Source: an uncultured Gammaproteobacteria bacterium (GTDB taxonomy: Bacteria > Patescibacteriota > Microgenomatia > Daviesbacterales > UBA10151). From it: a DNA stretch of 64,000 bases. A model generated the notes under the pieces. That model searched no databases, was not told where the DNA came from, and worked only from the letters and a program-made list of their open reading frames with translations. How positions within the stretch are numbered: position 1 is the first letter of the stretch; each line of letters begins with the position of its first letter. The stretch spans positions 33,557 through 97,556 of the forward strand of contig CAZYPW010000001.1 of assembly GCA_964649615.1 (NCBI GenBank), given 5' to 3'. Positions 1-64,000 of this stretch are shown here, one piece after another. The translations under genes and the position numbers were made by a program.

Positions 1-708
1 TAGGGAAAGTGGTTAAAGCCAGTTGTGTTTGTTTAGGTTTTTCCGGAACAATCACCTTGACAGAAGCTTTAGTTATCGCTGGGGGAGGAGCAATAGACGC
101 ATCTACTGTTTCCAGTTTTTGTTTGATGCCTGAGGCTTGAGTGACTAAACCCTGCAAATCAGATAAAGCCTTATTAACCTCTTGGCTATAATTAGGAGAC
201 AGGGTATGAGGGTTTTGAGCAGCTTGTTTGATTTGGGACAGTTGCCTTTCTGTCTGGATAATTCTCATCTGTAAATTCTGGGCTTGTTTGGCTAAATCAA
301 CAGTTTGTTTTAGTTCTTGATGGGAAGGCAGATCAGCAGGAGCAGCTGGCTGGATGGGTTTGGCAGTCTGCTGGATCGGTTGAGGAGCTGAAGGGCTGAC
401 ACTCGGAACCCTGGACATCCCCGACATGTACGTTAAATACCTGCTTTTAAAAAGTGGCTCATCTTGATAGGTTTTATCCCCTTTTTCCCAAATCCTCTTA
501 GTGGGAGAATAAACAGCCTTAAAAAAAGCAATCACCCATTGGTCTAGCGGACGGGCCTGAATAGGCAAAAAAGCAAAAGCTGCACCTAAAGATGCAGAAA
601 TTATTATTAAGGGCCAGCTGATTAAAGGATATCTGCTGGAAGCAAAGACAAAGAGCAGATAGGCAATGCTTGAGCCAGTAGCAAGATAAATAAACTGTTT
701 GAGGGTCA
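1..708 (-). CDS. 5'-partial at the window edge (N-terminus at 708): membrane protein with two N-terminal TM helices and a Q/A-rich coiled-coil tail. Possibly part of the pilus/T4SS-like locus.
   Basis: An open frame on the minus strand starts at ATG (706-708) and runs off the window start. It is missing from the ORF track because it has no stop inside the window. Its translation begins MTLKQFIYLATGSSIAYLLFVFASS..., with a second hydrophobic helix and then a coiled-coil region. Confidence 0.4.
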
Positions 709-861
709 TATCCCCTACCAGCTTAAATTGGAAGGTAGTTACATTTTGGGGCACAGGATGTTGTTCCATAGTATTTAATATATACATCGTGAAAAAAATG
801 ATGGCAAGCAGCACAAAACAGATCATTATAGGTCAAATATTTGCCACTTGAAAATTAAAGA

Positions 862-881
862 TTTTCAGGATATCCTGAAAA
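862..881. promoter_or_regulatory. Perfect 20-bp palindrome TTTTCAGGATATCCTGAAAA in the divergent intergenic region; candidate operator.
   Basis: Read directly from the sequence. It is its own reverse complement and lies between the minus-strand gene (start 708) and the plus-strand gene at 1075. Confidence 0.35.
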
Positions 882-1074
882 TGTGGTGTTCCATCCCACC
901 TAGCTTTTAGGCAAAGTGGGGAAGGAACAAGGGAACTTGGTGTAAATCCAAGACTGTGCCGCAACTGTAATCGAGAAGCTATAGCTCTGAGCGAGCAAAG
1001 CGAGTCGAAGAGTCAGGAGACCGACCACATTATAACCCTGAGCAAAGTCGAAGGGATCCCGTAGCAGGAAAAAT

Positions 1075-2538
1075 ATGCCAGAACAAGAAACGCTCAAACG
1101 TCCAGAAATTTCACCTCTTATTCAACCTCAAATTGACCCAGGAGGAAAACTGCAGCCTATTTCCTGGCTTAACGATACAAGAATTATACTTAGACCGGAT
1201 GACCGAATTTCCCACCTTGTAGAACCTCAAAGGACTCAAGAAATACCGGTTGCACCTGGATTAGGGAGAAACTCTATTCTTGAAAAAACAGACTGGAATT
1301 CTGAGTTAGAAATAACCACCCTTTTTAAAAACTACAACAGATATACGAAAGAAGGAAAAGCTCCGCAGGAGGCTCTGCAGTTTTCTTTGGAGGAAGTTGA
1401 AGCAAACATCAGAACCTTCACTTTGGAATTTATCCAGGCCAGGCTGGTGATTCCTTTTTTAGTCAGCCTAGATTCCTCATCTGAATATAGCATTCTGTCT
1501 AAATACGATAGCCGTCCTATTGTTTATAAAACCAGTGAACAAGAAAGATTAGGGGGGAATAAGGAAGCAATGATAAAAGTAGATGCTTTTATGAGAGATG
1601 CACCAGTTGGTTCAGTGGCTATTACAAATAGTTCTCCGGGGGAAACCGGCTGGTTTGATAGCCAGGGCAAAAAGATTATTTATGATGATAACCAGATGAC
1701 TTTTTACGTAAAAGATGAGAACAGTTTTTATGCTTTCACCATAGTTTCAGATTTAAATTATGACCAATCAAGAAGTTATTCCATTGGATTTGGTATTGAT
1801 GAAGTAAGGCTGAATGGTAGTACAGAGATGGAAAGAGTTTCTAACTTGGTGAGAAATCCAATTCTACTTTCCCGTCCCCAATCAGGGCAATCTCCAGTTG
1901 ATGATGCGATAAATAGAATCCTGGCCATCAGGGGAACAGGCATGATTAGAATCAAGAAAAAAGATGGTATACCTGAATATAAACCTGTTTCAGAGTTAGT
2001 GGAAGGTATTAAAAATAGAGAAAATATGCTTAATTTTTGTGAGGAAGCAGAGCAGGTAATCAGCCAGCTAAGAGTTTTTGTTTTTTCTCAAATAGATCAG
2101 TTAGGAGATTTTAGTATTCAAGAAACCATTTCTGAGGTGGTTGATAAAGCAATACTTGAAATTACGCGTATAAATCGTCCTAAAAGTTCCAAAACAGAGA
2201 TCAGAAAAGTTAGTCCCAGCAGCGCTGTTTATTTTAATAAACCCACTATAGCTTCATACACCCCAGATGTAGCAGAATGGATGCAAAGAGATTATAGAGG
2301 AGAAATTGCTTATTTAGAAAATCAAAAAGGATGTGCAGGAGGAAGTAGGATGGGGACATTTAGTATTGGTTCTTCTGCAGTAGTATCTTTTGGGGGAGTA
2401 TCTTCATCTGGAAGTAGGATTTTTAGCTTCGGATCTACCTCTTTGGAATCAAGTAAAAAAGGCAAAACCTGTGTTGGCTGTGGCGAGGTAAACTACTGTA
2501 CTAAAGATTGTTATAAATGCGGAGGGATGTTAATTTAA
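1075..2538 (+). CDS. Hypothetical protein with a Gly/Ser-rich, Cys-rich C-terminus (CVGCGEVNYCTKDCYKCGG).
   Basis: Long ORF from the track with no recognisable domain. The C-terminal CxxC...CxxC cluster is consistent with a Zn-ribbon-like tail. Confidence 0.5.
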   Translation: MPEQETLKRPEISPLIQPQIDPGGKLQPISWLNDTRIILRPDDRISHLVEPQRTQEIPVAPGLGRNSILEKTDWNSELEITTLFKNYNRYTKEGKAPQEALQFSLEEVEANIRTFTLEFIQARLVIPFLVSLDSSSEYSILSKYDSRPIVYKTSEQERLGGNKEAMIKVDAFMRDAPVGSVAITNSSPGETGWFDSQGKKIIYDDNQMTFYVKDENSFYAFTIVSDLNYDQSRSYSIGFGIDEVRLNGSTEMERVSNLVRNPILLSRPQSGQSPVDDAINRILAIRGTGMIRIKKKDGIPEYKPVSELVEGIKNRENMLNFCEEAEQVISQLRVFVFSQIDQLGDFSIQETISEVVDKAILEITRINRPKSSKTEIRKVSPSSAVYFNKPTIASYTPDVAEWMQRDYRGEIAYLENQKGCAGGSRMGTFSIGSSAVVSFGGVSSSGSRIFSFGSTSLESSKKGKTCVGCGEVNYCTKDCYKCGGMLI

Positions 2539-2653
2539 ACATTGACAAGGTTAGCTAAGTTAGACAATATAAAATCATGCAAACAGTTAGCCTTACTCAA
2601 ACAAAGATAAATTTTTACTAAGCAGGGAAAACCAGTGGTAAAGCTAGAAACTT

Positions 2654-3025
2654 ATGGCAGAAGTAACGAATTTGACAAATCGTAAGGTTTGTTATAATAT
2701 TAGAGATATGTTAAACACAAACATTGTTTCTATAGATGAACTTCGTTCTAACCTGGCTGATATTATCAACCGCGTAACATATGCTAATGATAAGGTAGTG
2801 GTTAAAAAGTACAACCGGGAAGCAGCTGTTCTTATCAGTTTGGATGAATACGAAAAGCTTTTGGATCCTAGGAAGAGGTTAAGCAAGACTGCATGGGAAA
2901 AAAGTTTCAAAAAACTTGATAAAATACGAGCTAGAATCCCTAAAATGGACCCAGTAGAATTAGATAAAATTATTGATGAGGAGGTGGAAGTGGTTAGGGC
3001 AGAGAAAAGGGCTAGAGGTGAATGA
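2654..3025 (+). CDS. Phd/YefM-family antitoxin.
   Basis: N-terminal IVSIDELRSNLADIINRV...VVVKKYNREAAVLISLDEYEKLL matches the Phd/YefM fold. It overlaps the downstream PIN gene by 4 nt (ATGA). Confidence 0.65.
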   Translation: MAEVTNLTNRKVCYNIRDMLNTNIVSIDELRSNLADIINRVTYANDKVVVKKYNREAAVLISLDEYEKLLDPRKRLSKTAWEKSFKKLDKIRARIPKMDPVELDKIIDEEVEVVRAEKRARGE

Positions 3026-3450
3026 TTCGAACAGTATTAGACACGAATACTTTAGTTAGCGCTGTTATCAACATTGGATCGTCTGTAGCTGCTGAGATTT
3101 ATCAAAATTGCAAAGATAATCACTTTGTACTGGTAATTTCTCCACAAATTTTGTCAGAGCTTGATGAAGTTTTGCATCGAGAAAAAGTGATAAAAGCCCA
3201 CAAAAGATCTGATAAAGAGTTACAGGAGATAATGAACGGATTATCCAGAGTCAGTTTATCTGTCACCGGTAATTTTAGAATAGAAGTAGTAAGAGATCCA
3301 TCAGATGATAAAATTCTTTCAGCAGCGCTTGAAGGGAAAGCTGATTATATTGTCAGTAGAGATAGAGATTTACTTGACCTTAATCAATACCAAGGGATTA
3401 AAATTATCACCCCCGAAGAATTTATGGGAATTCTTAGAGCAAATAAATAA
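3022..3450 (+). CDS. PIN-domain toxin (VapC-like).
   Basis: VLDTNTLVSAVIN...DDKILSAALEGKADYIVSRDRDLL carries PIN acidic-residue motifs. It is translationally coupled to the upstream antitoxin. Confidence 0.7.
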   Translation: MIRTVLDTNTLVSAVINIGSSVAAEIYQNCKDNHFVLVISPQILSELDEVLHREKVIKAHKRSDKELQEIMNGLSRVSLSVTGNFRIEVVRDPSDDKILSAALEGKADYIVSRDRDLLDLNQYQGIKIITPEEFMGILRANK

Positions 3451-3603
3451 TCCAAGCTCAATCCCGTCAGGATTATGTTAGTTTTTAATCAAGCTACTTT
3501 ATAACTTTTTTAGTAAGATAGACTCGTCAAGTAAGTTGACACAAAGTTTGGGAAATTCTATGCTGGATAAAGGCCATAGAATTTTTCCAAGAAAGGAAAA
3601 TAT

Positions 3604-6600
3604 ATGGCAGAAAGAATTATGGCAGATGCAGGGATACCAACAGAAGGAGCTTCACCAACAGAGCCAGCAACTGGTCCATCTCCAGAAGCAGGTGTTCAAC
3701 AGTCTGTCAAATCAGTTGGTTTTTTGGAAGAATACGACCCAAGTAAAAATTATACTTTTAGGCAAGAAGGCATTTACTCTGTTGCTGTTGATCCGCAAAC
3801 AGGTAAAGAAGTAGCCAGAGTACCAAGAATAGAAGGAGGAGCTTTACCTAATTGGCTTAAACCGTTCAGCCCTACTTTTAATAGTTTTTTTCAAGATTAC
3901 ACTAGAGTTTCAAAAGAATTTGCAGAAATAGAAGCTGTTCCTCGCCAGCATGTTCCGCGTCCCCACCGCTTTGAGTTTCATGCAATGTATGATCAACGGT
4001 TTAGGGAGTTTCATAGAGTTAAAACAGGCGTTGACCAATTTGTTGATAGTGCTTTGCAAAGAGGGCTTCTACATTTTGTTATTAATGATTTAAAAGCTTT
4101 GCATGTGCGTGCAACTCAACGTGTTAGCCGCTCAGAATTTGGATCTGAATCAGCTTCAGACTGGCAAGCTGAGCTGCGCAATTTTGCAGAAGGAGGCTAT
4201 AAGGAAACATTCTGGAATTATGGAGACGATGTTTTAAGAGCAGTATTTGGCAATATTCCCATAACAGTATTGCGTGAACAGTATGAAGGTGTAGGAGCTT
4301 TTGTAGCCTCCAAAATAGCAATTGCTTTAGAAAAAGACCTCAAAGGAATTGCTTTATCACCAGGCGAACTAGGCGATAGAATTTTTAGAGAGATAAAGGA
4401 AGATCGAAATCGGGCAGAAGAAAGAAGAAGAGAAAGAGCTACTGCTGATGAGATGTTGACATATAGTGATTGGAGAGAACGCTTTGATTTTAACTGGGCG
4501 CAAACCCCTGAAGAGCTGGAACTTTCCGTTTTTGCCTGGCTGGAGAAATTTGTGGCCCATTTGCCAGAAGCCACAATAGAAGAACTTAACAATGAATCAC
4601 TTACCTGGAAACGCAATGCTGTCAGTGCTCTGGAAAAAGCAGCTAACAGGTTGCGTATTTCAGAAAAAGACCCTTTTTATAAAGAACTAAAAGGTACAAT
4701 TGAGGGATATGTTGAGGTGCTCCGGGGAGTAAAGTTTTTGGAAACAGATGGTGGAGCCGAAGCCCACACGGTTGCCCTGGAAGAATTTGCCCATAATTTT
4801 AATGAAAAGCATGATGCTATTTATTTAGGCAATGCCAAATCTGCCATTATTCAAGCCTTTCTTGCCAAGCATAAGAATATTGCGATGGGAGATGATGGAA
4901 ATATTGAGAAGCCTCAATTCGGTGATATAGAAGATTTCAGGGGGAATATAGAAGAGCAGGCCAAAAGATATGCAGCAACCCATGAATTATATATCAGACC
5001 AGAAGATTTTGAGGAGAGAAGGATACAAAATAACGAGGGTTACGGGTGGGATGATGTAGTTGAGGAATTATTGCTTGTAGATAGTAGAGGTATGGCTCAA
5101 GCAGCTGTTTTAACAGATCCTATTGCTCAGGCAGAAGCTATAGTAAAAGTAGCTACCAGGACAGGTGTATTCAAAAACATAAAAGAAAGGTTAGACAAAG
5201 AAGAAGGATTTGACAGCTTGACTGTAGATCAAAGAAGGGATGTTATCAGAGACAGGATAAAAGCCAAGATTAGCCTGGCAGGTAATCAGCAGTTGCTCAG
5301 TGAAATTAATGCCATGAATCAAACAGAAGCTGACCAGGCATTATGGAAATACGTAAGAGATTTTAACCGAAAAATGGAAAGCCAGGGCCATAGGCTCTGG
5401 TTCCCCAGTAACTGGGATACAGTTAGATTAAGCATTAATAGGTCAACTAAGTTAGTAGACAGGGTTTTATCTGAAGAAGAACTGGAGGCCATGATAGAAG
5501 AAGTCAGCCCTTTTGTTATAGGTGGTAAACCAATTATGATTGATAAATTAACCCCTGAACAGATTGAGGCAGAAATAGCAAAAATAGCCGGGTTAAGTAC
5601 TACACAGAAGAGAGAACTACTGGAAGATGCTTTATTTGATAAACAACAAAGAGAAACTGAGGCAGAGAGGGCCTTTAATATCAATAGAGCTTATCAAAAA
5701 TTCTTAGGAGTGGATGCTAGGTGGGGCGGTATGGCTGTCAGAGTAGTTAATGATGATGGAGAGGTAGTACTAAGAAACGTCTGGGATATAGCACAAGAGA
5801 TATTGAAAGCCAAGATTGATGCAGAAGAGGCAGTTATCGAAGCCCAAGTGATTACCCACGAGGCAGCATTAAGAGCAAGAGGCGGATTAACAGCTGCTGA
5901 AATAGAGAAAGCAGTAACTGAAAGAAGAAGAATGTTAAGGCGGGATTCCACATTTGGCGCTACCTTAGCCTTAAGAGAAATAGGCATTGCTAACGATTTG
6001 CCAATCTGGAATTACTATTATTACAATGATCCTCAACGCATTCAAACTTTTGCCCCACTTGTAGGATATACCCATAATGATAAGACAGAAATAATAGAAC
6101 TTTTAGATAGGGGCAGAAGAGAAATGAGGGCGGTTTGGGATTATCTGGCAGATACTTATATGGATGGTAAAATCTTAATGGTAAAAGATGAACCAAATGT
6201 AACAGTAGATGCAAGCGGCCAGCCAGCAAATTTCCATCAAGAGAGAATGGATCGGGCAAGGGTCATTAATGAGGCTGGTGTATCAGTTTTAAGAGAAGTA
6301 TTTGAAGCCAGGTTTCAGCTTTCAACCAGTGGTGGAGTAGAAGTAGTTGACCTAATTTCCAGGGTAGGAGATTTAGGAATATATGATTTGCTTTGGGAAA
6401 TGGGGTGTAAGGATTTTAGGGAGTTTCAGGGATTTATTAAAAGAAGAGATGAAGTGGAGCTAAGAAAACAAAGTTTTTGGAATATCAGACAGTGGAGGGA
6501 CCCAATTACTTATGCAAAAAGGTTACGAGGGGCACATGCTGCCAGGCCATACCTGACAGGAGGAGATGTCAAAGGACAACGCAAACCTGGCTTGCTTCAG

Positions 6601-7377
6601 GAACCAATGATGGGTGCTTATAAATTTAGAGATGCGTTTGTTGATAGAAATAGCTGGGGAGGTAGTGGAAGCAGTGAAATAAAAAATAAAATAGATCAGA
6701 CTAACAGCGAGTTTAAGAAAGTACTCCAAGAGATTCTTGAGAATGATGGGAATTTTGCGAAATTAACTGTGCAAGAGCAAGATAAAGTGGTCGAAACAGG
6801 AGCTGGCATCTTAAGCACCCTGATAGAATATATGGAGGCTCTAAGGTATAAGATGAACAGAGCCGGGCTGGCTCCCAAAAATTGGAAATTGGACAATGAA
6901 TTAATATTTAGGCATTATGCCATAGAATTGTTAAAGAGGGCTCCATTACCAGGCAAAGCAGAAATCTTGGGAGGGGGTGAAAAGTTAGGAGATCAGGATT
7001 TAGGTTATGCTGTACAAGGCAGAAGTAAGTTGGCTATTAAGATATATGAAAATATTTTAAGAACCAGTTCTTACCATATTCTAGTGGGAAAAGACCGTCA
7101 AGTTTTTGATGATAAAGGTGTGGAGATTAAAGCAAGGATGGATACTGAACGAGCAAGGATACAGGCACAACCGTTAACTCCTGAACAACAGAACAGAGTT
7201 AATGCAAGAAGGACTTATCTAGCCTCTCTTAATACCACACCAGATATGCTAAATGAGGAGATTGCTAGATTAGAAAAACACTACAGGGAAGAAAGGCTCC
7301 ATAAAGAATTTGTGGGAGAGTGGCCAGCTAAATTAGCAGAAGCTGCCGAGCAATTACTACCGTTAAAACTTGGGTAA
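3604..7377 (+). CDS. Very large (1257 aa) soluble protein of unknown function; charged and coiled-coil rich.
   Basis: Uninterrupted ORF with no TM segments and no motif I recognise. It lies immediately upstream of the pilus/T4SS-like locus. Confidence 0.6.
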   Translation: MAERIMADAGIPTEGASPTEPATGPSPEAGVQQSVKSVGFLEEYDPSKNYTFRQEGIYSVAVDPQTGKEVARVPRIEGGALPNWLKPFSPTFNSFFQDYTRVSKEFAEIEAVPRQHVPRPHRFEFHAMYDQRFREFHRVKTGVDQFVDSALQRGLLHFVINDLKALHVRATQRVSRSEFGSESASDWQAELRNFAEGGYKETFWNYGDDVLRAVFGNIPITVLREQYEGVGAFVASKIAIALEKDLKGIALSPGELGDRIFREIKEDRNRAEERRRERATADEMLTYSDWRERFDFNWAQTPEELELSVFAWLEKFVAHLPEATIEELNNESLTWKRNAVSALEKAANRLRISEKDPFYKELKGTIEGYVEVLRGVKFLETDGGAEAHTVALEEFAHNFNEKHDAIYLGNAKSAIIQAFLAKHKNIAMGDDGNIEKPQFGDIEDFRGNIEEQAKRYAATHELYIRPEDFEERRIQNNEGYGWDDVVEELLLVDSRGMAQAAVLTDPIAQAEAIVKVATRTGVFKNIKERLDKEEGFDSLTVDQRRDVIRDRIKAKISLAGNQQLLSEINAMNQTEADQALWKYVRDFNRKMESQGHRLWFPSNWDTVRLSINRSTKLVDRVLSEEELEAMIEEVSPFVIGGKPIMIDKLTPEQIEAEIAKIAGLSTTQKRELLEDALFDKQQRETEAERAFNINRAYQKFLGVDARWGGMAVRVVNDDGEVVLRNVWDIAQEILKAKIDAEEAVIEAQVITHEAALRARGGLTAAEIEKAVTERRRMLRRDSTFGATLALREIGIANDLPIWNYYYYNDPQRIQTFAPLVGYTHNDKTEIIELLDRGRREMRAVWDYLADTYMDGKILMVKDEPNVTVDASGQPANFHQERMDRARVINEAGVSVLREVFEARFQLSTSGGVEVVDLISRVGDLGIYDLLWEMGCKDFREFQGFIKRRDEVELRKQSFWNIRQWRDPITYAKRLRGAHAARPYLTGGDVKGQRKPGLLQEPMMGAYKFRDAFVDRNSWGGSGSSEIKNKIDQTNSEFKKVLQEILENDGNFAKLTVQEQDKVVETGAGILSTLIEYMEALRYKMNRAGLAPKNWKLDNELIFRHYAIELLKRAPLPGKAEILGGGEKLGDQDLGYAVQGRSKLAIKIYENILRTSSYHILVGKDRQVFDDKGVEIKARMDTERARIQAQPLTPEQQNRVNARRTYLASLNTTPDMLNEEIARLEKHYREERLHKEFVGEWPAKLAEAAEQLLPLKLG

Positions 7378-7392
7378 TGTAAACTCTTTGTA

Positions 7393-9174
7393 TTAAGGCG
7401 ATTTTCTTTTCCACTTAAGAGGATTCCAGGGTGAAGCACTTCGATCTATGAATGTTCCTATACCGGGTTTCGTAGGACCATATTCGAATCCTCCAGTGCC
7501 AGGGTTAAGATAGTATCCCTTCTCTCCAAAAATATTCTGTTTAAACATTCCCCCTTGGCCACGAATAGCACCTGCTCCTTGTTCATAGTATCCTCTACCA
7601 CCCCTGATACCTCCTGATACTTCCTGTCCAATTAATTGTCCTGCCTGGCCCATTTTACCAATAGCGCTGACAATTATATCCGGAATTTTAGGCAATGCCA
7701 TTAAAGCTCCAAAAGCCAGTAAAATCTTAATAAATCCTAAATCTAAACCTCCAAACAAAGGGAAAGCAGTACCCTCTACAATATTAATTTTATCTGCGGC
7801 ATATACCGCTGGGACAAAGCTACTTTCTTCCATCTGGTTTGATTGAGTTACTTTAAGGGGGCCACCATAATCCTGACCCATTAAAAAGGCTACGAAATAA
7901 AATACAGCTAAAACAGCAGGAAATACTAAGATATTAGCAAGCAGCTTCAGCATCCAGCCGGTAGCAATGCTCTGCCTGCCTGGTAAAGCAGCTGCTAAAA
8001 AATGAAAAGGGGCACTAATTGTTAGGAAAATAATTGTTAAATAACTAGCGAGTAAACGCAAAAGCAGTTTTAACATCTGATATATTAGGGCAAAGGTGGC
8101 GATAAAACTTAACATCAATCCTACCCATGTGGTAGGAAAAGTAGCCACTGTTACCCCAGCAACTAGATTTATTAAAGGACTGGCAATCAGCCCATAAGGA
8201 GGAGGGATAGCTCCTGACAAGGGACTGATAAGTTGAGCACTAATAAAACCTGCCAGCAGCCTGATATAAAATTGAGTTTCACCGTTCATTTTCTCTAGGA
8301 TAGCGCCTAAGGCTTTAGAGGCATCATCCCAGGTAATGATATTTAGGAAGGGGCTAAAAATACTCAACATACTCTCAACAGAGATATGTTGTACTAGGTT
8401 TGTTCTTTGGGGATCATCTAGCTCATTTTGAGCAGCAGCAAAGAAATAACCCACAGCATTTGTGCCTATAAAAGCCGTATCTGAGATAGCTGCTGCCATA
8501 AAGTAACTGAATGTGATAAGGATCAGACCAAGTACTAATCCTGGTAATGCAGCCTGTGCTGTGATTACAGTTTGAGGATTAATTCTATTTCTAAACATTA
8601 CCATTAACCCAATAACTACAAAGATAATCACCATAATTAAGTAAGCTATATTTCTTGACACTTCCCAAAGTCTCAATACTGGATCTAAAACCCTAGCTGC
8701 TGATCCTACTACTTGAGCATTAACGGGTTTTACTATGCCAAATCCCTTTCCCACATAAGCTATATAATTGACTGTTCTAACAGGAGGATTGGTATACAAA
8801 GCAGTAATTAAGGAAGTTGTTGAACCTAATACCCCTCCTGATAAATCAACTTGGGATAAAACCGGTACCCCGGAAACATAAGTTAAACAAGGCTGGCCAA
8901 TTACAGATTGGCCAATCCCTAAACAAGAAAAAGTATGAAACATATTATGGATTAAAAGATCAGTGTAGATGGGAGAGGTGGGGGAGATGGTAGATGGTAG
9001 ATGGTAGTTGGTAGTTGGTAGTGGAGAAGCAGAAGGGGTAGATGTCTGAGCATGGATAGGAGTAGCATAAAGCGTAAAAGTTAAAAGGCAAAAGGTAAAA
9101 GTCAAAAATGCAAGTAAAAAGTAAAAAGTTTTTAGAAATTTTGAATTTTGAATTGTAATTTTGACATTTGACAT
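7393..9174 (-). CDS. Polytopic membrane protein; VirB6/TrbL/CedA-like candidate channel component.
   Basis: N-terminal signal peptide, then a ~130-aa exported segment, at least 6 TM helices, and a Gly-rich C-terminal tail. It sits directly adjacent to the tandem pilin-like genes. Confidence 0.4.
   Translation of the reverse strand: MSNVKITIQNSKFLKTFYFLLAFLTFTFCLLTFTLYATPIHAQTSTPSASPLPTTNYHLPSTISPTSPIYTDLLIHNMFHTFSCLGIGQSVIGQPCLTYVSGVPVLSQVDLSGGVLGSTTSLITALYTNPPVRTVNYIAYVGKGFGIVKPVNAQVVGSAARVLDPVLRLWEVSRNIAYLIMVIIFVVIGLMVMFRNRINPQTVITAQAALPGLVLGLILITFSYFMAAAISDTAFIGTNAVGYFFAAAQNELDDPQRTNLVQHISVESMLSIFSPFLNIITWDDASKALGAILEKMNGETQFYIRLLAGFISAQLISPLSGAIPPPYGLIASPLINLVAGVTVATFPTTWVGLMLSFIATFALIYQMLKLLLRLLASYLTIIFLTISAPFHFLAAALPGRQSIATGWMLKLLANILVFPAVLAVFYFVAFLMGQDYGGPLKVTQSNQMEESSFVPAVYAADKINIVEGTAFPLFGGLDLGFIKILLAFGALMALPKIPDIIVSAIGKMGQAGQLIGQEVSGGIRGGRGYYEQGAGAIRGQGGMFKQNIFGEKGYYLNPGTGGFEYGPTKPGIGTFIDRSASPWNPLKWKRKSP
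9089..9163. repeat. Left arm of a ~75-nt inverted repeat; encodes KITIQNSKFLKTFYFLLAFLTF in the 593-aa membrane protein.
   Basis: Its reverse complement is nearly identical to 13915-13990. Confidence 0.85.
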
Positions 9175-9229
9175 TTGAATTTTGACCTTTCTTCCTAAGA
9201 TTAAACCAAAACTTAAATACTTTCAAGTT

Positions 9230-9538
9230 TTAAGGTTTGCACCAATCAGTGCCACCAAAGTTACATAAAATTCCAATATTAAAAGAAGTTACCTCAACTC
9301 CTGTGGCTATTTGTATGAGCTGTAGTATCAGCCACCCTACTGCCATAAAAACTATGCCTAAGAGTGCCCAGGTAATGGTCATTTTGGCAGCTTCCAAGTT
9401 TTTAGGGTCTCCACCTGACCTTAAATATTTATATCCTGCAAAAGTAATCATCACAAACATAGTAATAATCCCCAAGCCTACAATTGAGGAAATGATGCTA
9501 TTTAAAATATCTTGTATTTGTTGTAATCCAGCAGGCAT
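9230..9538 (-). CDS. VirB2/TrbC-like (T4SS-type) pilin paralog.
   Basis: Small two-TM protein with the conserved loop AGYKYLRSGGDPKNLEAAKMTITWALLG, which is shared with its neighbours. Confidence 0.5.
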   Translation of the reverse strand: MPAGLQQIQDILNSIISSIVGLGIITMFVMITFAGYKYLRSGGDPKNLEAAKMTITWALLGIVFMAVGWLILQLIQIATGVEVTSFNIGILCNFGGTDWCKP

Positions 9539-9589
9539 ATATCTAAAGTAACACTATATCAAATACGATGGTATATATAAATTAATTAA

Positions 9590-9964
9590 TTACGGAGCGG
9601 TAGGTATGGTAATCTTTGTTAGGCCACCGCTAAATCCTAAGAATTCAGCTGCCACATTTGCCAAAGCAAAAGCCACTGCCAAAACTGCCAGCCCAATTAG
9701 GGCATTAACTATTTTACTTCTGGCTTTGCCAACAGCTTCTTTATCTCCGCCAGAAGTAATCCAATCAAATGCTCCCCATACCAGATAGATTAATACTAAA
9801 AGTAAGGCCACAGCAAAAGCCAGTTGTATAACATTACCTATAAATACCCCTATATCTTTATAGCCTTGGGTAGGGGCTTGAATATTAAGATCAAAAACAG
9901 CATAAGCACTGGCTGCTGCAATAAAATAAGTTACAGCAGAAGAAACAATGGCTAATTTTTTCAT
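9590..9964 (-). CDS. VirB2/TrbC-like pilin paralog.
   Basis: Signal peptide, then TM, then the motif LVWGAFDWITSGGDKEAVGKARSKIVNALIGL, then a second TM. Confidence 0.55.
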   Translation of the reverse strand: MKKLAIVSSAVTYFIAAASAYAVFDLNIQAPTQGYKDIGVFIGNVIQLAFAVALLLVLIYLVWGAFDWITSGGDKEAVGKARSKIVNALIGLAVLAVAFALANVAAEFLGFSGGLTKITIPTAP

Positions 9965-10017
9965 TACTTATTTAAGTATATCTCTATTAAAAATATCTTG
10001 TCAAGTCCCGGTTAATT

Positions 10018-10455
10018 CTATCTGCAATCTGCTGCTTCTTCACCAGGGAAACAAATTCGTTTACAACTTTTAGAAGATGAATCATATGAGTATCCAGGTG
10101 AACAAGAGTTTGTGGAGAAGAAGCTAAAGCCTGTAAATTTCCCAAAAACTGCAATTATGGCAAAAGCTGCTGCAAATAAAAGTATGCCGATCATGGCATG
10201 GATGATCTTTTGTTGGGCTTGTTGGACTTTTTCCTTTTGCCCTTCAGAAGTAATCCAATCAAATGCTCCCCAAAGGATCATAAAAAGAAAAAATACTGCT
10301 GCTACAGCATAGATCAGCCCTATCAAATTACTGAAAAATTTGCTTATTCCTGTTGCCCCACTTAGATTTCCTTGTGTGAAAGGATCTAATTCTGGTGGCG
10401 GTTTTATGGCACCAAATATATCTTTAAAATCTGCAGCCAGTTTCATATTAGCCAA
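10018..10455 (-). CDS. VirB2/TrbC-like pilin paralog with a Cys-rich C-terminal tail.
   Basis: Carries the motif ILWGAFDWITSEGQKEKVQQAQQKIIHAMIGIL. The C-terminus is ...CSPGYSYDSSSKSCKRICFPGEEAADCR. Confidence 0.55.
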   Translation of the reverse strand: MANMKLAADFKDIFGAIKPPPELDPFTQGNLSGATGISKFFSNLIGLIYAVAAVFFLFMILWGAFDWITSEGQKEKVQQAQQKIIHAMIGILLFAAAFAIIAVFGKFTGFSFFSTNSCSPGYSYDSSSKSCKRICFPGEEAADCR

Positions 10456-10843
10456 TTAATCTTAACCCAGTTATACCAAACAATCTAGCAAGTAAAAATT
10501 GTAAAATCAAAAATGAGAGCATTAACAATATAAAGCCAATTAAAGAATGGATAATCATTTGTTTGGCGCTTTCAATATCTTCTTTATTTGCCCCAGCCTT
10601 CATGTATTTAAAAGCTGCTATTAGAAAATAAATCACCACCAATACTGTAGCTATTGAGAAGATAGCAGGAACCAGCCTTGTTGTCCCCTCGCCTAAAGTG
10701 GTAATATCCCTAAAACCAAAATCTTTACCCAAATCTATTGGATCTGGAGCTTGTGCAGAAGCATAAGGAGTGTAAAGTGTAAAAGTTAAAGTGTAAAGTG
10801 CTATTATAGTTTTTACTTTTAAGTTTTTACTTTTAAGTTTCAT
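10448..10843 (-). CDS. VirB2/TrbC-like pilin paralog.
   Basis: Signal peptide followed by ...LIAAFKYMKAGANKEDIESAKQMIIHSLIGF, with the same two-TM architecture. Confidence 0.5.
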   Translation of the reverse strand: MKLKSKNLKVKTIIALYTLTFTLYTPYASAQAPDPIDLGKDFGFRDITTLGEGTTRLVPAIFSIATVLVVIYFLIAAFKYMKAGANKEDIESAKQMIIHSLIGFILLMLSFLILQFLLARLFGITGLRLIG

Positions 10844-11179
10844 TTAAAATGGTGTTTGCCCCCCTGTTTTGACAAAAATCTCTGTGGCAAACCTGGTGAT
10901 AAAATAAGCCAAAAAGATCACCATTAAGCCTACCAAAGCCCAGGTAATTCTGGACCTGGCTTTGGCTAAATCTTCTTTTTTGCCTCCTGCTAAGATATAT
11001 TGGTATGCTCCCCAGACCAGGTAGAAAAAAGTTAGAAAAAGCATGATATAAATGGTGATATTAACTAAAACAGATACAAAACTGCTAAGATTGATAAATT
11101 CTGGTTTTAAACCAGAAGGAGTAGGGATAGGCTGGGTTTGTCCTGGTAAGGTTAGTGCTAATAAAGATTTAAGATTCAT
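10844..11179 (-). CDS. VirB2/TrbC-like pilin paralog.
   Basis: Carries ...YLVWGAYQYILAGGKKEDLAKARSRITWALVGL. Confidence 0.5.
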   Translation of the reverse strand: MNLKSLLALTLPGQTQPIPTPSGLKPEFINLSSFVSVLVNITIYIMLFLTFFYLVWGAYQYILAGGKKEDLAKARSRITWALVGLMVIFLAYFITRFATEIFVKTGGQTPF

Positions 11180-11234
11180 GATTCAATTATAGCTTAAAGC
11201 TTAGAACGTAAAGTGTAAAGTTACAGTTTAAAAC

Positions 11235-11603
11235 TTAAAGTTTCCTTTTCCCTTTTAAAGTAAGTAAGCTTGCTCCTAAAATATTTGCAAGTTCTTTCGT
11301 TTCTGTTAGTAAAATATTAACTTCGTTTTTATCAGTATTGGTTCCATCTCGTAATATTCCAAGCCAGTACTTAGTTTCATTAGCACTCTTAAGGGCAATA
11401 GCATAAAAATTAATGAAATCTTTCTTGCTTGATGCAGCTTGTGCCTCAATAATATTGGCTCCTATAGAGGTAGCAGCTCTTAATAGCTGATCAGATATTA
11501 CCCAGAAAATTCTTTCATTAGGTAACTTAGTCACAAATTGCACTATCCTAATGGAAAAAGTATATGCCCGGTACTTTAGTTGTTCCTTGTTATTGTTATT
11601 CAC
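11235..11603 (-). CDS. Four-helix-bundle protein (23S rRNA intervening-sequence protein family).
   Basis: YRAYTFSIRIVQFVTKLP...ISDQLLRAATSIGANIIEAQAASSKKDFINFYAIALKSANETKYWL is the characteristic sequence of this family. Confidence 0.7.
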   Translation of the reverse strand: MNNNNKEQLKYRAYTFSIRIVQFVTKLPNERIFWVISDQLLRAATSIGANIIEAQAASSKKDFINFYAIALKSANETKYWLGILRDGTNTDKNEVNILLTETKELANILGASLLTLKGKRKL

Positions 11604-11666
11604 AGATTTAACTTTTTAGTTGTAGTTTTGCGCTTTAAGTTTTACGTTTTACACTTAAATCCCTAT

Positions 11667-12815
11667 TTATTTACAGCTATCAAATCCTGGTATGCACAGT
11701 ATATCAACCCCAATAATTTTTAAAAGTAAGGTAGCAAAGATTACAAACAAAAGCCCAATGATAGCTGAGGTAAACCTATCCCTGCCACCCTCCAATCTCT
11801 CTGGGTTACCAGCAGATGAGATCATCTGAAATGCACCTACAAGCATCAGTAAAAAGGCAAATCCACCAGAGATAGCTACCAGAAATGTTAAAAGATCTTT
11901 GATAAAACTAATCGGGTTGGTGTGGATACAACCAATAGCTGTGGCAATTGCTGGATCTTCATCAGTTCCACACGGTTTTGCTCCTGCTAGGGTACATTTA
12001 CTGGGGTCGGTACAGTGAGGGGTTATAGGTGCGCCAGGAACCACAGGAGCAATAGAGGCAGAAGGGTTTGGTGTAGACGGAGTTGTGGCTGTGGCACTAA
12101 TTTGGATTGGCCAAAAACACTGATGAAGCGGAGCAAGCTTATAAATTCGCAGATTATATTTATACCCAATCTCTCTTGATAAAGTTAAGTTTGTAAAAGC
12201 ACCCTGACCTGTGCTGCCGGTCTCAGTAGAAGCCAAATCAGGATCTCTTCGGCTACTTACATTAAAATCTTGAATTTTATATTCAGTGTTAGCCAATCCT
12301 AAGAATTTGATATCAAACGGAGTATTTGGTTGAATTGTACTTGGGGGTGGAGGAGATAAACCTATTGTACATCCTCCGGTAGCCCCTATCTGGTAGGAAA
12401 TTTGCGAGCAGAAATCTTGATAGTCACCACTTGCATTAGGTTGCCAATACAATTCTCCTGTGAATTTTCCAGCTTCAATAAGAGAGTTTGTTCTAAAACC
12501 CAATTCACTCCCCCTAATAGTTAAAGAAAATTTATTACCTGAAACAGTTACAGATTGTGTATCATAATCTCCAAGATGAGCGTACCACGCACTGAAGTGT
12601 AAACTAACTGATTTACCATTTAAGAGTGCTAACGTAGCTGGATCATTGATTGTAAAATTAAAAGTTAAATCAGTTGTACCTTCTGGAAAATATTTAGGAT
12701 CATAAGTAATGTTAACAGTGGGTGCAGCGCAACTATCTGAAGCTTGCACAACTGGTATGAATGTGTTGAAGAGAGTCAAAAGACCAATAATTCCAAAGAT
12801 AAAAAGTCTGGACAT
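11667..12815 (-). CDS. Secreted 382-aa protein with a large N-terminal extracellular domain and a C-terminal pilin-like two-TM domain; candidate tip or adhesin pilin.
   Basis: Signal peptide. The C-terminal 70 aa (LLMLVGAFQMISSAGNPERLEGGRDRFTSAIIGLLFV) is homologous to the small pilin paralogs. Confidence 0.5.
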   Translation of the reverse strand: MSRLFIFGIIGLLTLFNTFIPVVQASDSCAAPTVNITYDPKYFPEGTTDLTFNFTINDPATLALLNGKSVSLHFSAWYAHLGDYDTQSVTVSGNKFSLTIRGSELGFRTNSLIEAGKFTGELYWQPNASGDYQDFCSQISYQIGATGGCTIGLSPPPPSTIQPNTPFDIKFLGLANTEYKIQDFNVSSRRDPDLASTETGSTGQGAFTNLTLSREIGYKYNLRIYKLAPLHQCFWPIQISATATTPSTPNPSASIAPVVPGAPITPHCTDPSKCTLAGAKPCGTDEDPAIATAIGCIHTNPISFIKDLLTFLVAISGGFAFLLMLVGAFQMISSAGNPERLEGGRDRFTSAIIGLLFVIFATLLLKIIGVDILCIPGFDSCK

Positions 12816-12848
12816 TATCCAAAGCTTAGCATAAGTAGGGCTAAAATG
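12810..12848. repeat. 39-nt direct repeat, copy 1 (GGACATTATCCAAAGCTTAGCATAAGTAGGGCTAAAATG). It overlaps the start codon and 5' region of the 382-aa pilin-domain gene.
   Basis: Matches 13858-13896 with 38 of 39 nt identical. Confidence 0.8.
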
Positions 12849-12897
12849 ATATCCTTCGGCAGGCTCAGGACAGGCAATTTTGAGCTAGGTTTTGGGA

Positions 12898-13587
12898 TTA
12901 GGATTTAGTTTTATGGTTAGGCTTGATTTTTAATAACAGATTGCGCGAAAGATTCTGATAAAATTGTATGAAAGCTTTTTTATCAAAAGCAGCTTTCATT
13001 TTTGGCAGGGTTTGCATTTTATCTGCATCTGCAATTACATTTGCGAAATAAAATTCCGATAAACCAGTATCTTTTTGCTTTGCCAATTGAAAGATTTTAT
13101 TAAATGATAATTCTGTTTGTATACAAATCATATAAAGATCAATATAATCCTTAGGCTCCAGCCGTCCGAAGACTGCAAGTACCTTATTTGTCGCAATATT
13201 AATAAGTGAATCAATCCTGATGCTGTCAATGGTTTGTATCTTGCCAAAATGTTTAGGTTGTTCTTGAACAATGTCGATTTTTTGCATCCAGCCCTCTTTT
13301 TTATTCTCCAGAAAGATCTCATTATATGTTTGAGAACGGATATGAATTGTTAGTTTAGAATTTGTTTGGCTGGCAATTTCCTGCATAGTAGTACGGAGAG
13401 TAAGGGTATCAAACGGCTCCAGGCTAAAAAAATCTAAATCCTGGCTTTCACGGTGAGCGAGATAAAAAGCCGAAAGAGCAGTACCACCTGTCAGGAAAAA
13501 AGGTCTGGCAAATGGTGAGGAAAAGAATTTTAACAAAAGCGTTGTTTGATGTGGGTATAGGATCTGGTTGTTTTGTAACCTATACAT
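12898..13587 (-). CDS. AbiEii-type nucleotidyltransferase toxin (DUF1814).
   Basis: Motif FFLTGGTALSAFYLAHRESQDLDFF. The start is assigned to the MYRLQ ATG at 13587 so that it does not overlap the upstream small gene. Confidence 0.65.
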   Translation of the reverse strand: MYRLQNNQILYPHQTTLLLKFFSSPFARPFFLTGGTALSAFYLAHRESQDLDFFSLEPFDTLTLRTTMQEIASQTNSKLTIHIRSQTYNEIFLENKKEGWMQKIDIVQEQPKHFGKIQTIDSIRIDSLINIATNKVLAVFGRLEPKDYIDLYMICIQTELSFNKIFQLAKQKDTGLSEFYFANVIADADKMQTLPKMKAAFDKKAFIQFYQNLSRNLLLKIKPNHKTKS

Positions 13588-13870
13588 GGTAGCCCCAAAC
13601 ATTAAGCGCCCGTTGCCATGCCCGTTTAATATTGATTGGTAAACGTAATTTTGGGAAGATTTTAACAATATCATTTACTGTAAGATATCTCCATATATCT
13701 TTAAATTGCGCATGGGTTAATATCCGTGCTACCAGCCAGGATTTTTCCGTAGTATTCTTGCTATGTAAAATATTTCGTACTTGTTTTTTATTAAGATCAT
13801 AATCCCAAAGAAAATATAGTTTATTCATGGTTAAATAATACCACAATTTGTCATTTTGGACATTATCCAA
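13580..13870 (-). CDS. Small protein encoded immediately upstream of AbiEii; candidate cognate antitoxin or partner.
   Basis: Operon-like tandem arrangement: its stop is 5 nt upstream of the AbiEii start. No domain recognised. Confidence 0.35.
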   Translation of the reverse strand: MDNVQNDKLWYYLTMNKLYFLWDYDLNKKQVRNILHSKNTTEKSWLVARILTHAQFKDIWRYLTVNDIVKIFPKLRLPINIKRAWQRALNVWGYHV

Positions 13871-13896
13871 AGCTTAGCATGAGTAGGGCTAAAATG
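13858..13896. repeat. 39-nt direct repeat, copy 2.
   Basis: See copy 1. It lies in the divergent region between the 96-aa gene and the SpoIID-like gene. Confidence 0.8.
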
Positions 13897-13903
13897 GTAC
13901 AAT

Positions 13904-15658
13904 TTGGAGACCATGTTTCACTGCAAAATTACAATTCAAAATTCAAAATTTCTAAAAACTTTTTACTTTTTACTTGCATTTTTGACTTTTATTTTTTGCC
14001 TTTTAACTTTGCCTGTCTATGCTGATGAGCTTGAAGATATTAAAAACCAAATTAATGAGCTAAATCATGCCAGGGAATTATCTGTTTCTGCCACCAAGCC
14101 CTTGGAAGGGCAACTGGAGGGCTTACAAAGGCAGCTAGCCCAAATTCAAGCCAGTTTAGACCATATAGCTTTAACTATTGCCCAAAAGCAAAAAGAGCTG
14201 GATTTAAGGGAAGATAAACTAGCCCTGCAGCAAGCCCTTTTAGAAAAAAGAGTTAAAGCCTACTATATCCGCTCATATCTCTCAGATCCACTGGTGGTGA
14301 TTTTATCCTCATTCCAATCAGGAGATTTATTTAGGGAATTGTCTTACCGCCAGACTGTGGCCAGGGAAGATAAACAAGTCATCTCCTCCATTACCAGCCA
14401 GGTGGTGGATTTATTAAATCAAAAAGAAAAATTAGAACAAGATAAAGCTAAACTGGCTTCTTTGCAAGCAGAGGTAGACAAAAATGCGAAGTTTTTGGGA
14501 GGGGAGGTTAAAAAGGCCAAGACTTATCAGGAAGAGCTTTCCTCTAAAATTGCCCAACTTTCTGCCCGCCAGCAACAAATTATCTCTCAAAGGCAAGCCT
14601 CCTTAAACTTGCCTACCTCTTTGGGAGCAGGACCACTCTTTTGTACTGATGATAGAAAGCTGGACCCGGGATTTTCTCCAGCTTTTGCTTTTTTTACTTT
14701 TGGCATTCCTCATCGGGTGGGGATGAATCAATATGGAGCTTTGGGTAGGTCTCAAGCAGGCCAATCTGCAGAGCAGATTTTGCAGGCCTATTTCCAAGAC
14801 TTTTCCTTTGAGCAAAGGCCAAATATCAATATTTCTGTCCAAGGTTTTGGTTCTATGCCTTTGGAAACTTATTTATTAGGCATTTATGAGATGCCAGATT
14901 CCTGGCCAATAGAGGCTTTAAAAGCTCAAGCTATTGCTGCCCGCTCCTATGCCCTTTCCTACACTAACAATGGTTCTAAAGAAATTTGTACTACTCAAGC
15001 CTGCCAGGTTTATAAAGGAGGCAATAAGGGAGGGAATTGGGAAAATGCAGTCAAACAAACTGAGGGTAAAACCATGGTTTCAGGAGGTTCTGCTGTTTCT
15101 GCCTGGTATTCTTCAACTGATGGAGGATATACCTATTCATCTTCAGACGTGGGTTGGAGTTCCCGCTCTTTTACTAAAAGGGTCAGAGATACCAGTGGAG
15201 ATATATCCTCATTTGAGGATCTTTTTAGCAAAAGTTATGATAAAGATTCACCTTGTTTTTATGCAGCCCAAGGTTTTAGGCCTCAATATGCCAAGAGTGC
15301 TTGGTTGAAGAGTGAAGAAGTTTCAGATATTGCTAATGTAATCATGCTTTCCAAAAGAGATAGTTCTGTTTCATCCCATATCTATCAAACAGATAAACCA
15401 AATCCAGAGGGGACTGAGACTTGGAATGAAGATAAAGCCAAACAAGAATTAAGGAATAAAGGGGGTTCACCATTTAACAGTGTTTCAGCAGTTTCTGTGG
15501 GGGTAGATTTTTCCTCAGGACAGGTAACTTCTGTAACTGTGTCTGGAGATAGAGGGCCAGAGACCTTTAACGCTACAGAATTTAGAAACTTTTTTAACCT
15601 TAGGGCTCCAGCTAATATTCAAATTGTAGGACCGTTGTTTAATATAGAAAAAAAATAA
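13904..15658 (+). CDS. Secreted coiled-coil protein with a C-terminal SpoIID/LytB domain (a peptidoglycan lytic-transglycosylase-type hydrolase).
   Basis: Signal peptide, then ~200 aa of heptad-rich sequence. The C-terminal domain reads IEALKAQAIAARSYALSY...CTTQACQVYKGG...AWYSSTDGGYT (SpoIID/LytB signature). Confidence 0.7.
   Translation: METMFHCKITIQNSKFLKTFYFLLAFLTFIFCLLTLPVYADELEDIKNQINELNHARELSVSATKPLEGQLEGLQRQLAQIQASLDHIALTIAQKQKELDLREDKLALQQALLEKRVKAYYIRSYLSDPLVVILSSFQSGDLFRELSYRQTVAREDKQVISSITSQVVDLLNQKEKLEQDKAKLASLQAEVDKNAKFLGGEVKKAKTYQEELSSKIAQLSARQQQIISQRQASLNLPTSLGAGPLFCTDDRKLDPGFSPAFAFFTFGIPHRVGMNQYGALGRSQAGQSAEQILQAYFQDFSFEQRPNINISVQGFGSMPLETYLLGIYEMPDSWPIEALKAQAIAARSYALSYTNNGSKEICTTQACQVYKGGNKGGNWENAVKQTEGKTMVSGGSAVSAWYSSTDGGYTYSSSDVGWSSRSFTKRVRDTSGDISSFEDLFSKSYDKDSPCFYAAQGFRPQYAKSAWLKSEEVSDIANVIMLSKRDSSVSSHIYQTDKPNPEGTETWNEDKAKQELRNKGGSPFNSVSAVSVGVDFSSGQVTSVTVSGDRGPETFNATEFRNFFNLRAPANIQIVGPLFNIEKK
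13915..13990. repeat. Right arm of the inverted repeat; encodes the same signal-peptide residues in the SpoIID-like protein.
   Basis: See the left arm. Confidence 0.85.
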
Positions 15659-15694
15659 AGTTAAAAGTCAAAAGTTAAAACTCAAAAGTGTGGT

Positions 15695-15722
15695 AGTTCT
15701 GCCCTGCAGAACTTTTTAATTT
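15695..15722 (+). terminator. Rho-independent terminator (AGTTCTGC-CCT-GCAGAACT stem followed by TTTTTAATTTT).
   Basis: Perfect 8-bp stem followed by a T-tract, directly after the stop at 15658. Confidence 0.6.
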
Positions 15723-15748
15723 TAAATTGTAATTTTGAGTTTTGCATT

Positions 15749-16339
15749 TTGAGTTTTGAAATCAAAAAGAGTATACTCCTTTTTGCCATGTTTCCTTCTT
15801 ATGTAGAAAATCCAGAGAATTGCTCATTTGAAGGCCAGGATCCCCAAGAAAAAATACTGCTTCTTTTAAGGGCTCATCCAATAACTAATTTAAGCTGGAT
15901 TATTCCCGCGATATTACTCTTTTTCCTGCCTTTTGTGATAGGTTTAGCTTTGAGCTTTTTTTCTATTCCCCCAAATATTATTCCAGAGCCTTTTGGGCTG
16001 GTTTTTTTGCTATTTAATTTTTTACTAATCATGTCCATTGTTTTTGAAGGTTTTTTATATTGGTATTTTAATGTGTATATAGTAACTAATAAAAATATTA
16101 TTGATATAGATTTTCACTCCATTCTTTACAAAAACATTGATGTTGCCCCTCTGCGCAACATAGAAGATACCCAATCCTCTATGATAGGGATACTGCATTC
16201 TATTTTTCACTATGGCCATGTTTATATCCAAACTGCAGGAGCAGCCAGAAATATAGATTTAGTTGATGTGCCCAGACCCCATCATGTGGCTGATTTTATC
16301 TTGGATGAATCACATAAAATTTATGGAAATATCCAGTAG
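15749..16339 (+). CDS. Membrane-anchored bacterial PH-domain protein (bPH_2/DUF304-like).
   Basis: Two TM helices, then a segment matching the YdbS/YdbT-type PH domain pattern (...YIVTNKNIIDIDFHSILYKNID...IQTAGAARNIDLVDV). Confidence 0.5.
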   Translation: MSFEIKKSILLFAMFPSYVENPENCSFEGQDPQEKILLLLRAHPITNLSWIIPAILLFFLPFVIGLALSFFSIPPNIIPEPFGLVFLLFNFLLIMSIVFEGFLYWYFNVYIVTNKNIIDIDFHSILYKNIDVAPLRNIEDTQSSMIGILHSIFHYGHVYIQTAGAARNIDLVDVPRPHHVADFILDESHKIYGNIQ

Positions 16340-16358
16340 TTTTAATTTTTTAAATTCG

Positions 16359-16559
16359 ATGGCCTTTTTAATTGTTTTAAAGGCGTCAACTTTGCTTATT
16401 CTTGTGATATATATTATATTTGCCCTAATGATTGTCAGGCAGGTTAGTTTAATGAGCCAAACTTTAATTACCCCAGTTTCCAAAGTTGTGAAGTTAGTAG
16501 CCATATTCCATGCCTTTTTTGCAGTAAGCTTACTAGGTTTGGCATGGGCCATATTATAA
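16359..16559 (+). CDS. Small two-TM membrane protein (hypothetical).
   Basis: MAFLIVLKASTLLILVIYIIFALMIV...VAIFHAFFAVSLLGLAWAIL. I chose the in-frame ATG at 16359 over the longer track ORF. Confidence 0.3.
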   Translation: MAFLIVLKASTLLILVIYIIFALMIVRQVSLMSQTLITPVSKVVKLVAIFHAFFAVSLLGLAWAIL

Positions 16560-16630
16560 AGAGTTAAGAGTTATTAGTTCGGAGTTCGTAGAAAAATATC
16601 TACCTACTACGAATTAAAACGAAGCGTATT

Positions 16631-18496
16631 ATGCAATTAAAAGTAGCTCAGGTGGTAGGTTTAAATACAGATCAAAAAGCTGCCCAAGTTTTATCTATTA
16701 TTTCAGATAAGGATAATGCTTTCTTTGCCCTCTTAACCTTAGAGTGTGATGATGCTTTTACCAGGGGCAGGCAGACTTTATCTGAGCTTTCTGATTTATA
16801 TTTTGAGGGTAATTCTTCCCAAAAATTATCTGAAGTGCTAAAGGCCTTGCAGGAGAAGTTAAAAGATGTTTCAAACTTTGATTTTATATTAGCTTCTTTA
16901 TCAGGAAAAGTGCTTTACCTTTTGGGCAAAGGCAATGTAGAGGTTTATTTAAAAAGGGATGGGAAAACCTCACAGCTTTTATCAGTAGGTCCCCCCACAG
17001 ATTTGATTTCCGGTTTACTGCAGCCAGAGGACAGGGTTTTATTTGCCACTAAAAATTTAACTGCCTTTTTAGCAGATGATTTGTTATCTGCTTTAGTTCT
17101 GCCACTGGAAAGCTTTGAGGAAGAGATTTCTAATAGAATTTTGGGTGGAAGTTTTGAAGAGAATGGATTATCTGGTTTATTAATTGAAGTTAAGCAAGAT
17201 CAGGATAAAGTTAATATCCCCCAGCTCTCTGAAGAGGCTTCAGAGGCTCAAATTACTTCAGAAAGTGCCAGTAATTTACCTAAAAAAGTTAATTTGGAAA
17301 AGATTGTTCAAAATTCTAAGGGTGGGATCATCTGGGCAGTTGTTCATATTAAAAAATTTATCCCTAAAACCAATAAAGGCAGATTAATCTTAGCAGTTAT
17401 ACTAATAATAATTATTTTTGCAGGGGCCTTTTTACAATTTCAATCAAGCCAGAATAAACAAAAAGAGGAGCAGTTTAACCAGTTGTTGCAGTCAGCTAAA
17501 TCCGATTTTGAGGCAGCTAAAGGTTTGGCTTCCCTAAACCCTTCCGAGGCCAAAACAAAGCTAGATTCTGCCAAAGATAATATTAATAAAGCCTTATCTA
17601 TAAAGCCCAAAGATAGCCAAGCTTTAGAATTTAAAAATCAATTGGAGGGAGAGTCCTCCTCAATACTGCAGCAATTTACAGCCACTGGCTTTCCCTTATT
17701 CTTGGATTTAGATTTGATTAAGAAAGGCTTTAGCGCCCAAAGCATGAGTTTATCTGGAAAACAGTTATTGCTGTTAGATGCCAGCAGTAAAACTTTAGTT
17801 GCCCTAGATTTAGATAAAAAAAGCAACCAGGTTTTAGCAGGGGAAAGCCAACTGGGCCAGGCCGAAATTGCATCTTTGAATGGAAGCTTAGGTTTTGTTT
17901 ATTCTGAGGATAAGGGCATTGTCAGAATTGATTTAACCAATCAAAAAGAAGCCACTGTGGCCAAAGCAGATGAAGAGTGGGGGAAAATTGTGGATATTTC
18001 AGGTTTTGCCAGCAATGTTTATTTGCTGGATACTCTCAAAGGACAGATTTGGAAATATTTGCCTGTCCGCAATGCTTCGCAAAGCGATGCAGGCGGGTCA
18101 ACTCAGGATGGGTATTCTGATAAAAGAGAGTATTTAACTGCTCCATTTGATTTAGCAAATTCCATCAGAATGCAGATTGAATCCTCTATTTATGTCTTAC
18201 AAAGAGATGGAGCAATGTTAAGGTTTACCAGGGGGGCAAAGGACCATTTTTCCTATGGAGGTTTAGACAAAGGAGTTTTAAACCCTAAGAGTTTTTTTGT
18301 CTCCTCTGATACAGATAATTTGTATCTGCTAGATTCTGGAAATTCCAGGCTTTTAATTTTAACCAAAACTGGAGAGTATAAAGGCCAAATTAACGGGGAT
18401 AAGTTTGCTCAAGTTTCAGATTTAGTGGTAGATGAAAAAGAAAAAAAAGTCTATCTTTTGGAAGGATCAAAGATTTATACTGTGGATCTAAGGTGA
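16631..18496 (+). CDS. Single-pass membrane protein with an N-terminal cytoplasmic domain, one TM, and a C-terminal extracellular beta-propeller-like repeat domain.
   Basis: TM helix around aa 240-262. The C-terminus has repeated YLLDSGNSRLLIL, VYLLDTLKGQIWKY and VYLLEGSKIYTV motifs typical of NHL/YVTN-type blades. Confidence 0.45.
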   Translation: MQLKVAQVVGLNTDQKAAQVLSIISDKDNAFFALLTLECDDAFTRGRQTLSELSDLYFEGNSSQKLSEVLKALQEKLKDVSNFDFILASLSGKVLYLLGKGNVEVYLKRDGKTSQLLSVGPPTDLISGLLQPEDRVLFATKNLTAFLADDLLSALVLPLESFEEEISNRILGGSFEENGLSGLLIEVKQDQDKVNIPQLSEEASEAQITSESASNLPKKVNLEKIVQNSKGGIIWAVVHIKKFIPKTNKGRLILAVILIIIIFAGAFLQFQSSQNKQKEEQFNQLLQSAKSDFEAAKGLASLNPSEAKTKLDSAKDNINKALSIKPKDSQALEFKNQLEGESSSILQQFTATGFPLFLDLDLIKKGFSAQSMSLSGKQLLLLDASSKTLVALDLDKKSNQVLAGESQLGQAEIASLNGSLGFVYSEDKGIVRIDLTNQKEATVAKADEEWGKIVDISGFASNVYLLDTLKGQIWKYLPVRNASQSDAGGSTQDGYSDKREYLTAPFDLANSIRMQIESSIYVLQRDGAMLRFTRGAKDHFSYGGLDKGVLNPKSFFVSSDTDNLYLLDSGNSRLLILTKTGEYKGQINGDKFAQVSDLVVDEKEKKVYLLEGSKIYTVDLR

Positions 18497-18933
18497 AAAT
18501 AGTCAACAAAAAGGCCCTACATAATTATCACATTTTAGAATCTTTGGAGGCAGGCATAGTGCTTTCTGGTTCAGAAGTCAAATCCATTAGGGCAGGCAGG
18601 ATAGATTTATCCCAGGCCCATGCCAGAATTTTAAATGGGGAAGCATTTTTACTGAATGCCAATATTGCCAGGTTTGCCCAAAGCAGTGAGCAAACCTATG
18701 ACGGCACAAAATCCAGAAAATTATTAATTCACAGAAGTCAGATTGACCAATTAGTAGGTAAAACCTCCGGTAAGAATGCTACCTTAATACCAATTTCTAT
18801 TTATGAAAAAAATAATAAGTTTAAAGTACAAATTGGCCTAGCTAAGCCTAAAAAAGAGTTTGATAAGCGCAGAGTAGTAAAGGAACGTGATCATAATCGT
18901 AGAATACAGCAAGAGCTTAGAGGAAAAGAATGA
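18493..18933 (+). CDS. smpB: SsrA-binding protein SmpB.
   Basis: HNYHILESLEAGIVLSGSEVKSIRAG...LLIHRSQIDQL...KERDHNRR is a canonical SmpB sequence. Confidence 0.95.
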   Translation: MKIVNKKALHNYHILESLEAGIVLSGSEVKSIRAGRIDLSQAHARILNGEAFLLNANIARFAQSSEQTYDGTKSRKLLIHRSQIDQLVGKTSGKNATLIPISIYEKNNKFKVQIGLAKPKKEFDKRRVVKERDHNRRIQQELRGKE

Positions 18934-18937
18934 ATAT

Positions 18938-18969
18938 TTGCTTTTAGGCTCAGAATATGGTAATATAAT
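18938..18969 (+). promoter_or_regulatory. Sigma70-like promoter for ssrA: TTGCTT, 17-nt spacer, TAATAT(AAT).
   Basis: Read from the sequence. The -10 element ends about 8 nt before the tmRNA 5' GGGG. Confidence 0.4.
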
Positions 18970-18974
18970 GCAAT

Positions 18975-19382
18975 GGGGATGTATAGTCTCGACAGGTTAG
19001 CACTTTAAAAACTGCAAGTCGTTAAGGCAAAATTAAACGTTAAATATTTTTGCAAAACACAAACGGCAAGAATATTGCTCGTTCCCTCGCAGGTCAAGTG
19101 CAGGGCCTAATGGCTTTGCGCGGCCAAGGCAGCTTTGCTGCTTTAGCAGCCTAACAGGGTACTTTAGAATATATTCTCTTTCTGGCGGGATACTAAGGTA
19201 AGTACAAAGCCAGGATGCTGTTAATACAATTTTGATCGATCAGTATTAACAAAAGAAAGTTTGGTCATTCAGTAGTTTTCCTGCTAATTGGTTACAACTG
19301 CTGAATAAAAATTAATTAGCTAAACTTGTAGAAGTTTTTAAATTAATAGCTTGCACTCGGCTCACAGCCGACATCTCCACCA
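18975..19382 (+). ncRNA. ssrA: tmRNA (SsrA).
   Basis: 5' GGGGATG pairs with 3' CATCTCC-ACCA to give a 7-bp acceptor stem with the G3:U70 wobble. A TCGAC box follows. An internal ORF ends ...FAALAA-TAA. It lies directly downstream of smpB and is followed by a terminator. Confidence 0.8.
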
Positions 19383-19383
19383 T

Positions 19384-19410
19384 AAAAAGCCCACTGAAGT
19401 GGGCTTTTTG
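19384..19410 (+). terminator. Rho-independent terminator (AAAAAGCCCAC-TGAAG-TGGGCTTTTT).
   Basis: Perfect hairpin plus a T-tract. Confidence 0.7.
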
Positions 19411-19411
19411 C

Positions 19412-20146
19412 GTGATTAGTTGCTTTACTATAAACTATGAACTACCAATTATGAACTATCTTCTGGATATTTTATTTCCTAAAAAATGCGTGGGGTGTAA
19501 GAGAACTGGAAGCTATTTTTGCCAGAGTTGCATCAGGAATATTAAACAAGGTGATTTAGTTTGCCCAAGATGTGAGAAATTGTCAGTAGGAGGACAGACT
19601 CATCCGATTTGTAGAAGAAGATATGGTTTAGATGGGCTGTGGAGTTTAGGGATTTACCAGGATTCCTTAAGAGAGGCAATTAAAACCTTAAAGTATAAAG
19701 GAGTAAGAGAATTAGCAGAAAATTTAGTAAATATTACTTTGGAATATTGGGTAAAATATCAACCATTTATCTTAGACCAGATCAAAAAAGATAGAGGAGA
19801 AGGGTGGGTAGTAACTGCAGTTCCTTTGCATTGGTATAGGCAAAATGATAGAGGTTTTAACCAATCTTCTTTAATTTCTCAGATGTTTGCCCAAAAATTA
19901 GGATTAAATTATGCTAAGGCCTTAAAAAGGATTCGTTTTACTAAGTCCCAGGTAAAACTTAAAGGTAAACAAAGAAAAGATAATATTTCCGGTGCGTTTG
20001 CATTATCTACAAACTACCCACTACAAACTACCAACTGCTTACTTATTGATGATGTTTGGACCACAGGTTCTACTATCAAAGAGTGTTGTTATATTTTAAA
20101 AAGAAACGGAGCCAAAAAGGTCTGGGGAATAACTTTGGCTAGATAA
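19412..20146 (+). CDS. comFC: ComF-family competence protein (double zinc ribbon plus phosphoribosyltransferase domain). The true start is probably the MNYLL... ATG at 19451.
   Basis: CVGCKRTGSYFCQSC...CPRCEKL zinc ribbons, and a C-terminal LLIDDVWTTGSTI PRTase motif. Confidence 0.8.
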   Translation: MISCFTINYELPIMNYLLDILFPKKCVGCKRTGSYFCQSCIRNIKQGDLVCPRCEKLSVGGQTHPICRRRYGLDGLWSLGIYQDSLREAIKTLKYKGVRELAENLVNITLEYWVKYQPFILDQIKKDRGEGWVVTAVPLHWYRQNDRGFNQSSLISQMFAQKLGLNYAKALKRIRFTKSQVKLKGKQRKDNISGAFALSTNYPLQTTNCLLIDDVWTTGSTIKECCYILKRNGAKKVWGITLAR

Positions 20147-20180
20147 CCAATATTCATTCTGGTAAAATTAAGCTCAACGA

Positions 20181-20267
20181 GGTGGGTTGTCCGAGTGGTT
20201 TAAGGAGACGGTTCGCTAAACCGTTGGCAGAAATGTCACACAGGTTCGAATCCTGTACCCACCGCCA
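20181..20267 (+). tRNA. tRNA-Ser (anticodon GCU); class II with a long variable arm; CCA encoded.
   Basis: Manual fold: acceptor GGTGGGT/ACCCACC, anticodon loop TCGCTAA (position 33 is C rather than the usual U), T-arm ACAGG-TTCGAAT-CCTGT. Confidence 0.7.
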
Positions 20268-20268
20268 A

Positions 20269-20356
20269 GGAGGGGTCGCCTAGCGGTTTTATGGCGGAAG
20301 TCTTGAAAACTTCTAGGAGCTGACGCTCCTCGTGGGTTCGAATCCCACCCCCTCCG
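20269..20356 (+). tRNA. tRNA-Ser (anticodon UGA).
   Basis: Acceptor GGAGGGG/CCCCTCC, anticodon stem GAAGT/ACTTC with loop CTTGAAA, long variable arm, T-loop TTCGAAT. Confidence 0.75.
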
Positions 20357-20395
20357 CACTTTACATAAGCAGTTTAAAAGCTTAAACTAAAAAGT

Positions 20396-20989
20396 ATGCC
20401 AGAAGCAAAAGCTAAAGGGAAAAAACAACAGGCTAAAAATATTAAAAGGGCTGTAATTGATCCTCATGCTTTCATCCCTAAAACATCAGAGACAGGGGAA
20501 GTTAAAACCTTGCTTGAATGGGAAGCAGTCTCCCGCCCTTTTAGGAAAAAAGACAGGTCTTACTATACTACCTCTGCAGTCATAGTAATTTTACTTTGTT
20601 TAATTCTGCTTTTAGCCAGTGAATTTTTGCTGATTGCAGTAGTTTTAGCCCTCACTTTTGTAGCTTATGTACTGGCTTTTGTTCCACCGCATCCAATCAA
20701 ATATAGAATCTCAACCCAAGGCATTACTATTGGTGAGGATTTTTATTTCTGGCATTTTTTAGATGCTTTTTGGTTTAAAGAAAAAGAAAAACATAAAATC
20801 TTGATTATTCAAACCAGCATTAGATTTCCAGGGCAATTAATGCTGGTCTTAGGAGACCAAAATGAGGAAAAAGTTAAAAAAATTGTGGCTAGATTCTTGC
20901 CCTATATTGAGGTGCCTTATAAATCCTGGATGGAAAAATGGTCAGAAGGACTGCAAAAACATTTCCCCCTGGAAAACGTGCATCGGTAG
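20396..20989 (+). CDS. Hypothetical membrane protein (two TM helices, basic N-terminus).
   Basis: ORF with hydrophobic segments AVIVILLCLILLLASEFLLIAVVLALTFVAYVLAFV. Confidence 0.45.
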   Translation: MPEAKAKGKKQQAKNIKRAVIDPHAFIPKTSETGEVKTLLEWEAVSRPFRKKDRSYYTTSAVIVILLCLILLLASEFLLIAVVLALTFVAYVLAFVPPHPIKYRISTQGITIGEDFYFWHFLDAFWFKEKEKHKILIIQTSIRFPGQLMLVLGDQNEEKVKKIVARFLPYIEVPYKSWMEKWSEGLQKHFPLENVHR

Positions 20990-21055
20990 ATAGACACCTC
21001 GAAGGAGTCAAAGCCCACCTTCGAGGTGAGAAAAAAATGTTAAAATACCCATGTT

Positions 21056-21131
21056 GTCCCTGTAGTTCAATGGATAGAATGCATGGTTGCGGTCCATGTG
21101 GTTGTGGGTTCGACTCCCGCCAGGGACGCCA
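21056..21131 (+). tRNA. tRNA with anticodon GCG (Arg by the standard code); CCA encoded.
   Basis: Acceptor GTCCCTG/CAGGGAC, anticodon stem CATGG/CCATG with loop TTGCGGT, T-arm GTGGG-TTCGACT-CCCGC. A GCG anticodon for Arg is uncommon in bacteria. Confidence 0.6.
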
Positions 21132-21218
21132 GGTGGGATGCGAGAGCGGCTTATTCGGATGGTCTCGAAAACCAATCGAGGCGAAAGTCTCACGCAGGTT
21201 CGAATCCTGCTCCCACCG
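21132..21218 (+). tRNA. tRNA-Ser (anticodon CGA), class II. It starts immediately after the CCA of the preceding tRNA.
   Basis: Acceptor GGTGGGA/TCCCACC, T-arm GCAGG-TTCGAAT-CCTGC, anticodon loop CTCGAAA on an imperfect stem (A27/A43 mismatch). Confidence 0.55.
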
Positions 21219-21267
21219 CAGATTTAACTCTTGACAACCTGTAAGGATTCTGTAATAATTATTACAT

Positions 21268-21549
21268 ATGGCACAACTAATTTCTAGTGAAGATTTTACT
21301 AGCATTCAAAAAGCCCAGGCAGGTTTAACTAAAGTTTTCAAAAAAGCAGAAAAAGATAATAAATTTGTCAGGGTTATGCGTAATAATGAGCCGGTAGGAT
21401 TTTTAGTTCCTGTCAATGTTTGGGAGACTCTAATAGAGGATTTAGAGGCTATGTCCTCTGAAAATTATTTAAAAAGGATTGCCAAATCAAGAGCAGATAG
21501 AGTCCGCTATTCTTCAGCCCAAGTTAAAAAAATACTTGGAATAGACTAA
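21268..21549 (+). CDS. Phd/YefM-RelB-type antitoxin.
   Basis: ...KFVRVMRNNEPVGFLVPVNVWETLIEDLEAM... Confidence 0.55.
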   Translation: MAQLISSEDFTSIQKAQAGLTKVFKKAEKDNKFVRVMRNNEPVGFLVPVNVWETLIEDLEAMSSENYLKRIAKSRADRVRYSSAQVKKILGID

Positions 21550-21648
21550 ATGTTTGATTATCAATTTACCAAAACTTCTCTTAAAAGATTTAAAAAGTTA
21601 TCAAAAGACATACAAAATGTTAACAATAGAAAGGATATTTATAGGTGA
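21550..21648 (+). pseudogene. Truncated RelE/ParE-family toxin remnant (32 codons: MFDYQFTKTSLKRFKKLSKDIQNVNNRKDIYR).
   Basis: It begins like a RelE/ParE toxin (FTKTSLKRFKKL) directly after the antitoxin stop, then terminates early. Confidence 0.35.
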
Positions 21649-22043
21649 AACGTGAATTTTCTGCTGGAGGGATTGTATTTAATAAGGGAAAAGTGCTTTT
21701 AACCAAGCACTCACAAAACAAACACTGGAGTTTTCCCAAGGGTTTAACTGACGGGCAAACATTAGAGGAAGCTGCTTTAAGAGAAGTTAAGGAAGAAGGA
21801 GGGGTGGAGGCAGAAATAGTGGGTAAAGTAGGTTATAACAAGTATGTCTACATCTTAAATGGAGAAAAAGTATTTAAAGTAGTAACTTATTTTTTAATGA
21901 AATATCTATCCGGTGATCCCAAGGATCATGATTGGGAGGTTGAAGAATCTGGATGGTTTACTCCGGAGGATGCCTTAAAACAACTTACATTTTCCCAAGA
22001 CAAACAATTACTCAAAAAAGCTTTGGAAATATATGGCAAGTAA
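21645..22043 (+). CDS. NUDIX hydrolase.
   Basis: Nudix box GLTDGQTLEEAALREVKEEGGV. Confidence 0.85.
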   Translation: MKREFSAGGIVFNKGKVLLTKHSQNKHWSFPKGLTDGQTLEEAALREVKEEGGVEAEIVGKVGYNKYVYILNGEKVFKVVTYFLMKYLSGDPKDHDWEVEESGWFTPEDALKQLTFSQDKQLLKKALEIYGK

Positions 22044-22659
22044 TTTATTTGTCTCCAGAGGTGGAGAAAAACTTCAAAAAGCGATTGACGATTTCCGATT
22101 AACGATAAACGATAAAACGATTTTGGATGTTGGTTCCTCAACAGGCGGATTTGTAGATTGTTTGTTGCAAAATGGAGCTAAAAAAGTTTATGCAGTTGAT
22201 ACTGCATATGGAGAGCTGGCTTGGAAATTAAGAAATGATCCAAGAGTTGTGGTAATGGAGAGAACCAATATTCTTCATTTGGAAAGCCTTCCTGAAGCTA
22301 AAAACACCTCCGAGGTGGGCTCTGACTCCTCGGAGGTGAAGAAAGTGGATCTAATAACTATAGATGCTGGTTGGACCAAGTTGGAGTTGATCTTACCTAT
22401 TGTTAAAAAGTTTTTAAAACCGGATGGTTTTATCATTGCTTTATTAAAACCCCATTATGAAGCAGATAAAAAGCTTTTAGTCAAAGGAGTTTTGCCTGTA
22501 GAAAAAGCTGAAATAATAAAAAATAAAGTGGTTAAAACGATTAACGATTTACTCGCTTCGCAGCGAGGCGAGCGATTAACGATAAACGATGTAATTGACT
22601 CACCAATTTTGGGTGGAGCAGGTAACAAAGAATACCTACTGTTTATAAGCAGAGCTTGA
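22033..22659 (+). CDS. tlyA: TlyA-family RNA 2'-O-methyltransferase (FtsJ-like, without the S4 domain). It carries two short in-frame repeat insertions.
   Basis: VSRGGEKLQKAIDDF...LDVGSSTGGFVDCLLQNGAKKVYAVDTAYGELAWKLRNDPRVVVMERTN. Confidence 0.8.
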   Translation: MASNLFVSRGGEKLQKAIDDFRLTINDKTILDVGSSTGGFVDCLLQNGAKKVYAVDTAYGELAWKLRNDPRVVVMERTNILHLESLPEAKNTSEVGSDSSEVKKVDLITIDAGWTKLELILPIVKKFLKPDGFIIALLKPHYEADKKLLVKGVLPVEKAEIIKNKVVKTINDLLASQRGERLTINDVIDSPILGGAGNKEYLLFISRA

Positions 22660-22683
22660 AAACTTCATTTAAAAGCGATGCTT

Positions 22684-22935
22684 TCAAACTTGTTTATTAA
22701 ACTTTGATTTAAAAAAATGTTGGAAATCCTTCAAAATCCCATCCAGTTGTTTAGTCCTCCAAAGATAGAAGATAGATATCAACCCAAAAAAATTAACTAC
22801 AAATATGGCCACAAACCAAAGTTTATCGCCCGCTTTGGCAGCTTTCCAAAGGCCAATCAATTTCCAAAAAACCTCCCAGACAATTAGTAAAATCAGGCCA
22901 CTTCCTGCAAAGTTCTCCAAGTTCCAGTTAAACAT
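22684..22935 (-). CDS. Small two-TM membrane protein (hypothetical).
   Basis: ORF with two hydrophobic helices. Confidence 0.4.
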   Translation of the reverse strand: MFNWNLENFAGSGLILLIVWEVFWKLIGLWKAAKAGDKLWFVAIFVVNFFGLISIFYLWRTKQLDGILKDFQHFFKSKFNKQV

Positions 22936-23029
22936 AGATTTATTATACTTTAAACTTGAGCGGTCTCTTTATGAAAAAATTCATAGTGTCCTTACCCCAC
23001 CCGCCCGTGCGCTGTTTATAGGTTATTTA

Positions 23030-24796
23030 TTATTTTCCAGAGCTCGTTTGTGGAGTAGCTTGGGGAGTATTTTGTTGAGGTTTTTCAGGAATAAAAAAGC
23101 CCATCTTTCGTTTTTCCTCTCTAATAACGCCTAACTTTTTCGCAGTTGCCAACATTTCCTCAGTACTTACGGGTGCCCACTCTAAACCTTCCAATTCGGC
23201 CATAGTTTTTTCTTCGAGGGTTAAATTGACAAGATTAGCAAGGTCAGCCCCACTCATTCCTTCTGTTGCTTGACCAATTTGTGCAAAATCAATTCCTTCC
23301 GAGAACAGCTCACCAGATGCGGTAGCTGCTTTCTTCGCTTTCTCCATGTGAACTTTGAGGATAGCCTGCCTGCCTTCAGTATTAGGTAATCCCACTTGAA
23401 TTAGTTTATCAATTCTTCCAGGTCGTTTAAGTGCAGGATCAATATCTTGTGGTCTATTGGTTGCAGCGATTATAGTGACATTGGGATTTGCTCTCATGCC
23501 ATCCATATTTTGCAGAAGGGTAGCAACGACTTTTCGTGTTGTTTCGTGAGCATCTTCACGAGATGGAGCAAGGGAATCCAATTCATCAAAAAATAAAACT
23601 ACCCTACCCCCTTTTTTAACTGCATCATTGGCTAAGTCGAATACTTTTTGCATCAATCTTTCTGATTCACCATACCATTTTGTTCCAATGTCCGCAGCCG
23701 ATATTTCCAAAAATGCTGCATTGGCTTCTGCTGCCACAGCTTTCGCAATTAAAGTTTTTCCGGTTCCAGGTGGACCGTAAAACAAAATACCCTTTGGCCT
23801 TTTAACACCCCTCTTTTCAAACATTTCCGGGTGGTTGATTGCTAAAACCAGCCTTTTTGCTTCAGCAACTGCTGCATCTTGTCCGGCAATTTCATCAAAC
23901 GATGATGATTCTCGAACCACTTGGGCTTCAACTAAATGTATCGGGCTCTCTGTTTCCGTGCTTGCTACTTGCGTAAGAGCATCCTGATTAAGAATAGGTG
24001 GTCTGAATGTTATAGTTCTATCTTTTGGAGGCTCAACACCTGCTTCGTCATAAATGATTCCAGTAACTTCTTCATAAACTCTTGCATACTGCCGAAGATA
24101 GGAGATGAATTCTTGCTCTTTATCATAAGCAGCAGATGCACCTGTTTCATCACCGAGAGCTAACCTTCGAGGAGCAGCACGTAATGAAATTAGCTCTTCT
24201 GTTAAACCTCTTTCTAATTTAGGTAAGTCATACTTTTCCGCATAACCTGGTTCTGCGGGGTTTCTTTGACGATCTGCTTCCATTTGTTTTCGAATATGTG
24301 CCTCTTCTGCTTCACGACTGCCAAAACTCAAACCTAGCTCATATTGTTGCCCTTCACGAGAGAAAACCAATGAATGAATTGGTACACCTGAAATTGAGGG
24401 TTTTTGCTCCTGTCGAGTTGTGAACCCCTTCATTTCAAGCATTTTTTGAAGTGTCGTAATTCTCTCTGGCCCGTAGTATCCATAATCTGGTCTTTGACCA
24501 ACATCTGCCGCAAAGTGATACCAACTCTCAAAACTGTACTCATTTCCCTCTTGAGCACCCCAACTCCATAAGTCTGAATTGGTCGTTTCAATCAAAGTGT
24601 CCCCGATGTTATTATTATGAAGCTGCGCAAGATTTCTTGACCCTTTGCCTAGATAAACAGCCAACTTATGAATAATATCTGGTTGATAAACCTCAACTTT
24701 TATTCCTTTTGGCCTGCCTTCTGGACTTGGTGGAGTAAATTCTGGTGGTTTAACACCATCTGGCACTGCACCTGGTATCGGTTCTCCTGGATTCAT
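23030..24796 (-). CDS. AAA+ ATPase (classical AAA, CDC48/FtsH-like) with a ~300-aa N-terminal domain of unknown function. Its GC content is higher than its surroundings.
   Basis: Walker A GPPGTGKT, Walker B VLFFDELD, second region of homology TIIAATNRPQDIDPALKRPGRID. Confidence 0.8.
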   Translation of the reverse strand: MNPGEPIPGAVPDGVKPPEFTPPSPEGRPKGIKVEVYQPDIIHKLAVYLGKGSRNLAQLHNNNIGDTLIETTNSDLWSWGAQEGNEYSFESWYHFAADVGQRPDYGYYGPERITTLQKMLEMKGFTTRQEQKPSISGVPIHSLVFSREGQQYELGLSFGSREAEEAHIRKQMEADRQRNPAEPGYAEKYDLPKLERGLTEELISLRAAPRRLALGDETGASAAYDKEQEFISYLRQYARVYEEVTGIIYDEAGVEPPKDRTITFRPPILNQDALTQVASTETESPIHLVEAQVVRESSSFDEIAGQDAAVAEAKRLVLAINHPEMFEKRGVKRPKGILFYGPPGTGKTLIAKAVAAEANAAFLEISAADIGTKWYGESERLMQKVFDLANDAVKKGGRVVLFFDELDSLAPSREDAHETTRKVVATLLQNMDGMRANPNVTIIAATNRPQDIDPALKRPGRIDKLIQVGLPNTEGRQAILKVHMEKAKKAATASGELFSEGIDFAQIGQATEGMSGADLANLVNLTLEEKTMAELEGLEWAPVSTEEMLATAKKLGVIREEKRKMGFFIPEKPQQNTPQATPQTSSGK

Positions 24797-24892
24797 ACAT
24801 CTATAATCTCAAATTTTCTCACAAGATTCAATGACGTTTCTAAACCTTCAAATTTCCAGTCCCACATAAATTTATTATACATGAAATTTAAG

Positions 24893-24977
24893 CGGAGAGG
24901 GAGGGATTTGAACCCTCGATACCTTGCGGTATACGCGCTTTCCAAGCGCGCGCACTAGGCCACTATGCGACCTCTCC
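24893..24977 (-). tRNA. tRNA-Ser (anticodon GGA).
   Basis: Minus-strand fold: acceptor GGAGAGG/CCTCTCC, anticodon stem CGCGC/GCGCG with loop TTGGAAA, long variable arm, T-loop TTCAAAT. Confidence 0.7.
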
Positions 24978-25117
24978 AGTAATGTGTATTTTAACTTGTA
25001 ACTTGTAACTTGTCATCAATTATTCTCCGTTGATTTCGGGTCAGTTTTGGAATATAATTTGCCCAACAATCTCTAATGGTCTTCCTGATGGGTACGATTG
25101 GATGAATTGTTGAACAA

Positions 25118-26893
25118 ATGGATGAGAAAGAGCTAATTAAAGAAAAGTTAAATATTGTAGATTTGATCCAGGAATATCTTCCTTTAAAAAAGTCTGGTAT
25201 AAATTTTAAAGCCCCATGCCCTTTTCATAATGAGAAAACCCCCTCCTTTGTAGTTTCACCTGAAAGACAAATCTTTAAGTGTTTTGGTTGCTTAAAAGGC
25301 GGAGATATTTTTACCTTTTTGATGGAAAAAGAGGGAATGGAATTTAAAGAGGCTTTAGAAACTTTAGCCAAAAGAGCAGGAGTTCCTCTAAAACAAACAG
25401 CAGATAAAAAAGATGCTAGAGAAAAGCTTTATGAAGTTAACTTAAAAGCCCAAGAATTTTTCCACCATATTTTAACCAAGCACCCCTTAGGCAAAGAAGC
25501 CTTAGCTTATTTAAAAAGTAGAGGCCTTAAAGATTCATCCATTTTAGAATTTGGTTTAGGTTATGCTCCTAATTCTTGGGAATCTTTAGCTAAATTTTTG
25601 CTCAAGCGGGGATTTAATAATCAGGAAATTATAGCCTCAGGCCTGGGAGTCCCTTCTAAAAGAGGTTGTTATGATCGATTTAGAGGTAGAATTACCTTTC
25701 CTTTAATTGATGGCAAAGACAACCTTAGAGGTTTTTCAGGTAGGGTTTTGATAGCTTCTGAACCAAAATATATCAATACTCCCCAAACTGCCCTGTTTGA
25801 TAAAGGTAATTTTTTGTATGGATTAAATTTAGCTAAAGCTGAGGTTAGGAACAAAAAAGAAGCAATTTTAGTAGAAGGAGAAATGGATGTTATTTTATCC
25901 CATCAAGCTGGTTTTAAAAATGTAGTGGCTACCAAAGGCACAGCTTTAACTGAAGGCCAAATTGAACTTATTAAAAAATATACTGATAATTTATCTTTGT
26001 GTTTTGATATGGATTTAGCAGGGGATAGTGCTTCAAGAAGAGGCATTGAAATGGCAGATAAGCTTGGATTAAACATTAAGGTAATCCAAATTGAGGGAGG
26101 AAAAGATGCAGCAGAGGCTGTTTTAGATGATCCAAAATTGTGGCAAAAAGCAATTGAGGAGGCAGTCCCAATTTATGATTACTATATAGCCTCCATTGCT
26201 AAAAGATATGATTTAAAAAAGCCTGTAGATTTAAAACAAATAGGCATAGAGTTAATTCCTGTTTGGGCCAAAATCACTGATGATTTAGTTAGAGAACATT
26301 ATATCCAAAGGCTAGCCTCATATCTTAAAACAGATGAGGCAATTTTAAGGTCTGCTGTTAATAAAGCCAGATCAGCAGGGAAAAAAAGTTATAGTGAAGT
26401 ATTCAAAGCAGATAAAAAAGAAGATGATATAGTTTCTTCAAGGTCAAGGCGCGAGCTTTTGGAAGAATACTTAATTGTTTTATTTCTACACCCGCCAGCG
26501 GATTTAACTTTTGCCAGGTTTCCCATTGAAACTTTATTTTTAGAAGAAAGGTGGAGACAAATTTATGTTCTTCTGGTATTATACCTTGATTCAATTTCCT
26601 TTAAGGGAAAAGCTTTTTCTATCAATGAGTTTGTCCAAGGATTGCCAAAAGAAGTTTTAGAAGAGATAGACAGGCTATATTTAGTGCAGTTAGATGAAAA
26701 ACTGCTCCAGGATAAAACCTGGAATAAAGAAGTTGATGGGGTGGTTTCAGAACTGAAGAAAGCTTTAATTAAAGCCTCCTTGCAAAGGCTATCTTTAGAA
26801 ATCAGGCAAGCCCAGGAATTTGGTAAGATAGAATTGCTAGAAACTTTAAGTAAGAGATTTCGGGATTTATCAGTAAAATTAAAAAATCTATAG
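25118..26893 (+). CDS. dnaG: DNA primase DnaG.
   Basis: CHC2 zinc finger CPFHNEKTPSF...CFGC, TOPRIM EGEMDV...DMDLAGD. Confidence 0.9.
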   Translation: MDEKELIKEKLNIVDLIQEYLPLKKSGINFKAPCPFHNEKTPSFVVSPERQIFKCFGCLKGGDIFTFLMEKEGMEFKEALETLAKRAGVPLKQTADKKDAREKLYEVNLKAQEFFHHILTKHPLGKEALAYLKSRGLKDSSILEFGLGYAPNSWESLAKFLLKRGFNNQEIIASGLGVPSKRGCYDRFRGRITFPLIDGKDNLRGFSGRVLIASEPKYINTPQTALFDKGNFLYGLNLAKAEVRNKKEAILVEGEMDVILSHQAGFKNVVATKGTALTEGQIELIKKYTDNLSLCFDMDLAGDSASRRGIEMADKLGLNIKVIQIEGGKDAAEAVLDDPKLWQKAIEEAVPIYDYYIASIAKRYDLKKPVDLKQIGIELIPVWAKITDDLVREHYIQRLASYLKTDEAILRSAVNKARSAGKKSYSEVFKADKKEDDIVSSRSRRELLEEYLIVLFLHPPADLTFARFPIETLFLEERWRQIYVLLVLYLDSISFKGKAFSINEFVQGLPKEVLEEIDRLYLVQLDEKLLQDKTWNKEVDGVVSELKKALIKASLQRLSLEIRQAQEFGKIELLETLSKRFRDLSVKLKNL

Positions 26894-26896
26894 ACT

Positions 26897-27985
26897 ATGG
26901 CTAGAAAAAAAGAAGTACAATTAGATGCTAAAAAACTGATTAAGCTTGGTAAAGATCGGGGTTTTGTGACCCAAGAAGAAATTTTGCAAGTATACCCTAA
27001 ACCTGAAGAAGATATTGAGGGTTTAGATGAGTTGTATATAAAACTAATCGGTGAAGGGATTGATGTTTTTGAAACAACAGCTGAAGAGCTTGAATCAGAA
27101 ACCAAAAGCGCTACAGAATTGGAAAAAGAGTTAGAGCTTCTATCAACCCTTGAGGAAGGTTCTGTTACAGATCCTGTCAGGCAATATTTGCGGGATATTG
27201 GTAAAATTTCCCTTTTAACTGCCCAAGATGAGATAGATTTGGCCAAAAGAGCAGAAAAAGGTGAAAAAAGAGCCCGGGATAAAATCATTTCTGCTAATTT
27301 AAGGTTGGTGGTCTCCATTGCCAAAAAGTATGTAGGCAGGGGTATGAGTTTATTGGATCTAATAGAGGAAGGAAATATTGGTTTGATGAGAGCTGTTGAT
27401 AAATATGATTGGAGAAGAGGTTATAAGTTTTCAACTTATGCCACTTGGTGGATTAGGCAAGCTATTACTCGGGCTATTGCAGACCAGGCCAGAACTATCA
27501 GGATTCCAGTCCATATGGTAGAAACTATTAATAGGTTTAATAGAACTCAAAGAAAGTTAATGCAAGAGCTGGGCAGAGAACCTACCCCTGAGGAAGTAGC
27601 AAAAGCCTTAGGTATTGATGAAACCAAGGCCCGGGAAATAATTAAAGTATCACAAGAACCCACCTCTTTGGAAACTCCAGTTGGTGATGAGGAAGATTCT
27701 CATTTGGGAGATTTTATTGCAGACCAGGGTTTGCAGCCGGATGAACAAGCCACACGTGAGCTTTTAAAAATTCACTTAGATGAAGTGTTGGATTCACTTT
27801 CACCCAGAGAAAAAAGGGTGCTGCAATTAAGATTTGGGTTAGAAGATGGCAAACAGCGAACTTTAGAAGAGGTAGGCAAAGAATTTGGGGTAACCAGAGA
27901 AAGAATTAGGCAAATTGAAGCTAAAGCAATTAGGAAACTTAAACACCCAACCAGAGCCAAAAAATTAAGGGATTATTTAGAGTAA
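26897..27985 (+). CDS. rpoD: RNA polymerase sigma factor RpoD (sigma-70).
   Basis: Regions 2-4: [41 protein letters not shown]...[24 protein letters not shown]. Confidence 0.95.
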
Positions 27986-28027
27986 TCTTAGACTCTCTAC
28001 TTAAAGTATCAATTTGAATCTATCTTC

Positions 28028-28354
28028 CTAATCTAAAACTACTTCTTTCTCCCCTTTTATATATTGACGAATTAGTAAACTAATCAAGGTTTGGTAAGGG
28101 ACATTGTTTCTGTATGCTTTTGCTTTTAGTCTTATTAAATCTTTCTTTTTAACCCTTAGGGTGATGCTCCGGCTTTCTTCAAGCTCAGGATAATTCTTTA
28201 CAGCTTCATCAAGCATCTTATTAATTTCTCCAGCATTTTTTGCAGGAACATATTCATCTCTCTCAAGAGCTTCTTCAATCTCCTGCTCGTACTTATCTAA
28301 TACGAGATTTTTAAATGGGTCAAATTTTTTAGTTTTGTTCATATTTGTTTTCAT
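28028..28354 (-). CDS. BrnA-type (CopG-like) antitoxin.
   Basis: ITLRVKKKDLIRLKAKAYRNNVPYQTLISLLIRQY. Confidence 0.6.
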   Translation of the reverse strand: MKTNMNKTKKFDPFKNLVLDKYEQEIEEALERDEYVPAKNAGEINKMLDEAVKNYPELEESRSITLRVKKKDLIRLKAKAYRNNVPYQTLISLLIRQYIKGEKEVVLD

Positions 28355-28623
28355 AAATACTTTCTTGTTAATTTTCTACTCGGATAAACTGTTTTCAAAA
28401 AAACTCTTTTTCTTTTTTTATCTATAATGTACGGTGCAACAAAAGCATATCCTCCGATATTTACAACTAAAAGTCTTTGGCCCCTGCGCCCTTTGCTTTT
28501 ATTTTCAAGATCAGTAAGTTTTTTTCCTTTTTTATAAGCCTGGATTACGTCTTGAAAGCTAACACTTCTGGTTTCTTTAAGAATTAAATCTTTTTCTTTA
28601 GAGAAATCAAATTTATGCTTCAC
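28351..28623 (-). CDS. BrnT-type (DUF497) ribonuclease toxin.
   Basis: FDFSKEKDLILKETRSVSFQDV...RLLVVNIGGYAFVAPYIIDKKRKRVFLKTVYPSRK. It overlaps BrnA by 4 nt. Confidence 0.6.
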   Translation of the reverse strand: MKHKFDFSKEKDLILKETRSVSFQDVIQAYKKGKKLTDLENKSKGRRGQRLLVVNIGGYAFVAPYIIDKKRKRVFLKTVYPSRKLTRKYL

Positions 28624-28662
28624 CTATATATTATACTCTTTGTACATACTTTGTCAATACAT

Positions 28663-28740
28663 AAAATGAAGCTAAGTTCGAATAAGCAAATCTTGCGATC
28701 CTTCGGATCTAAAGAACTATCTGGCTCCCCTGAGTTGGAG
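28663..28740. repeat. attL-like direct repeat: a partial copy of the tRNA-Asn 3' end (GGGGAGCCA) plus ~45 nt of its downstream flank, with a 27-nt hairpin insertion.
   Basis: AAAATGAAGCTAAGTTCGAATAAG...AACTATCTGGCTCCC matches 39003-39042. Confidence 0.7.
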
Positions 28741-28834
28741 CGCTTAGGACTAGCACTATTAGAATCAGAGGATGAATTCGAGCCTATCTTTATTTAATGT
28801 ATATTAACCTGGCTAGTACTTTTTATTTATAGGC

Positions 28835-30319
28835 ATGTTATTGTATTATTTGACAAACATGACAACCCAACTCCCTTTAATAGGCCAAAATTATGAGTCT
28901 GAAAATATTGAGAACAAAACTGTCGCTGAAGGTGAGGTACCACAGGATTTATGGGAACCAATATCTGCATTCAGTAATGCTGATGGTGGCCACATACGGC
29001 TAGGGGTTGATGGTAGTGGAAATAGGATTGGCGTTCCTCAGGAAAAAATCGAAAAACTACAAACGGATGTTATTACCTTATGTAGTTCAGGATTTAATCA
29101 TAGATTATACCCGGATTTAACTGTAGATCAGGATAATGTAATAAATGTGTACATTCCTCCCGCACCTGCTTCACTAAGACCAATATATTCAACTAGTCGA
29201 GGCGTTCCAAGAGGTGGTCGGGTTCGTGTTGGCCCTTCAAATGTTCAACTGGATGATGAATGGTTACGTCGTTTTGCTATTCAGGCTAGTGGTGGAGCAG
29301 AGTTACTAGTGTTCCCTGGAGACTATGAACAACATTTGGACACAAGTGCAATAAACAGATATTTAGAAGCTGTGAGAAAAAAGCGAGGGAACGTATATGT
29401 AAACTTATCTATTCAGGAAATTCTTTTAAAACTTAGGGCTATTACACCCGAAGGCATGGTTACTTTATTTGGCTTACTAGCTTTTAGCACACCGACCGCC
29501 TTACAAGAATTAACAGCCCCAACTGTCAATGTTGCAGTTACACAATATGCGGGCACAAATAAAGTAAATCCTAATGATATTGCGGAGGTTAGCTTAGATG
29601 ATAAAGAGTTTTCTGGAAATGTAGTTTCTCAATTTGAGAACGCTTTAAAATTTATATCATCTAAATTACCTACAAGAAGCAGGATAGATCCAGAAGGAAA
29701 AAGACAAGATTACCTTGCTATTCCCACATTAGCTCTTCGTGAAACTCTAGCTAATGCTCTTGTTCACAGAGATTATACTTCTACTGGAGGCAGGGTTCAG
29801 ATCGATTTATATACAGATCGTATTGAGTTTGCTAATCCGGGGAGAAGCTTAATACCCCTTGAGTTACTTGAGACGGCACATCCCCAGACACGTAATCCCC
29901 TCCTTATGAGCTATCTAAGAGATTTAGATATCACTGAACACAGAGGAAGAGGCATTAGAACCATTAAAACCTCGCTTAAATCAGCAGGGCTTGCAGAGCC
30001 AACATTTATCCATAAGCATGATTGGTTTGTGGCAACAATTTTCAGCTCCGCTTTCATTAAAGACGCTGATCAAATATGGTTACAACAATTCCAAGATCAG
30101 AAGTTAAGCGAACATCAATTAAATGCCCTCGTTCATGTTAAACATAACCCAAGTGGAATCAGCAATTCTGAATACAGAAACCTAAACAATATGACAAACG
30201 TCAGAGACGACATCAGGGCTAAAAAGGAATTAGCTAAGTTAACAAAACTTGGGTTATTCAACAAGGTAGGAGAAAATCGTTATCGTCGATACATACTAAA
30301 CCCAGAATTAACAGAATAA
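28835..30319 (+). CDS. Schlafen/AlbA_2 domain plus HATPase_c_4 (RecG-C-terminal-like) putative DNA-binding regulator.
   Basis: N-terminal WEPISAFSNADGGHIRLGV (AlbA_2). C-terminal ETLANALVHRDYTSTGGRVQIDLYTDRIEFANPG (HATPase_c_4-like). Confidence 0.55.
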   Translation: MLLYYLTNMTTQLPLIGQNYESENIENKTVAEGEVPQDLWEPISAFSNADGGHIRLGVDGSGNRIGVPQEKIEKLQTDVITLCSSGFNHRLYPDLTVDQDNVINVYIPPAPASLRPIYSTSRGVPRGGRVRVGPSNVQLDDEWLRRFAIQASGGAELLVFPGDYEQHLDTSAINRYLEAVRKKRGNVYVNLSIQEILLKLRAITPEGMVTLFGLLAFSTPTALQELTAPTVNVAVTQYAGTNKVNPNDIAEVSLDDKEFSGNVVSQFENALKFISSKLPTRSRIDPEGKRQDYLAIPTLALRETLANALVHRDYTSTGGRVQIDLYTDRIEFANPGRSLIPLELLETAHPQTRNPLLMSYLRDLDITEHRGRGIRTIKTSLKSAGLAEPTFIHKHDWFVATIFSSAFIKDADQIWLQQFQDQKLSEHQLNALVHVKHNPSGISNSEYRNLNNMTNVRDDIRAKKELAKLTKLGLFNKVGENRYRRYILNPELTE

Positions 30320-30425
30320 TTCTATCGACCTTTCTATCGACCCCCTCCTTATATGTGAAGAGCCGCCAAATGCGCTACAACGCCTTTTAGCCTTCTATCG
30401 ACCTTTCTATCGACTTTCTATCGAC
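30320..30425. repeat. Five copies of the 10-mer TTCTATCGAC in direct orientation (iteron-like).
   Basis: Copies at 30320, 30332, 30393, 30405 and 30416. Confidence 0.8.
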
Positions 30426-30555
30426 CATATTAACGAAGTTTAAGTGGTTACGGTTCATTACTCATTGCACACCCCAGAGTGTGGTAGGTAGACACCCTCT
30501 TTACAGCAAAAAGTGTTGTAAAAGTTTAATTTTAAGAGTAATATGATAAAAATCA

Positions 30556-30810
30556 ATGAAAAAATTACTTATTAACTTACTTCTTGGAATCTTTGTTTTC
30601 TCTATCCTTACCCCAATCAGCGTGGAGGCTGCTTCCAGAGTTAAAGGTTATACCAAGAAAAACGGCGCTTATGTTGCGCCCCACTACAGAAGCTCCCCTA
30701 ATAAATCAAAATTTGATAACTTCAGTACCAAAGGTAACTATAATCCATATACTGGTAAAAAGGGTACAGTAAATCCTTATAAATTCACACCCAAAAAATA
30801 CAAACGGTAG
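30556..30810 (+). CDS. Small secreted protein (signal peptide; Lys/Tyr/Pro-rich).
   Basis: MKKLLINLLLGIFVFSILTPISVEAAS signal peptide. Confidence 0.4.
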   Translation: MKKLLINLLLGIFVFSILTPISVEAASRVKGYTKKNGAYVAPHYRSSPNKSKFDNFSTKGNYNPYTGKKGTVNPYKFTPKKYKR

Positions 30811-30884
30811 TTGCTCCCCCGCGTGGATAATACACCCTCTGCTTCGCAGAGCCGAACAGCTAGCTTCTTACGAAGCGGCGCAGA

Positions 30885-32456
30885 TCAAACCACAGTTGAG
30901 GAAAAATTTTGACTTTTTGACGCAAGATCAAACGTCAAAATTTGCTCCCTTTGTAGGGAATTACCCGAATGAATAACAGGCTCATTTTTGGAAGGTTTCT
31001 TCAATATATCTTTCACTTCTGGTGATAGAATGGCATTTACAATCTTGCCTTTTTTAACTAAGAATCTTTCCCAGAATAAACCAAGGTAAAATCTTTTAAG
31101 CACTGGTTCTGCGTCCTCATAAGCCTGTCCTATATCTTGAGCTAGAGCTAATAGGCGTTGCACCACCTTTAATGACCTTTCATGGTTAGCTGTAACTTGA
31201 TTGAGTTGGTTTTTAATGCCTTTCAGATCAGCTTCATAACGAGGGTATATTCTTTGAAAACCTTCTGCGCTTAGAGTTTTGTGAATTAACCAGTTGTCCT
31301 CTGCTTCCCTCATAGCTGCCTCAATCTTTGACTGGCGGTTAATAAGAGTTTGAGATTCATTATCACTATTTTGTCTAAAATCTTCCAGGATATGCTTAGC
31401 TCTTTCTACCAGATCCTTAGCATAAGACTCACTAATTTGGATAGCATGAAACCAATCCTGTACTTCCTTCTCAAGGTCAGCTACTGTAACATAACTGCCC
31501 TTGCTACAGGTCTTACAATAATAATGTTCAAATATAAGACCATTCTTTTTAACATGCTTATCAGCCCAAAGCCTCCTATTACAAATAGCACAAAAGACAA
31601 AACCTCTTAAAAGGTAATTATGAACCCTTTGTCTGGAAGCATTTTGATTATGGGCAGTCATTACCTCTTGGCATAAATTAAAGGTTGCTTCATCTATTAG
31701 TGGGACATGCTCACCTCTATAAATTACCCCCTTCCAAGGCACTTTTCCAATATAAAGTGGGTCTCTAAGACAATACGCTAAAAGGCTGACTCCAACCTGA
31801 CCTCCTGTAGTTGATCTTAGCCCTAGTTCATAAAGGTGGTTTGACAATGCTTGTACAGAAAAGTTGCCAGTAGAATAGAGTTTGAAGGCTTGAGTCAAAT
31901 AAGTTCCTTTATCTGGGTCTACGCCAATAATCCTTTGGTCAAACTTGCTGATAGGTTTTTCGTTGAATACATTGATATAACCAATTTTGGGTTTACCAGG
32001 ATAGTAACCAGCCTTAGCTTTTTCCTCCATCACCTTTGATACTTTTCTGCCTGTAATTTGAGATTGGAAAGCATTAACGCCTGCAAGAATCGTATCAATC
32101 AAATTACCTTCTGCACTATCATCAATCATCAATTGGTTTATTGAGATAAGTTGAGTATTAGCCTTTTTCAAAAGAGCCTTAATAGTAAGATGATCTAGGG
32201 TATCACGGGCTAATCTATCCGTATCTAAAACCAAAATATAGTCTACATCGCCATCCTGAACCCTCCCTAGCATGTCTTTTAGACCAGCTCTGTTCATATT
32301 AGTGGCTGACTTACCTTCATCTTTATAAACCCCTATGATGGTCGTATCGTTATCTTCCGCCCATCTTCTGCATCTGTTTATTTGGGTATCAATAGAAAGA
32401 CCCTCTTCGGCCTGCTCATCAGTGGATACTCGTGAGTAAATTAAGGCTTTTTTCAT
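30885..32456 (-). CDS. Large serine recombinase (resolvase catalytic domain, recombinase domain, zinc ribbon).
   Basis: ALIYSRVSTDEQ...YILVLDTDRLARD catalytic domain. C-terminal CAICNRRLW...HYYCKTC. Confidence 0.85.
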   Translation of the reverse strand: MKKALIYSRVSTDEQAEEGLSIDTQINRCRRWAEDNDTTIIGVYKDEGKSATNMNRAGLKDMLGRVQDGDVDYILVLDTDRLARDTLDHLTIKALLKKANTQLISINQLMIDDSAEGNLIDTILAGVNAFQSQITGRKVSKVMEEKAKAGYYPGKPKIGYINVFNEKPISKFDQRIIGVDPDKGTYLTQAFKLYSTGNFSVQALSNHLYELGLRSTTGGQVGVSLLAYCLRDPLYIGKVPWKGVIYRGEHVPLIDEATFNLCQEVMTAHNQNASRQRVHNYLLRGFVFCAICNRRLWADKHVKKNGLIFEHYYCKTCSKGSYVTVADLEKEVQDWFHAIQISESYAKDLVERAKHILEDFRQNSDNESQTLINRQSKIEAAMREAEDNWLIHKTLSAEGFQRIYPRYEADLKGIKNQLNQVTANHERSLKVVQRLLALAQDIGQAYEDAEPVLKRFYLGLFWERFLVKKGKIVNAILSPEVKDILKKPSKNEPVIHSGNSLQREQILTFDLASKSQNFSSTVV

Positions 32457-32632
32457 ATCCCACCTTTCTTTATAAGATCAAGTAGCTGGTTCTCCTCGTA
32501 TCTGCGGTGCTTTCCGCTGCCGATTCTTATTGCTTTCAATCTACCACTTTTGTCCCAACGCCTAAGGGTTAGAGGTGTTACTCCAAGTAGTTGAGCTGCC
32601 TGTTTAATGTTTAAAAGTTTATAATCAGTCAT
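32453..32632 (-). CDS. Small MerR/excisionase-type HTH protein (59 aa), translationally coupled to the recombinase (ATGA overlap). Not in the ORF track.
   Basis: MTDYKLLNIKQAAQLLGVTPLTLRRWDKSGRLKAIRIGSGKHRRY. Confidence 0.55.
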   Translation of the reverse strand: MTDYKLLNIKQAAQLLGVTPLTLRRWDKSGRLKAIRIGSGKHRRYEENQLLDLIKKGGI

Positions 32633-32891
32633 CTTAATCTACCTTAATCAATATTTATCATTGGTGTCAAGATACCAAAGTATCTAACATCAGAGTATTT
32701 AATGTGTTCAAAATGTGTAGTTTGATTCGTCTCATATTTATTCTTATATATTGTCATTTAAATCTTTAACACCAAGGGCGGATGGCGGTAATAATTTACT
32801 TTGTACAAGTAAGATAGTTGCTAATCTTTTAGCAAAAAGGTCTTTCCTACCATGGTCTGGTGTTTTACCAGAAGTTGCAGCAGGAATCCTC

Positions 32892-34085
32892 TTACTTTTC
32901 ATCTTCGGCAACCCCTTCCGCTTTGTCCTCTACTTCCTGATCTATAAGTATATAGAGCTTTTTATTGCCTTGAACTACATAATCTATCTTCCTTAATTCT
33001 AGAAGCTCTCTTGCGGCGTTTTTGACTGTCGTAGACCCATACTTACCAGTTGGTGTTAATTTTTGGATTATTTCTGTTTGGCTCTGAATACCTGATTCTA
33101 AAAGAGATAAGATATCCTCTTTAGCCTGATCAACTTTTTCTACCTCAGACTCAAGGAAATCTAAAAACTTGAAGCCTGTATCGCCATCTGTAAAAGTGGG
33201 AAATTTAACCAAAAAGGATTCTATCGGCTTATCTGATCTTAAAGCGGCCTGGGTGATTTTGAGTGTTAGATCATCTTTTCTTTCAACGATTAAAAGGCAA
33301 TCTAGCATGGCCAAGATGTCACTTGAGCCTCTTAACTTATCTCCAGCTTCCCTCTTAAAAAATCCTTCCTTTCCATGGTGATGAATGAATATTATGCTGA
33401 CACCCAACTCAAGCAATATCTTAAATCTATATTGAACTTCGGCAATTACCTGTGAGCTATTCTCTTCCCCCTTAAAAATGCGTCTAAAACTGTCAACGAT
33501 GATTACCTTTATATTTTTATCTTGAATAATTTTGATAACTTCATTCATAAATCTATCTGTGTCTAGAAATAATTTGGTATCCGTACAGAAATAAATGGGT
33601 AATGTTTGATTATCAGTAAGTAGTTTAATCCTCTCTTGAATCAGTTTTTGAGGGTCTTCTTTACTGATAAACAAAACTGCGCTTTGTTGAGTTTCAAATT
33701 CATCCAAAAACTTTGCTCCTAATGCTAAACAGATCGCCAAATAGAGTGCCCAGAAACTCTTACCAACTTTTGGTTTTCCAGATATACAGGTAATTCCGTT
33801 GTCTGGTACTAAACGATCAACGATCCATTTATTGGGAGGGAAATCTTTTTGCCTAAGTTCCTCTAGAGAAACTACATCCAGGGTGGGAGTATTATTGGTC
33901 AATGGGTCATTACTATATATACTCTGACTTGTTGACTGGGACGGATCAGCTTCAACAGGTAGCTGGGCAGAACCATTTGTTGAATTAGATGTAGGTTGGT
34001 CTTCTTTCTCCTGCTCTGATAAATAGTGACTTAGTTCGTCAATTTCTTTATTACTAAGTTGTTCCTCATCCATATCAGCCTCCAT
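32892..34085 (-). CDS. AAA_25/RecA-like (RepA/DnaB-like) replication ATPase with an acidic N-terminal region.
   Basis: ISGKPKVGKSFWALYLAICLALG...VIIVDSF...SIIFIHHHGKEG. Confidence 0.6.
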   Translation of the reverse strand: MEADMDEEQLSNKEIDELSHYLSEQEKEDQPTSNSTNGSAQLPVEADPSQSTSQSIYSNDPLTNNTPTLDVVSLEELRQKDFPPNKWIVDRLVPDNGITCISGKPKVGKSFWALYLAICLALGAKFLDEFETQQSAVLFISKEDPQKLIQERIKLLTDNQTLPIYFCTDTKLFLDTDRFMNEVIKIIQDKNIKVIIVDSFRRIFKGEENSSQVIAEVQYRFKILLELGVSIIFIHHHGKEGFFKREAGDKLRGSSDILAMLDCLLIVERKDDLTLKITQAALRSDKPIESFLVKFPTFTDGDTGFKFLDFLESEVEKVDQAKEDILSLLESGIQSQTEIIQKLTPTGKYGSTTVKNAARELLELRKIDYVVQGNKKLYILIDQEVEDKAEGVAEDEK

Positions 34086-34317
34086 ATATCCTGCTTTTTA
34101 GAAATCTTTGAGCTTCCCAAAATGAATTAGGTTCAACCTTTAAAGTCCGTTGCCAAAACAGCTCTATAATTTGTTGGAGTTCTTTTGTTTGAGGGAATAT
34201 AAAAATGGATTTACCCTCTGGAGTTTTCTCAATAGAATCAAGTGAAATACCTAAACTAATTAAAGTAGCTGCGACAGGTAACGAAACAGTTTCATAGTAA
34301 GTCTCATTTTTATTCAT
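34075..34317 (-). CDS. Hypothetical small protein.
   Basis: ORF only; overlaps the RepA-like gene start by 11 nt. Confidence 0.3.
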   Translation of the reverse strand: MNKNETYYETVSLPVAATLISLGISLDSIEKTPEGKSIFIFPQTKELQQIIELFWQRTLKVEPNSFWEAQRFLKSRIYGG

Positions 34318-34419
34318 GATCTAATTTTCGATCTTTTAGAGGGGGATGAATATGGAATAATTTTAGATTTTGAGGCTAATTTATAAGCAAAAAGGGGATA
34401 TTAGGGGAAAAGATAATTC

Positions 34420-35253
34420 CTATGTCCTAGTGACTTCACAATCTAACATATAACCACTAGGGGTAGTAGTTATGCTCTCACTCCCAAGTTTACGCTTTAT
34501 TGCCTTAATTGCATCCTTAACTCTATCTTTGGGTGATGAGCTGTCAGCATGTTGTCTTAATGTTTTAAGACAAGCAACAAGCTCTCCTGAAAGATATGGG
34601 GTTTTAGGATTAGCAGCTAGGTGCGTTATTAAATTATATTCAGTTGTATCTCTACGAAATTGGGCTGTTGTCTCTTTGCCCTCCTTTGAAGTAAATCTAA
34701 ACTCCCCTGTACGCAAGTTTATTGTCAATTTGGGAAAATTATTAGATGATGCTTCATTAAACTTTTTAGCTTGTACCCCAGTCTCCTTTATAAATTTTTG
34801 ATCTTCATTCTTAATGGTTAGTCTATAATCTTCACATGCTTCCAAGGCTTTTTTTAAAATGATTACCTCTTGACTTGATAAAGAAACCTTTGGTTCTCCA
34901 TTTTTGATATAAATTTCTTCTACTTGTGAGGCAAATTTCACCACCCTAGGTCTAATATCTTGTTCCCAAACATCACCACTTTCCTCACTAATTGAGCCTT
35001 CTAGGTTCTCTACAGGTCTTAAGTAATCATTAACAAGTTTTATTAATTCAGAATCTTTTGAGAACTCATTCTTTATATACCCTAGTAAGTCCTCTATTAA
35101 AATACATAGGTGTAAATAGCTTTTGTTCAGTATGGGTGAAGCTACAACAATAAACTCTCCTGATTCAAATTGGGTTTTTAGAAGGTAGATCAGTATCTGA
35201 TAGTATTCTTTGAGCCGATATAGAGCATCATCTTTATTCATTTTTATTTTCAT
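34420..35253 (-). CDS. Protein with a C-terminal OmpR/PhoB-type winged-helix DNA-binding domain (no receiver domain).
   Basis: C-terminal ...TEYNLITHLAANPKTPYLSGELV...RVKDAIKAIKRKLG...TTTPSGYMLD. Confidence 0.45.
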   Translation of the reverse strand: MKIKMNKDDALYRLKEYYQILIYLLKTQFESGEFIVVASPILNKSYLHLCILIEDLLGYIKNEFSKDSELIKLVNDYLRPVENLEGSISEESGDVWEQDIRPRVVKFASQVEEIYIKNGEPKVSLSSQEVIILKKALEACEDYRLTIKNEDQKFIKETGVQAKKFNEASSNNFPKLTINLRTGEFRFTSKEGKETTAQFRRDTTEYNLITHLAANPKTPYLSGELVACLKTLRQHADSSSPKDRVKDAIKAIKRKLGSESITTTPSGYMLDCEVTRT

Positions 35254-35529
35254 TCTTATATTTAGGCCTAATTCTACAATAGAATAAAAAATTAGGTTGT
35301 GTAAGCAGAAGTTCTACTATTTTGGCTTATAAATAAGAAAAAAAATAACATTTATATAATAGTTTAGCTATAAATATATGTTTTATTGATACTAAAAATA
35401 TGTACACTTAACATCTTTGATAAGCTCAAAGATATACTTACTTTGTAAACTATTTATGAAAATTCTCACAGTGTAGCAAAGAGTGTTATGGCAACTATTT
35501 CAAGGGTGAATTTCCATCTGTACCACCCC

Positions 35530-35994
35530 CTAAAAGGCGAATCCCAATTGTTCTGATGCCCAAAGAAACCCTAAAATTCCGCCAAAAATTAAAAAGGATA
35601 AAGCCATCTTATCATTACTTCGCAAACCTTCTTTCCCAAAAAATAGTTCCACCACAAATACGGGAACAAGCATTGTAACAACTCCAAACCAAAAAAATAC
35701 AAAAGACAAGACAAAAGCAGCAATATTTCCTATCGGAAAGGTGCTATTAATCAAAGACCTCTCTTCTCGAAAAATGTACCAATTTATTATTATTCCACCC
35801 ACTAAGGCCATAATTAAAGATGCTTTAAAAAGTATTTTTGTAGAATTAAGTTGTTGCTCCTTAATTTTAACTTCTGTCGCTTCACCCACATTATGAGTAT
35901 GCTTAGTAAAATTATCAGTTGTAATTATCCTATTTGCTTTATATCTAAAAGAAGGATTAATGATTCGTTTATTCATATAGATATGTCGTAGCAA
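35530..35994 (-). CDS. Hypothetical membrane protein (3-4 TM helices).
   Basis: Hydrophobic ORF. Confidence 0.4.
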   Translation of the reverse strand: MLRHIYMNKRIINPSFRYKANRIITTDNFTKHTHNVGEATEVKIKEQQLNSTKILFKASLIMALVGGIIINWYIFREERSLINSTFPIGNIAAFVLSFVFFWFGVVTMLVPVFVVELFFGKEGLRSNDKMALSFLIFGGILGFLWASEQLGFAF

Positions 35995-36114
35995 CTACCT
36001 GCCAGTTTATTCTCTGCTAGATTATCTTGATAATATACTCTAAGTCATTCAAAAAGCAAGATATATCTAGTAAAGATTTCTCTAGCAATCTACTAAGTTA
36101 GTAGGTGGATTGCT

Positions 36115-36327
36115 ATGAACTATAATTTTCTTTATAAAAATCTTGCTGGAAATATAGAAAAACTAAGAAAAGAGAAGGGAATGACGCAAGAGAAATTGGC
36201 GGAAAAGGCTGGATTGCATAGAGCCTACTTTTGGGATATTGAAAATGGCAGGAATATATCAATCAAAACTGCTTATAAAATCGCCCATGCTCTCGGAGTA
36301 AAGCTATCAGAGCTGTTTAATTTTTAA
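36115..36327 (+). CDS. XRE-family HTH transcriptional regulator.
   Basis: LRKEKGMTQEKLAEKAGLHRAYFWDIENGRNISIKTAYKIAHALGVKLSELF. Confidence 0.8.
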   Translation: MNYNFLYKNLAGNIEKLRKEKGMTQEKLAEKAGLHRAYFWDIENGRNISIKTAYKIAHALGVKLSELFNF

Positions 36328-36379
36328 CCTTCACCCCCTGCTGGATCGGTAATTTTCTCTCTGTTATACTCGCAGTAAT

Positions 36380-37501
36380 ATGATTAGGAATTTTAAACCT
36401 AATAAAAATCCTCCTCTTTCTGGATTGGATCGTATTAGGGCATATAACCAAAATCAAAAAATTTGGGAATATCTCAAGCGGTATCAAAGTAATAGTTTTG
36501 TTCAGAAAAAGTTGAGGAGAGAGATAACTAGAAATAGAGGACAAATAAATTTAAAAGCAGCCCAAATATCCTCTTTAATGGTTCAGAGCGAAAAATACTA
36601 TGAAGCAGCTGTTAATGCACCTTTAGAAATTAAGCCCCTTATTCTGTATTACGGAATGGTGGGATTGTCCAAATCTCTTATTCTTTCTGGAGATAATACC
36701 TACACTCTATCAGCACTAGCACCTGATAATAGAGATCATTCAACTCATGGATTAAAGTTTGGTACTCAAAACCCCAATGATATATCTATTAGAGATGGAA
36801 AAAGAATATCAAATGAGTTTTGTTATGCAGCAACTTCACCAACAAGAATCGGATTATACAATTTATTAAGAGCTTGTTACTCAAATACTCCTATACCAAA
36901 TGATACTCGTGTTGCTATACAGGACTTACTTTCCCTCGTACCTGAAATTTATAAAGAATATCGTGCTTACTTTAAGCAAAAACCTCGCTCTTGGGGAGCT
37001 GATGCTCATTTTGGGGTAAATAATATTAACGATACAATACAGTTGATAGTATTTGAGGATTGGTACTACCATACTCAACAAATTAACAGAAGAGAAAGAT
37101 ACCCAAATAGTATTCTAAGAAATTTCCCAGAGCTTAGTACGCTTTATACAAGAGAACCAAACTCAGATGATAAGTTCAGACTTAATAATAATGCGGTAAG
37201 CATTGATGACTATATTTATGTTAGTCAGCTTATGACTTTAGAATCTTTTGCACTTAAAAGATTAAATGGTTTTAGTGTGTCAGACATAGATATACACTTT
37301 ATTTTAATGTATATCCTAAGTAATTTAGTACGTTATAGACAAGACAAGTGGTCAAGGCTTATCAGAAGATTAGATAATGATGAAATGTTTTTAATTGAAA
37401 GTTTTATTGAAATATCTTCCGTTAAATTTCCTTATGTAATTTTAAGAGAACTAGATAATATTGATTATGTTTTTACAGGACAGGTTGCTACCTGGAGCTG
37501 A
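36380..37501 (+). CDS. YaaC-like protein (function unknown).
   Basis: The region YYEAAVNAPLEIKPLILYYGMVGLSKSLIL resembles the conserved core of B. subtilis YaaC as I recall it. Confidence 0.5.
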   Translation: MIRNFKPNKNPPLSGLDRIRAYNQNQKIWEYLKRYQSNSFVQKKLRREITRNRGQINLKAAQISSLMVQSEKYYEAAVNAPLEIKPLILYYGMVGLSKSLILSGDNTYTLSALAPDNRDHSTHGLKFGTQNPNDISIRDGKRISNEFCYAATSPTRIGLYNLLRACYSNTPIPNDTRVAIQDLLSLVPEIYKEYRAYFKQKPRSWGADAHFGVNNINDTIQLIVFEDWYYHTQQINRRERYPNSILRNFPELSTLYTREPNSDDKFRLNNNAVSIDDYIYVSQLMTLESFALKRLNGFSVSDIDIHFILMYILSNLVRYRQDKWSRLIRRLDNDEMFLIESFIEISSVKFPYVILRELDNIDYVFTGQVATWS

Positions 37502-37505
37502 TCCG

Positions 37506-38174
37506 ATGAAGGATGAAAATATACTTAGAATTAAATTTAATGGTAGAAGTTTAATTAAGCTGATAAGGTCAGCCAAAGGAAGGGACTTTTTATTATCCAC
37601 ACCTACTATCAAAAATAAGGGGTATTTTGTGAGTAACCATTTTACATTACATACACCAAATAGTAGATTAACCTGGAAAATTACTAAAGTTAAGGAAGGC
37701 GATCAAGACGCTTTAAAATCAATGCTTTATTTAGTAAAAGATCACCCAGTTTATAAAAAGAAGGTAACATACCACGCAGATGGAGTAACTCCAAAAGACT
37801 TAGATATGTATGAGGGAAAAATATTGGACTTGAGTAATCCATCAGAATTTCAATTTGGAACAACTGTAGCTTTAAATATGGAGAATACTTCAATTGATGA
37901 ATACTTTGATCCAGCAAAGACGAAGGATAGAGAGTTTAAGTGGCTCAAAGACATTGTCATACCAAAAGTTTTCAAAGACAAAGTCACAATCAGATGGTTC
38001 ATATCTAAAAACTTTCAAGGGAGGATCACAGAGTTTGTAAAGGGGTATAAAGAACCAATAGATGATTATTTTTTGATTCGGGAACTAAACAGCACAGGGG
38101 AAGAATATACCTTCTTATTTATCATTATCTATGGTTTTCCTGAATTAAAGGATAAGGATAAAAAAACCTATTAG
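37506..38174 (+). CDS. Hypothetical protein, operonic with the YaaC-like gene (4-nt gap).
   Basis: ORF only. The start is assigned to the ATG at 37506 rather than the overlapping upstream start. Confidence 0.4.
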   Translation: MKDENILRIKFNGRSLIKLIRSAKGRDFLLSTPTIKNKGYFVSNHFTLHTPNSRLTWKITKVKEGDQDALKSMLYLVKDHPVYKKKVTYHADGVTPKDLDMYEGKILDLSNPSEFQFGTTVALNMENTSIDEYFDPAKTKDREFKWLKDIVIPKVFKDKVTIRWFISKNFQGRITEFVKGYKEPIDDYFLIRELNSTGEEYTFLFIIIYGFPELKDKDKKTY

Positions 38175-38195
38175 AAAACTTTAACTTGTAAATCT

Positions 38196-38897
38196 TTAGA
38201 CTTTTGTTTTTAGAGAGTTATTGCCTCTGTTATACTTACCCCTCAATACTTGAGCTTTCTCTGGCAAGATATAAGCATTTCGGAGGGTAGTTTCAATAAT
38301 ATCCAGTCCAGTGTTCAGCTCTTCTTCAAGCGGTTCTTGTAATTCATGAGCAGAAGCATTTCCCATATATCTATTAAGATGGAGTAACTCTGCTTCTTGA
38401 TCAGTCATCAAACCCATCTTGGCTAATCCGTCAATTTTTTTCTCAAGGTCACCAGTAATTATACCTTTATCTTTACATATTGCTTCGATAACGGCTCGCA
38501 TACCAATACTTGTAAGTATTGGTAATTTTTTATTAAAGGCCGTGACACACTCTTTGTATATTCTTGCAACAATTTTAGGTATATAGTGATGATCTTCTAT
38601 TGGGGTTTTTGTTTCGTGAGGGGATGGATAAATTGTTGTAACTACATCAAACTCTCCAGTTTGAGGATTATAATCTTCACTAAATACGTATTCTTCTAAA
38701 AGGCAAACCGCCTCACAGCCTTGACATTGGAGCGTATAGAAGGTAGAGACTGTCCACATCCCATCCTCGTTGTCCCAACTATCCTTTTTTTGAACTTTAA
38801 ATAAAATTTTGTGATTGGTGGCTTGCTTGCATATCCTGCAAAAAATCTTTCTCGTTTCTTCTATATTCTTTTTTCGAGTTTTGCTTAGTGGACTCAT
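38196..38897 (-). CDS. DUF4145-domain protein with an N-terminal CxxC...CxxC zinc ribbon.
   Basis: N-terminal CRICKQ...CQGCEA. C-terminal helical domain ending ...NRYMGNASAHEL (DUF4145-like). Confidence 0.5.
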   Translation of the reverse strand: MSPLSKTRKKNIEETRKIFCRICKQATNHKILFKVQKKDSWDNEDGMWTVSTFYTLQCQGCEAVCLLEEYVFSEDYNPQTGEFDVVTTIYPSPHETKTPIEDHHYIPKIVARIYKECVTAFNKKLPILTSIGMRAVIEAICKDKGIITGDLEKKIDGLAKMGLMTDQEAELLHLNRYMGNASAHELQEPLEEELNTGLDIIETTLRNAYILPEKAQVLRGKYNRGNNSLKTKV

Positions 38898-39002
38898 TCA
38901 GCAGATGTTACCACATTTTTAGATTCTAACTTCTTACAAACCCAGCAGGGTCTAAGGTAGAAAGTTTATTATAAAGACTTACTACAACTTGTTCATTTAT
39001 CA

Positions 39003-39042
39003 AAAATGAAGCTAAGTTCGAGTAAGAACTATCTGGCTCCCC
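39003..39042. repeat. attR-like direct repeat overlapping the 3' end of tRNA-Asn.
   Basis: See 28663-28740. Confidence 0.7.
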
Positions 39043-39304
39043 CGCGTGGATTCGAACCACGAACCTTGATCTTACAAGTGCTCCTAATTTACATCAGGAC
39101 TTGGACTATCTCATAACCTTAGCTTTCTTTAGGTTCCGGGCGTATAGTCTCTGAACCTTCCCCGATTTCATCGGGGCTTGGCTGCGGATTATCCTTCGAT
39201 TACACTCAGGACTTCCCGACAATTAACCCAGTTTTTCAACTCCGATTTCTCGGAGAAGCTGCAATATTTTACAGGATCCCGCTCTACCATTGAGCTACAG
39301 GGGA
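39034..39304 (-). tRNA. tRNA-Asn (GUU) interrupted by a 196-nt group I intron in the anticodon loop. Exon 1 is 39271-39304 and exon 2 (with CCA) is 39034-39074.
   Basis: Joined exons: TCCCCTGTAGCTCAATGGTAGAGCGGGATCCTGT|TAAGATCAAGGTTCGTGGTTCGAATCCACGCGGGGGAGCCA. This closely resembles E. coli tRNA-Asn, with anticodon loop CTGTTAA. Confidence 0.75.
39075..39270 (-). other. Group I intron (196 nt, no ORF).
   Basis: The 5' exon ends in U and pairs with the internal guide GCAG, giving a U-G wobble at the splice site. A P2 hairpin CTCCGA-GAAA-TCGGAG is present. Conserved R element GTTCAGAGACTATA and S element GAGATAGTCC form P7. The intron ends in G. Confidence 0.75.
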
Positions 39305-39557
39305 ATATATTAAATTTTTAATGAACCTTTTCCCATGTAGCAACAACCCGCTCTTCCTGGGTGAACTTGAAATTATATTTCTGCTTCGCAGATAAAATGT
39401 TGTTCACCCGCTTAAATGTCATTTAGACATTTAAGCCCATTTCGCTACAGGGGATTGTTAATGTACCTTTGGAATTTTACCATTTTAAAGACTCTAAATC
39501 TATATTTCTGAACCTATATATTCAAACCTGGGTTTTTTAATTCCCAGAACTTCCACT

Positions 39558-40829
39558 TCAGGCTATATTATATAATTTATTCAGGAAATAAATCATTGGT
39601 AATAGTGAGACAAAAAATAAAGCAAAACTTACTAGGATTAATTTCTTTCTAATTAATCCCATTTTAGGCATTAATTCAGAAGTTGTTTTTGAGATAATTT
39701 TAGCTAACCACCACAAATTAAAACTCCACAACATCACATTAGCTAAAAAGTAAAGATAAATATGTTTTGTTTGATAGGGAGGGGTACTATAAAGCTTACC
39801 CAATAAAATATCTGGGGCAAAAAATAAATAAAAGCTAATCAAAACTATTGCTCCTAAAATAGCATAAATAAAAATTCTTTTGTCCCTTTCTAAAATAGCT
39901 AAGGGAATTATCCAAACTAAATACTGGGAAGCAATACCAAAATAAGCAGTTAAAAATAAAAGATAAATAATCAGGCAAGCTTTAGCTAAATGTTTCCAGC
40001 CTGCTAAAAGCATTATCAAAGCAGTAGCTGAGTAGAGAAAAATAAATTTGCTGGCAGATAAAAAATCAGCAGCTAAAGGTAGGGTAGTTTGAGCATTATG
40101 TTGATACCAAAGCCCCCTTAAAATAGCTGCATAAGAAATATCTCCTATGCCAGAATAAGTTAAGGTACGGGTTAAAATCTGCACAGGGTTTTGCACTATA
40201 AAAGGAATAAAGCTGATCATTAATGGAGATAAAATTAATCCTAGATAAGTAATTTTTTGTTTAAAAGTGCTATTTTTGTACAGTATAAAAAGAGGAATCA
40301 GCATAGCTGGATTGGGTTTAATGGCCAAAGCTATTCCTAAACTTAAAGCACTGAAATAAGTATGGGTTTTTTTGGAGCTAAAAGTTATAAGATAAATTGC
40401 TAAAACTGTGAGCATAGAGGTGATGGAGTCAAGCTGGCCATGGGCAGAAGAAATTAAGATAGAGATAGGATTTAAAAGATAAAAAACACTCCATAAAGCA
40501 GCCTGAGGGGGTTTAACTTTAATTTTAACTAAAAACTTATAAATCAGGAAGCTGCAGATAAAATCTGCTAAATTAGGCCATAGTTTAAAAACTGCCACAA
40601 AAGACATCTGCCAGACTGCAGAGATCTTCATGGATAGGCCTTCCAAAAAAATGGCTAAAGGAGGATAATTATTAAAATCCAAAACTAAATAGGGATTTCT
40701 GCCTTCTAAAAAAGCTGCTCCCATGTTATACATTAGATAAATATCTGCAGTATGCACACTTTGGGAGATAAAAAAGACTCTAATAATTAAGGATGTTAAG
40801 ATACCAAAAATAAAAATAATTTTTACCAT
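39558..40829 (-). CDS. Polytopic membrane protein (>10 TM helices); possibly a GT-C/DUF2029-type glycosyltransferase.
   Basis: Hydrophobicity pattern only. Confidence 0.35.
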   Translation of the reverse strand: MVKIIFIFGILTSLIIRVFFISQSVHTADIYLMYNMGAAFLEGRNPYLVLDFNNYPPLAIFLEGLSMKISAVWQMSFVAVFKLWPNLADFICSFLIYKFLVKIKVKPPQAALWSVFYLLNPISILISSAHGQLDSITSMLTVLAIYLITFSSKKTHTYFSALSLGIALAIKPNPAMLIPLFILYKNSTFKQKITYLGLILSPLMISFIPFIVQNPVQILTRTLTYSGIGDISYAAILRGLWYQHNAQTTLPLAADFLSASKFIFLYSATALIMLLAGWKHLAKACLIIYLLFLTAYFGIASQYLVWIIPLAILERDKRIFIYAILGAIVLISFYLFFAPDILLGKLYSTPPYQTKHIYLYFLANVMLWSFNLWWLAKIISKTTSELMPKMGLIRKKLILVSFALFFVSLLPMIYFLNKLYNIA

Positions 40830-40830
40830 A

Positions 40831-41316
40831 CTAAATTAAGCTTTTTGTTGTATCTACAGTTTGTTGAATTTTTTCCCAATTAGGAGAATTAGCAGGATAA
40901 ATATCACGCAGCCTTTCTAACATTTTAAGATAATTTTTGATTTTTAATTTATCATTTGCATCTGGTGGATAATTTAATTTAGTTTTACCTACAAAAGTAT
41001 TGTAACGGTCAGCAGCATAAGGGATAAACCCTTCTTTTTTAAAATTGATAATAAAAGTAAGCTCTTTAAGCCTTTTTTCCAGCAGTTGGTAGGCGTATTC
41101 TTTTTTCAGATTATTTGGTATAAAAGTTAGCTTAATTTGCTCATAACCTCTTTTTAAAGGATAGATTAAAAGATTAGGGTTAATTTGTTCGTAACTTATA
41201 AATCCAAAGGATTTAAGTTCATCCTCAGTTAAAAAAGTTTTTTCTTTAGCAAAAGCAGTAGAGGAAAGGAAAAATAGTAAGCAAATTAATAAACTTAAAA
41301 TTTTATATTTGGTCAT
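40831..41316 (-). CDS. Secreted hypothetical protein (signal peptide).
   Basis: MTKYKILSLLICLLFFLSSTAFA signal peptide. Confidence 0.4.
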   Translation of the reverse strand: MTKYKILSLLICLLFFLSSTAFAKEKTFLTEDELKSFGFISYEQINPNLLIYPLKRGYEQIKLTFIPNNLKKEYAYQLLEKRLKELTFIINFKKEGFIPYAADRYNTFVGKTKLNYPPDANDKLKIKNYLKMLERLRDIYPANSPNWEKIQQTVDTTKSLI

Positions 41317-41337
41317 TTTATATATAATAGCCTGTAT

Positions 41338-41808
41338 ATGAAATCTATTCTAGAGATTAGCCAGTTATCCTGGCTTTCTCAAAAACTAAAAAGGGAACAT
41401 AAAAAGATAGTATTGGTAGGCGGCTGTTTTGATGTGATACATCCTGGCCATATTATCTTTTTAGAAAAAGCTAAAAGAGCGGGAGACATTTTAATTGTTC
41501 TTTTAGAAAGTGACCAAAAAATCAAGCTGTTAAAAGGTATTAATAGGCCTTTTTTTACTCAACTAGATAGGGTAGAAGTGTTATCTTCCATTAAATTTGT
41601 TGATTTTGTGGTGCTTTTGCCTTTTATAAGCAAAGACAAAGAGTATGATCAATTAATTTTAAAGATTAAACCAGACATCATAGCTGCTACCAAAAATTCC
41701 TCAGGAAACAAACATCCAATAAGAGCAGCCAAACTGGTGGGAGCACAACTAAAATATGTTACTAAAATAGTAGGAAACTATTCCACCAGTAGAATTCTGA
41801 ATAAATAA
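41338..41808 (+). CDS. HIGH-motif cytidylyl/adenylyltransferase-family protein (RfaE-domain-II/TagD-like).
   Basis: VLVGGCFDVIHPGHIIFLEKAK. Confidence 0.6.
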   Translation: MKSILEISQLSWLSQKLKREHKKIVLVGGCFDVIHPGHIIFLEKAKRAGDILIVLLESDQKIKLLKGINRPFFTQLDRVEVLSSIKFVDFVVLLPFISKDKEYDQLILKIKPDIIAATKNSSGNKHPIRAAKLVGAQLKYVTKIVGNYSTSRILNK

Positions 41809-41826
41809 TTTGTAATATAATAGTTT

Positions 41827-42495
41827 GTGAGAACTTCTTTATTCGCCCTTTTTTTAATAACTCTCTTGGGATTTGTGGCCTTTTCCTATACTGTGGCCAA
41901 AGAAAGCTGGCAAAGAATAGATTTTGATACCACTGTCAAAATACAAGACCGTATCCCTAAGCAGTTTGATGATAAATTTTCTTATTTTTCACTTTTGGGT
42001 AGTGCAGAAGCAACTGTGGGTTTTTGTTTAATTATGGCACTGCTGGCTTTAATCAGGCTTAAATTATTTTCTCTTTTAGGATGGTTAATGATAATTCCAG
42101 CTTCAGCAGTTGAGGTTTTTGGAAAATTAGTGCTTTATCATCCAGGCCCGCCTAGGTTTTTCCAGCGGACTACTTTAGCCACCCACCTGCCCTCATTTTA
42201 TGTCCATACTGAATTTTCTTACCCTTCAGGGCATATGACCAGGACTATTTTTATCATCACCACTTTAATTTGCCTTACTTTTACTTCAAAAATTAACTCT
42301 TTAGTTAAATACTTTTTAATATTCAGCCTACTAGGTTTGGGATTTTTAATGGCTTTAACCCGAGTTTCTTTAGGGGAACATTGGTTGTCAGATGTTTTAG
42401 GAGGCAGTTTACTGGGAGTCTCTATGGGGTTTTTGGCAGCCATGTTGCTTTTATCGCGAAGAGAGAAACTTGCTTCATTGCCTAAGAGGGTGTAA
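41827..42495 (+). CDS. PAP2-family membrane phosphatase.
   Basis: YPSGHMTRT and SLGEHWLSDVLGG motifs. Confidence 0.7.
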   Translation: MRTSLFALFLITLLGFVAFSYTVAKESWQRIDFDTTVKIQDRIPKQFDDKFSYFSLLGSAEATVGFCLIMALLALIRLKLFSLLGWLMIIPASAVEVFGKLVLYHPGPPRFFQRTTLATHLPSFYVHTEFSYPSGHMTRTIFIITTLICLTFTSKINSLVKYFLIFSLLGLGFLMALTRVSLGEHWLSDVLGGSLLGVSMGFLAAMLLLSRREKLASLPKRV

Positions 42496-42519
42496 GATTA
42501 CTCCAAGCTGCCTAGGGAG

Positions 42520-42768
42520 GTGATGTTTTTGAATAGAAACGTAACGATTGTAGTAATCATCCTAGTGCTGGTAGTAATTGCGGGATATCTGGTATGGCTT
42601 AGAAGTAAATATCAGCCAACTGTTTCACCAAAAGTTCAGACTGAGGAGAATATGGTGGAGGAAACACCTGCTGCTACTTCATCAGCTCAAAGCGCTACTT
42701 CATCTGCTCAAGAGGCAACTGGATCAGTGAAGGAGAAAAGTTCCACCCCCAGTTCTACTAATAATTAG
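42520..42768 (+). CDS. Small membrane protein with a Ser/Thr-rich tail.
   Basis: ORF with one TM. Confidence 0.3.
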   Translation: MMFLNRNVTIVVIILVLVVIAGYLVWLRSKYQPTVSPKVQTEENMVEETPAATSSAQSATSSAQEATGSVKEKSSTPSSTNN

Positions 42769-42792
42769 TATCAGGTATAATACTTATTACTC

Positions 42793-43731
42793 ATGGATAA
42801 TTCTCAGGTAGAGAAACTCATTATCATAGGTTCTGGTCCTGCTGGCTTAACAGCCAGCATTTATGCTGCTAGGGGAGCTTTAAGCCCTCTGGTAATAGCA
42901 GGTAGGGAAGCAGGAGGGCAGTTGATGCTGACCACAGATGTGGATGATTACCCTGGATTTGAAGAAGGCATCCAGGGACCAGATTTAATGGCTAAATTTA
43001 GAAAACAAGCAAAGAGATTTGAGACTAGATTTATTAATGAGGATGTTTTATCAGTTGATTTAAAATCCAAGCCGTTTGTAATTAAAACTGAAACCTACAA
43101 CCTACAAACTATAACCTTAATTATTGCCACTGGCGCATCTGCTATGTGGTTGGGGTTAGAATCTGAAACTAGATTAAGAGGCAAAGGAGTCTCTTCTTGT
43201 GCAGTATGTGATGGATTTTTCTTTAAGGGTAAAAATGTGATGGTGGTTGGAGGGGGGGATACGGCCATGAGAGAGGCACAGTATCTGTCTAAAATCTGTA
43301 AAACAGTCACTGTAGTACACAGAAGAGATACATTGAGGGCCCAACCTGTGCTTGTTGAGTTAGTCAAATCAAAACCTAATGTAAAATTTATCTGGAATAC
43401 CACAGTAGAAGAGTTTATAGGACGAGACAAAGTGGAGAAAGTGAGGTTAAAAAATACTCAGGATCAAACTACCTCTGAAGTGGTCATAGATGGGGTGTTT
43501 GTCGCAATTGGACATAAACCAAATACTGATTTTTTAAAAGGACAAGTTGACTTGGATAAAAAAGGGTATGTAGTAGTTCATGATGAAACGCTAACTTCTG
43601 TGGAAGGAGTATTTGTGGCAGGAGATGTGGCAGATTATACTTACAGGCAGGCTGTTACAGCAGCCGGAGCAGGCTGCAAAGCAGCGCTGGATGTAGAGGA
43701 ATACCTGGAAAATTTAAAAATTGGTGCTTAA
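42793..43731 (+). CDS. trxB: Thioredoxin-disulfide reductase.
   Basis: GSGPAGLTASIYAARG, redox-active CAVCDG, and a second nucleotide-binding site VVGGGDTAMREAQYL. Confidence 0.9.
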   Translation: MDNSQVEKLIIIGSGPAGLTASIYAARGALSPLVIAGREAGGQLMLTTDVDDYPGFEEGIQGPDLMAKFRKQAKRFETRFINEDVLSVDLKSKPFVIKTETYNLQTITLIIATGASAMWLGLESETRLRGKGVSSCAVCDGFFFKGKNVMVVGGGDTAMREAQYLSKICKTVTVVHRRDTLRAQPVLVELVKSKPNVKFIWNTTVEEFIGRDKVEKVRLKNTQDQTTSEVVIDGVFVAIGHKPNTDFLKGQVDLDKKGYVVVHDETLTSVEGVFVAGDVADYTYRQAVTAAGAGCKAALDVEEYLENLKIGA

Positions 43732-44147
43732 GGTAAAGTAGAGATACCAACTTTTTTAAAATCTGAATCTAAAGAGATTACTGACTCAATATCGAATTTT
43801 CTAACTAAAGCAATAGTTGTAGCATCAGTTAAAGATAATCTATGTTCTGAGTATTTTTGAACCAGTTCAAAGGCCTCTGATTGAATTTCTTCATCAACCC
43901 AAAGCTGGGTAATTCCACCTAAATAAAGGTTTTCAGAGAAGTTTTTAATAAACTTAGCGACAACCTTTGGATTCGTTCTTTGAATAAGTCGAGTAACGGT
44001 TTCATCGATTATATCGTTTGAGGTAAAAATGCTTGTATGTGTTTTAACGAATCCTTTCAGAAGATTCTTAATCCTAATATGGCCTGATTCATCCGATAGA
44101 TAATAAGCAATCCATCCTGAAGTATCGATGAAAATTTTTCTATACAT
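43728..44147 (-). CDS. PIN-domain toxin (VapC-like).
   Basis: IFIDTSGWIAYY...TSNDIIDET...SLTDATTIALV...ISLDSDF. Confidence 0.7.
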   Translation of the reverse strand: MYRKIFIDTSGWIAYYLSDESGHIRIKNLLKGFVKTHTSIFTSNDIIDETVTRLIQRTNPKVVAKFIKNFSENLYLGGITQLWVDEEIQSEAFELVQKYSEHRLSLTDATTIALVRKFDIESVISLDSDFKKVGISTLP

Positions 44148-44151
44148 TACA

Positions 44152-44406
44152 TTAATCTATTAAGTAGATTTCATCAATATTTTTTGAGATATTTTTTGAG
44201 CCGCCCTTGGCCATACCAGCCATTTTTAAAAGAGGATTATTTTTGATCCTTCTTTTTTCTGCGGCTGCAATTAATTTTTCATATTCACGAGCCATTTTAT
44301 CAATAATGTCTCTGATGATTTGAGAACGTGATAGATCGGTCAGCTTAGATAATCGATCCAAAGTATTTACAGAATTAGGATTTAAATATATTTGATATCT
44401 ATTCAT
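44152..44406 (-). CDS. Ribbon-helix-helix (CopG/VapB-like) antitoxin. The start is taken at the internal Met.
   Basis: MNRYQIYLNPNSVNTLDRLSKLTDLSRSQIIRDIIDKMA. It ends 5 nt before the PIN gene start. Confidence 0.55.
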   Translation of the reverse strand: MNRYQIYLNPNSVNTLDRLSKLTDLSRSQIIRDIIDKMAREYEKLIAAAEKRRIKNNPLLKMAGMAKGGSKNISKNIDEIYLID

Positions 44407-44545
44407 ATATACACCGTAACATATATGGTGTATATAGTCAAATATATTGAAATTAGGTACAAACTTTGATGCCCGTCTCGCCAAAGGCGGACGAGGCGAG
44501 CAGAAGAGTACTTGGAAAATTTAAAATAAGTGTTAATATATATAA

Positions 44546-44974
44546 ATGAAGCTTCTAAATTATTTAATAAAACTTCTTCCGACTAAACCTATTTATGCCC
44601 ATTGTGATATCCCCTGCGGCATTTATGATCCGCATAATGCTCAACTGGCCTCACAAACTGTTTTAAAGATGGTCCAAAAAATAAATGAACTTCCTAAAGA
44701 AAACCCAACTATTGTAGATAGAAATAACTTCGTCAGAATGGTAAAGGTGAAGGAGGAGCATGCAGAACTTTGTAAGAAAGAAGTATTGATTTTATGGACA
44801 GATTATTTTAAAGAAGAACACTTAGAAAAATTTCCAAATCTTCATGATCTGGTTTGGAAAACCACCAAACTTTGTTCAGATAACAAAAGAGCTGTAGATG
44901 AGGTTAAAGCTCAAGAATTAATAGAATCTGTGGATAAGGTTGCAGATATATTTGCTCAAACAAAAAAAGCGTGA
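44546..44974 (+). CDS. sodN: Nickel superoxide dismutase (NiSOD) precursor.
   Basis: Ni-hook HCDIPCGIYDPHNAQ follows a short leader (cleavage after ...IYA). The rest of the protein is similar to Streptomyces SodN. Confidence 0.85.
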   Translation: MKLLNYLIKLLPTKPIYAHCDIPCGIYDPHNAQLASQTVLKMVQKINELPKENPTIVDRNNFVRMVKVKEEHAELCKKEVLILWTDYFKEEHLEKFPNLHDLVWKTTKLCSDNKRAVDEVKAQELIESVDKVADIFAQTKKA

Positions 44975-45255
44975 GCTTCCCTCTTAAAAGATTTACAGTT
45001 TCTGGAAATTCCATGCTGCCAACTCTCAAACCAGGCCAGGATGTTTTGGTTTGGTGTTGGTTTAATAAATATAAAGTGGGGGATATTGTAGCTTTCAAAA
45101 AAAACGGCAAAGAAATGATTAAACGTATTCATTTATATCACGGCCGTAGCATAAGTGTATTAGGGGATAATGAAAAAGAGAGCACTGATAGTAGAAATTT
45201 TGGGTCAATAGAGAAATCTCAAATAATTGGTAAAGTGGTTTGGTTTCAAAGGTAG
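44971..45255 (+). CDS. sodX: S26-family signal-peptidase-like NiSOD maturation protease (SodX).
   Basis: SGNSMLPTLKPGQDVLV...GDIVAF. It overlaps sodN by 4 nt. Confidence 0.8.
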   Translation: MSFPLKRFTVSGNSMLPTLKPGQDVLVWCWFNKYKVGDIVAFKKNGKEMIKRIHLYHGRSISVLGDNEKESTDSRNFGSIEKSQIIGKVVWFQR

Positions 45256-45929
45256 CCATCAAAGCGATCATATCTGATATTTATTTCTTCTATTCCTGAT
45301 TCAATTAACATTAAAGCCACAGCATTTACAAAACTATGTGATCCAGCCAGATAATAAATAGTATTAGGTATTAAGTATTTAGTATTAAGGGAATTTAAGC
45401 GGCCGTTTTGGCTGGAATTGTAATAGATAATAGTTAAGTTTGGTAGATTACTTTTCCATCCCTCTAGCTCTTCTTTAAAAAGAAAGTTATTATCTGAATT
45501 AGAATAAATTAGAGTTATGGAAGTTTGTAACTCATTATCAGCTACATACTTAATAATTGATCTGAAAGGAGTAATGCCCACTCCTCCTGCTATAAATACT
45601 GCATTCTCTGTTTCATCTAAAATAAATGTTCCAGCAGGATGCGAAGATTCTATTTTATCTCCTACCTGTAATTTTTCTACAAATTTTTTAAAAGGGCTGA
45701 TTCCTTTTTTGGGAGTAACCATCAAAAAATCCTCAGTTGGGGAGGAAGAGATAGTGAAAGCTCTGGTATCTCCACTAGGATCTTTTACTGGCAGTTTTAT
45801 ATCTAAATATTGCCCAGCATAAAAATGGAAACCCTGCCTGCCGGCAGGCAGATCTTGAGGTCTTTCCAAAATTAAACAAAGATACTTATCAAAGTATTTT
45901 TTAATATCTTTAATTTTTAAGAGCATCAT
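45246..45929 (-). CDS. FNR-family FAD/NAD(P)-binding oxidoreductase.
   Basis: RAFTISSSP (RxYS-type FAD motif) and AGGVGITPFRS. Confidence 0.7.
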   Translation of the reverse strand: MMLLKIKDIKKYFDKYLCLILERPQDLPAGRQGFHFYAGQYLDIKLPVKDPSGDTRAFTISSSPTEDFLMVTPKKGISPFKKFVEKLQVGDKIESSHPAGTFILDETENAVFIAGGVGITPFRSIIKYVADNELQTSITLIYSNSDNNFLFKEELEGWKSNLPNLTIIYYNSSQNGRLNSLNTKYLIPNTIYYLAGSHSFVNAVALMLIESGIEEINIRYDRFDGYL

Positions 45930-45990
45930 GCTTGGAGTATATTACCAATCCACTTCTCAGGACAAGTCTGTGTGTGAGATAATACTTAAT

Positions 45991-46302
45991 ATGAGTGGCC
46001 CTGTCCCAAAAGAAATTGGTATTGTTACTGAGGTTGATCAACAAGAAGAAGATGTTCATCGAAAGCTTGAAGAACCTTTAGGTCAGTTAGGCCATAAGAA
46101 TGTTTCTACTAAACCAGTCGGCCAGGGACTAATCAGAATAGAAGGCTTAAAAGATGTAGCAAGCTATGCAGGTACTAGTTGGGAGGAAGCCACAGAAGGA
46201 TCAAATATGTCAACAGGTGATAGAGCAACAGATAACAGTAATCCAATTAGTTTAGCACAAGAAAGATTTAAAAGAATGAGACCTAAAAAGGAAGCAGCTT
46301 AG
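45991..46302 (+). CDS. Hypothetical hydrophilic protein; it ends 3 nt before the ATPase gene.
   Basis: ORF only. The start is taken at the internal Met to avoid overlap with the divergent gene. Confidence 0.3.
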   Translation: MSGPVPKEIGIVTEVDQQEEDVHRKLEEPLGQLGHKNVSTKPVGQGLIRIEGLKDVASYAGTSWEEATEGSNMSTGDRATDNSNPISLAQERFKRMRPKKEAA

Positions 46303-46305
46303 TTT

Positions 46306-48651
46306 ATGGAAGTAACTTTACAAACCAGTAGCCCAAATTATTTAAGTTTAATTGTAGCAGTGATAGGAGCTCTAGCGCTATTGATGGTTTTAGTGGGATT
46401 TTGGTTTTATGTTAAAAAATATGTGATTGGTTGGATTAAATATAGGGACAGGGAAAAATCCTCCTTACAGTTTGTAGTTTTACAAATTAAAGTACCCAGG
46501 GGCAATGAAGTAAAAATTGATGCTGCAGAACAGCTTTTTGGCACCTTTGCTTCTTTAAGAAAGTCTGGAGGGATGTTTTCTTCTTTGCAAGCCCAGCCTC
46601 ATTTATCTTTTGAAATAGTTGCTACCCATGAATCAATTAAATTTTTTGTCTCCTGCCATAAATCTCATAGGGATTTGTTAGAAAAACAAATCCATGGAGC
46701 ATATCCTGATGCAGAGATCAAAGAAGTGCCTGAGTACAATATATTTTCAGAAACTGGCAAGACTGCTTATGCTCAACTTAAGCTCAAAAATGCAGACTAT
46801 TTTCCTATTAAAACCTTTAGGGATTTGCCAACAGACCCTTTGTCTTCTTTAACCTCTGGCTTAGCTAAGATGCAGCTGGGAGAAGGGGCAGCAGTCCAGT
46901 TGATTATTTCTCCAGCTGGCAATAGTTGGAAAGATAAAGGCAAAGCTTTTGCTAAAAAGGAAAAAGAACCAGGTACAGAAAAAAGCCCTAAAGCCCCTCC
47001 TGATGCCAAACAGCTGGAAGCAGTGGAAGGAAAGATTACCAGGGCTGGTTTTAATACTGTTGTCAGGATTGTCACTTCCTCAACATCTGAGGAATCTGCT
47101 AAAGCCCATTTAACTAATATTAAGTCTGCTTTTGAGCAGTTCTCTGGCCCATATAATGGTTTCTCAGGAGCCAAGGTTTATTCTGAGAAAGGTTTTTTGA
47201 CTGATTTTATTTACAGGTATTTGCCTAAGTTTTCTCCCACCCCAGTTTTAACAGCAGATGAGCTGTCATCTATTTTTCATTTTCCTAATAAATCTATAGA
47301 AACTCCTTATATCAACTGGCTTTCTTCTAAAAGGGCCCCAGCACCAGAAAAAGTGCCTACAGAAGGGTTGTATTTGGGAAGGTCTATCTTTAGGGGAGTG
47401 GAGAGGCCAGTCTTTCTGTCTGAGGATGATAGGAGAAGGCATATGTATGTAATTGGAAGGACTGGAACTGGCAAGACTGAATTTTTGAAAACCATGATGT
47501 TGCAAGATATTGTAGCGGGAAAGGGTTTATGTTTTATTGATCCTCATGGTGATGCAGCAGAAGAGCTGTTGCAATTAATACCACCTTCCCGGGCAGAAGA
47601 TGTGATTTATTTTGATCCCTCAGATATGGAAAGGCCTTTTGGTTTAAACATGCTGGAGGCTTATACTGAGGAACAAAAACACTTTGTGGTAGCCTCCATT
47701 ATTGGTTTGATGTATAAATTGTTTGATCCTAATAAAACTGGAATTATTGGGCCCAGGTTTGAGCATGGAGTTAGAAATGCTATGTTAACTGCCATGAGCA
47801 AGCCTGGTACCACTTTTGTGGAAGTGGTTAGAATCATGACAGATGCTGCCTTTGTGCAAGAGTTATTGCCCTTAGTCCAAGATCCTGTGGTTAGAAGGTA
47901 CTGGACAGACCAGATTGCCCAAACGTCAGACTTTCATAAATCAGAAGTGTTGGATTATACAGTTTCCAAGTTTGGCAGGTTTGTGACTAATAAAATGATG
48001 AGAAATATTATTGGCCAATCCCAATCCTCTTTTGATCTAAGAAAAGTGATGGATGAGGGAAAAATATTAATCATTAATTTATCTAAAGGTAAGATTGGTG
48101 AGGAAAATTCTAACTTTTTAGGATTAATACTGGTGCCAAAGATTTTGGCTGCTGCTATGAGCAGGTCTAATATCCCGGAGGACCAAAGGAAAGATTTTTA
48201 TTTGTATGTTGATGAGTTTCAAAATTTTGCCACAGATACTTTTGCCGATATCTTATCTGAAGCCCGAAAATACAAACTTAATTTGATTGTTGCCAATCAA
48301 TTTATTGGCCAAATTGGGGAGGATTTAAAAAATGCTGTTTTTGGAAATGTTGGTACATTAGTAGGATTTAGGGTTGGGGTAACTGATGCTAATTATTTGC
48401 AGCATGAATTTTCACCTATTTTTTCAGAAGCAGATTTAGTGAATGTAGAATCTCCTCATGCTTATATTAAAACTATAGTTAAAGGTGAACCTGTGCCCCC
48501 ATTTTCGCTAGATACCACCAAAGATATGGTCAAATGGAGATCGATGTTAAATCCTCAAGTGGGCCAGGCTATCAGAGAATTATCCAGATTAAAATTTGGC
48601 AGGGATGTGGCTCAAGTTGAAGCAGCAGTGGCTTCCAGAGCCAAGCTGTAA
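46306..48651 (+). CDS. T4SS-type P-loop ATPase of the VirB4/VirD4/HerA (FtsK-HerA) clade, with an N-terminal TM anchor.
   Basis: N-terminal TM LSLIVAVIGALALLMVLVGFWFYV. Walker A VIGRTGTGKTEF, then CFIDPHGD, Walker B LYVDEFQNF, and ARKYKLNLIVANQFIGQI. Confidence 0.6.
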   Translation: MEVTLQTSSPNYLSLIVAVIGALALLMVLVGFWFYVKKYVIGWIKYRDREKSSLQFVVLQIKVPRGNEVKIDAAEQLFGTFASLRKSGGMFSSLQAQPHLSFEIVATHESIKFFVSCHKSHRDLLEKQIHGAYPDAEIKEVPEYNIFSETGKTAYAQLKLKNADYFPIKTFRDLPTDPLSSLTSGLAKMQLGEGAAVQLIISPAGNSWKDKGKAFAKKEKEPGTEKSPKAPPDAKQLEAVEGKITRAGFNTVVRIVTSSTSEESAKAHLTNIKSAFEQFSGPYNGFSGAKVYSEKGFLTDFIYRYLPKFSPTPVLTADELSSIFHFPNKSIETPYINWLSSKRAPAPEKVPTEGLYLGRSIFRGVERPVFLSEDDRRRHMYVIGRTGTGKTEFLKTMMLQDIVAGKGLCFIDPHGDAAEELLQLIPPSRAEDVIYFDPSDMERPFGLNMLEAYTEEQKHFVVASIIGLMYKLFDPNKTGIIGPRFEHGVRNAMLTAMSKPGTTFVEVVRIMTDAAFVQELLPLVQDPVVRRYWTDQIAQTSDFHKSEVLDYTVSKFGRFVTNKMMRNIIGQSQSSFDLRKVMDEGKILIINLSKGKIGEENSNFLGLILVPKILAAAMSRSNIPEDQRKDFYLYVDEFQNFATDTFADILSEARKYKLNLIVANQFIGQIGEDLKNAVFGNVGTLVGFRVGVTDANYLQHEFSPIFSEADLVNVESPHAYIKTIVKGEPVPPFSLDTTKDMVKWRSMLNPQVGQAIRELSRLKFGRDVAQVEAAVASRAKL

Positions 48652-48658
48652 TCCTTTT

Positions 48659-48976
48659 ATGTCATTCCGAGTGAAACGAGGAATCTCTAGATTAAGAAGC
48701 TACTTTGTATATATCTTAGCCAGTAAAACAGGCACATTGTATATTGGTGTAACTAATAATTTAGAAAAAAGAGTTTATGAACACAAAAATAAATTAATTC
48801 CAGGATTTACAGCAAAGTATAATATTGATCGTTTAATGTATTATCAGGAATTTAATGATATAGAAGAGGCAATAGAGATGGAAAAGAAAATAAAGGGTTG
48901 GAGTAGAGAAAAGAAGATAAATCTTATTAAGACTATAAATCCTCACACTAAAGATTTAGCTGATAATTTAACCTAA
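48659..48976 (+). CDS. GIY-YIG nuclease-family protein (UPF0213-like), copy 1.
   Basis: YFVYILASKTGTLYIGVTNNLEKRVYEHKN...GWSREKK. Confidence 0.7.
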   Translation: MSFRVKRGISRLRSYFVYILASKTGTLYIGVTNNLEKRVYEHKNKLIPGFTAKYNIDRLMYYQEFNDIEEAIEMEKKIKGWSREKKINLIKTINPHTKDLADNLT

Positions 48977-49006
48977 AGATGTTTCGCTAATCGCTCAACA
49001 TGACAA

Positions 49007-49090
49007 ACTACTTTTTGTCATTCTGAGGGCAAAGCCCGAAGAATCTCAAGATTAATCTAGAGATTCTTCACTTCGTTCAGGATGACATTG
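49007..49090. repeat. Long imperfect palindrome (~80 nt): GTCATTCTGAGGGCAAAGCCCGAAGAATCTCAAGATTAATCTAGAGATTCTTCACTTCGTTCAGGATGAC. One arm resembles the 5' leader of the adjacent GIY-YIG gene.
   Basis: Read from the sequence. Confidence 0.7.
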
Positions 49091-49118
49091 ATAGATAAGC
49101 TTTGGTATAATTCCTACC

Positions 49119-49189
49119 AGGCCCGTCGTATAATGGTAATACCTGATTCTTATACAATCAAGACGAGGGTTCAATTCCTTCCGGGCCTA
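49119..49189 (+). tRNA. tRNA-Ile (anticodon UAU).
   Basis: Acceptor AGGCCCG/CGGGCCT, D-arm GTAT-AATGGTA-ATAC, anticodon stem TGATT/AATCA with loop CTTATAC, T-loop TTCAATT. Confidence 0.65.
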
Positions 49190-49208
49190 CATAATTCTGG
49201 TCCGCCCA

Positions 49209-49574
49209 CTAGATTGCAAGAAATTCTCTCAGTTCCCCAGATCTGGAGGGGTGTCTTAATCTTCTTAATTCTCTGGCAATGATTAGTCTAGGTCCTCCTA
49301 TTGAAGTGTAACCACATCTATCGCCAATTTCTCTTAAGGTATGCATTGTCCCATCTTCCTTTCCAAAACGTAATCCAACAAGAACCTGTCTTCTTGGGAT
49401 AAGTCCTCGTAACATTTGATCTGTAACACGTATTAGTGTTGTACTTCTTTGCGTATCTTCAAGAAAGTCTTCAGGCTTAATAATAAGGCGTGCTATGCCG
49501 CTGTAATGTCCTCGCCATGTCCAACCACCGTGCAAAAAACGGGCAATCTGCTCATTATATTGGCCACCCCCCAT
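49209..49574 (-). CDS. Sigma-70 region-4-like HTH domain protein.
   Basis: C-terminal LVGLRFGKEDGTMHTLREIGDRCGYTSIGGPRLIIARELRRLRHP resembles sigma region 4. Confidence 0.4.
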   Translation of the reverse strand: MGGGQYNEQIARFLHGGWTWRGHYSGIARLIIKPEDFLEDTQRSTTLIRVTDQMLRGLIPRRQVLVGLRFGKEDGTMHTLREIGDRCGYTSIGGPRLIIARELRRLRHPSRSGELREFLAI

Positions 49575-49641
49575 AACTTCATTAGCCAGTATGATTGATG
49601 CTTCAAGCGGACTTACTTTTAATCTTTCAGCCATATTAGTA

Positions 49642-50505
49642 TTAAAGCTCTTCCAGTTTAACTTTTCCTTCAGAAGGTTGGTTTTGGACAAATTGGAGAT
49701 AGCGTTCTGTGGTGGATAATCTTTTATGTCCGGCCAGCTTGGAGACCATGGTCATAGGGACTCCTGATTGCAATTGATGTGCTACCCAGGTATGCCTTAA
49801 ATCATTTACTTTGGCTTCTTTAATGCCTGCTAACCTAAAGTATCTATCAATAGCTGTCCTAATATTTCTTATTAAAAGCGGCCTGCCTGTTTTAGTGATA
49901 AATAAAGAATGGGATGGGCTTTTTGGCCTGATCCCCAAATACTTAGCTATTGCATCTGCAGCTGGTTTATTTAAAGGAATATCCCTTTCTCTGGTGTCTT
50001 CAAATGGGGGAACATGAAGTGAACCCATCTCTAAATTAACATCCTCAACTCTAAGTCTTGCCAACTCACCAATCCTAATTCCTGTTTGAAGTAAAAGCTC
50101 AATTACTGCAATCATCCTTAAATCTGCTTTAGCTGCATCTCTTAAGGCCCTATATTCCAGTTTAGTTAAGATCCTAGGAGGCTTATTTTCAAATTTAGGA
50201 TGGGAAAGTTTACTGGCAGGATCATCTGAGATTAAACTAGATGCTTTTAAGAATTTAAAGAAAGTTTTAGTAGAGTTAGTTTTTCTGGAAATAGATTTTG
50301 GGGTATAATTTTGTTTGGCTAATCCATCCATGAAAGCCTGCAGATCTTCTGTTTGGGTCTCTTTAGGATCTGTTTTTGATAAGCCTTCCAGGTAAAATAC
50401 CAGTTGATCAATATCTTTGCTATAAGCTAAGATAGTAGCAGAGGCTCGAGATCTGCCTTTTAAATGTCCTATAAATTGTTGATGGGCATCACGTAAAGTA
50501 ACCAT
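49642..50505 (-). CDS. Tyrosine site-specific recombinase (XerC/XerD-like).
   Basis: C-terminal RHTWVAHQLQSGVPMTMVSKLAGHKRLSTTERYLQ with the catalytic R...H..R...Y residues. Confidence 0.85.
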   Translation of the reverse strand: MVTLRDAHQQFIGHLKGRSRASATILAYSKDIDQLVFYLEGLSKTDPKETQTEDLQAFMDGLAKQNYTPKSISRKTNSTKTFFKFLKASSLISDDPASKLSHPKFENKPPRILTKLEYRALRDAAKADLRMIAVIELLLQTGIRIGELARLRVEDVNLEMGSLHVPPFEDTRERDIPLNKPAADAIAKYLGIRPKSPSHSLFITKTGRPLLIRNIRTAIDRYFRLAGIKEAKVNDLRHTWVAHQLQSGVPMTMVSKLAGHKRLSTTERYLQFVQNQPSEGKVKLEEL

Positions 50506-50557
50506 TATGCTATATTTTAATCTTAAAAAGCCCCTTTGTCAATAGTTATAGGATAAT

Positions 50558-50911
50558 ATGATTAAGAAAGCTACCATACTAATATTTATTTTAATAATTT
50601 TGAGCCTATCTTATAATCTTTTTAGGCAATTATCCCTAACAGTTGGCTCCTCAGATAAACTTAACCAAATTTTAGAAGATGTACAAGATTTAGAAATTAA
50701 AAACAAAACTTTAAAGCACAAATTAGAACAGATTAAATCTGCTGAGTTTATTGAAGAACAAGCCAGAAATAAGTTAGGTTTAGGCAAACAAGGAGAAACA
50801 GTAATAATTATTTCTGAAGATAAGATTAACCAAATTTTAGGGGCCAGCCAATCTGCTCAGGGAAAAAGGCTGCCTAATTGGCAAGGCTGGTGGAAGCTAT
50901 TTTTTAACTAA
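50558..50911 (+). CDS. ftsB: FtsB/DivIC-type septum-formation initiator.
   Basis: N-terminal TM, coiled coil, LEQIKSAEFIEEQARNKLGLGKQGETVI. Confidence 0.6.
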   Translation: MIKKATILIFILIILSLSYNLFRQLSLTVGSSDKLNQILEDVQDLEIKNKTLKHKLEQIKSAEFIEEQARNKLGLGKQGETVIIISEDKINQILGASQSAQGKRLPNWQGWWKLFFN

Positions 50912-50920
50912 ACTTCCTTT

Positions 50921-51562
50921 TTAGGGGGCGATTCTGTTAAGAATCCTGCCAAGTAATGATTGTTCAGTCTTTATGACCTGCCCATTTTCAGCTGAAACAA
51001 AAGCTTTGACTTTGGATTTTAGGGGAATAAATCCTAAAAACTTATATTCTCTGACTCCATCTATTTCATAGGCTAACAGGCCGTCTTTTTCCACCAGTGT
51101 AACCAATTTTGCAGTACTGGCCAACTCCCCTTCAGCTGGAGCTGATGTGACAAAACTCATCACTTTTGATGCCAGCATATTTTTAATGGCTGCATCAGGT
51201 AAAACTGTGACTATTTTCTCTTCGCTGGGAGTGGTAACCAAAAGAGTGTTAGTAGCCTTATCTATCTTCAGAGGAAAAGCGGATATAGCGCCTTCTGTAT
51301 TACTAATAACGCCCATTTTGCCTCCATCTGTGGCAATCTTGGGATTGCCTTTGGAAGCATCCATCCCCAAAACATTATTTGTTCCATCAAAATGATTTCT
51401 GGAGATTGGTATATTGGCAGTAATTAAAAGTCCCCCGATTAGTACTGTTACCAAAAGCAGCAAATTTTTGGGCATCAACTTGATAATATGGGAAAGGACC
51501 CCTTTTGTCAAATGTATATGTTTCATACCATAAGGTACAAGATCATGCACCATTCGGTGCAT
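50921..51562 (-). CDS. Hypothetical secreted or membrane-anchored protein.
   Basis: ORF with an N-terminal hydrophobic segment. Confidence 0.4.
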   Translation of the reverse strand: MHRMVHDLVPYGMKHIHLTKGVLSHIIKLMPKNLLLLVTVLIGGLLITANIPISRNHFDGTNNVLGMDASKGNPKIATDGGKMGVISNTEGAISAFPLKIDKATNTLLVTTPSEEKIVTVLPDAAIKNMLASKVMSFVTSAPAEGELASTAKLVTLVEKDGLLAYEIDGVREYKFLGFIPLKSKVKAFVSAENGQVIKTEQSLLGRILNRIAP

Positions 51563-51590
51563 GGTTGCGGAGGTAATAGGCTGTTAGAAC

Positions 51591-51863
51591 TTACCTTTTT
51601 CTGTAAACTTCATCGTGTGTACCTATATCAAAGAAGTAGGCCTCATCACCGCTTTGTAGATAGGTCATTCTGGCACCCTTGGTAATAGAAATGCTCCATA
51701 TATTTTCAAGCTCTCCAGATAATTTATGCACACGTAGTGATTTGTGTCTAGGGTTTAAAGCAAAAAGGGTTAATTGTTTCTTAATTCTATTAGAAAACTT
51801 GGGGTCTTTTTTGTTGATTTCTTCCAGTTCTCTTCGCAGCTTGTCATCAAGTCTAATCTGCAT
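51591..51863 (-). CDS. RelE/ParE-superfamily toxin.
   Basis: ...IKKQLTLFALNPRHKSLRVHKLSGELENIWSISI...FDIGTHDEVY. Confidence 0.6.
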   Translation of the reverse strand: MQIRLDDKLRRELEEINKKDPKFSNRIKKQLTLFALNPRHKSLRVHKLSGELENIWSISITKGARMTYLQSGDEAYFFDIGTHDEVYRKR

Positions 51864-52117
51864 TATAGATTTTTGAAAAATTTATCAACATCTTTTACTA
51901 AAATTGCTTTATCTTTATTTTTTAAAGCCTCTTTAGCCTTTCTAATTGTTCTATCTGATGCCTCAAAAGTAGGGTATTCCATATCAGCTACATCTTTGAG
52001 TATTAAGTGTTTAATATACCCTGCCAAAGGCATGCCAAACTTACTGGCCTTACTTTCCAGGAAATCTTTTAGAGCCAAAGGTAAATTTAGTTTCACTTGT
52101 GTCTGTGGAGTGATCAT
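51863..52117 (-). CDS. Cognate antitoxin (RelB/DinJ-like).
   Basis: A small gene that overlaps the toxin start by 1 nt. Confidence 0.5.
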   Translation of the reverse strand: MITPQTQVKLNLPLALKDFLESKASKFGMPLAGYIKHLILKDVADMEYPTFEASDRTIRKAKEALKNKDKAILVKDVDKFFKNL

Positions 52118-52280
52118 GAGGCTATTATATCACCAATTTAAGGACTTTTCAAGGACTAAAATAAGTGATATGATTCAGCAATGAAAATACAATGTCCATC
52201 ATGTAAAAAATTTAAAGATTCTAACTATACCATCCAGGTGGTTAAAATTTGAGACTAAAGCCCTTCGATTACACTCAGGG

Positions 52281-52640
52281 TTATAATGTTTTAAGTTTTT
52301 CTAAGTCTCTTTTTATTAATGCTTCTTTCTTAGCTCTAGTCCAACCTTTAAGTTGTTTTTCTCTTTTCATAGCCTCAAGCAAGATAGGATAGTTTTCTGA
52401 ATAAATTAGTTTAAATTCTCCATTTTCTTTTGAAAATTTAGAAGCTCTTGTAGCTTTGTTTTTATGATCTGTTAATCTTTGTGCAAGATTATTTGTTTGG
52501 CCAATATATAAACTGTTGTTTAAAAATCGGAGTATGTAGACAGTATAGGGCATGGACGCTATATCCCTTCGACTCGATGACTCGCTCAGGCCTTCGGCTC
52601 TGAGGCTCAGGCTCGAAGAGGCGATTCGACTTCTGAACAT
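52281..52640 (-). CDS. GIY-YIG nuclease-family protein, copy 2. It has a repeat-derived N-terminal extension, and the core probably starts at the MPYTVYIL Met (~52520).
   Basis: MPYTVYILRFLNNSLYIGQTNNLAQRLTDHKN...GWTRAKK. Confidence 0.7.
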   Translation of the reverse strand: MFRSRIASSSLSLRAEGLSESSSRRDIASMPYTVYILRFLNNSLYIGQTNNLAQRLTDHKNKATRASKFSKENGEFKLIYSENYPILLEAMKREKQLKGWTRAKKEALIKRDLEKLKTL

Positions 52641-52711
52641 GAATCTTTTATGTTAAATTAAGTCGGTTATAACCGTGAGCGAGTCCGCCAAAGGCGGACG
52701 AGTCGAATCGG

Positions 52712-52783
52712 TTGCGGAGGTAGGAATCGAACCTACTGCCTGGAGATTATGAGCCTCCCGTGCAACCGTTACACTTCCCCGCT
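52712..52783 (-). tRNA. tRNA with anticodon CAU (Met). The A1/A72 mismatch at the end of the acceptor stem suggests the initiator tRNA.
   Basis: Minus-strand fold: anticodon stem GGAGG/TCTCC with loop CTCATAA, T-arm GTAGG-TTCGATT-CCTAC. Confidence 0.55.
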
Positions 52784-52810
52784 TGCATATTGTAACATAG
52801 AATATAAATT

Positions 52811-53056
52811 ATGTGGTTTGTTTATATACTCCAATGTGTTGATGGAAGCCTTTACACAGGATCAACTAATAATCTTAAAAAAAGATTTTTGGATCATCAA
52901 AATGGCAAAGGGGGGAGATATACCAGATCCCATAAAGTAGTTAAAATAGTATATTCAGAAGAGCTTAATACAAAATCAAAAGCCCTAAAAAGAGAAAGGC
53001 AAATCAAAAGCTATGATAAAAAGAAAAAAATTAAACTCTGGCTTGACCCAACTTAA
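52811..53056 (+). CDS. GIY-YIG nuclease-family protein, copy 3.
   Basis: MWFVYILQCVDGSLYTGSTNNLKKRFLDHQNG... Confidence 0.7.
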   Translation: MWFVYILQCVDGSLYTGSTNNLKKRFLDHQNGKGGRYTRSHKVVKIVYSEELNTKSKALKRERQIKSYDKKKKIKLWLDPT

Positions 53057-53077
53057 CTGCTGAGCTACTGTTAAATT

Positions 53078-54448
53078 ATGAGTGAGAAAATATTTAAAAG
53101 GGTAGTGGAAGCGCCTGCTGTAGTTTTGGGCCAAAGTTTAGATACCTCCAAAAAGCTTGCCAGATTTATCTATAGGCACAAAGATATTAAAAAAGCCAGG
53201 GAATACTGGCATACTTTAGGACCTGGTTTAACCACAGGTGCTGCTGATGATGACCCATCAGGCATTGCTACTTATTCTCAAGCAGGAGCAGGATATGGAT
53301 TTAACTTTTTGTGGACTGCTGGTCTTAGCTTTCCTTTAATGGCTGTGGTACAAGAAATGTGTGCCAGAATTGGTTTAGTGACAGGCAGGGGATTGGCTGG
53401 AAATATCAGAATATTTTTCCCAAAGTGGGTACTTTTGACCTGTACCTTTTTACTTTTTGCAGCTAATTCTTTAAACATTGGAGCTGACCTGGGAGCCATG
53501 GCTCAAGCAGTCCAACTTTTGTATCCTGAGGTTAATTTTGAGTTTTTGGTGTTAGCCTTTGCTATTTTTTCTTTATCTTTGCAAATATTTACTACCTATG
53601 ATAAATATGCCAAATATTTAAAGTGGTTAGCACTAGTGCTTTTGGCCTATGTTTTTTCAGCCCTTTCTGCCAATTTAGATTGGGAGCAGATTGCTATTAA
53701 TGCAGTTTTACCCAGTATTAGTTTTGATAGAGATCAAATATTTATTATCACAGCTATTTTAGGTACCACTATCTCACCTTATTTATTTTTCTGGCAAACC
53801 TCACAAGAGATTGAGGAGCAGATTTTAGGAGGCAGAACTACTTTAAAATTAAGGCAGGTAGAAACAACCAATAAGGAGATTAAAGATATGAGGTTAGATG
53901 TCTGGTCAGGGATGTTTTTATCTAATTTAGTCATGTTTTTTATTATTGCAGCTTGTGGAGCCATTCTTTTCCCTGCTGGGATTACTAATATCAGCTCAGC
54001 AGCAGAGGCTGCAGAAGCCCTGCGGCCGATTGCCGGAGATGGCACATACCTGCTTTTTGCCTTAGGCATTATTGGCACAGGCCTTTTGGCAATTCCAGTT
54101 CTGGCAGGATCTGCTTCCTATGCTATTTCTGAGAGTTTTGGCTGGAAATTCGGGCTTTATAGAAGGCTTAAGGAAGCAAATGCCTTTTATGGAGTGATAA
54201 TTCTTTCAACCTTAATTGGTTTGGTGATTAATTTTATGGGTTTTGATCCTATTAAAATCTTAATCTATACAGCGGTGGCTAATGGTTTGATTGCGCCTGT
54301 TATTTTAGCCACTATTGTTTTACTCAGCAGTAATAAACGGGTGATGGGAGAGAGGATTAATAGTCCGTTAACCGCTGCTTTAGGCTGGTTTATTACCTTA
54401 GTGATGATTGTTGCAGGTGTGGCTACTATATATTCCTTCTTTGTTTAA
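53078..54448 (+). CDS. mntH: NRAMP-family divalent metal (Mn/Fe) transporter.
   Basis: GPGLTTGAADDDPSGIATYSQAGA consensus motif and ~11 TM helices. Confidence 0.85.
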   Translation: MSEKIFKRVVEAPAVVLGQSLDTSKKLARFIYRHKDIKKAREYWHTLGPGLTTGAADDDPSGIATYSQAGAGYGFNFLWTAGLSFPLMAVVQEMCARIGLVTGRGLAGNIRIFFPKWVLLTCTFLLFAANSLNIGADLGAMAQAVQLLYPEVNFEFLVLAFAIFSLSLQIFTTYDKYAKYLKWLALVLLAYVFSALSANLDWEQIAINAVLPSISFDRDQIFIITAILGTTISPYLFFWQTSQEIEEQILGGRTTLKLRQVETTNKEIKDMRLDVWSGMFLSNLVMFFIIAACGAILFPAGITNISSAAEAAEALRPIAGDGTYLLFALGIIGTGLLAIPVLAGSASYAISESFGWKFGLYRRLKEANAFYGVIILSTLIGLVINFMGFDPIKILIYTAVANGLIAPVILATIVLLSSNKRVMGERINSPLTAALGWFITLVMIVAGVATIYSFFV

Positions 54449-54477
54449 ATCTATCTTTTTTGATAAAATCTAGCAAC

Positions 54478-54553
54478 GGCAGCGTAGCTCAGCGGTAGTA
54501 GCAATCGTTTCATAAGCGATAGGTCGTTGGTTCGAATCCAACCGCTGCCACCA
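54478..54553 (+). tRNA. tRNA with anticodon CAU (elongator Met or Ile-lysidine); CCA encoded.
   Basis: Acceptor GGCAGCG/CGCTGCC, anticodon stem ATCGT/GCGAT with loop TTCATAA, T-arm GTTGG-TTCGAAT-CCAAC. Confidence 0.7.
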
Positions 54554-54572
54554 GGAATGGTATAGTTAAATT

Positions 54573-55886
54573 ATGAAAATAATTGTTTTAGCAGGTGGGG
54601 AAGGTAAAAGGATGTGGCCTATCCAAACAGACAAATGTCTGATCCCTTTTTTGGGTCAACCCCTTTTGTCCCATAACTTAAAAAAAATCAAAGATGTAGT
54701 AGATGGGGAATTTGTCATAATTTCTTCGCCTTCCAGTAAGGATGGGATAGGAAAAGTAGCTTCAGAGTTGAAATTACATTACAAAATAGCTGTTCAAAAT
54801 GAACCTAAAGGTATGGCTGATGCCCTACTCTCTGCAAAAGAATATCTGGAAGGAGAAGTTTTAGTGGTTAATGCTGAAGATATTTTGGACCCTGGGGCAT
54901 TTGAGATTAATAGGGAAGTAGATGTGAGCCTTGTTGGATTAAAAGTAGACAAATATTTTCCAGGAGGATATTTAAGGGTAGAAGGGGAAAGCCCTTCGAC
55001 TTCGCTCAGGGTTGGTAAGGTACAGGGAATAGTAGAAAAGCCAGGAGAGGGAAATGAACCATCAGATATGGTGAAGTTGGTAGTAGATTATTTTAAAGAC
55101 GGGAAAAAGTTAGTGGAATATTTAGAAAATGCTAAATCAGAGGTAGATGATGTTTATGAAAAGGCTTTAGATCAGATGATTTCTGATGGACTAGAAGTAA
55201 AGTTTAAAGAATATAGTGGAGTATGGATTCCATTAAAATATCCATGGCAGATTTTAGATATGCTGGCTTACTTTTTGGACAATATTGAACAACAGATTTC
55301 CCCGGGTGCAAATGTGTCTGAAAAGGCCATTATTGATGGAAAAGTAGTGATTGAAGAGGGAGTCAGAGTGTTTGAAGGAGCTGTAATTAAAGGTCCCTGC
55401 TATATAGGTAAAAATGTCATTGTGGGAAATAATTCCATGATCCGGGAATCTGAGCTGGAAGAGGGTTGCGTGACAGGCTTTAATTCTGATATTACCAGAA
55501 GTTACATTGGAGCAAATTCCTGGTTTCATACCAATTATATTGGGGATTCTGTGATAGAGGGAGATTTTGGGATGGGTAGTGGAGCAGTTTTGGCAAATTT
55601 AAGGCTGGATGATCATACAATCAGAGTACATGTGAATGGAGAATTAATTGATTCAGGAAGGCACAAGCTAGGGCTGATTGTGGGGAAGGGCTCAAGAGTG
55701 GGAGTGAATGCTTCAACCATGCCAGGGGTTAAGGTTGGTTCAAATTCATTTGTAGGGCCTGGAGTGACTTTATATGATGATGTAGAGGATAATAAGAAGG
55801 TTTTGGTAAAACAGGAGTTGGAAGTAACTGAACATACTCCAGCATTAACCAGCTATGATCAGTTTAGAGATAAGTTAGAGAAATAG
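54573..55886 (+). CDS. Sugar-phosphate nucleotidyltransferase with a C-terminal left-handed beta-helix (hexapeptide-repeat) domain.
   Basis: N-terminal IIVLAGGEGKRMWP, C-terminal hexapeptide repeats. Confidence 0.75.
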   Translation: MKIIVLAGGEGKRMWPIQTDKCLIPFLGQPLLSHNLKKIKDVVDGEFVIISSPSSKDGIGKVASELKLHYKIAVQNEPKGMADALLSAKEYLEGEVLVVNAEDILDPGAFEINREVDVSLVGLKVDKYFPGGYLRVEGESPSTSLRVGKVQGIVEKPGEGNEPSDMVKLVVDYFKDGKKLVEYLENAKSEVDDVYEKALDQMISDGLEVKFKEYSGVWIPLKYPWQILDMLAYFLDNIEQQISPGANVSEKAIIDGKVVIEEGVRVFEGAVIKGPCYIGKNVIVGNNSMIRESELEEGCVTGFNSDITRSYIGANSWFHTNYIGDSVIEGDFGMGSGAVLANLRLDDHTIRVHVNGELIDSGRHKLGLIVGKGSRVGVNASTMPGVKVGSNSFVGPGVTLYDDVEDNKKVLVKQELEVTEHTPALTSYDQFRDKLEK

Positions 55887-55908
55887 AGATATTTAACAAT
55901 CGAAAATT

Positions 55909-56169
55909 ATGTTTAAAAAATATAAAGTTTTACTGATAATTCTTATTCTTTTTATACCAACCATTATTAGTCTTCTTCCTTCAATGCAATCAAGAGGAAT
56001 AGATGCATGCTTTTGGATAGTAGGAGAACCTGTCAAACAACAGCAGTGTCAATTCTGGGAAGAAATTAAAACAAACGTTTATATTTTTAGTCATTTTACT
56101 CTTATCATAGGATTAATCCTTAGTATTTTTCAATTTTTTAAATTCCTCAAGGAAAAACTATTCAGTTGA
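55909..56169 (+). CDS. Small two-TM membrane protein (hypothetical).
   Basis: ORF only. Confidence 0.3.
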   Translation: MFKKYKVLLIILILFIPTIISLLPSMQSRGIDACFWIVGEPVKQQQCQFWEEIKTNVYIFSHFTLIIGLILSIFQFFKFLKEKLFS

Positions 56170-56334
56170 GAATTAATCATTTACCTTGTTAACTGCAAAA
56201 TATATAAAAGTTATATACTATGTATATAGGAAAGACGGATCGTCAGAGATTACTTTTTCTGGCATTTACGATTAGGGAGAATAAAATTCGTGTAGTTTCA
56301 GCCAGAAATCAGAATAGAAAAGAAAGGAGGAAAT

Positions 56335-56616
56335 ATGAAGAAACTAAAACCAATACCTAAATTTGCTACGGAGGATGAAGAAGATAAATTTTGGTCTACC
56401 CATGATTCAACTGAATATGTTGATTGGAATAGGGCAGTAGTTAATCCAAGCTTTCCAAACTTAAAGCTTTCTACAAAAACTATTACTATCAGAGTGTCTG
56501 AATCTTTACTGAATTCGCTCAAGATGTTAGCCAATAAAAAGGATGTGCCTTACCAGTCACTTCTGAAAATATTTTTGGATGAAAAAATACGTGAAGAGAT
56601 AAAAATAACAAATTAA
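56335..56616 (+). CDS. Orphan BrnA/CopG-like antitoxin.
   Basis: ITIRVSESLLNSLKMLANKKDVPYQSLLKIFLDEKI. Confidence 0.5.
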   Translation: MKKLKPIPKFATEDEEDKFWSTHDSTEYVDWNRAVVNPSFPNLKLSTKTITIRVSESLLNSLKMLANKKDVPYQSLLKIFLDEKIREEIKITN

Positions 56617-56619
56617 GGT

Positions 56620-56789
56620 TTTCTATTGTTAGAGCAAGAATTGGGTCTAATTCATTAGTTGGTCCTGGAGTTGTTTTATATGGAGATATAAAAGAAAATA
56701 AAAAAGTTTTGGTTAAACAGGAACTGGAGATAACTGAACATGCACCAGCTTTAACAAGTTATGATCAATTTAGAAAAAAGATTCAATAA
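56620..56789 (+). pseudogene. 3' fragment of a paralog of the 54573-55886 nucleotidyltransferase.
   Basis: ...IGSNSLVGPGVVLYGDIKENKKVLVKQELEITEHAPALTSYDQFRKKIQ* aligns with the last ~50 aa of the upstream gene. Confidence 0.6.
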
Positions 56790-56792
56790 TAA

Positions 56793-59549
56793 TTACTGTT
56801 GAATTTTTCTGCAAGCATCCATGATGCAGAAGTTACTAACAAGTGTCAGGCCAAAATCTTGAGCAAATTCTTCTGCTTTTTGGCTACTGACACCATCCTG
56901 CAGCCATACTGATTTGATCCCCCCTCGTTCAATTACTTCCTGCATGTGGGGAATAACCTCATTCGGCCGCCTAAAAATATCCACGATATCAATTTTTACT
57001 TTTTTAGGAATAGACATTAAATTTGGATAGGATTTTTCTCCCAAAGTTTGAGAAATATTTGGATTAACTGGAATAATTTTAAAACCACGTGATTTTAGAT
57101 ACTGGGCTACTCTGTAACTTGTTCGTTGTGGTTTATCTGATAATCCGACTATCGCAATAGTTCTGGATTTCTTCAAAAGATCAATTTTTTCTACCTCTTC
57201 TGTGTCAAGATTGGGAAGCAAAGATGCTTGCCACTGCCAACTCTCAATATCTTCCGGATCCTTACCCTGCATTTTTACAAATGCTTGATGTTCTGTTAAG
57301 GCCCTAGTGTATTTATTAGTAAATTTCTGATACACTCCTTCTTCGATTACCCCTAACTCATATGCCTTTTGTAAAACCTCTAAAGCCAAATGAAATCTGC
57401 TAGCACTGTTTCTTGCTAACATATCAAAAGGAGTGGTAGTGCCTCCTCTTTCCTGATATCCATGAACAGAAAAACGGTGAGGATTTTTAAGGTCAAATAA
57501 AATAGCTTTCATCACTTCCGGATAACCATGAAAATTAACTATCACCGGTTTATCGGTTGTAAAATACTGATCTGAATTAGGAATGGTTGGATGGTAAGCA
57601 CTCTTACAAGTACATTTGGCAGTCAGTCTTAAAATATTGACAAACCTCAATTTAAGGTAGGGAATATCTTTTTTTAAGATATCGATTGCTGCCAAACACT
57701 CTTTAGACACATAATCTCCAATACCCACCAGCACTACATCCGGATCAGGATCTGATGCAAAATCCCAAGTCAGTAAACCATCTTTTATAGACTTTTGAGC
57801 TTGAGCCAGACTTAGCCAGCGCAGTTCAGGAGTTTTTCCAGAAACTATGGTATTTATGGCATTTTGAGAATTCATAACCTCATCTAAAGTAATCAGCATA
57901 CTGTTTTCATCAACCGGAAAGTAAACTTTGACAAAATCATGATTTTTCTCAAGTAACCCGCTAATAAAACTGGGATTTTGATGAGAATAACCATTATGCT
58001 CCTGTCTCCAGGCAGAGGAGGAGAGAATATAATTCATGGAGGAAATATTTTCCCGCCAATTAGTTTCTCTGGTTGCTTTTAAAAATTTGACATATTGGTG
58101 AGCCATACTGGAAACAATCTGGGCAAAGGCTTCGTAGGTTGCAAAAACCCCATGTCTGCCGGTTAAAATATAGCCTTGAGAAAGACCATGTAGGTTATGT
58201 TCTGATAACATCTCCATCACTCTGCCATCCCTTGACAGGTGATTATCATCACTTTGGTGTGGCCAGACAAAAGCACGGGATGTTTCCTCAAAGACCTCAT
58301 CCAACCTATTGGAATAAGTTTCATCAGGGGACATCAATCTAAAGTTTCGTTGCCTTTTATTAAGTTCAAAAACTTTTTTAAAGTAAGTTCCGGCCATCCT
58401 CATACTATTTGATAGATGTTTACCAGGTACATCTACATCTTTGGCAAGTTGAGAAATTTTTGGTAACTTTAATTTTTTGTAAGTTCTGCCAAAAACGCTG
58501 TCGCAATCACCAACCTTTAACCCTTTATCCGGCAACAAGGATAAAATATCCTTTGAAAAACCTTTTTTCTCATTAAAAAGCTCATCAAATTTATAAGATT
58601 TAAGCCATTTTTCTAAAGCCGAAAGCTCCAAAGCATCATTTTTGGCATTAGGAGCAACCACCTGATGAGCGGCAGTTGTGCCCTCAATTTTTATGCCTCT
58701 TAATTTTTTTATACCGGTCCAGCCTTTGGGAGTTTTTAAGATAATCATAGGATAAATTGGACTAAATACTTCACCTTTTTTGGCCTTAAGTTTTATATCC
58801 TTGATTTTTTTATATGATTTTTCCAAAGCGGAGAGCATCTTTTGATAAATTTTTCTACCGCTAACAATAAACGGTAGGTACCCATAGCCTTTAAATAAAT
58901 TATTAAGTTCACCATCACTCATTCTGGCAAAAACAGTAGGCCCGGAGATTTTATAACCATTTAAGTGTAAAATCGGTAAAACAATACCATTTGTAGCAGG
59001 ATCTAAAAGTTTATTTAAATGCCATGCAGCAGAAAGCGGTCCTGTTTCCGCTTCTCCGTCTCCAATCAAACAAACTGCTAAAAGATTAGTGTTATCCATT
59101 ACTGCCCCAAAAGAGGTGGAGAGAGAATATCCTAATTCTCCGCCTTCCAAAATTAAGCCCGGAGCTTCCGGACAGGAATGAGATGAAAAACCATATGGCC
59201 AGGAAAAACTTTTGGAAAGGAAAGTAATACCTTTTTCATCAAGGGATGCCTTGGGATAATATTTACCCAAAGTTCCTTCAATAAATAGATTTGCCTGTAA
59301 AGCCGCAAATCCGTGACCGGGACCCAGTAGAAAAATTGTTTCCTGTTTATATTTTTTAACCAGGTAATTAGTGAAAGCATAGACAAAGTTTATCCCCGGA
59401 CAAGTACCCCAATGGCCAAAAAGTTTTGGTTTAATATCATGAGTACCCAAAGGTTTTTTTAGTAAAAAATTGTCCTGCAGATAAATTTGGGTGACTGATA
59501 AATAATTGGCAGCCCGTACAAATTTTTTAATATTTTCTAGTGGGGTCAT
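56793..59549 (-). CDS. xfp: Phosphoketolase (Xfp) fused to a C-terminal CoA-binding (YccU-like) domain.
   Basis: N-terminal ...YLSVTQIYLQDNFLL...GHWGTCPGINFVY... The C-terminal ~130 aa match a CoA_binding_2 domain. Confidence 0.85.
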   Translation of the reverse strand: MTPLENIKKFVRAANYLSVTQIYLQDNFLLKKPLGTHDIKPKLFGHWGTCPGINFVYAFTNYLVKKYKQETIFLLGPGHGFAALQANLFIEGTLGKYYPKASLDEKGITFLSKSFSWPYGFSSHSCPEAPGLILEGGELGYSLSTSFGAVMDNTNLLAVCLIGDGEAETGPLSAAWHLNKLLDPATNGIVLPILHLNGYKISGPTVFARMSDGELNNLFKGYGYLPFIVSGRKIYQKMLSALEKSYKKIKDIKLKAKKGEVFSPIYPMIILKTPKGWTGIKKLRGIKIEGTTAAHQVVAPNAKNDALELSALEKWLKSYKFDELFNEKKGFSKDILSLLPDKGLKVGDCDSVFGRTYKKLKLPKISQLAKDVDVPGKHLSNSMRMAGTYFKKVFELNKRQRNFRLMSPDETYSNRLDEVFEETSRAFVWPHQSDDNHLSRDGRVMEMLSEHNLHGLSQGYILTGRHGVFATYEAFAQIVSSMAHQYVKFLKATRETNWRENISSMNYILSSSAWRQEHNGYSHQNPSFISGLLEKNHDFVKVYFPVDENSMLITLDEVMNSQNAINTIVSGKTPELRWLSLAQAQKSIKDGLLTWDFASDPDPDVVLVGIGDYVSKECLAAIDILKKDIPYLKLRFVNILRLTAKCTCKSAYHPTIPNSDQYFTTDKPVIVNFHGYPEVMKAILFDLKNPHRFSVHGYQERGGTTTPFDMLARNSASRFHLALEVLQKAYELGVIEEGVYQKFTNKYTRALTEHQAFVKMQGKDPEDIESWQWQASLLPNLDTEEVEKIDLLKKSRTIAIVGLSDKPQRTSYRVAQYLKSRGFKIIPVNPNISQTLGEKSYPNLMSIPKKVKIDIVDIFRRPNEVIPHMQEVIERGGIKSVWLQDGVSSQKAEEFAQDFGLTLVSNFCIMDACRKIQQ

Positions 59550-59552
59550 TTT

Positions 59553-61346
59553 TTAGTAATCCTCCAAAGTTGAGGTATCACCCAGTTCCAGTCCCATCTC
59601 TTTGGCTCGTAGCAGCCTTCTCATTATTTTACCGGAGCGGGTTTTAGGTAGTTTATCAACAAATTCAATCTCTCTTGGATAAGCATGTCCTGCCAGATTC
59701 TCTTTAACAAAAGCAGCTATATTTTCCTTAAGTTTATCTGATGGTTGAGCATCCATCTTTAAAACAATAAAGGCCTTAATAATCTCTCCTCTTAAGGGAT
59801 CCGGTTTGCCGATCACTCCTGCCTCAACTACCTCTGGGTGTTCCACCAAAGCACTCTCCACCTCAAATGGTCCCACTCTCTCACTTGAAGTATTAATCAC
59901 ATCATCCGCTCTCCCCACAAACCAAAAGTAGCCGTCGTTATCCTTAATAGCTCTGTCTCCTGACAGATACCAACCATTTGAGAAATATGAATCAAATTTC
60001 TCCTTTTTTTTCCAAATAGTTTTCATCAGAGAATAAACAGTATTTGGTTTTAAAGCCAGATTTCCTTCTCTTCCCGCAGGCAATTCCTTTCCCTTCTCAT
60101 CAATAACAGCGGCTTTAATTCCCGGAAAAGGTTTACCCATAGAACCAACTTTAATATCCAAAATAGGATAATTAACTATAGCCATGCTACCCGTTTCTGT
60201 TTGCCACCAGGTGTCGTGAAAGGGAAGCCCAATTTTTTTATAAGCCCACCAGATTGCTTCAGGATTTAAAGGTTCTCCCACACTGGTAATATGACGAAGA
60301 GAAGAAAGGTCAAAGTCTTCGGGTTGAACTTTACTACCCATAAGCATTCTTATGGCAGTTGGAGCGGTATACCAGACAGTAACTTTATTTTCCTCAATAA
60401 CTTTATACCAATTCTCTGCTGAAAATTTACCTTCAAAAATAACTTGTGTACCACCTACGCCCCAAATTCCCAAAATACCGTAAACAACTCCGGTTACCCA
60501 GCCACAATCTGCTGTACACCAGTAAATATCATCACCTTGTACATCAAGGACCCATTTAGTAGTAAGAATTGCAGAGAGTACATCGCTATGGGCGTGAACT
60601 ACCCCTTTTGGTTTACCAGTAGTACCGGAGGTATATAACATATAAGAAAAATCATCTTTTTTCATATGGGCAATTTCAAATTTTTCTGAAGCTTTTCTCA
60701 TCTGATTAGTGAAAGAAACGATATTTTTACCTCTAGGCAGTTTTTTAGCGGTTTGTTCTACAATAATTACTTTCTCTAAATGTGGTAAATCTTTCCAAAT
60801 AGCTTTAATTCTTGGATAAAGGTCGGAATTGGTGATTAAAATTTTTGCCTGGCTGTCTGATAATCTGTCCATAAGAGCCAGTTCCTGGAAAGCTGAAAAA
60901 AGTGCGCCCACTATGGCTCCAATCTTTAGAATTCCCAAAAAAGCAACATAACGCTCCGGGATAGTAGGCAGGAAAATAAAAACCCGATCACCTTTTTTAA
61001 CTTTTAAGTTTTTTAAGACATTAGCAAATTTATTTGACTGCCTTGCCAAAGTGGCAAAAGTATATTTTTGGTGAGCGCCACTAACAGAATGGAAGATTAA
61101 AGCAACCTTATCTTTTTGGGGGGTTTCCAGATGCTGGTCAACTGCTATATAGGCTGTATTAAGGCTTCCATCCTTAAAAAATTTAAGGTATTCTTTTTCC
61201 GCTTTTTTCCAAGAAAATTCTTTATAAGTTTTATTGTAGTTTTTAAGATTTGGAGCTTTTTTAAAATTTGCTGAAGTTTTTTTAATAATCTTGAGTTGAA
61301 CACTCATAATTTTAAAGATTCTAGCATAGGATTGGAAATCGGTCAA
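59553..61346 (-). CDS. acs: AMP-forming acetyl/acyl-CoA synthetase.
   Basis: AMP-binding motif YTSGTTGKPKGVVH and a C-terminal Acs-like domain. Confidence 0.8.
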   Translation of the reverse strand: MTDFQSYARIFKIMSVQLKIIKKTSANFKKAPNLKNYNKTYKEFSWKKAEKEYLKFFKDGSLNTAYIAVDQHLETPQKDKVALIFHSVSGAHQKYTFATLARQSNKFANVLKNLKVKKGDRVFIFLPTIPERYVAFLGILKIGAIVGALFSAFQELALMDRLSDSQAKILITNSDLYPRIKAIWKDLPHLEKVIIVEQTAKKLPRGKNIVSFTNQMRKASEKFEIAHMKKDDFSYMLYTSGTTGKPKGVVHAHSDVLSAILTTKWVLDVQGDDIYWCTADCGWVTGVVYGILGIWGVGGTQVIFEGKFSAENWYKVIEENKVTVWYTAPTAIRMLMGSKVQPEDFDLSSLRHITSVGEPLNPEAIWWAYKKIGLPFHDTWWQTETGSMAIVNYPILDIKVGSMGKPFPGIKAAVIDEKGKELPAGREGNLALKPNTVYSLMKTIWKKKEKFDSYFSNGWYLSGDRAIKDNDGYFWFVGRADDVINTSSERVGPFEVESALVEHPEVVEAGVIGKPDPLRGEIIKAFIVLKMDAQPSDKLKENIAAFVKENLAGHAYPREIEFVDKLPKTRSGKIMRRLLRAKEMGLELGDTSTLEDY

Positions 61347-61374
61347 TTTTGTATGTGTTATACTTTTTCAATCA

Positions 61375-62627
61375 TGTTGCTTTATGAGTTTGAAGGCAAG
61401 CAGTTGTTTAAAAATGTAGGTATCAGTGTGCCAGTTGGTCAGTTAATCAGCAGTTCAGAGGATCAGCAAATCAATATTTCAGCACCCCTTGTATTAAAAG
61501 CACAAACCTTATCTGGTAAAAGAGCAGAAGGAGGGGGGATTGTCAAAATTGACAATGGACAATTGACAATGGACAATTTGAAAAAATTGTTTGGGAAAAC
61601 AGTAAATGGAGAAAAAGTAGAGAGAGTGTTGGTAGAGGAGATGGTGAATATAGAGAGGGAATATTATCTTTCTTTTTCTTATTCTACAGAAACCAGGGGG
61701 ACGGTTTTGACATTTGGTGAAGGAGGAACCGGGGCTGAAGGGAAAGGGGCTAGAACATATCCAATAGATTTAACAGAAGAAGATTCCCTAGGTGCCTGCC
61801 TAATCCACCTCCCAGGTGTACTAAAAGATGCTGCTAAAAAGCTTTGGGAGGTGTTTATAAAATATGATTGTGAACTGGCAGAAATTAATCCATTAGTAGT
61901 GATAAAGGGATACCCTTCGACTCGCTCCGTGGTTCTACAAGCTCACCACTCCGCTCGCTCAGGGCAAAGCAAGAATCCGCTGCGGATTCTTGCTTTGGAC
62001 GCCAAAATAATTTTGGATGATGACGCCACTTTTAGAAGAGAAATAAAATTCCCGGAAAGAAATCTTTTTGGCAGGCCTTCAACTGAAAGAGAAATTGAAG
62101 CAAGAAAAATAGATGAAGGGGATCATCGGGGTACTGCCGGATCTGTGTACTGGGATTTAGATGGGGATATTGCTGTGATTGCTGCAGGAGGAGGGGGGAG
62201 TGTGGTTAATATGGATGCTTTACTTGCTTTTGGGGGTAAACCTGCCAACTACACTGAACACTCCGGAAATCCTCCCAGAGAAAAATTAAAAAAACTAACC
62301 AAAATTGTTTTGAGTAAACCTAATTTAAAAGGTTGTTGGTTTGTGGGAGGTACTGCTAATTTTACAGATATTTATGAAACTTTAATGGGTTTTGTAGAAG
62401 GCTTAAGGGAAGTAGATCCAAAACCAGCATATCCAATAGTTATCCGCCGTGGTGGACCAAGGGATAAAGAGGCTTTTGAAGCATTAAAAGAAATAGGCAA
62501 AAAAGAAGGTTTTGATTTTCATATTTTTGGCCGGGAAACACCAATGACTTCTACAGCTAAGATTATGGTGGATCTGGCATACGGGAATATCAAAACTCAA
62601 ATGTCAAATGTTAAATCTACAACTTAA
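61375..62627 (+). CDS. ADP-forming acyl-CoA synthetase beta-like subunit (SucC-like ATP-grasp). It carries an in-frame GC-rich repeat insertion.
   Basis: ATP-grasp N-terminus. C-terminal AAGGGGSVVNMDALLAFGGKPANYTE. Confidence 0.7.
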
Positions 62628-62702
62628 ATCTCAAATCTTTTTAAGTTTTTAGATTTGAACTGTAGTTTTGAGTTTTGCGATTTGCGTTTTGAGATAAACA
62701 TT

Positions 62703-63635
62703 ATGGCTATTTTAGTTACTGAAAAAACTCGAGTCTTAATACAAGGCATTACTGGTAAAGAAGGTTCAAAAGTGGCTTTGCAGATGAGAAATTATGGTAC
62801 TAAAGTAGTAGCCGGAGTGACTCCCGGAAAAGGCGGGCAGGAAGTACATGGGATTCCTGTTTATAATTCTGTTAAGGAAGCATTAGAGAATCACCCAGGA
62901 ATAAATACCTCTTTAATTTCTGTGCCTAATTTTGCTGCTTTTGGGGCAATGAGAGAAGCTATTGAGGCAAAGATTTCCCTAATTAATGTTTTTACAGAAC
63001 ATGTCCCAATTGCTGATACTGCTAAAGCAATAGGGTTAGCCAGAAACACCTCGGAGGTGGAAGGAAAGATAAGAATTGTGGGACCATCTTCTATGGGAAT
63101 TATATCTCCAGGAATTGGTAAGGTGGGACAAATTGGAGGGGAAGACCCAAGAGGGGTTTTTAGAAAAGGTAGCGTGGGGGTTATTTCCAAATCAGGAGGG
63201 ATGGCCTCAGAGGTTTCCTGGATTTTGACTCAAGCTGGAATGGGGCAGAGTACTGTGATAGGGATCGGAGGAGATGTCCTGGAGGGATCTAGTTTTGCAG
63301 ATTTACTTTTGGAATTTGAAAAAGATCCTCAAACAGAAAGTGTGGTAATTTTTGGAGAAATTGGCGGAACTTATGAGGAAGATGCTGCAGAATTTATAAA
63401 AAGTGGAAATCCTTCGACTCACTCCGCTCGCTCAGGACCAAGGTTTACCAAACCAGTTGTAGCATTTGTGTCTGGTTTATTTGCAGAGACTTTGCCATCT
63501 GGAACCAAATTAGGTCATGCAGGAGCCATAGTATATGGAAATAAAGGAAGTTATAAATCAAAAATAAAGAGCTTAGAGGCAGCCGGTGTCAAAATAGCCA
63601 AAACCCCAGATGAAATTCCAGAGCTGTTAAAGTAG
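62703..63635 (+). CDS. Succinyl/acyl-CoA synthetase alpha-like subunit (SucD-like). It carries two in-frame GC-rich repeat insertions.
   Basis: VLIQGITGKEGS...GPSSMGIISPG...SKSGGMASEV...GIGGD...HAGAIV. Confidence 0.8.
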   Translation: MAILVTEKTRVLIQGITGKEGSKVALQMRNYGTKVVAGVTPGKGGQEVHGIPVYNSVKEALENHPGINTSLISVPNFAAFGAMREAIEAKISLINVFTEHVPIADTAKAIGLARNTSEVEGKIRIVGPSSMGIISPGIGKVGQIGGEDPRGVFRKGSVGVISKSGGMASEVSWILTQAGMGQSTVIGIGGDVLEGSSFADLLLEFEKDPQTESVVIFGEIGGTYEEDAAEFIKSGNPSTHSARSGPRFTKPVVAFVSGLFAETLPSGTKLGHAGAIVYGNKGSYKSKIKSLEAAGVKIAKTPDEIPELLK

Positions 63636-63655
63636 CATGGTATAATATATTTGTT

Positions 63656-63904
63656 ATGAAAGCACCCCAAGATCCTAAAAAATTAGAACAACTTTATGAG
63701 AAACTATATAAAAGATATGGTAAACGTTTGGAGAGAGATCACAAAGGGGAATATTTAGCCATTTCTCAAAAAGGTCAAACAATTTTGGGGCAAAATCTTT
63801 ACGAAGTTGCTAAAAAGGCTTCAGACGCCTTTGGTTCAGGCAATTTTGTTTATAGAATAGGGGAAAAAGCTGTTGGTAGATGGTTGAAAATATGGACATT
63901 GTGA
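63656..63904 (+). CDS. Hypothetical small protein, coupled (4-nt overlap) to the downstream aspartic-protease-like ORF.
   Basis: ORF only. Confidence 0.3.
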   Translation: MKAPQDPKKLEQLYEKLYKRYGKRLERDHKGEYLAISQKGQTILGQNLYEVAKKASDAFGSGNFVYRIGEKAVGRWLKIWTL

Positions 63905-64000
63905 GCTCCCGTTTTCCTTATCTTAGAATCACTTTAATGGTTTTGAGTAGAACTTTGAAGATAGAGGCTTTAATTGATACAGGGTTTGACGGAGATGTTG
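63901..64000 (+). CDS. 3'-partial ORF with a retropepsin-like aspartic protease motif (LIDTGFDGD).
   Basis: VSSRFPYLRITLMVLSRTLKIEALIDTGFDGDV; it runs off the window end. Confidence 0.35.
   Translation, partial: MSSRFPYLRITLMVLSRTLKIEALIDTGFDGDV

Follow-up and report, generated by a model that had tools for sequence, protein, structure and literature searches.

A proposed mini defence island on a small integrative element: a divergent RAZR/PD-T7-4-like protein and two candidate leads

The cargo at the right end of an integrative element from an uncultured bacterium is read here as a mini defence island that holds one divergent known system and two candidate leads, a YaaC-like protein and a 222-aa protein. 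On balance, we lean towards regarding the four genes as independent accessory genes, that is, as four separate passengers and not as one machine, with one of them being RAZR/PD-T7-4-like. A sequence-only reading of this DNA had proposed a common defence role for all four; this role is credible for the RAZR/PD-T7-4-like DUF4145 protein, while one joint module is not supported. The window, i.e., the whole stretch of DNA that was analysed, comprises 64,000 nucleotides, and all four ORFs described in that reading are present in it. The relevant features are the following:

28663..28735, no strand: left att-like direct repeat, its halves matching 39003-39026 (96%) and 39024-39047 (92%)
28835..30319, plus strand: protein with SLFN_AlbA_2 and HATPase_c_4 domains (Pfam 1.1e-09 and 8.1e-20)
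30885..32456, minus strand: large serine recombinase (Resolvase 1.1e-30, Recombinase 9.2e-08, Zn_ribbon_recom 2.2e-04)
32892..34085, minus strand: AAA_25 ATPase of the element core (Pfam 5.4e-28)
34075..34317, minus strand: DUF5659 protein of the element core (Pfam 3.8e-13)
36083..36115, no strand: inverted repeat with 11-nt arms and an 11-nt spacer, 91% complementary
36115..36327, plus strand: XRE-family HTH regulator, 70 aa (HTH_3, E 1.6e-16)
36380..37501, plus strand: YaaC-family protein, 373 aa, predicted to have a HEPN-like core of helices that an alpha/beta insert interrupts
37506..38174, plus strand: 222-aa protein of a small family without Pfam model, predicted beta-rich fold
38196..38897, minus strand: Zn-ribbon and DUF4145 (HEPN) protein, 233 aa (DUF4145 4.6e-16, phrog_1305 2.3e-35)
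39003..39047, no strand: right att-like direct repeat, covering the final 14 nt of the tRNA
39034..39304, minus strand: tRNA-Asn(GTT) with a 196-nt group I intron (ARAGORN, introns allowed)

The element spans approximately 10.3 kb and is bounded by imperfect direct repeats (28663-28735 and 39003-39047), which overlap the 3' end of the intron-containing tRNA-Asn; the left repeat carries a 28-nt insert relative to the right copy. The intron was identified as group I (Rfam Intron_gpI, 92.1 bits, E 4.5e-23, 39082-39280), and this tRNA-Asn(GTT) is the integration target of the element. The att repeats and the serine recombinase bear out the claimed location on a mobile element and support the assignment of the XRE, YaaC-like, 222-aa and DUF4145 genes to the right-end cargo of a serine-recombinase integrative element. 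The YaaC homologue of loci L011-L013 is likewise flanked by a DUF5659 gene and a serine recombinase. The SLFN_AlbA_2/HATPase gene had been placed next to the four genes; it is cargo of the same element and lies between the att repeats, but at the opposite, left end, about 6 kb away. Since the YaaC-like, 222-aa and DUF4145 proteins each have homologues elsewhere, their ORFs are considered real genes and not chance products.

Co-occurrence of YaaC and the 222-aa gene, with or without DUF4145, was not seen in unrelated genomes. No 222-aa homologue turned up when 44 other YaaC loci (491 kb) were scanned with HMMs, YaaC was absent from all three other loci of the 222-aa family (L017, L019 and L021), and none of 80 metagenomic Zn-ribbon-DUF4145 loci carried either of the two genes. 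The supposed tightly coupled pair of YaaC-like and 222-aa genes is therefore not supported as a conserved unit. The idea of one module found no support in the outer genes either, the XRE gene not being kept upstream of YaaC homologues and DUF4145 occurring without YaaC in the 80 loci mentioned above. Exceptions are L053, in which a Zn-ribbon-DUF4145 gene adjoins YaaC, and L035, in which it lies approximately 1.9 kb from YaaC; across three unrelated lineages, YaaC has such a gene as a direct or close neighbour. A functional pair of the two, to which L053 and L035 had drawn attention, was dropped in view of the reciprocal loci (0/80 with YaaC).

Judged by transitive HMM matches and by its architecture, the DUF4145 protein belongs to the RAZR/PD-T7-4 family, within which it is divergent. 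The assignment takes this indirect route because the window protein itself is not matched by the PADLOC model for PD-T7-4 (PDLC04109), even at E<=10. Nine of 16 family members match this model (best E 4e-11), with matches that span both the zinc finger and the core of the HEPN domain. Among them, P0068-P0072, which share 50-56% identity with the window protein, reach E values of 1.2e-4 to 1.9e-8 and align to profile positions ~12-155 of 211. The gene is convergent to the 222-aa gene, as had been described, and is the last one before attR; a CxxC...CxxC stretch precedes the DUF4145 domain, and the four cysteines C20, C23, C58 and C61 are invariant in the 16 family members and the window protein. 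Also invariant are R176, N180 and H184, giving an R-x7-H spacing, and the gene stands alone on its own strand within a mobile element, its product of 233 aa being close to the ~220 aa of a single-gene system. A search of PDB sequences with the profile of the DUF4145 protein family found no RAZR chain, and tblastn against phage genomes yielded one weak match only.

The earlier view of DUF4145 as a domain without established function is outdated. The domain was classed as HEPN in 2013 (PMC3710099), PD-T7-4 was described as a 661-nt single gene annotated as "Zn finger-HEPN" (PMC9519451), and PD-T7-4/RAZR has been characterised experimentally as a Zn-finger-DUF4145 defence RNase that mediates phage-ring-activated abortive infection (PMC9519451, PMC13017515), with R146 and H154 as catalytic residues of RAZR (PMC13017515). 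By homology, the window protein would act alone as an abortive-infection RNase. A ring-shaped phage protein, for instance the portal, would be sensed by the Cys4 zinc ribbon and would become the platform on which the RNase assembles. Single-stranded RNA would then be cleaved at the HEPN site R176/H184, and translation would stop. The RAZR/PD-T7-4 family would hence reach as far as a small integrative element in an uncultured bacterium of low GC, and its very divergent sequence could help to ask on which zinc-finger parts the trigger specificity depends.

The recurrence of YaaC-like proteins near defence or mobile genes, also claimed from the sequence, was confirmed for close homologues. Defence genes are present within 6-8 kb in five of seven other close-clade YaaC contexts, a raw count from which any enrichment is read qualitatively. 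Three of these five show strong PADLOC matches, namely the locus of the closest YaaC relative, 84% identical (L005, with PbeA at 5e-236 and PbeC at 4e-107), L009, where GajB (4.7e-117) and type I R-M-like genes accompany a DUF2779 gene overlapping YaaC, and L016 with a GajB-like gene. The other two are based on Pfam domains: L011 has an HNH gene overlapping YaaC together with Mrr and DUF3800 within a serine-recombinase element, and L061 carries SLFN_AlbA_2 and an AAA_15 ATPase. No recognisable defence genes were found in the remaining two contexts, L007 and L014. Among the distant YaaC homologues, a TIR protein is encoded directly downstream in five acidobacterial loci (PADLOC matches PDC-S66 and ThsB), a pairing that may reflect the shared ancestry of the five genomes, and the neighbours of distant homologues also include tRNA synthetases, ThiC and an amidase. 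Overall, the neighbours of YaaC differ nearly every time, while tight coupling, either overlapping or with a 4-nt gap, was seen to HNH, DUF2779, TIR and unknown proteins. The possibility that these coupled neighbours form one hidden family was discarded, as pairwise similarity at E<=1 gave only noise. Several "upstream ORFs" at high-GC YaaC loci look spurious. YaaC homologues are also present in culturable hosts, namely Bradyrhizobium elkanii (L028), Paraburkholderia lacunae (L035) and Burkholderia (L042). As to conserved housekeeping contexts, which would speak against a defence association, the outcome is split: one is known for B. subtilis yaaC, a core gene beside guaB (PMC11141002, PMC3814617) that belongs to a distant branch, whereas the close relatives of the window protein lie in variable contexts.

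The 373-aa protein matches the Pfam family YaaC (PF14175) with 134.8 bits at a cutoff of 27 over profile positions 3-307 of 307, and PF14175 is matched by all 33 aligned homologues. H123, R318, Y319 and W324 are invariant in the family; R318 and W324 belong to the motif LVRYRQDKW. The predicted structure contains a HEPN-type four-helix up-and-down bundle with an alpha/beta insert of ~200 residues between helices 2 and 3. A conserved His is absent after R318, so that the Rx4-6H motif is lacking, and a His at R+8 occurs in few distant members only. Judged by the secondary-structure layout of the model, the invariant R-x5-W would occupy the place of the catalytic Rx4-6H, which makes it improbable that the YaaC-like protein is an RNase of the canonical HEPN kind. 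Possible alternatives are a subunit for binding or sensing and an enzyme relying on the invariant H123. At the sequence level, hhalign of YaaC against the DUF4145 family gave a probability of 0.1, no HEPN Pfam match at E<=1 was obtained for the 33 members, and neither PADLOC nor NCBIfam models matched the window protein; PHROGs returned two weak matches of unknown function (E 0.018 and 0.062). Searches of PDB sequences with the single proteins and the profiles of all three families gave no meaningful match, and our literature search for a link of YaaC/PF14175 to defence or HEPN found nothing relevant. If the model is correct, PF14175 gains a fold assignment as HEPN-like with Trp replacing the catalytic His; this fold and the island context with variable partners are absent from PADLOC and from the literature searched.

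The 222-aa ORF begins with an ATG at 37506, 4 nt past the YaaC stop codon TGA (37499-37501), and a GGAG lies 8 nt upstream of this ATG. The 4-nt gap had been described correctly, while the reported length of 223 aa includes the stop codon. We favour this start over a TTG at 37461 or a database call of 235 aa because the homologues begin at the same N-terminus. The family was found by an exhaustive HMMER search, whereas a word-indexed search returned the query alone, and its members share a conserved H-x-T-x-H...K signature. No match was obtained in PADLOC, NCBIfam, PHROGs or Pfam, and the predicted beta-rich fold, a confident model, had no match in PDB or BFVD, which would make the family a confidently modelled fold without structural relative. 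One member is located between Septu PtuA/PtuB and Mrr; no defence genes were seen in two further contexts (L017 and L019). The gene appears to be independently mobile.

Because YaaC occurs in variable islands with a different coupled neighbour each time, it would fit a component of a conflict system. One could imagine the island clade as a so far overlooked, HEPN-derived constant sensor or regulator against phages or plasmids, with a pseudo-catalytic R-x5-W pocket, an inserted alpha/beta domain and interchangeable effectors. The effector would be a TIR protein in Acidobacteria, a nuclease of the HNH or DUF2779 type in other lineages without cultured members and, here, the 222-aa protein with its new fold and an H-x-T-x-H...K signature that resembles an active site. 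We regard this proposal as speculative and, as a whole, unlikely; if the clade does prove to be a defence component, the known immune families would gain a further modular one, and a widespread DUF would be explained. A possible though rather unlikely account holds that neither the YaaC-like nor the 222-aa protein acts in defence and that both have another role for the element or the cell, for instance in regulation or in nucleotide or RNA metabolism, leaving the RAZR-like protein as the sole immune gene. It is favoured by the core position of the prototype yaaC beside guaB in Firmicutes, by the lack of PADLOC matches for both proteins, by the contexts L007, L014, L017 and L019 without recognisable defence genes, and by the tRNA synthetases, ThiC and amidase next to distant homologues. 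However, the defence genes in five of the seven other close-clade contexts, the coupling by overlap or by a 4-nt gap to genes for HNH, DUF2779 and TIR proteins, the proximity of Zn-ribbon-DUF4145 to YaaC in three unrelated lineages and the almost never repeating neighbours, typical for island genes, argue against it. If the clade is not involved in defence, the locus is ordinary mobile-element cargo with one known abortive-infection gene.

The XRE protein resembles HipB/HigA/Y4mF-type antitoxins and R-M controller proteins, and among the PADLOC models the R-M "Control_protein" matches it best (3.5e-19). Its gene is divergent from the minus-strand core genes of the element, and the inverted repeat at 36083-36115, a possible operator or hairpin, overlaps its ribosome-binding site and start codon. 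None of the seven other close-clade contexts (L005, L007, L009, L011, L014, L016 and L061) has an XRE gene directly upstream of YaaC; an HTH_3 gene occurs in L016 only, downstream of YaaC and on the opposite strand. The XRE gene meets the genes for replication and recombination at a divergent junction, and its product most likely acts as the switch regulator of the element itself. In phage lambda, rexAB follows cI, and defence genes are transcribed with the repressor of the mobile element; the YaaC-like and 222-aa genes are probably transcribed behind the XRE gene in the same manner. A promoter and terminator scan gave predictions no better than those for shuffled sequence.

It has also been considered that the genes form a toxin-antitoxin or addiction module stabilising the element, with XRE as antitoxin and repressor and the HEPN-like YaaC protein as toxin, with or without the 222-aa protein. 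Although HEPN-fold proteins are often toxins (PMC3710099), the XRE protein is similar to the antitoxins and controllers named above, and the genes are close to each other on one strand with gaps of 52 and 4 nt, this is improbable, given that the XRE-YaaC adjacency is missing from the other close-clade contexts, that YaaC lacks the Rx4-6H catalytic motif and that the XRE gene sits at the usual site of an element regulator. Very improbable is one integrated system of three or four interdependent genes, as first proposed, for which the 4-nt gap with a good Shine-Dalgarno sequence, the Zn-ribbon-DUF4145 genes near YaaC in L053 and L035 and the same gene order in four further short contigs can be cited, but these contigs carry identical proteins and therefore represent the same lineage as the window, PD-T7-4/RAZR acts as a single gene (PMC9519451, PMC13017515), the 84% identical YaaC relative has no such neighbours, and the co-occurrence counts (0 of 44 + 3 and 0 of 80 loci) largely refute the idea.

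The predicted core of the YaaC-like protein is HEPN-like, as in AF0298/UPF0332 (2hsb), the sacsin HEPN domain (3o10) and a HEPN toxin (5yep), but it has R318-x5-W324 instead of Rx4-6H, contains the large alpha/beta insert and is not similar to HEPN families at the level of sequence profiles. By its full-length match of 134.8 bits, the window protein is of the same Pfam family as B. subtilis YaaC; the gene of the latter, however, is chromosomal and conserved and co-evolves with core Firmicute genes, whereas the window protein and those closely related to it have a patchy distribution as cargo of integrative elements and islands. The acidobacterial order of a distant YaaC followed by a ThsB-like TIR in five genomes recalls Thoeris-like TIR pairs (PDC-S66/PDC-S54) and has the look of a two-gene system in which a signal producer is joined by an effector. 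In contrast to Thoeris, the window has no TIR gene, and YaaC is not ThsA-like, as SIR2, SLOG and Macro domains are all absent. The top PADLOC match of the XRE protein is the model of R-M controller (C) proteins, but no restriction enzyme or methyltransferase domain was found among the scanned genes of the element (Pfam, PADLOC). In arrangement, the locus recalls lambda cI-rexA-rexB, with a small XRE/HTH gene at the switch region followed by accessory genes on the same strand. The DUF4145 protein is very divergent from RAZR/PD-T7-4, the comparison being made via the family HMM, and its host is a low-GC uncultured bacterium and not E. coli. The equivalence of the zinc fingers is a candidate one, since DS-38, another Zn-finger-HEPN defence protein, has only the HEPN part in common with PD-T7-4 (bioRxiv 10.1101/2025.01.08.631726). 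The window protein and RAZR/PD-T7-4 are both single proteins of ~220-230 aa that begin with a Cys4 zinc ribbon and end with a DUF4145 HEPN domain, both are carried by mobile elements, and both place Arg and His eight residues apart, R176/H184 in the window protein and R146/H154 in RAZR.

The sequence-only reading had taken four genes for one candidate defence module carried by a mobile element. ORF calling confirmed all four exactly where it had placed them, and they are listed here with their profile matches and the neighbouring tRNA.

36115-36327, plus strand: XRE regulator gene (Pfam HTH_3, E 1.6e-16)
36380-37501, plus strand: YaaC-like gene, 373 aa (end-to-end match to PF14175, 134.8 bits versus a gathering score of 27)
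37506-38174, plus strand: 222-aa ORF, no match in Pfam, NCBIfam, PHROG or the defence-system profiles of PADLOC
38196-38897, minus strand: Zn-ribbon-DUF4145 ORF, 233 aa (DUF4145, E 4.6e-16)
39034-39304, minus strand: tRNA-Asn(GTT) with a 196-nt intron (ARAGORN, introns allowed)
39082-39280, minus strand: group I intron (Rfam RF00028, 92.1 bits, E 4.5e-23)

Homologues of the YaaC-like, 222-aa and Zn-ribbon-DUF4145 proteins occur elsewhere. The last base of the YaaC stop codon is 37501, and a GGAG lies 8 nt 5' of ATG 37506; since homologues of the 222-aa gene begin at the equivalent residue, this start is preferable to the database call of 235 aa. An imperfect two-part direct repeat (28663-28735 and 39003-39047; halves 96% and 92% identical), the left copy of which has a 28-nt insert with a GATCC-TTCG-GGATC hairpin, delimits a serine-recombinase element of about 10.3 kb. 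The right copy extends into the 3' end of tRNA-Asn(GTT), which is the integration site of the element and was not called by the standard tRNA scan because the group I intron, located in the anticodon loop, interrupts it. The repeats enclose genes for a SLFN_AlbA_2/HATPase_c_4 protein, a large serine recombinase, an AAA_25 ATPase and a DUF5659 protein, together with the four genes listed above, which are therefore element cargo, as had been proposed; the Schlafen/AlbA_2-HATPase protein, supposedly adjacent to them, is encoded at the element's other end. XRE is read divergently from the minus-strand core genes and sits where the two sets meet, and an inverted repeat of 11 nt extends into its start codon; scanning for promoters and terminators gave no usable information. 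Just 3' of the SLFN_AlbA_2 gene, a 22-nt unit made of two TTCTATCGAC half-units joined by CT occurs three times in direct orientation (30320-30437), and these repeats could be iteron-like or recombinase-binding. A Ni-superoxide-dismutase-like ORF with the N-terminal motif HCDIPCGIYDP, followed by a small signal-peptidase-like ORF overlapping by 4 nt (44546-45255), looks by eye like a sodN/sodX pair.

The assertion that DUF4145 has no established function does not hold, given that the domain was assigned to the HEPN RNase superfamily in 2013, when zinc-ribbon fusions were also remarked upon (PMC3710099), and provides the RNase of RAZR (PMC13017515). RAZR is the later name (PMC13017515) of PD-T7-4, a single gene of 661 nt annotated as 'Zn finger-HEPN' and obtained by selection for T7 resistance (PMC9519451). 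RAZR uses its Cys4 zinc-finger domain to bind ring-shaped proteins of the phage (portal, Gp77) and itself forms a 24-mer ring, and the HEPN site of DUF4145 (R146, H154) cleaves ssRNA, resulting in abortive infection (PMC13017515). The window protein has the RAZR architecture and R-x7-H spacing (R176/H184 versus R146/H154), and C20, C23, C58, C61, R176, N180 and H184 are invariant in its alignment with 15 relatives. It fails the PADLOC PD-T7-4 model, which matches 9/16 family members (best E 4e-11); P0068-P0072, which share 50-56% identity with the window protein, cover profile positions ~12-155 of 211, a span that takes in both zinc finger and HEPN core. PHROG 1305 matched the window protein over its full length (2.3e-35), and a profile search of PDB sequences with the family detected no RAZR chain. 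We regard it as quite probable that this protein is a divergent member of the RAZR/PD-T7-4 family, and homology suggests a RAZR-type mechanism.

The AlphaFold2 model of the YaaC-like protein (33-sequence alignment; pLDDT 92.3, pTM 0.92) comprises long helices (53-78, 85-102), an alpha/beta insert (~103-301) and helices 302-319, 321-328 and 336-359; 1wol, 2jpu, 1ufb, Roquin, 5yep and the KNTase C-domain are also listed with it. Residues Q69, P86, L87, Y91, G92, H123, G124, R318, Y319, W324 and P351 are invariant in the alignment. The stretch 'LVRYRQDKW' spans the end of helix 3 and the short next helix, which we take to be the position of the Rx4-6H motif in the canonical HEPN fold; judged from this secondary-structure layout, the YaaC family would thus carry R-x5-W instead. 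A His at R+8 is found in a few distant members only, sequence profiles revealed no YaaC-HEPN link, and our literature search on YaaC with HEPN or defence, PF14175 or 'YaaC-like' returned nothing relevant. We conclude that the protein has a predicted HEPN fold but is probably no canonical HEPN RNase; it may serve in binding or sensing, or be an enzyme using H123.

The claimed defence-island context of YaaC was found in much of the close clade, i.e. the relatives nearest to the window protein: PbeA/PbeC phosphorothioate-type defence and a Dam-like methylase (L005); GajA/GajB, type I R-M-like genes and a DUF2779 gene that shares 4 nt with the start of YaaC (L009); an HNH gene with an 8-nt overlap, Mrr and DUF3800 (L011-13, where YaaC lies within a DUF5659/serine-recombinase element resembling that of the window); a GajB-like helicase, a 219-aa gene with an 8-nt overlap, a serine recombinase and Vsr plus Dcm (L016); and SLFN_AlbA_2 with an AAA_15/21 ATPase (L061). 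It did not extend to L007 and L014, whose neighbours include no obvious defence genes. The closest relative, 84% identical, lies on a contig of 33.9% GC (L005/L025, CAZKCV010000011.1) binned as 'uncultured Gammaproteobacteria', which looks like mis-binning or recent transfer. Distant YaaC-like genes were also seen on two viral-collection contigs of IMG/VR (L143, L144). A one-genome-per-species scan yielded 36 YaaC loci, and among the 24 with analysed neighbours, these almost never recur, except for a TIR protein. In five acidobacterial genomes (L027 7082-8167, L029 7075-8157, L030 7198-8277, L034 7180-8274, L036 1417-2505), a ~360-aa TIR protein (TIR_2 1.2e-19, PADLOC PDC-S66 1.5e-65, ThsB 6.8e-35) is encoded ~20-35 nt downstream of a distant YaaC, a possible two-gene system. 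Other neighbours include MazF, Gp49, Schlafen helicase, PDDEXK_4, type I R-M subunits and IS elements, and also housekeeping enzymes. The clade of the window protein behaves like an island gene coupling to varied enzymatic neighbours, and this qualitative neighbourhood support makes a conflict role a tentative reading, close to an even call. That the YaaC-like and 222-aa proteins have no defence role appears somewhat unlikely beside the island-like close clade, but is in line with B. subtilis yaaC, which adjoins guaB and co-evolves with core genes (PMC11141002, PMC3814617); this core-gene context belongs to a distant branch and not to the close clade, and the YaaC family is therefore functionally heterogeneous.

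For the 222-aa family, exhaustive HMMER against 1.84 billion representatives gave 26 matches at E<=0.001. One homologue is flanked by rpmG and an M50 peptidase (L017), one is close to smpB (L019), and a third has Septu PtuA/PtuB (4e-160 and 5e-66) on one side and Mrr on the other (L021); in L021 (3193-6517), the homologue P0040 begins ~10 nt after the PtuA/PtuB pair and is followed by the Mrr restriction gene. YaaC is absent from all three contexts, and in 491 kb from 44 other distinct YaaC loci, translated in six frames, an HMM scan detected no 222-aa homologue. An XRE-YaaC addiction module would suit the gene order of the window and is improbable, with XRE not found upstream of YaaC in 7/7 other close-clade contexts. 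The closest YaaC relative has neither a 222-aa nor a Zn-ribbon-DUF4145 neighbour. A Zn-ribbon-DUF4145 gene directly precedes a YaaC-like gene on a Nitrospirales contig (L053; 1036-1692, 1777-2847), its product lacking the HEPN arginine, and lies ~1.9 kb from YaaC in Paraburkholderia lacunae (L035; 5887-7056, 8949-9743), with MazG-like and HNH-like genes in between. The functional pair that these two loci brought to mind was ruled out by 80 metagenomic Zn-ribbon-DUF4145 loci (416 kb including two viral loci; 31 loci at least 6 kb long), none of which contained YaaC or the 222-aa gene; island co-localisation fits the three co-occurrences better. The four genes are no conserved module, and a single integrated system of the kind originally proposed is very improbable.

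The AlphaFold2 model of the 222-aa protein (23 sequences; pLDDT 94.2, pTM 0.88) is mostly beta, gave nothing at E<=0.001 against BFVD, and Pfam matched 0/23 family members; the predicted fold is unclassified. Seven successive repeats in the 1201-aa protein P0058 match residues ~135-185 of the 222-aa protein, and a portion of this fold may therefore recur elsewhere as a repeat unit.

Beyond the element borders, gene identities, motifs, predicted folds and absence of conserved linkage established here, we hypothesize that the RAZR-like protein alone would act as a HEPN RNase triggered by a phage ring, while the YaaC-like protein may be a conflict component with a non-canonical HEPN fold. By analogy with the arrangement of lambda cI-rexAB, XRE would regulate the element, and the YaaC-like and 222-aa accessory genes would be transcribed after it. 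Taken as a whole, the locus is an ordinary mini defence island that offers two good leads; its RAZR-like gene represents a new and very divergent sequence within the RAZR/PD-T7-4 family, and the YaaC-like protein is best seen as a new variation on the HEPN theme.

Follow-up and report, generated by a model that had tools for sequence, protein, structure and literature searches.

A predicted compact group I intron between anticodon positions 35 and 36 of a Patescibacteria tRNA-Asn(GUU) gene

Results

An interrupted tRNA-Asn gene and its host

The window, by which we mean the whole 64,000-nucleotide stretch of DNA that was analysed, carries on its minus strand a tRNA-Asn(GUU) gene split within the anticodon (Table 1). 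The gene was missed by a default ARAGORN run over the window, and the intron option was needed to call it: with introns allowed, tRNA-Asn(gtt) is found at c[39034,39304], interrupted after position 35 by an intron of 196 nt. The 5' exon, TCCCCTGTAGCTCAATGGTAGAGCGGGATCCTGT, has the 3'-terminal letters ...GGATCCTGT, the intron runs from AAAATATTGCAG... to ...GCACTTG, and the 3' exon, TAAGATCAAGGTTCGTGGTTCGAATCCACGCGGGGGAGCCA, starts with TAAGATC and ends with GGGGGAGCCA, so that the insertion lies between anticodon positions 35 and 36 (CCTGT / intron / TAAGA). Only this splice-site pair gives both a U at -1 and a terminal G. A reading made from the sequence only had proposed a 196-nt insert after U35, at 39075-39270, and ARAGORN with introns allowed places it at exactly those coordinates. 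When the exons are joined, ARAGORN folds a canonical 75-nt tRNA-Asn(gtt) with a full cloverleaf, discriminator G and CCA, and with one G27.A43 mismatch in the anticodon stem. Over its first 25 nt the 5' exon matches a published WWE3 tRNA-Asn exactly. Neither Rfam nor intron-aware ARAGORN found a second tRNA-Asn within the 64-kb window.

The nearest named proteins to the window's thioredoxin reductase (TrxB), at 75-79% identity, are from Candidatus Daviesbacteria and Microgenomates, and the gene order PAP2, TrxB, NAD-binding reductase, 781-aa protein, tRNA-Ile(UAU) is common to Daviesbacteria contigs. These identities and this gene order therefore place the host in the Patescibacteria, class Microgenomatia, close to Daviesbacteria.

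Table 1. Coordinates of the split tRNA-Asn gene, the proposed intron helices, the adjoining island and the hairpin family
Feature	Position	Strand	Basis
tRNA-Asn(GUU) 5' exon, positions 1-35, last nt U35	39304..39271	minus	ARAGORN, introns allowed
Group I intron, 196 nt, without ORF	39270..39075	minus	Rfam RF00028; bounds by ARAGORN
P1, exon CUGU with guide GCAG (intron nt 9-12)	39259..39274	minus	Sequence, homologue alignment
P2 hairpin, 6 bp, GAAA tetraloop, nt 16-31	39240..39255	minus	Covariation
P3 5' strand, nt 40-45, partner 39136-39141	39226..39231	minus	84% of cells paired
P4-P5 domain	39183..39221	minus	Rfam alignment; P4 helix 94% of cells paired
P5 (nt 60-79) with tip hairpin CCUGAG-UGUAAU-CGAAGG, tandem G.A; the 18-nt repeat	39192..39211	minus	
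P6/P6a hairpin CCCCGAU-GAA-AUCGGGG, nt 89-116	39155..39182	minus	Rfam alignment
P7 5' strand, nt 120-127, within R, A121 bulged	39144..39151	minus	
P3 3' strand, nt 130-135, directly after P7	39136..39141	minus	
P8 hairpin with CCUAAAG...CUAAGG, nt 136-156	39115..39135	minus	88% of cells paired
P7 3' strand, nt 162-168, within S	39103..39109	minus	
P9 hairpin, 7 bp, GUAA tetraloop, nt 172-189	39082..39099	minus	Covariation
Terminal G (omega G), G196, 3' splice site	39075	minus	Invariant column in alignment
tRNA-Asn 3' exon, U36 onwards, discriminator G, CCA encoded	39074..39034	minus	ARAGORN, introns allowed
16-nt tRNA 3'-end segment GCTCCCCCGCGTGGAT	39036..39051		Repeat comparison
Exact 16-nt copy of GCTCCCCCGCGTGGAT, distal boundary of ~8.2-kb island adjoining the tRNA	30813..30828		
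Large serine recombinase gene, 56 nt from distal repeat	30885..32456	minus	Pfam Resolvase, Recombinase, Zn_ribbon_recom
Second remnant: last 9 nt of tRNA (TGGCTCCCC) and copy of its downstream flank	28663..28730		
Identical 18-nt hairpin copy, 2 nt past GIY-YIG stop codon	52262..52279	minus	
Small GIY-YIG nuclease ORF	52281..52640	minus	Pfam PF01541, E 4.5e-17
Two long-loop hairpin copies just upstream of GIY-YIG start codon	52612-52565		
Hairpin variant overlapping end of cobalamin riboswitch	1037-1054		
Hairpin variant with 5-nt loop	12851-12868		
Hairpin variant within NTP-transferase gene	54993-55010		

Fold of the intron

The insert matches the Rfam group I intron model RF00028, the search that had been named as the check on its identity, over the full model (positions 1-253; minus strand 39280..39082), with 92.1 bits against a gathering score of 50 and an E value of 2.4e-22. 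No further group I introns were found in the window, even at a relaxed Rfam threshold. The minimum free energy of the intron has a z-score of -3.4 relative to shuffled sequences. The sequence and the Rfam alignment served as the basis for a hand-drawn P1-P9 structure with a P3/P7 pseudoknot.

In P1, which has the U35.G9 wobble at the 5' splice site, two A-U pairs and a loop of AAUA complete the helix. All 16 homologues keep the guide GCAG, and 15-16 of the 16 keep the exon side. The P4 strands, 39215-39221 and 39183-39188 (nt 50-56 with 83-88, U52 bulged), enclose P5. The R element (GTTCAGAGACTATA) lies at 39156..39143 and the S element (GAGATAGTCC) at 39112..39103, and the P7 helix that they form, which crosses P3 in the group I pseudoknot, is the proposed guanosine-binding helix. 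P7 (..AGACUAUA) runs straight into P3' (CGCCCGG), so that the intron is without P7.1/P7.2. The P8 sequence would appear to resemble an 11-nt tetraloop receptor. P10 is weak, with 1/3 of the possible pairs. Most of the hallmarks listed in the sequence-only reading are thus present as it described them: the U-G wobble facing the guide GCAG, the GAAA-capped P2, R and S elements forming P7, and the 3'-terminal G. Its second GAAA-capped hairpin stands as a hairpin (P6a, CCCCGAUGAAAUCGGGG) but not in its cap, which is a UGAAA pentaloop or a GAA triloop; the second true GNRA loop is the GUAA on P9.

Homologues and covariation

Species-representative genomes were scanned for a compact core, defined as P7 followed directly by P3', P8 and P7', and at least 119 loci in many phyla were obtained. 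Among the matches listed, which include neither the source genome nor a close relative of it, the best BLAST match to the window intron is locus L072, at 67%. Boundaries were set by joining all U/G splice combinations and running the products through ARAGORN. A tRNA solution was found for 24 of 124 core matches, with several alternative anticodons each, and all solutions other than GUU or GUC at position 35 were discarded. By this procedure the scan yielded at least 14 further tRNA-Asn(GUU) genes with a 35/36 intron, of 184-327 nt, including introns of 184, 188, 189, 193 and 196 nt.

The window intron and 15 compact relatives, four of them published Patescibacteria introns and 11 from the scan, were aligned with MAFFT (n=16; 12 tRNA-Asn and four tRNA-Asp introns). 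In this alignment 84.5% of the cells of the hand-drawn structure are paired, and a slide of the 3' partners by 1-3 columns lowers this to 33-47%. Changes on both sides are seen at 36 of the 58 pairs, and the observed values were reached in 0/500 shuffles. Every pair of P2 (6/6) and P9 (7/7) has changes on both sides among the homologues, and covariation is also seen in P1, in P3, in P4 and at the base of P8. P7 is near-invariant, with six of its seven pairs present in 16/16 homologues and the remaining one in 15/16. P6a is 46% paired, and this length-variable hairpin is misaligned by MAFFT. The compensatory changes, together with the slide and shuffle controls, thus support the other helices and the P3/P7 pseudoknot. 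There is also a pattern among the peripheral elements: homologues with an 11-nt receptor in P5 have a GAAA L9, and those with a plain P5 helix have GUAA or GCAA.

Relation to published introns

Is tRNA-Asn an unusual host for a bacterial group I intron, as the sequence-only reading had suggested? It is not. Nakagawa et al. (mSystems 2026; PMC13011429) surveyed 95 complete Patescibacteria genomes and counted 22 tRNA genes with an intron; 15 of the 22 are tRNA-Asn(GUU), the commonest intron-bearing tRNA in the phylum, and three are tRNA-Asp(GUC), the intron lying at 35/36 throughout these two groups. Across 4,934 complete genomes the same authors list 28 introns at 35/36, among them tRNA-Asn introns of Bipolaricaulota, Cyanobacteriota and Nitrospirota, and they name Williams (bioRxiv 2020, 10.1101/2020.01.27.920355) as the first to have mapped the class, under the label 'Asn.4Ug'. 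They also report precise self-splicing in vitro for one tRNA-Asn intron (GCA_016700035.1) and one tRNA-Asp intron (GCA_001029755.1), and note that standard tools often miss such genes or call them tRNA-Thr or tRNA-Ala. The other claim of rarity, that 196 nt is the small extreme for such introns, also fails: published lengths are 184-894 nt, including compact Patescibacteria introns in tRNA-Asn (205 nt) and tRNA-Asp (184 and 196 nt) (PMC13011429), and at least four of the scan's tRNA-Asn introns are shorter than 196 nt, so that the window intron is near the small end of the range, not at it.

Identities to the published sequences (PMC13011429, Tables S3 and S4) were computed over aligned columns. 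The window intron is ~82% identical to a Paceibacteria tRNA-Asn intron and ~79% identical to the in vitro-validated Saccharimonadia tRNA-Asn intron of GCA_016700035.1; overall its identity to published tRNA-Asn introns is 76-82%, against a baseline of 69% for the Nostoc tRNA-Leu IC3 intron. With the Patescibacteria Asn 35/36 introns it shares the host tRNA, the site, the phylum, the pairing of guide GCAG with exon CUGU, the core strings AATTG.GGGAA, AATCCGCAGCCAAG, GGTTCAGAGACTA and GAGATAGTCC, and the G end before TAA. The 3' end GCACUUG/UAA is common to the window intron and the Collierbacteria and Bipolaricaulota tRNA-Asn introns. Most published members, however, are 222-262 nt (without a homing endonuclease), have a P7.1/P7.2 insert between P7 and P3', and carry in P5 a CCUAAG/UAUGG receptor paired with a GAAA L9, whereas the window intron is without P7.1/P7.2, has a GUAA L9, and has a dispersed genomic hairpin as its P5 tip. 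The Microgenomatia tRNA-Asp(GUC) intron of GCA_001029755.1 is similar in host class, 35/36 site, length (196 nt) and the direct run of P7 into P3'; it differs in its host tRNA, in an identity of only ~66%, and in the P4/P6 core, which is CCCGAGCTAAAT there and CCGCAGCCAAG in the window intron. By these comparisons the intron belongs to the published Asn 35/36 (Asn.4Ug) class, and in itself it is nothing new.

The tRNA 3' end as an attachment site

The proposal that the same tRNA serves as the attachment site of an integrative element is supported by the exact 16-nt repeat of its 3' end, by the serine recombinase gene near the distal repeat, and by the second remnant (Table 1). The ~8.2 kb between the repeats holds genes for an AAA_25/DnaB-like ATPase, DUF5659, YaaC-like and DUF4145 proteins. 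In the second remnant the copy of the tRNA 3' end is at 28712-30, two exact 19-mers are held in common with 39003-39042, and a 28-nt insert contains a hairpin. The simplest reading of this arrangement is that two islands were inserted in tandem at the tRNA-Asn 3' end. Among the relatives compared at the tRNA locus, neither an empty site nor an intron-less allele was found: the L203 contig (same strain as L204) breaks 21 nt into the tRNA, and L205 and L120-122 are not syntenic.

A dispersed hairpin and GIY-YIG genes

The 18-nt segment CCTGAGTGTAATCGAAGG that forms the P5 tip (39193-39210) does recur elsewhere in the window, as had been remarked, in an identical copy beside a GIY-YIG nuclease gene whose true start is probably the ATG at 52553. 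This gene is flanked on both sides by hairpin copies. The variants in the window are of the form CCTGAG-N5-6-CGAAGG; for CCTGAG-N6-CGAAGG, four copies are observed in the window and 0.16 are expected by chance, the 5-nt-loop variant at 12851-12868 coming in addition to these four. The motif folds into a short stem interrupted by a tandem G.A internal loop, and its general form is CCYGAG-N4-7-CGARGG. In 80 metagenomic loci with GIY-YIG relatives the strict motif occurs 21 times (chance estimate ~0.2), and a compensatory variant, CCCGAG..CGAGGG, is also seen. In 36/80 of these loci a relaxed motif lies upstream of the nuclease domain, at most 150 nt away; it mostly ends 13-38 nt before the domain and is on the gene strand. 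In 9/80 it lies just downstream of the gene. In related tRNA introns the motif is found in P6, reversed in L072 and L053 and in the sense orientation in L009; the reversed copies are an argument for its spread as DNA. No Rfam family was found for the hairpin, and a literature search by the peptides typically translated from it gave no relevant report. It was also considered as a hammerhead, rejected for want of a GA after CUGAN, and as a kink-turn, rejected for want of a 3-nt bulge.

Discussion

We conclude, with a probability of about 0.93, that the insert is a functional, ORF-less, self-splicing group I intron of the published Asn 35/36 class, lying at U35/U36 of tRNA-Asn(GUU) in a Daviesbacteria-like Patescibacteria host. 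How would it splice? The pathway we propose follows the general group I pathway and the in vitro assays of homologues; what the sequence supplies is the fold, the splice-site nucleotides and a tRNA that can be restored. As the pre-tRNA folds, pairing of exon CUGU with the guide GCAG in P1 would bring the U35.G9 wobble to the active site. P7 would bind a free guanosine, which would then attack at the 5' splice site, after U35, and the terminal G (39075) would next occupy the guanosine site in P7. The freed 3'-OH of U35 would attack at the other splice site, so that U35 becomes joined to U36 and the anticodon is again GUU; the ligated 75-nt tRNA would read ...CCUGUUAAGAUC... At the periphery, L2 (GAAA) probably docks on the receptor-like P8, and L9 (GUAA) probably docks on the CC:GG pairs of P5.

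Might the gene instead be a decaying tRNA-Asn pseudogene with a dead intron, the work being done by an intact second tRNA-Asn elsewhere? The splicing of this copy is predicted, only 64 kb of the genome lie within the window, the gene borders on island DNA, and the anticodon stem has its one G.A mismatch. On the other side, all core helices are intact, the near-invariant P7, the guide GCAG, the U at -1 and the terminal G are kept, and the exons yield a full cloverleaf with discriminator G and CCA; no other tRNA-Asn lies within the window. With P7 and the guide, the two splice-site nucleotides and the cloverleaf all preserved, we regard decay as very improbable. The identity of the host tRNA can be questioned too, since ARAGORN and tFind call many such genes tRNA-Thr(UGU) with an intron at 33/34. 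A two-base ambiguity of this kind is given for most Patescibacteria tRNA-Asn introns (PMC13011429, Table 1), and our brute-force splicing also yielded several alternative anticodons. A shift of two bases here, however, would make the intron end in ...CACT, without the terminal G, and would leave U33 without a U.G wobble to the guide; moreover, the 5' exon opens with the same 25 nt as the WWE3 tRNA-Asn, the discriminator is G, and intron-aware ARAGORN calls Asn(gtt). The tRNA-Thr(UGU) reading is excluded, to near certainty, because its intron would end in T.

What is the descent of so small an intron? The Azoarcus sp. BH72 tRNA-Ile(CAU) intron, of subgroup IC3, is ~205 nt long, has a minimal P1-P9 layout, lies in the anticodon loop and has no ORF. 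Two GNRA tetraloops are docked in it, L2 on P8 and L9 on P5. It was reportedly described by Reinhold-Hurek and Shub in 1992. In layout, which is as far as this comparison goes, the window intron is a ~200-nt minimal P1-P9 ribozyme of the same kind; the two differ in tRNA, insertion site and phylum. The cyanobacterial and plastid tRNA-Leu(UAA) IC3 intron likewise lies in the anticodon loop and shares core motifs (AAUCC.GAGCCAAG and GCAGAGACU) and 69% identity, but it is inserted at 34/35, is 249 nt long, has a larger P6 and P9 periphery and belongs to another host phylum. One might think of an IC3-type intron, like those of Azoarcus tRNA-Ile and cyanobacterial tRNA-Leu, that was acquired sideways and does not descend within Patescibacteria tRNA-Asn. 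The absence of P7.1/P7.2, the structural hallmark of subgroup IA, fits that idea, as do the minimal P1-P9 layout of ~200 nt and the pair of GNRA loops, both also features of the Azoarcus intron, and the core strings AAUCCGCAGCCAAG and GGUUCAGAGACUA, which resemble IC3 cores.

Nearly all introns at 35/36 have been assigned to subgroup IA (PMC13011429), and relatives labelled IA1 have ~35 nt between P7 and P3'. The main difference between the window intron and its longer relatives is a clean deletion between those two strands. Its best matches, moreover, are tRNA-Asn 35/36 introns (76-82%, versus 69% for the Nostoc IC3 intron), it has the GCACUUG/UAA 3' end of the Collierbacteria and Bipolaricaulota tRNA-Asn introns, and compact Patescibacteria introns, in tRNA-Asn (205 nt) and in tRNA-Asp (184 and 196 nt), have already been published (PMC13011429). 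We consider sideways acquisition improbable, and descent within the tRNA-Asn lineage the likelier course. From the insertion site, core strings and 3' end shared with IA1-labelled and Collierbacteria tRNA-Asn introns, together with the published compact Patescibacteria introns, we read the window intron as a deletion derivative of the tRNA-Asn 35/36 lineage.

The hairpin family is possibly the only new lead here, and it is separate from our verdict on the intron. We raise, tentatively and as less likely than not, the idea that the hairpin may be either a miniature mobile element, as yet undescribed, or the site that a selfish GIY-YIG gene targets, and that it settles in the tolerant outer loops of Patescibacteria group I introns.

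The value of the intron is practical rather than conceptual. Default annotation overlooks the tRNA-Asn, so that a genome would seem to be incomplete, which is the point made by PMC13011429, and the present case indicates that the compact form without P7.1/P7.2 occurs in Microgenomatia tRNA-Asn. The adjoining islands suggest that an intron-bearing tRNA can still serve as a site of island integration. The presence of the dispersed hairpin in P5, for its part, bears on the interplay of small selfish elements and group I introns in reduced genomes.

Dispersed hairpin near GIY-YIG genes

A small hairpin recurs at scattered places in the window, with the consensus CCYGAG-N4-7-CGARGG and an internal loop of tandem G.A, and copies lie on both flanks of the small GIY-YIG nuclease gene. 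The association extends beyond this genome: among 80 metagenomic loci encoding relatives of the nuclease (L123-L202), 36 have the hairpin immediately upstream of the GIY-YIG homologue. Several group I introns of tRNA genes also contain it, in either orientation, in their P5 or P6 helices, namely that of the window tRNA-Asn (39193-39210) and those of three loci from our compact-core intron scan (L072, L053 and L009). Rfam holds no family for this hairpin, and our literature search found no account of it.

One copy overlaps the 3' end of a cobalamin riboswitch in this Patescibacteria genome and is closely followed by a ribosome-binding site, with an ATG near position 1076. Both this copy and the one at 52279 are preceded by the same 12 nt, ACATTATAACCC.

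Features of the window and of related loci (window positions unless a locus is named)
Feature	Position	Strand	Size or score	Remark
Hairpin copies	52262-52279, 52565-52612, 39193-39210, 54993-55010, 12851-12868, 1037-1054			
GIY-YIG nuclease gene	52281..52640			hairpins on flanks (52262-52279, 52565-52612)
Cobalamin riboswitch	867-1054		67.5 bits	
Apparent first island	30829-39035		~8.2 kb	large serine recombinase adjoining 16-nt tRNA-end repeat
Apparent second island	28731-30812		~2.1 kb	Schlafen/AlbA_2-HATPase_c_4 gene
Iteron-like copies	30320-30437			five
Inverted repeats	9064-9163, 13924-14023		100 nt each	93% complementary
T-rich repeats	9136-9191, 11603-11658, 13957-14012, 15710-15765, 62643-62698		56 nt	five members
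tRNA-Ile(UAU)	49119-49190			
tRNA-Ile(UAU), Daviesbacteria contigs	L120 15217-15289; L121 10545-10617; L122 8789-8861			
23S rRNA intron, L001	1950-2246	-	87.8 bits	
23S rRNA intron, L020	1524-1765	+	71.7 bits	

Islands and repeats

The tRNA-Asn 3' end appears to carry two islands in tandem (28663-39051). At the end of the smaller one is a tRNA remnant of 9 nt, after which comes a copy of the downstream flank of tRNA-Asn. To our knowledge, tRNA genes are uncommon targets of serine recombinases. In the distal island, iteron-like copies of TTCTATCGAC(C) stand immediately past the Schlafen-like gene.

Elsewhere, two inverted repeats enclose 4.7 kb and overlap members of a T-rich family composed of TTTTGA-like heptamers; together these repeats could represent a transposon or other mobile element.

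tRNA genes and rRNA introns

Among the compact-core matches listed, L001 and L020 are group I introns in archaeal-type 23S rRNA genes, from bins labelled Woesearchaeota and Thermoproteota. Nawrocki et al. reportedly described group I introns in archaeal rRNA in 2018, and these two introns fit that report.

A tRNA-Ile with anticodon UAU follows the gene for a 781-aa DUF8128 protein and is present at the equivalent syntenic position in three Daviesbacteria contigs. It suggests that AUA decoding in this lineage does not rely on a lysidine-modified tRNA-Ile(CAU).

The same strain has a public assembly from short reads, whose contig L203 (window 41910..39284) ends 21 nt inside the 5' exon of tRNA-Asn. 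Short-read assemblies may frequently lose tRNA genes that are split by an intron and lie at a contig end.

Follow-up and report, generated by a model that had tools for sequence, protein, structure and literature searches.

The closest described relatives of the genes analyzed here are the Ssn nucleases (CDD cd10448), GIY-YIG proteins that have a single domain, measure about 94 aa and are associated with hairpin repeats termed NTS or SRM (Chenal et al., Nat Commun 2025, PMC11893778). SRM hairpins are located near 71% of the Ssn genes, on both sides in 42%. The characterised Ssn proteins of Neisseria and Wolbachia act on single-stranded DNA (ssDNA), where they bind an oriented hairpin repeat and cut just upstream of it. 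The GTCAT 5' tag of the repeat has been called crucial for binding by SsnA; duplex DNA and RNA are not acted on by the characterised enzymes, and SsnA does not bind RNA. What has been published is cleavage of ssDNA at specific sites, not transposition (PMC11893778). Two other systems share features with the repeats described below. CGTC-tagged REPs, among them Neisseria dRS3 and Rickettsia RPE-4/RPE-6, are likewise short tagged palindromes, often in head-to-head dimers and with the tag often changed to TGTC, and they too have copies in frame in coding regions and within RNA genes and no associated RAYT-type transposase (Di Nocera et al. 2013, PMC3733652). In REP/RAYT systems (REPtrons) a single-copy nuclease gene is framed, as here, by a hairpin repeat recognised as ssDNA, of which orphan copies (hundreds) exist elsewhere. 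However, RAYTs belong to the HUH/Y1 transposases of the IS200/IS605 family and both cut and rejoin DNA, while the enzyme here is a GIY-YIG hydrolase, and their REPs carry a GTAG tag, unlike our repeats.

We analyzed a stretch of 64,000 nucleotides (the window) from a CPR bacterium with a small genome of 37% GC. This host differs from those of the CGTC REPs, and Patescibacteria or candidate phyla do not appear in the text of PMC11893778. The original prediction named three small GIY-YIG genes, each bordered by repeats. All three are single-domain genes with Pfam PF01541 spanning the full length of the ORF, and tblastn detected no further copy in the window. Repeats border copies 1 and 2 only:

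48659..48976, + strand: GIY-YIG copy 1, predicted Ssn-type single-domain nuclease, 105 aa (PF01541, E 6e-17)
52281..52550, - strand: GIY-YIG copy 2, true CDS of 89 aa plus stop, CPR-specific Ssn-like subfamily (PF01541, E 4.5e-17)
52551..52640, - strand: leader of copy 2, formerly annotated as N-terminal extension, filled with family 2 units (52566-52590 and 52592-52618)
52811..53056, + strand: GIY-YIG copy 3, 81 aa, no flanking repeats (PF01541, E 1.4e-19)

Copies 1 and 2 are probably members of the Ssn family lying among their own cognate hairpin repeats and, judged by their sequences, predicted ssDNA nucleases; cd10448 membership was assessed by BLAST proxies. As in Ssn/SRM systems the proteins are small (about 90-105 aa), a hairpin repeat of 20-50 nt flanks the gene in inverted copies and is also dispersed in the genome, and the type of the repeat co-varies with the protein subfamily.

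The repeats around copy 1 (family 1) are hairpins with a TGTCAT tag. A pattern search of the window returned four matches (0.01 expected), all of them less than 120 nt from copy 1:

48660..48686, + strand: repeat a, TGTCATTCCGAGTGAAACGAGGAATCT, tagged hairpin left of copy 1
48977..49005, - strand: repeat b, inverted, immediately 3' of the copy 1 stop codon
49016..49046, + strand: repeat c, TGTCATTCTGAGGGCAAAGCCCGAAGAATCT
49061..49087, - strand: repeat d

Repeat a is the repeat-like 5' leader anticipated for this gene, and it contains the only in-frame starts of copy 1 (ATG 48659, GTG 48671). The palindrome of about 80 nt predicted downstream could likewise be confirmed: repeats c and d form a head-to-head dimer, giving an 88-nt palindrome (49005-49092) with a folding energy of -19.2 kcal/mol (z = -6.0); repeat c alone folds as single-stranded DNA with -6.1 kcal/mol (z = -2.5). 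GTCATTCC...GGAATC is common to the copy 1 repeats and the NTS consensus of Neisseria (PMC11893778). The copy 1 protein has 52-62% identity (E 1e-28 to 1e-37) with proteins encoded by genes next to GTCAT-tagged or NTS-like hairpins, compared to 23% with E. coli YhbQ. Three of these (L049, L051 and L073; 52-59%, E 1e-28 to 1e-36) have near-canonical NTS as gene flanks, e.g. GTCATTCCCGCG..CGCGGGAATC. The presumably cognate repeat of copy 1 closely resembles the Neisseria NTS and CGTC-type REPs.

For copy 2 the original prediction placed a repeat within an N-terminal extension. The repeat is present (CCCTTCGACTCGATGACTCGCTCAGG at 52565-52590), but the extension is, as read from the sequence, a leader full of repeats into which ORF calling had extended the gene. 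Since nearly all of the 440 homologues (Daviesbacteria, Zambryskibacteria, Wolfebacteria and others) have 89-90 aa, the true start is the ATG at 52550 (MPYTVYIL). Five related loci (L001, L002, L009, L010, L013) have a leader homologous to this one (GTCGAATGTCCTGAGCGA...GAGTCGAAGGA, then ATG), and in copy 2-like genes the proximal unit lies 5-25 nt 5' of the start codon. The catalytic residues Y5, Y15, R25, H29 and E64 are invariant in 37 homologues. The AF2 model (pLDDT 91) has a GIY-YIG fold, with UPF0213, HIGLE, Slx1 and UvrC-N as best fold matches. The protein is 45-51% identical to SRM-flanked proteins versus 28% to YhbQ. Immediately 3' of the stop codon lies CCCTTCGATTACACTCAGGG (52261-52280), and the gene is surrounded by the following elements:

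52262..52279, - strand: family 2 short unit CCTGAGTGTAATCGAAGG (pattern match), beginning two bases past the copy 2 stop
52675..52708, + strand: family 2 long unit GTGAGCGAG-TCCGCCAAAGGCGGA-CGAGTCGAAT, preceded by GGTTATAACC, adjoining the 3' end of tRNA-Met
52710..52783, - strand: tRNA-Met (CAT), its 3' end being the left boundary of the copy 2 segment
51563..51575, - strand: 13-nt exact direct repeat of the tRNA-Met 3' end (TACCTCCGCAACC), the right boundary of the segment

The region of the long unit (52672-52712) folds with -10.9 kcal/mol (z = -2.9). The same arrangement follows tRNA-Gln in L003, L006, L007, L013 and L027, and in six loci the distal unit begins exactly at the 3' end of the tRNA gene; in adjoining tRNA 3' ends the copy 2 cassette differs from Ssn/SRM. 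The segment between the tRNA-Met 3' end and the 13-nt repeat measures 1.15 kb, and besides copy 2 and the repeats it contains a toxin-antitoxin pair; by our own estimate (128,000 positions / 4^13) about 0.002 such 13-nt matches are expected in the window by chance.

Copy 3 has no repeats on either flank. It was predicted to sit between two tRNA genes: tRNA-Met is indeed 27 nt away, but the second (54478) lies 1.4 kb off, past a gene for a 456-aa transporter. Copy 3 shares size, fold class, the motif H-x-x-G-x-G-x-x-Y-T-R and the lack of flanking repeats with UPF0213/YhbQ proteins (E. coli YhbQ; PDB 1zg2 BH0048, with which it matches at E 8e-13; 1ywl EF2693), which are clearly farther from copies 1 and 2 (23-28% identity to YhbQ). 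It differs from that group in scoring about equally with YhbQ/BH0048 (about 61 bits) and with SRM-flanked, Ssn-type proteins (52-63 bits). By these scores copy 3 appears intermediate between the two types and assignable to neither; it may be a repeat-free paralogue, UPF0213/YhbQ in character.

Family 2 units, which are related to family 1, have the form CCTGAG, a variable apex and then TCGAAGG, with no TGTCAT or GTCAT tag; the strict pattern CCTGAG-N3-30-TCGAAGG occurs six times in the window (0.00 expected). They differ from SRM by the missing tag and by their CTGAG...CGAAG (tandem G.A) modules, and from CGTC REPs by the absence of a CGTC/TGTC tag and by conserved G.A steps interrupting the otherwise Watson-Crick stem. 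The hairpin is reflected in covariation: all four outer pairs are formed in 46 of 187 distinct 20-mers (about 2% expected), including at least seven distinct compensating stems such as TCCT/AGGA, TGGT/ACCA, TGCT/AGCA and CACT/AGTG. In 40 of these 46 the closing pair is present as well, versus 48 of 120 controls, and 29 of the 46 have a GNA loop. Nearest-neighbour folding of the 20-nt units gives -0.9 to -1.9 kcal/mol, no better than shuffles. As ssDNA the copy 2 repeat would form a 4-bp stem with sheared tandem G.A pairs above it and a bulged T, topped by a C-G-closed GNA triloop or an inserted hairpin. We infer this G.A-paired structure from the covariation and from what is known of the Py-GA-Pu and GCGNAGC motifs.

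The repeats are not confined to the neighborhood of the GIY-YIG genes, 7 of about 15 being scattered elsewhere in the window:

987..1010, + strand: family 2 long unit with GCTATAGC prefix, in a variable peripheral hairpin of a cobalamin riboswitch
1037..1054, + strand: family 2 short unit overlapping the riboswitch match (867-1043) at its 3' end; ATG 1075 follows 20 nt downstream
12853..12870, - strand: degenerate family 2-like unit, intergenic, TCCTGAGCCTGCCGAAGG
39193..39210, - strand: family 2 short unit forming the P5 hairpin of a tRNA-Asn group I intron (Rfam alignment, exact 18-mer)
54990..55013, - strand: family 2 short unit, inserted in frame (24 nt, SPSTSLRV) into a gene for a sugar-1-phosphate nucleotidyltransferase
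61913..61964, - strand: composite 52-nt family 2 unit in a gene similar to SucC / citryl-CoA synthetase large subunit
63408..63440, - strand: family 2 long unit, 33-nt in-frame insertion (NPSTHSARSGP) in a SucD-like gene

Thus 3 of about 15 repeats lie inside protein genes, versus 2% of NTS in N. meningitidis (PMC11893778). They behave like insertion footprints, precise and in frame in three metabolic genes, the boundaries of the third being uncertain. Alignment of the nucleotidyltransferase with PDB 5z09 and 2ggo shows an 8-residue gap exactly at SPSTSLRV, and that of the SucD-like protein with 2yv2 an 11-residue gap at the insertion, which is missing from all 13 closest homologues and from L202 DNA. 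In the SucC-like gene the unit lies within an in-frame insertion of about 60 nt with uncertain boundaries; the spacing from EINPL to ALDA is 32 residues versus 12 in 6hxq_B. All three insertions have the same orientation and reading phase (P-S-T...).

The original prediction proposed to check the association of repeats and GIY-YIG genes in other genomes, and there it holds. Across 80 related loci, the density of tagged hairpins (GTCAY-tag motif) up to 150 nt from the gene exceeds that at a distance of 2.5-5 kb about 21-fold (3.6 versus 0.17 per kb). The strict family 2 motif has 10 matches in 23 kb near the genes versus 2 in 297 kb far away. Repeats are mostly in "+" orientation upstream and "-" downstream. 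The repeat type tracks the nuclease subfamily: 32 of 40 copy 1-like genes have tagged repeats and none the untagged type, whereas at least 7 of 24 copy 2-like loci have the untagged and 2 the tagged type; about half lack a recognisable repeat (16 of 24 by strict regex, fewer by eye). The association extends over many phyla and has already been published as Ssn/SRM (PMC11893778). The degenerate SRM search pattern given there matches none of the about 15 repeats here. This lack of matches speaks against the Ssn reading, as do the untagged family 2, the limited identity of copy 2 to SRM-flanked proteins, the copy 2-like loci without a recognisable repeat and the weak computed folding of the 20-nt units.

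We considered three other explanations. The 18 nt next to copy 2 (52262-52279) are, as predicted, exactly identical to 39193-39210 within the intron (Rfam RF00028, 92 bits, 39082-39280, minus strand), which interrupts a tRNA with GUU anticodon loop. From this the genes could be, or derive from, intron homing endonucleases, the match being a remnant of an intron once carrying copy 2. GIY-YIG is the catalytic domain of homing endonucleases, and a weak sub-threshold match to TIGR01453 "group I intron endonuclease" exists (20-22 bits, cut-off 56). However, I-TevI and I-BmoI share the catalytic domain only: our proteins, with 81-105 aa, lack a C-terminal DNA-binding domain, their genes are free-standing rather than intron-encoded, no duplex target is implied, and the 199-nt intron contains no ORF. 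The identity is limited to the 18-20 nt of the P5 hairpin, on which the repeat adds no extra length in the Rfam alignment, with unrelated flanks. The same ends are seen in five further family 2 copies of the window, and at least 120 metagenome contigs contain the 18-mer (at least 124 occurrences), in no case in an intron-like context. A homing origin is extremely improbable and close to refuted; because the repeats are dispersed into hairpins of structured RNAs, the match represents two copies of one repeat variant, a widespread module. The repeats could also be mainly RNA modules, e.g. caps in the form of stable hairpins, signals for processing or termination behind tRNAs or G.A motifs bound by proteins, with an incidental or regulatory (5'-UTR attenuator) GIY-YIG adjacency. 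The transcribed strand is the G.A strand in both intron and riboswitch, and the units at exact tRNA 3' ends and shortly upstream of copy 2-like start codons would fit. Yet the mRNA of all three protein genes carries the opposite, pyrimidine strand, no Rfam family matches the repeats at gathering threshold, and the characterised SsnA does not bind RNA. As an RNA cap does not predict that repeat type tracks nuclease subfamily across many phyla, we regard this explanation as improbable.

More serious, although still rather unlikely, is the idea that gene and inverted flanking hairpins form an autonomous mobile unit ("GIY-YIG REPtron") whose nuclease excises and inserts short hairpins, the dispersed copies being non-autonomous derivatives. 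It extends the Ssn explanation without excluding it, and REP/RAYT would be its best functional analogy. The repeat-gene-inverted repeat architecture is IS-like, the authors of PMC11893778 note an analogy to IS200/IS605 and REP/RAYT, and a dedicated transposase for CGTC-type REPs has not been found (PMC3733652). The SucD insertion, the shared orientation and phase of the three coding insertions, the 63-87% identity of copy 2 homologues across distant CPR lineages, the 13-nt repeat bounding the copy 2 segment and the tRNA-3' fragments accompanying the cassette in L001, L002, L004, L009 and L010 point in the same direction. On the other hand, GIY-YIG enzymes hydrolyse DNA, and to our knowledge no Ssn has strand-transfer activity. 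No target-site duplication is definable at the SucD insertion. The 13-nt tRNA repeat is a classic signature of tyrosine-integrase islands, with an integrase gene nearby (49642-50505), and no downstream tRNA repeat was found at five other tRNA-adjacent loci. The suggestion that the repeats are footprints of GIY-YIG-associated mobile units stands for the association and the footprint-like behavior, but not for the link to intron homing.

We therefore return to the Ssn explanation. The untagged repeat of copy 2 would be cognate to a CPR-specific protein subfamily, and the repeats may be dispersed genome-wide in the manner of REP or Rickettsia RPE elements. Ogata and co-workers reportedly described Rickettsia palindromic elements inserted in frame into genes in 2000. 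Repeats would persist only at sites tolerating small hairpin-sized insertions: DNA between genes, loops on protein surfaces (in frame in every case) and peripheral RNA hairpins, here those of the intron (P5) and the cobalamin riboswitch. By analogy to the characterised enzymes, copies 1 and 2 may cut their own repeats in single-stranded DNA. CPR bacteria are believed to rely on taking up DNA, and the cell may apply this cleavage to incoming or replicating ssDNA, as in the control of transformation in Neisseria.

The window has a GC content of 37%, and the closest matches of its proteins point to a CPR bacterium near Candidatus Daviesbacteria. The three small GIY-YIG genes of the original prediction were confirmed: Pfam PF01541 fills each whole protein (E = 6e-17, 4.5e-17 and 1.4e-19 for copies 1, 2 and 3), and a tblastn search of the window with 86 related proteins gave no additional copy and no pseudogene. 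We compared them with the Ssn nucleases, single-domain GIY-YIG proteins of ~94 aa (CDD cd10448) that bind an oriented hairpin repeat (SRM; NTS in Neisseria) in single-stranded DNA and cleave on its upstream side, with no action on duplex DNA or RNA; 71% of the Ssn genes have such repeats nearby, 42% on both sides (PMC11893778). The catalytic residues Y, Y, R, H and E are invariant, in agreement with single-domain Ssn proteins of ~90–100 aa with intact catalytic residues.

The GIY-YIG genes of the window and their similarity to known proteins
48659-48976, plus strand: copy 1, 105 aa; 52-62% identity to proteins with tagged or NTS-like flanking hairpins, 23% to E. coli YhbQ
52281-52550, minus strand: copy 2, 89 aa; 45-51% identity to proteins with tagged or NTS-like flanking hairpins, 28% to E. 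coli YhbQ
52811-53056, plus strand: copy 3, 81 aa; 52-63 bits to SRM-flanked proteins, about 61-62 bits to YhbQ and BH0048

The fold of copy 2 is GIY-YIG by structure model. Its homologues in a collection of 5.8 billion proteins are nearly all 89–90 aa long; the real start is therefore ATG 52550, and the “N-terminal extension” in which a repeat had been placed is a non-coding leader. For copy 1 the sole in-frame starts before the conserved YFVYIL motif are ATG 48659 and GTG 48671, both inside the left repeat. As a proxy for Ssn membership each copy was compared by BLAST with proteins flanked by NTS-like hairpins in other genomes (loci L049, L051 and L073). E-values were 1e-28 to 1e-36 for copy 1, ~1e-17 to 1e-18 for copy 2 and ~1e-15 for copy 3, as against ~1e-4 for E. 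coli YhbQ. Copy 3 scores about equally toward YhbQ/BH0048 (BH0048: E = 8e-13) and toward SRM-flanked proteins, and bears a UPF0213-like HxxGxGxxYTR motif. At the locus nearest to it (L027) family 2 units, described below, are present. NCBIfam gave no informative family for any of the three.

Two repeat families surround copies 1 and 2. Family 1 has the form TGTCAT-NNN-GA...GA-NNNN-TCT and was found four times in the window (0.01 expected), always around copy 1. The purine-rich strand of family 2 reads CCTGAG, a variable apex and TCGAAGG; there are six strict copies in the window (0.00 expected) and ~11 when looser ones are included. Four of these units lie around copy 2.

Repeat units flanking copies 1 and 2
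48660-48686, plus strand: family 1 unit overlapping the start codon of copy 1
48977-49005, minus strand: family 1 unit, inverted, directly after the stop codon of copy 1
49005-49092: two family 1 units, head-to-head
leader of copy 2, gene strand: two family 2 units
52262-52279: family 2 unit just past the stop codon of copy 2
52675-52708, inverted: long family 2 unit abutting the upstream tRNA-Met

Both genes are thus flanked by inverted units on either side, copy 2 by those of the untagged family. The palindrome predicted downstream of copy 1 proved to be the head-to-head pair, which folds at -19.2 kcal/mol (z = -6.0). The statement that each GIY-YIG gene is bordered by repeats stands for copies 1 and 2 and fails for copy 3, where the 27 nt upstream and 21 nt downstream are free of repeats. 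A tRNA or tRNA fragment suspected right after copy 3 (53037-53075, D-arm-like by eye) was unsupported by ARAGORN and Rfam.

All four family 1 units are oriented repeats with a (C/T)GTCAT 5’ tag, a hairpin and a GGAATC-like tail. They have GTCATTCC...GGAATC in common with the Neisseria NTS repeat CGTCATTCCCGCGMAVGCGGGAATCYRG (PMC11893778). The GTCAT tag is absent from family 2; in other CPR loci the prefix GTCGAATGTC precedes the gene-proximal unit instead. The published SRM pattern HGTCWYN(0-2)YYVSBRHN(0-5)WNVSBRGN(0-2)RNCYNB matches none of the repeats described in the window, because their internal GA steps break it; its one match, at 20525-20555 (0.08 expected by chance), is unrelated. The likeness to NTS therefore rests on the explicit motif match and on protein homology. 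Rfam returned no RNA family for the repeats at the gathering threshold, and a promoter and terminator scan of 48500-53200 was overall not above shuffled sequences. The best promoter-like site of this region (49082-49111, ATGACA-18-TATAAT, 11/12, with TG) lies just upstream of tRNA-Ile, and its -35 box is the TGTCAT tag of the last family 1 unit (49061-49087) read on the other strand. Two further repeats of the window are unrelated to those of the GIY-YIG genes: a 100-nt inverted repeat (9064-9163 / 13924-14023, 93% complementary, arms 4.8 kb apart) and five AT-rich units of 56 nt with TTTTGA-like periodicity (at 9136, 11603, 13957, 15710 and 62643).

The predicted positional association between repeats and GIY-YIG genes was borne out in other genomes. 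A single scan of 185,579 species genomes yielded 80 loci encoding relatives, in which the density of GTCAY-tag-plus-YYGAR matches is 3.6/kb within 150 nt of the gene, 2.8/kb at 150–300 nt, 0.48/kb at 0.3–1 kb and 0.17/kb at 2.5–5 kb. The strict family 2 motif occurs 10 times in the nearest 23 kb of these loci, compared with two matches in the 297 kb at 2.5–5 kb distance. Repeats are mainly “+” upstream and “-” downstream of the genes. The repeat type follows the protein subfamily: genes resembling copy 1 have tagged repeats in 32 of 40 loci and the untagged CPR type in none of the 40, and among the 24 loci with genes resembling copy 2, nearly all from CPR, at least 7 have the untagged type and 2 the tagged one. 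About half of these 24 loci are without a recognisable repeat.

When folded as DNA with nearest-neighbour parameters, single units of 20–35 nt are mostly no better than shuffles; only the 88-nt dimer and a 41-nt unit at 52672-52712 stand out. We used covariation instead, on 187 distinct N4-GAG-N-N3-N-T-CGA-N4 words from all fetched loci. All four outer pairs are formed in 46 of the 187 words (~2% expected), with compensating stems across loci (TCCT/AGGA, CCCT/AGGG, TCCC/GGGA, TGGT/ACCA, TGCT/AGCA, TTCT/AGAA, CACT/AGTG). Of these 46, 40 also have the inner closing pair (C-G 33, T-A 6), compared with 48 of 120 controls, and 29 have a GNA loop. Covariation thus supports a hairpin for family 2 units. 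Drawn from known motifs rather than computed, namely sheared tandem G.A pairs (Py-GA-Pu) and the C(GNA)G mini-hairpin, the structure of a unit such as d(CCCTGAGCGAAGTCGAAGGG) would be a stem broken by sheared tandem G.A pairs (Py-GA-Pu steps), with a C(GNA)G mini-hairpin cap and a bulged T. At the apex of long family 2 forms, either a plain hairpin or an additional CGAG...CGAG step is inserted. With ~15 copies in 64 kb, short and imperfect in form and with covarying stems, the repeats have the properties of dispersed palindromes.

The dispersed family 2 copies are insertions. Three lie in frame in protein genes and others in or next to structured RNAs.

Family 2 copies in protein genes and RNAs
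54990-55013: 24 nt (SPSTSLRV) in a sugar-1-phosphate nucleotidyltransferase gene; 8-residue gap in PDB 5z09 and 2ggo
63408-63440: 33 nt (NPSTHSARSGP) in a SucD-like gene; 11-residue gap in 2yv2
61913-61964: unit within an insertion of ~60 nt (~20 aa) in a SucC / citryl-CoA-synthetase-like gene; 32 versus 12 residues between two conserved motifs, boundaries uncertain
987-1010: long unit in a variable peripheral hairpin of a cobalamin riboswitch (867-1043, Rfam 67.5 bits)
1037-1054: short unit that spans the 3’ boundary of this match; the start codon of a 487-aa ORF (1075-2538) follows 20 nt downstream
39193-39210: short unit in the tRNA-Asn group I intron (39082-39280)

The lengths of the three protein-gene insertions (24, 33 and ~60 nt) are all multiples of three, and all share one orientation and one phase (CCT TCG ACT = P-S-T). 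Insertion in frame into genes is a known behaviour of Rickettsia palindromic elements. The SucD-like insertion is absent from all 13 closest homologues (up to 89% identical) and from the DNA compared at this gene (L202). Right after the SucC-like insertion the coding sequence holds a perfect 11-bp palindrome (61971-61995, GCAAGAATCCG-CTG-CGGATTCTTGC), which may be part of it. At the 3’ end of the nucleotidyltransferase gene lies the first copy of a 151-nt direct repeat (55735-55885 / 56641-56791, 77% identity, spacing 906 nt).

The 18 nt common to the 3’ flank of copy 2 and the intron had contributed to the speculative suggestion that the GC-rich repeats might be termini or footprints of GIY-YIG-associated mobile units. 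We found 124 copies of this exact 18-mer in at least 120 metagenome contigs, in recurrent but different flank classes. None of the 124 listed copies has intron-like flanks, and the flanks of the two copies in the window are unrelated. Judged from this distribution, the match is neither accidental nor left over from an intron: one common repeat variant is present twice, and a tie to intron homing is not upheld. In the Rfam alignment the group I intron is complete (92 bits), and the unit coincides exactly with its P5 stem-loop without adding length. None of the 124 listed copies has a GIY-YIG gene within 300 nt, which carries no information, given the shortness of the contigs and the expected presence of orphan repeats. 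Flank complementarity, as for an 18-mer capping a longer hairpin, is weakly enriched (22% versus 13% with at least 5/6 pairs), and we make no claim from it. In the environmental contigs (L082-L201) the 18-mer CCTGAGTGTAATCGAAGG lies inside at least two larger recurrent contexts, GTTTAC|core|GAAGGG/GAATGGG (31 copies) and ACCTGT|core|ATAGG (~18), among the matches listed. Sometimes it stands in tandem arrays, e.g. three copies 169 nt apart in contig L164.

The 3’ end of tRNA-Met is the exact starting point of the long inverted family 2 unit. In other CPR genomes the copy 2-type cassette likewise starts exactly at a tRNA 3’ end, mostly of tRNA-Gln, as in loci L003, L006, L007, L013 and L027. Where no tRNA is present (L001, L002, L004, L009, L010, L016 and L045), a 12–17 nt tRNA-3’-like fragment precedes the unit; upstream of L001, L002, L004 and L009 Rfam detected no hidden intron-containing tRNA, solely these fragments. 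L010 has a second copy of the final 14 nt of its tRNA-Gln, 333 nt downstream and directly in front of the cassette. An exact 13-nt repeat of the tRNA-Met 3’ end (TACCTCCGCAACC) at 51563-51575 bounds a 1.15-kb segment (51563-52722) with repeats, copy 2, an antitoxin gene (51863-52117) and a RelE/YafQ-like toxin gene (51591-51863). This segment looks like an att-type islet. Five other tRNA-adjacent loci have no downstream duplication of the tRNA 3’ end of at least 10 nt. Taken together, these junctions point to insertion at tRNA ends, compatible with either an integrase or the GIY-YIG protein as agent; at 49642-50505 there is the gene of a XerC/D-type tyrosine recombinase.

Copy 1 lies 8 nt past the gene of a 781-aa VirD4/TraG/HerA-like ATPase (weak Pfam matches) and is followed by tRNA-Ile (49119-49190), whose anticodon TAT is unusual, by an ORF of 160 aa that has no Pfam match and by the tyrosine recombinase gene. 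The stretch 46306-50505 may be an integrated element. Elsewhere in the window there are a cluster of three tRNA-Ser and one tRNA-Arg (20181-21219), some 1 nt apart or abutting, and a tmRNA (18975-19382). On a Microgenomates contig (L008) a DUF3800-II RNA (3714-3781, Rfam RF02961, 70.7 bits) is located between tRNA-Gln and the GIY-YIG gene.

Copies 1 and 2 are likely to be single-strand DNA endonucleases of the Ssn type, each paired with a cognate hairpin repeat; likewise, the dispersed units are probably REP/RPE-like insertions and copy 3 a repeat-free paralogue. The data establish the GIY-YIG domain, the repeat families, their association with the genes, the insertions and the stem covariation. 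By analogy with the Neisseria work, copies 1 and 2 would cut single-stranded DNA next to their cognate repeat, on one strand, and be inactive on duplex DNA and RNA; their cellular role may be the handling of incoming or replicating single strands. The GIY-YIG domain is also found in homing endonucleases, which add a linker and a C-terminal DNA-binding domain and total ~200–270 aa. Copies 1–3 consist of the catalytic domain only, are chromosomal and free-standing, lie neither in an intron or intein nor beside a target in a phage, and match TIGR01453 at 20–22 bits (cut-off 56) over profile positions 3–46 only. The group I intron has 199 nt and no ORF. With an intron without ORF and proteins without DNA-binding domain the homing reading fails, and we regard it as essentially excluded. 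A function of the units at the RNA level is an improbable, minor possibility: the riboswitch and intron transcripts carry the purine-rich strand, opposite to that in the protein-gene insertions.

Compatible with the Ssn explanation is an unproven and rather doubtful extension in which the nuclease itself moves the hairpins. A RAYT (HUH/Y1) transposase is required for REPtrons only, and no Y1 (RAYT/HUH) transposase was found among the Pfam-scanned neighbours, which include the tyrosine recombinase, the toxin and the VirD4-like ATPase. The same repeats as NTS (Neisseria dRS3, Rickettsia RPE-4/6) were earlier classed as CGTC-tagged REPs, for which TGTC variants are common, head-to-head dimers are favoured, copies occur within genes and a transposase was not known (PMC3733652). 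In its most specific form, which we hold to be unlikely, a copy 2-type CPR nuclease would mobilise its own tag-less, G.A-rich mini-hairpin and be active now; it would recently have entered the three metabolic genes in one orientation and phase and taken over the intron P5 and cobalamin riboswitch hairpins, its cassette, in turn, would target the exact 3’ ends of tRNAs and take a copy of the tRNA end along. If true, the tagged CGTC-REP / RPE class of bacterial repeats would have its missing “transposase”, and a hydrolytic GIY-YIG domain would be seen to drive an element of the REP kind.

The Ssn/SRM system as such is known. Here it is found in a CPR host, with a repeat family outside the published search pattern, a copy 2 cassette at tRNA ends and dense insertions in genes and structured RNAs. 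As CCTGAG-N-TCGAAGG falls outside that pattern, current surveys would miss the copy 2 pair. The first description of Ssn nucleases dates from 2025, and they are under development for sequence-specific cutting of single-stranded DNA; any further pair of nuclease and repeat may add a specificity, and one genome holds two pairs here. For annotation this means that, in such GIY-YIG genes, an “N-terminal extension” comes from reading through repeats, and that short P-S-T-x-S-x-R-x-G inserts in CPR enzymes are repeat-derived. The locus widens the Ssn system to CPR/Patescibacteria. In it, hairpin repeats have entered proteins, an intron and a riboswitch, a clear natural case that is relevant to a long-standing question: by what route REP/RPE-type repeats spread, and through which enzyme.
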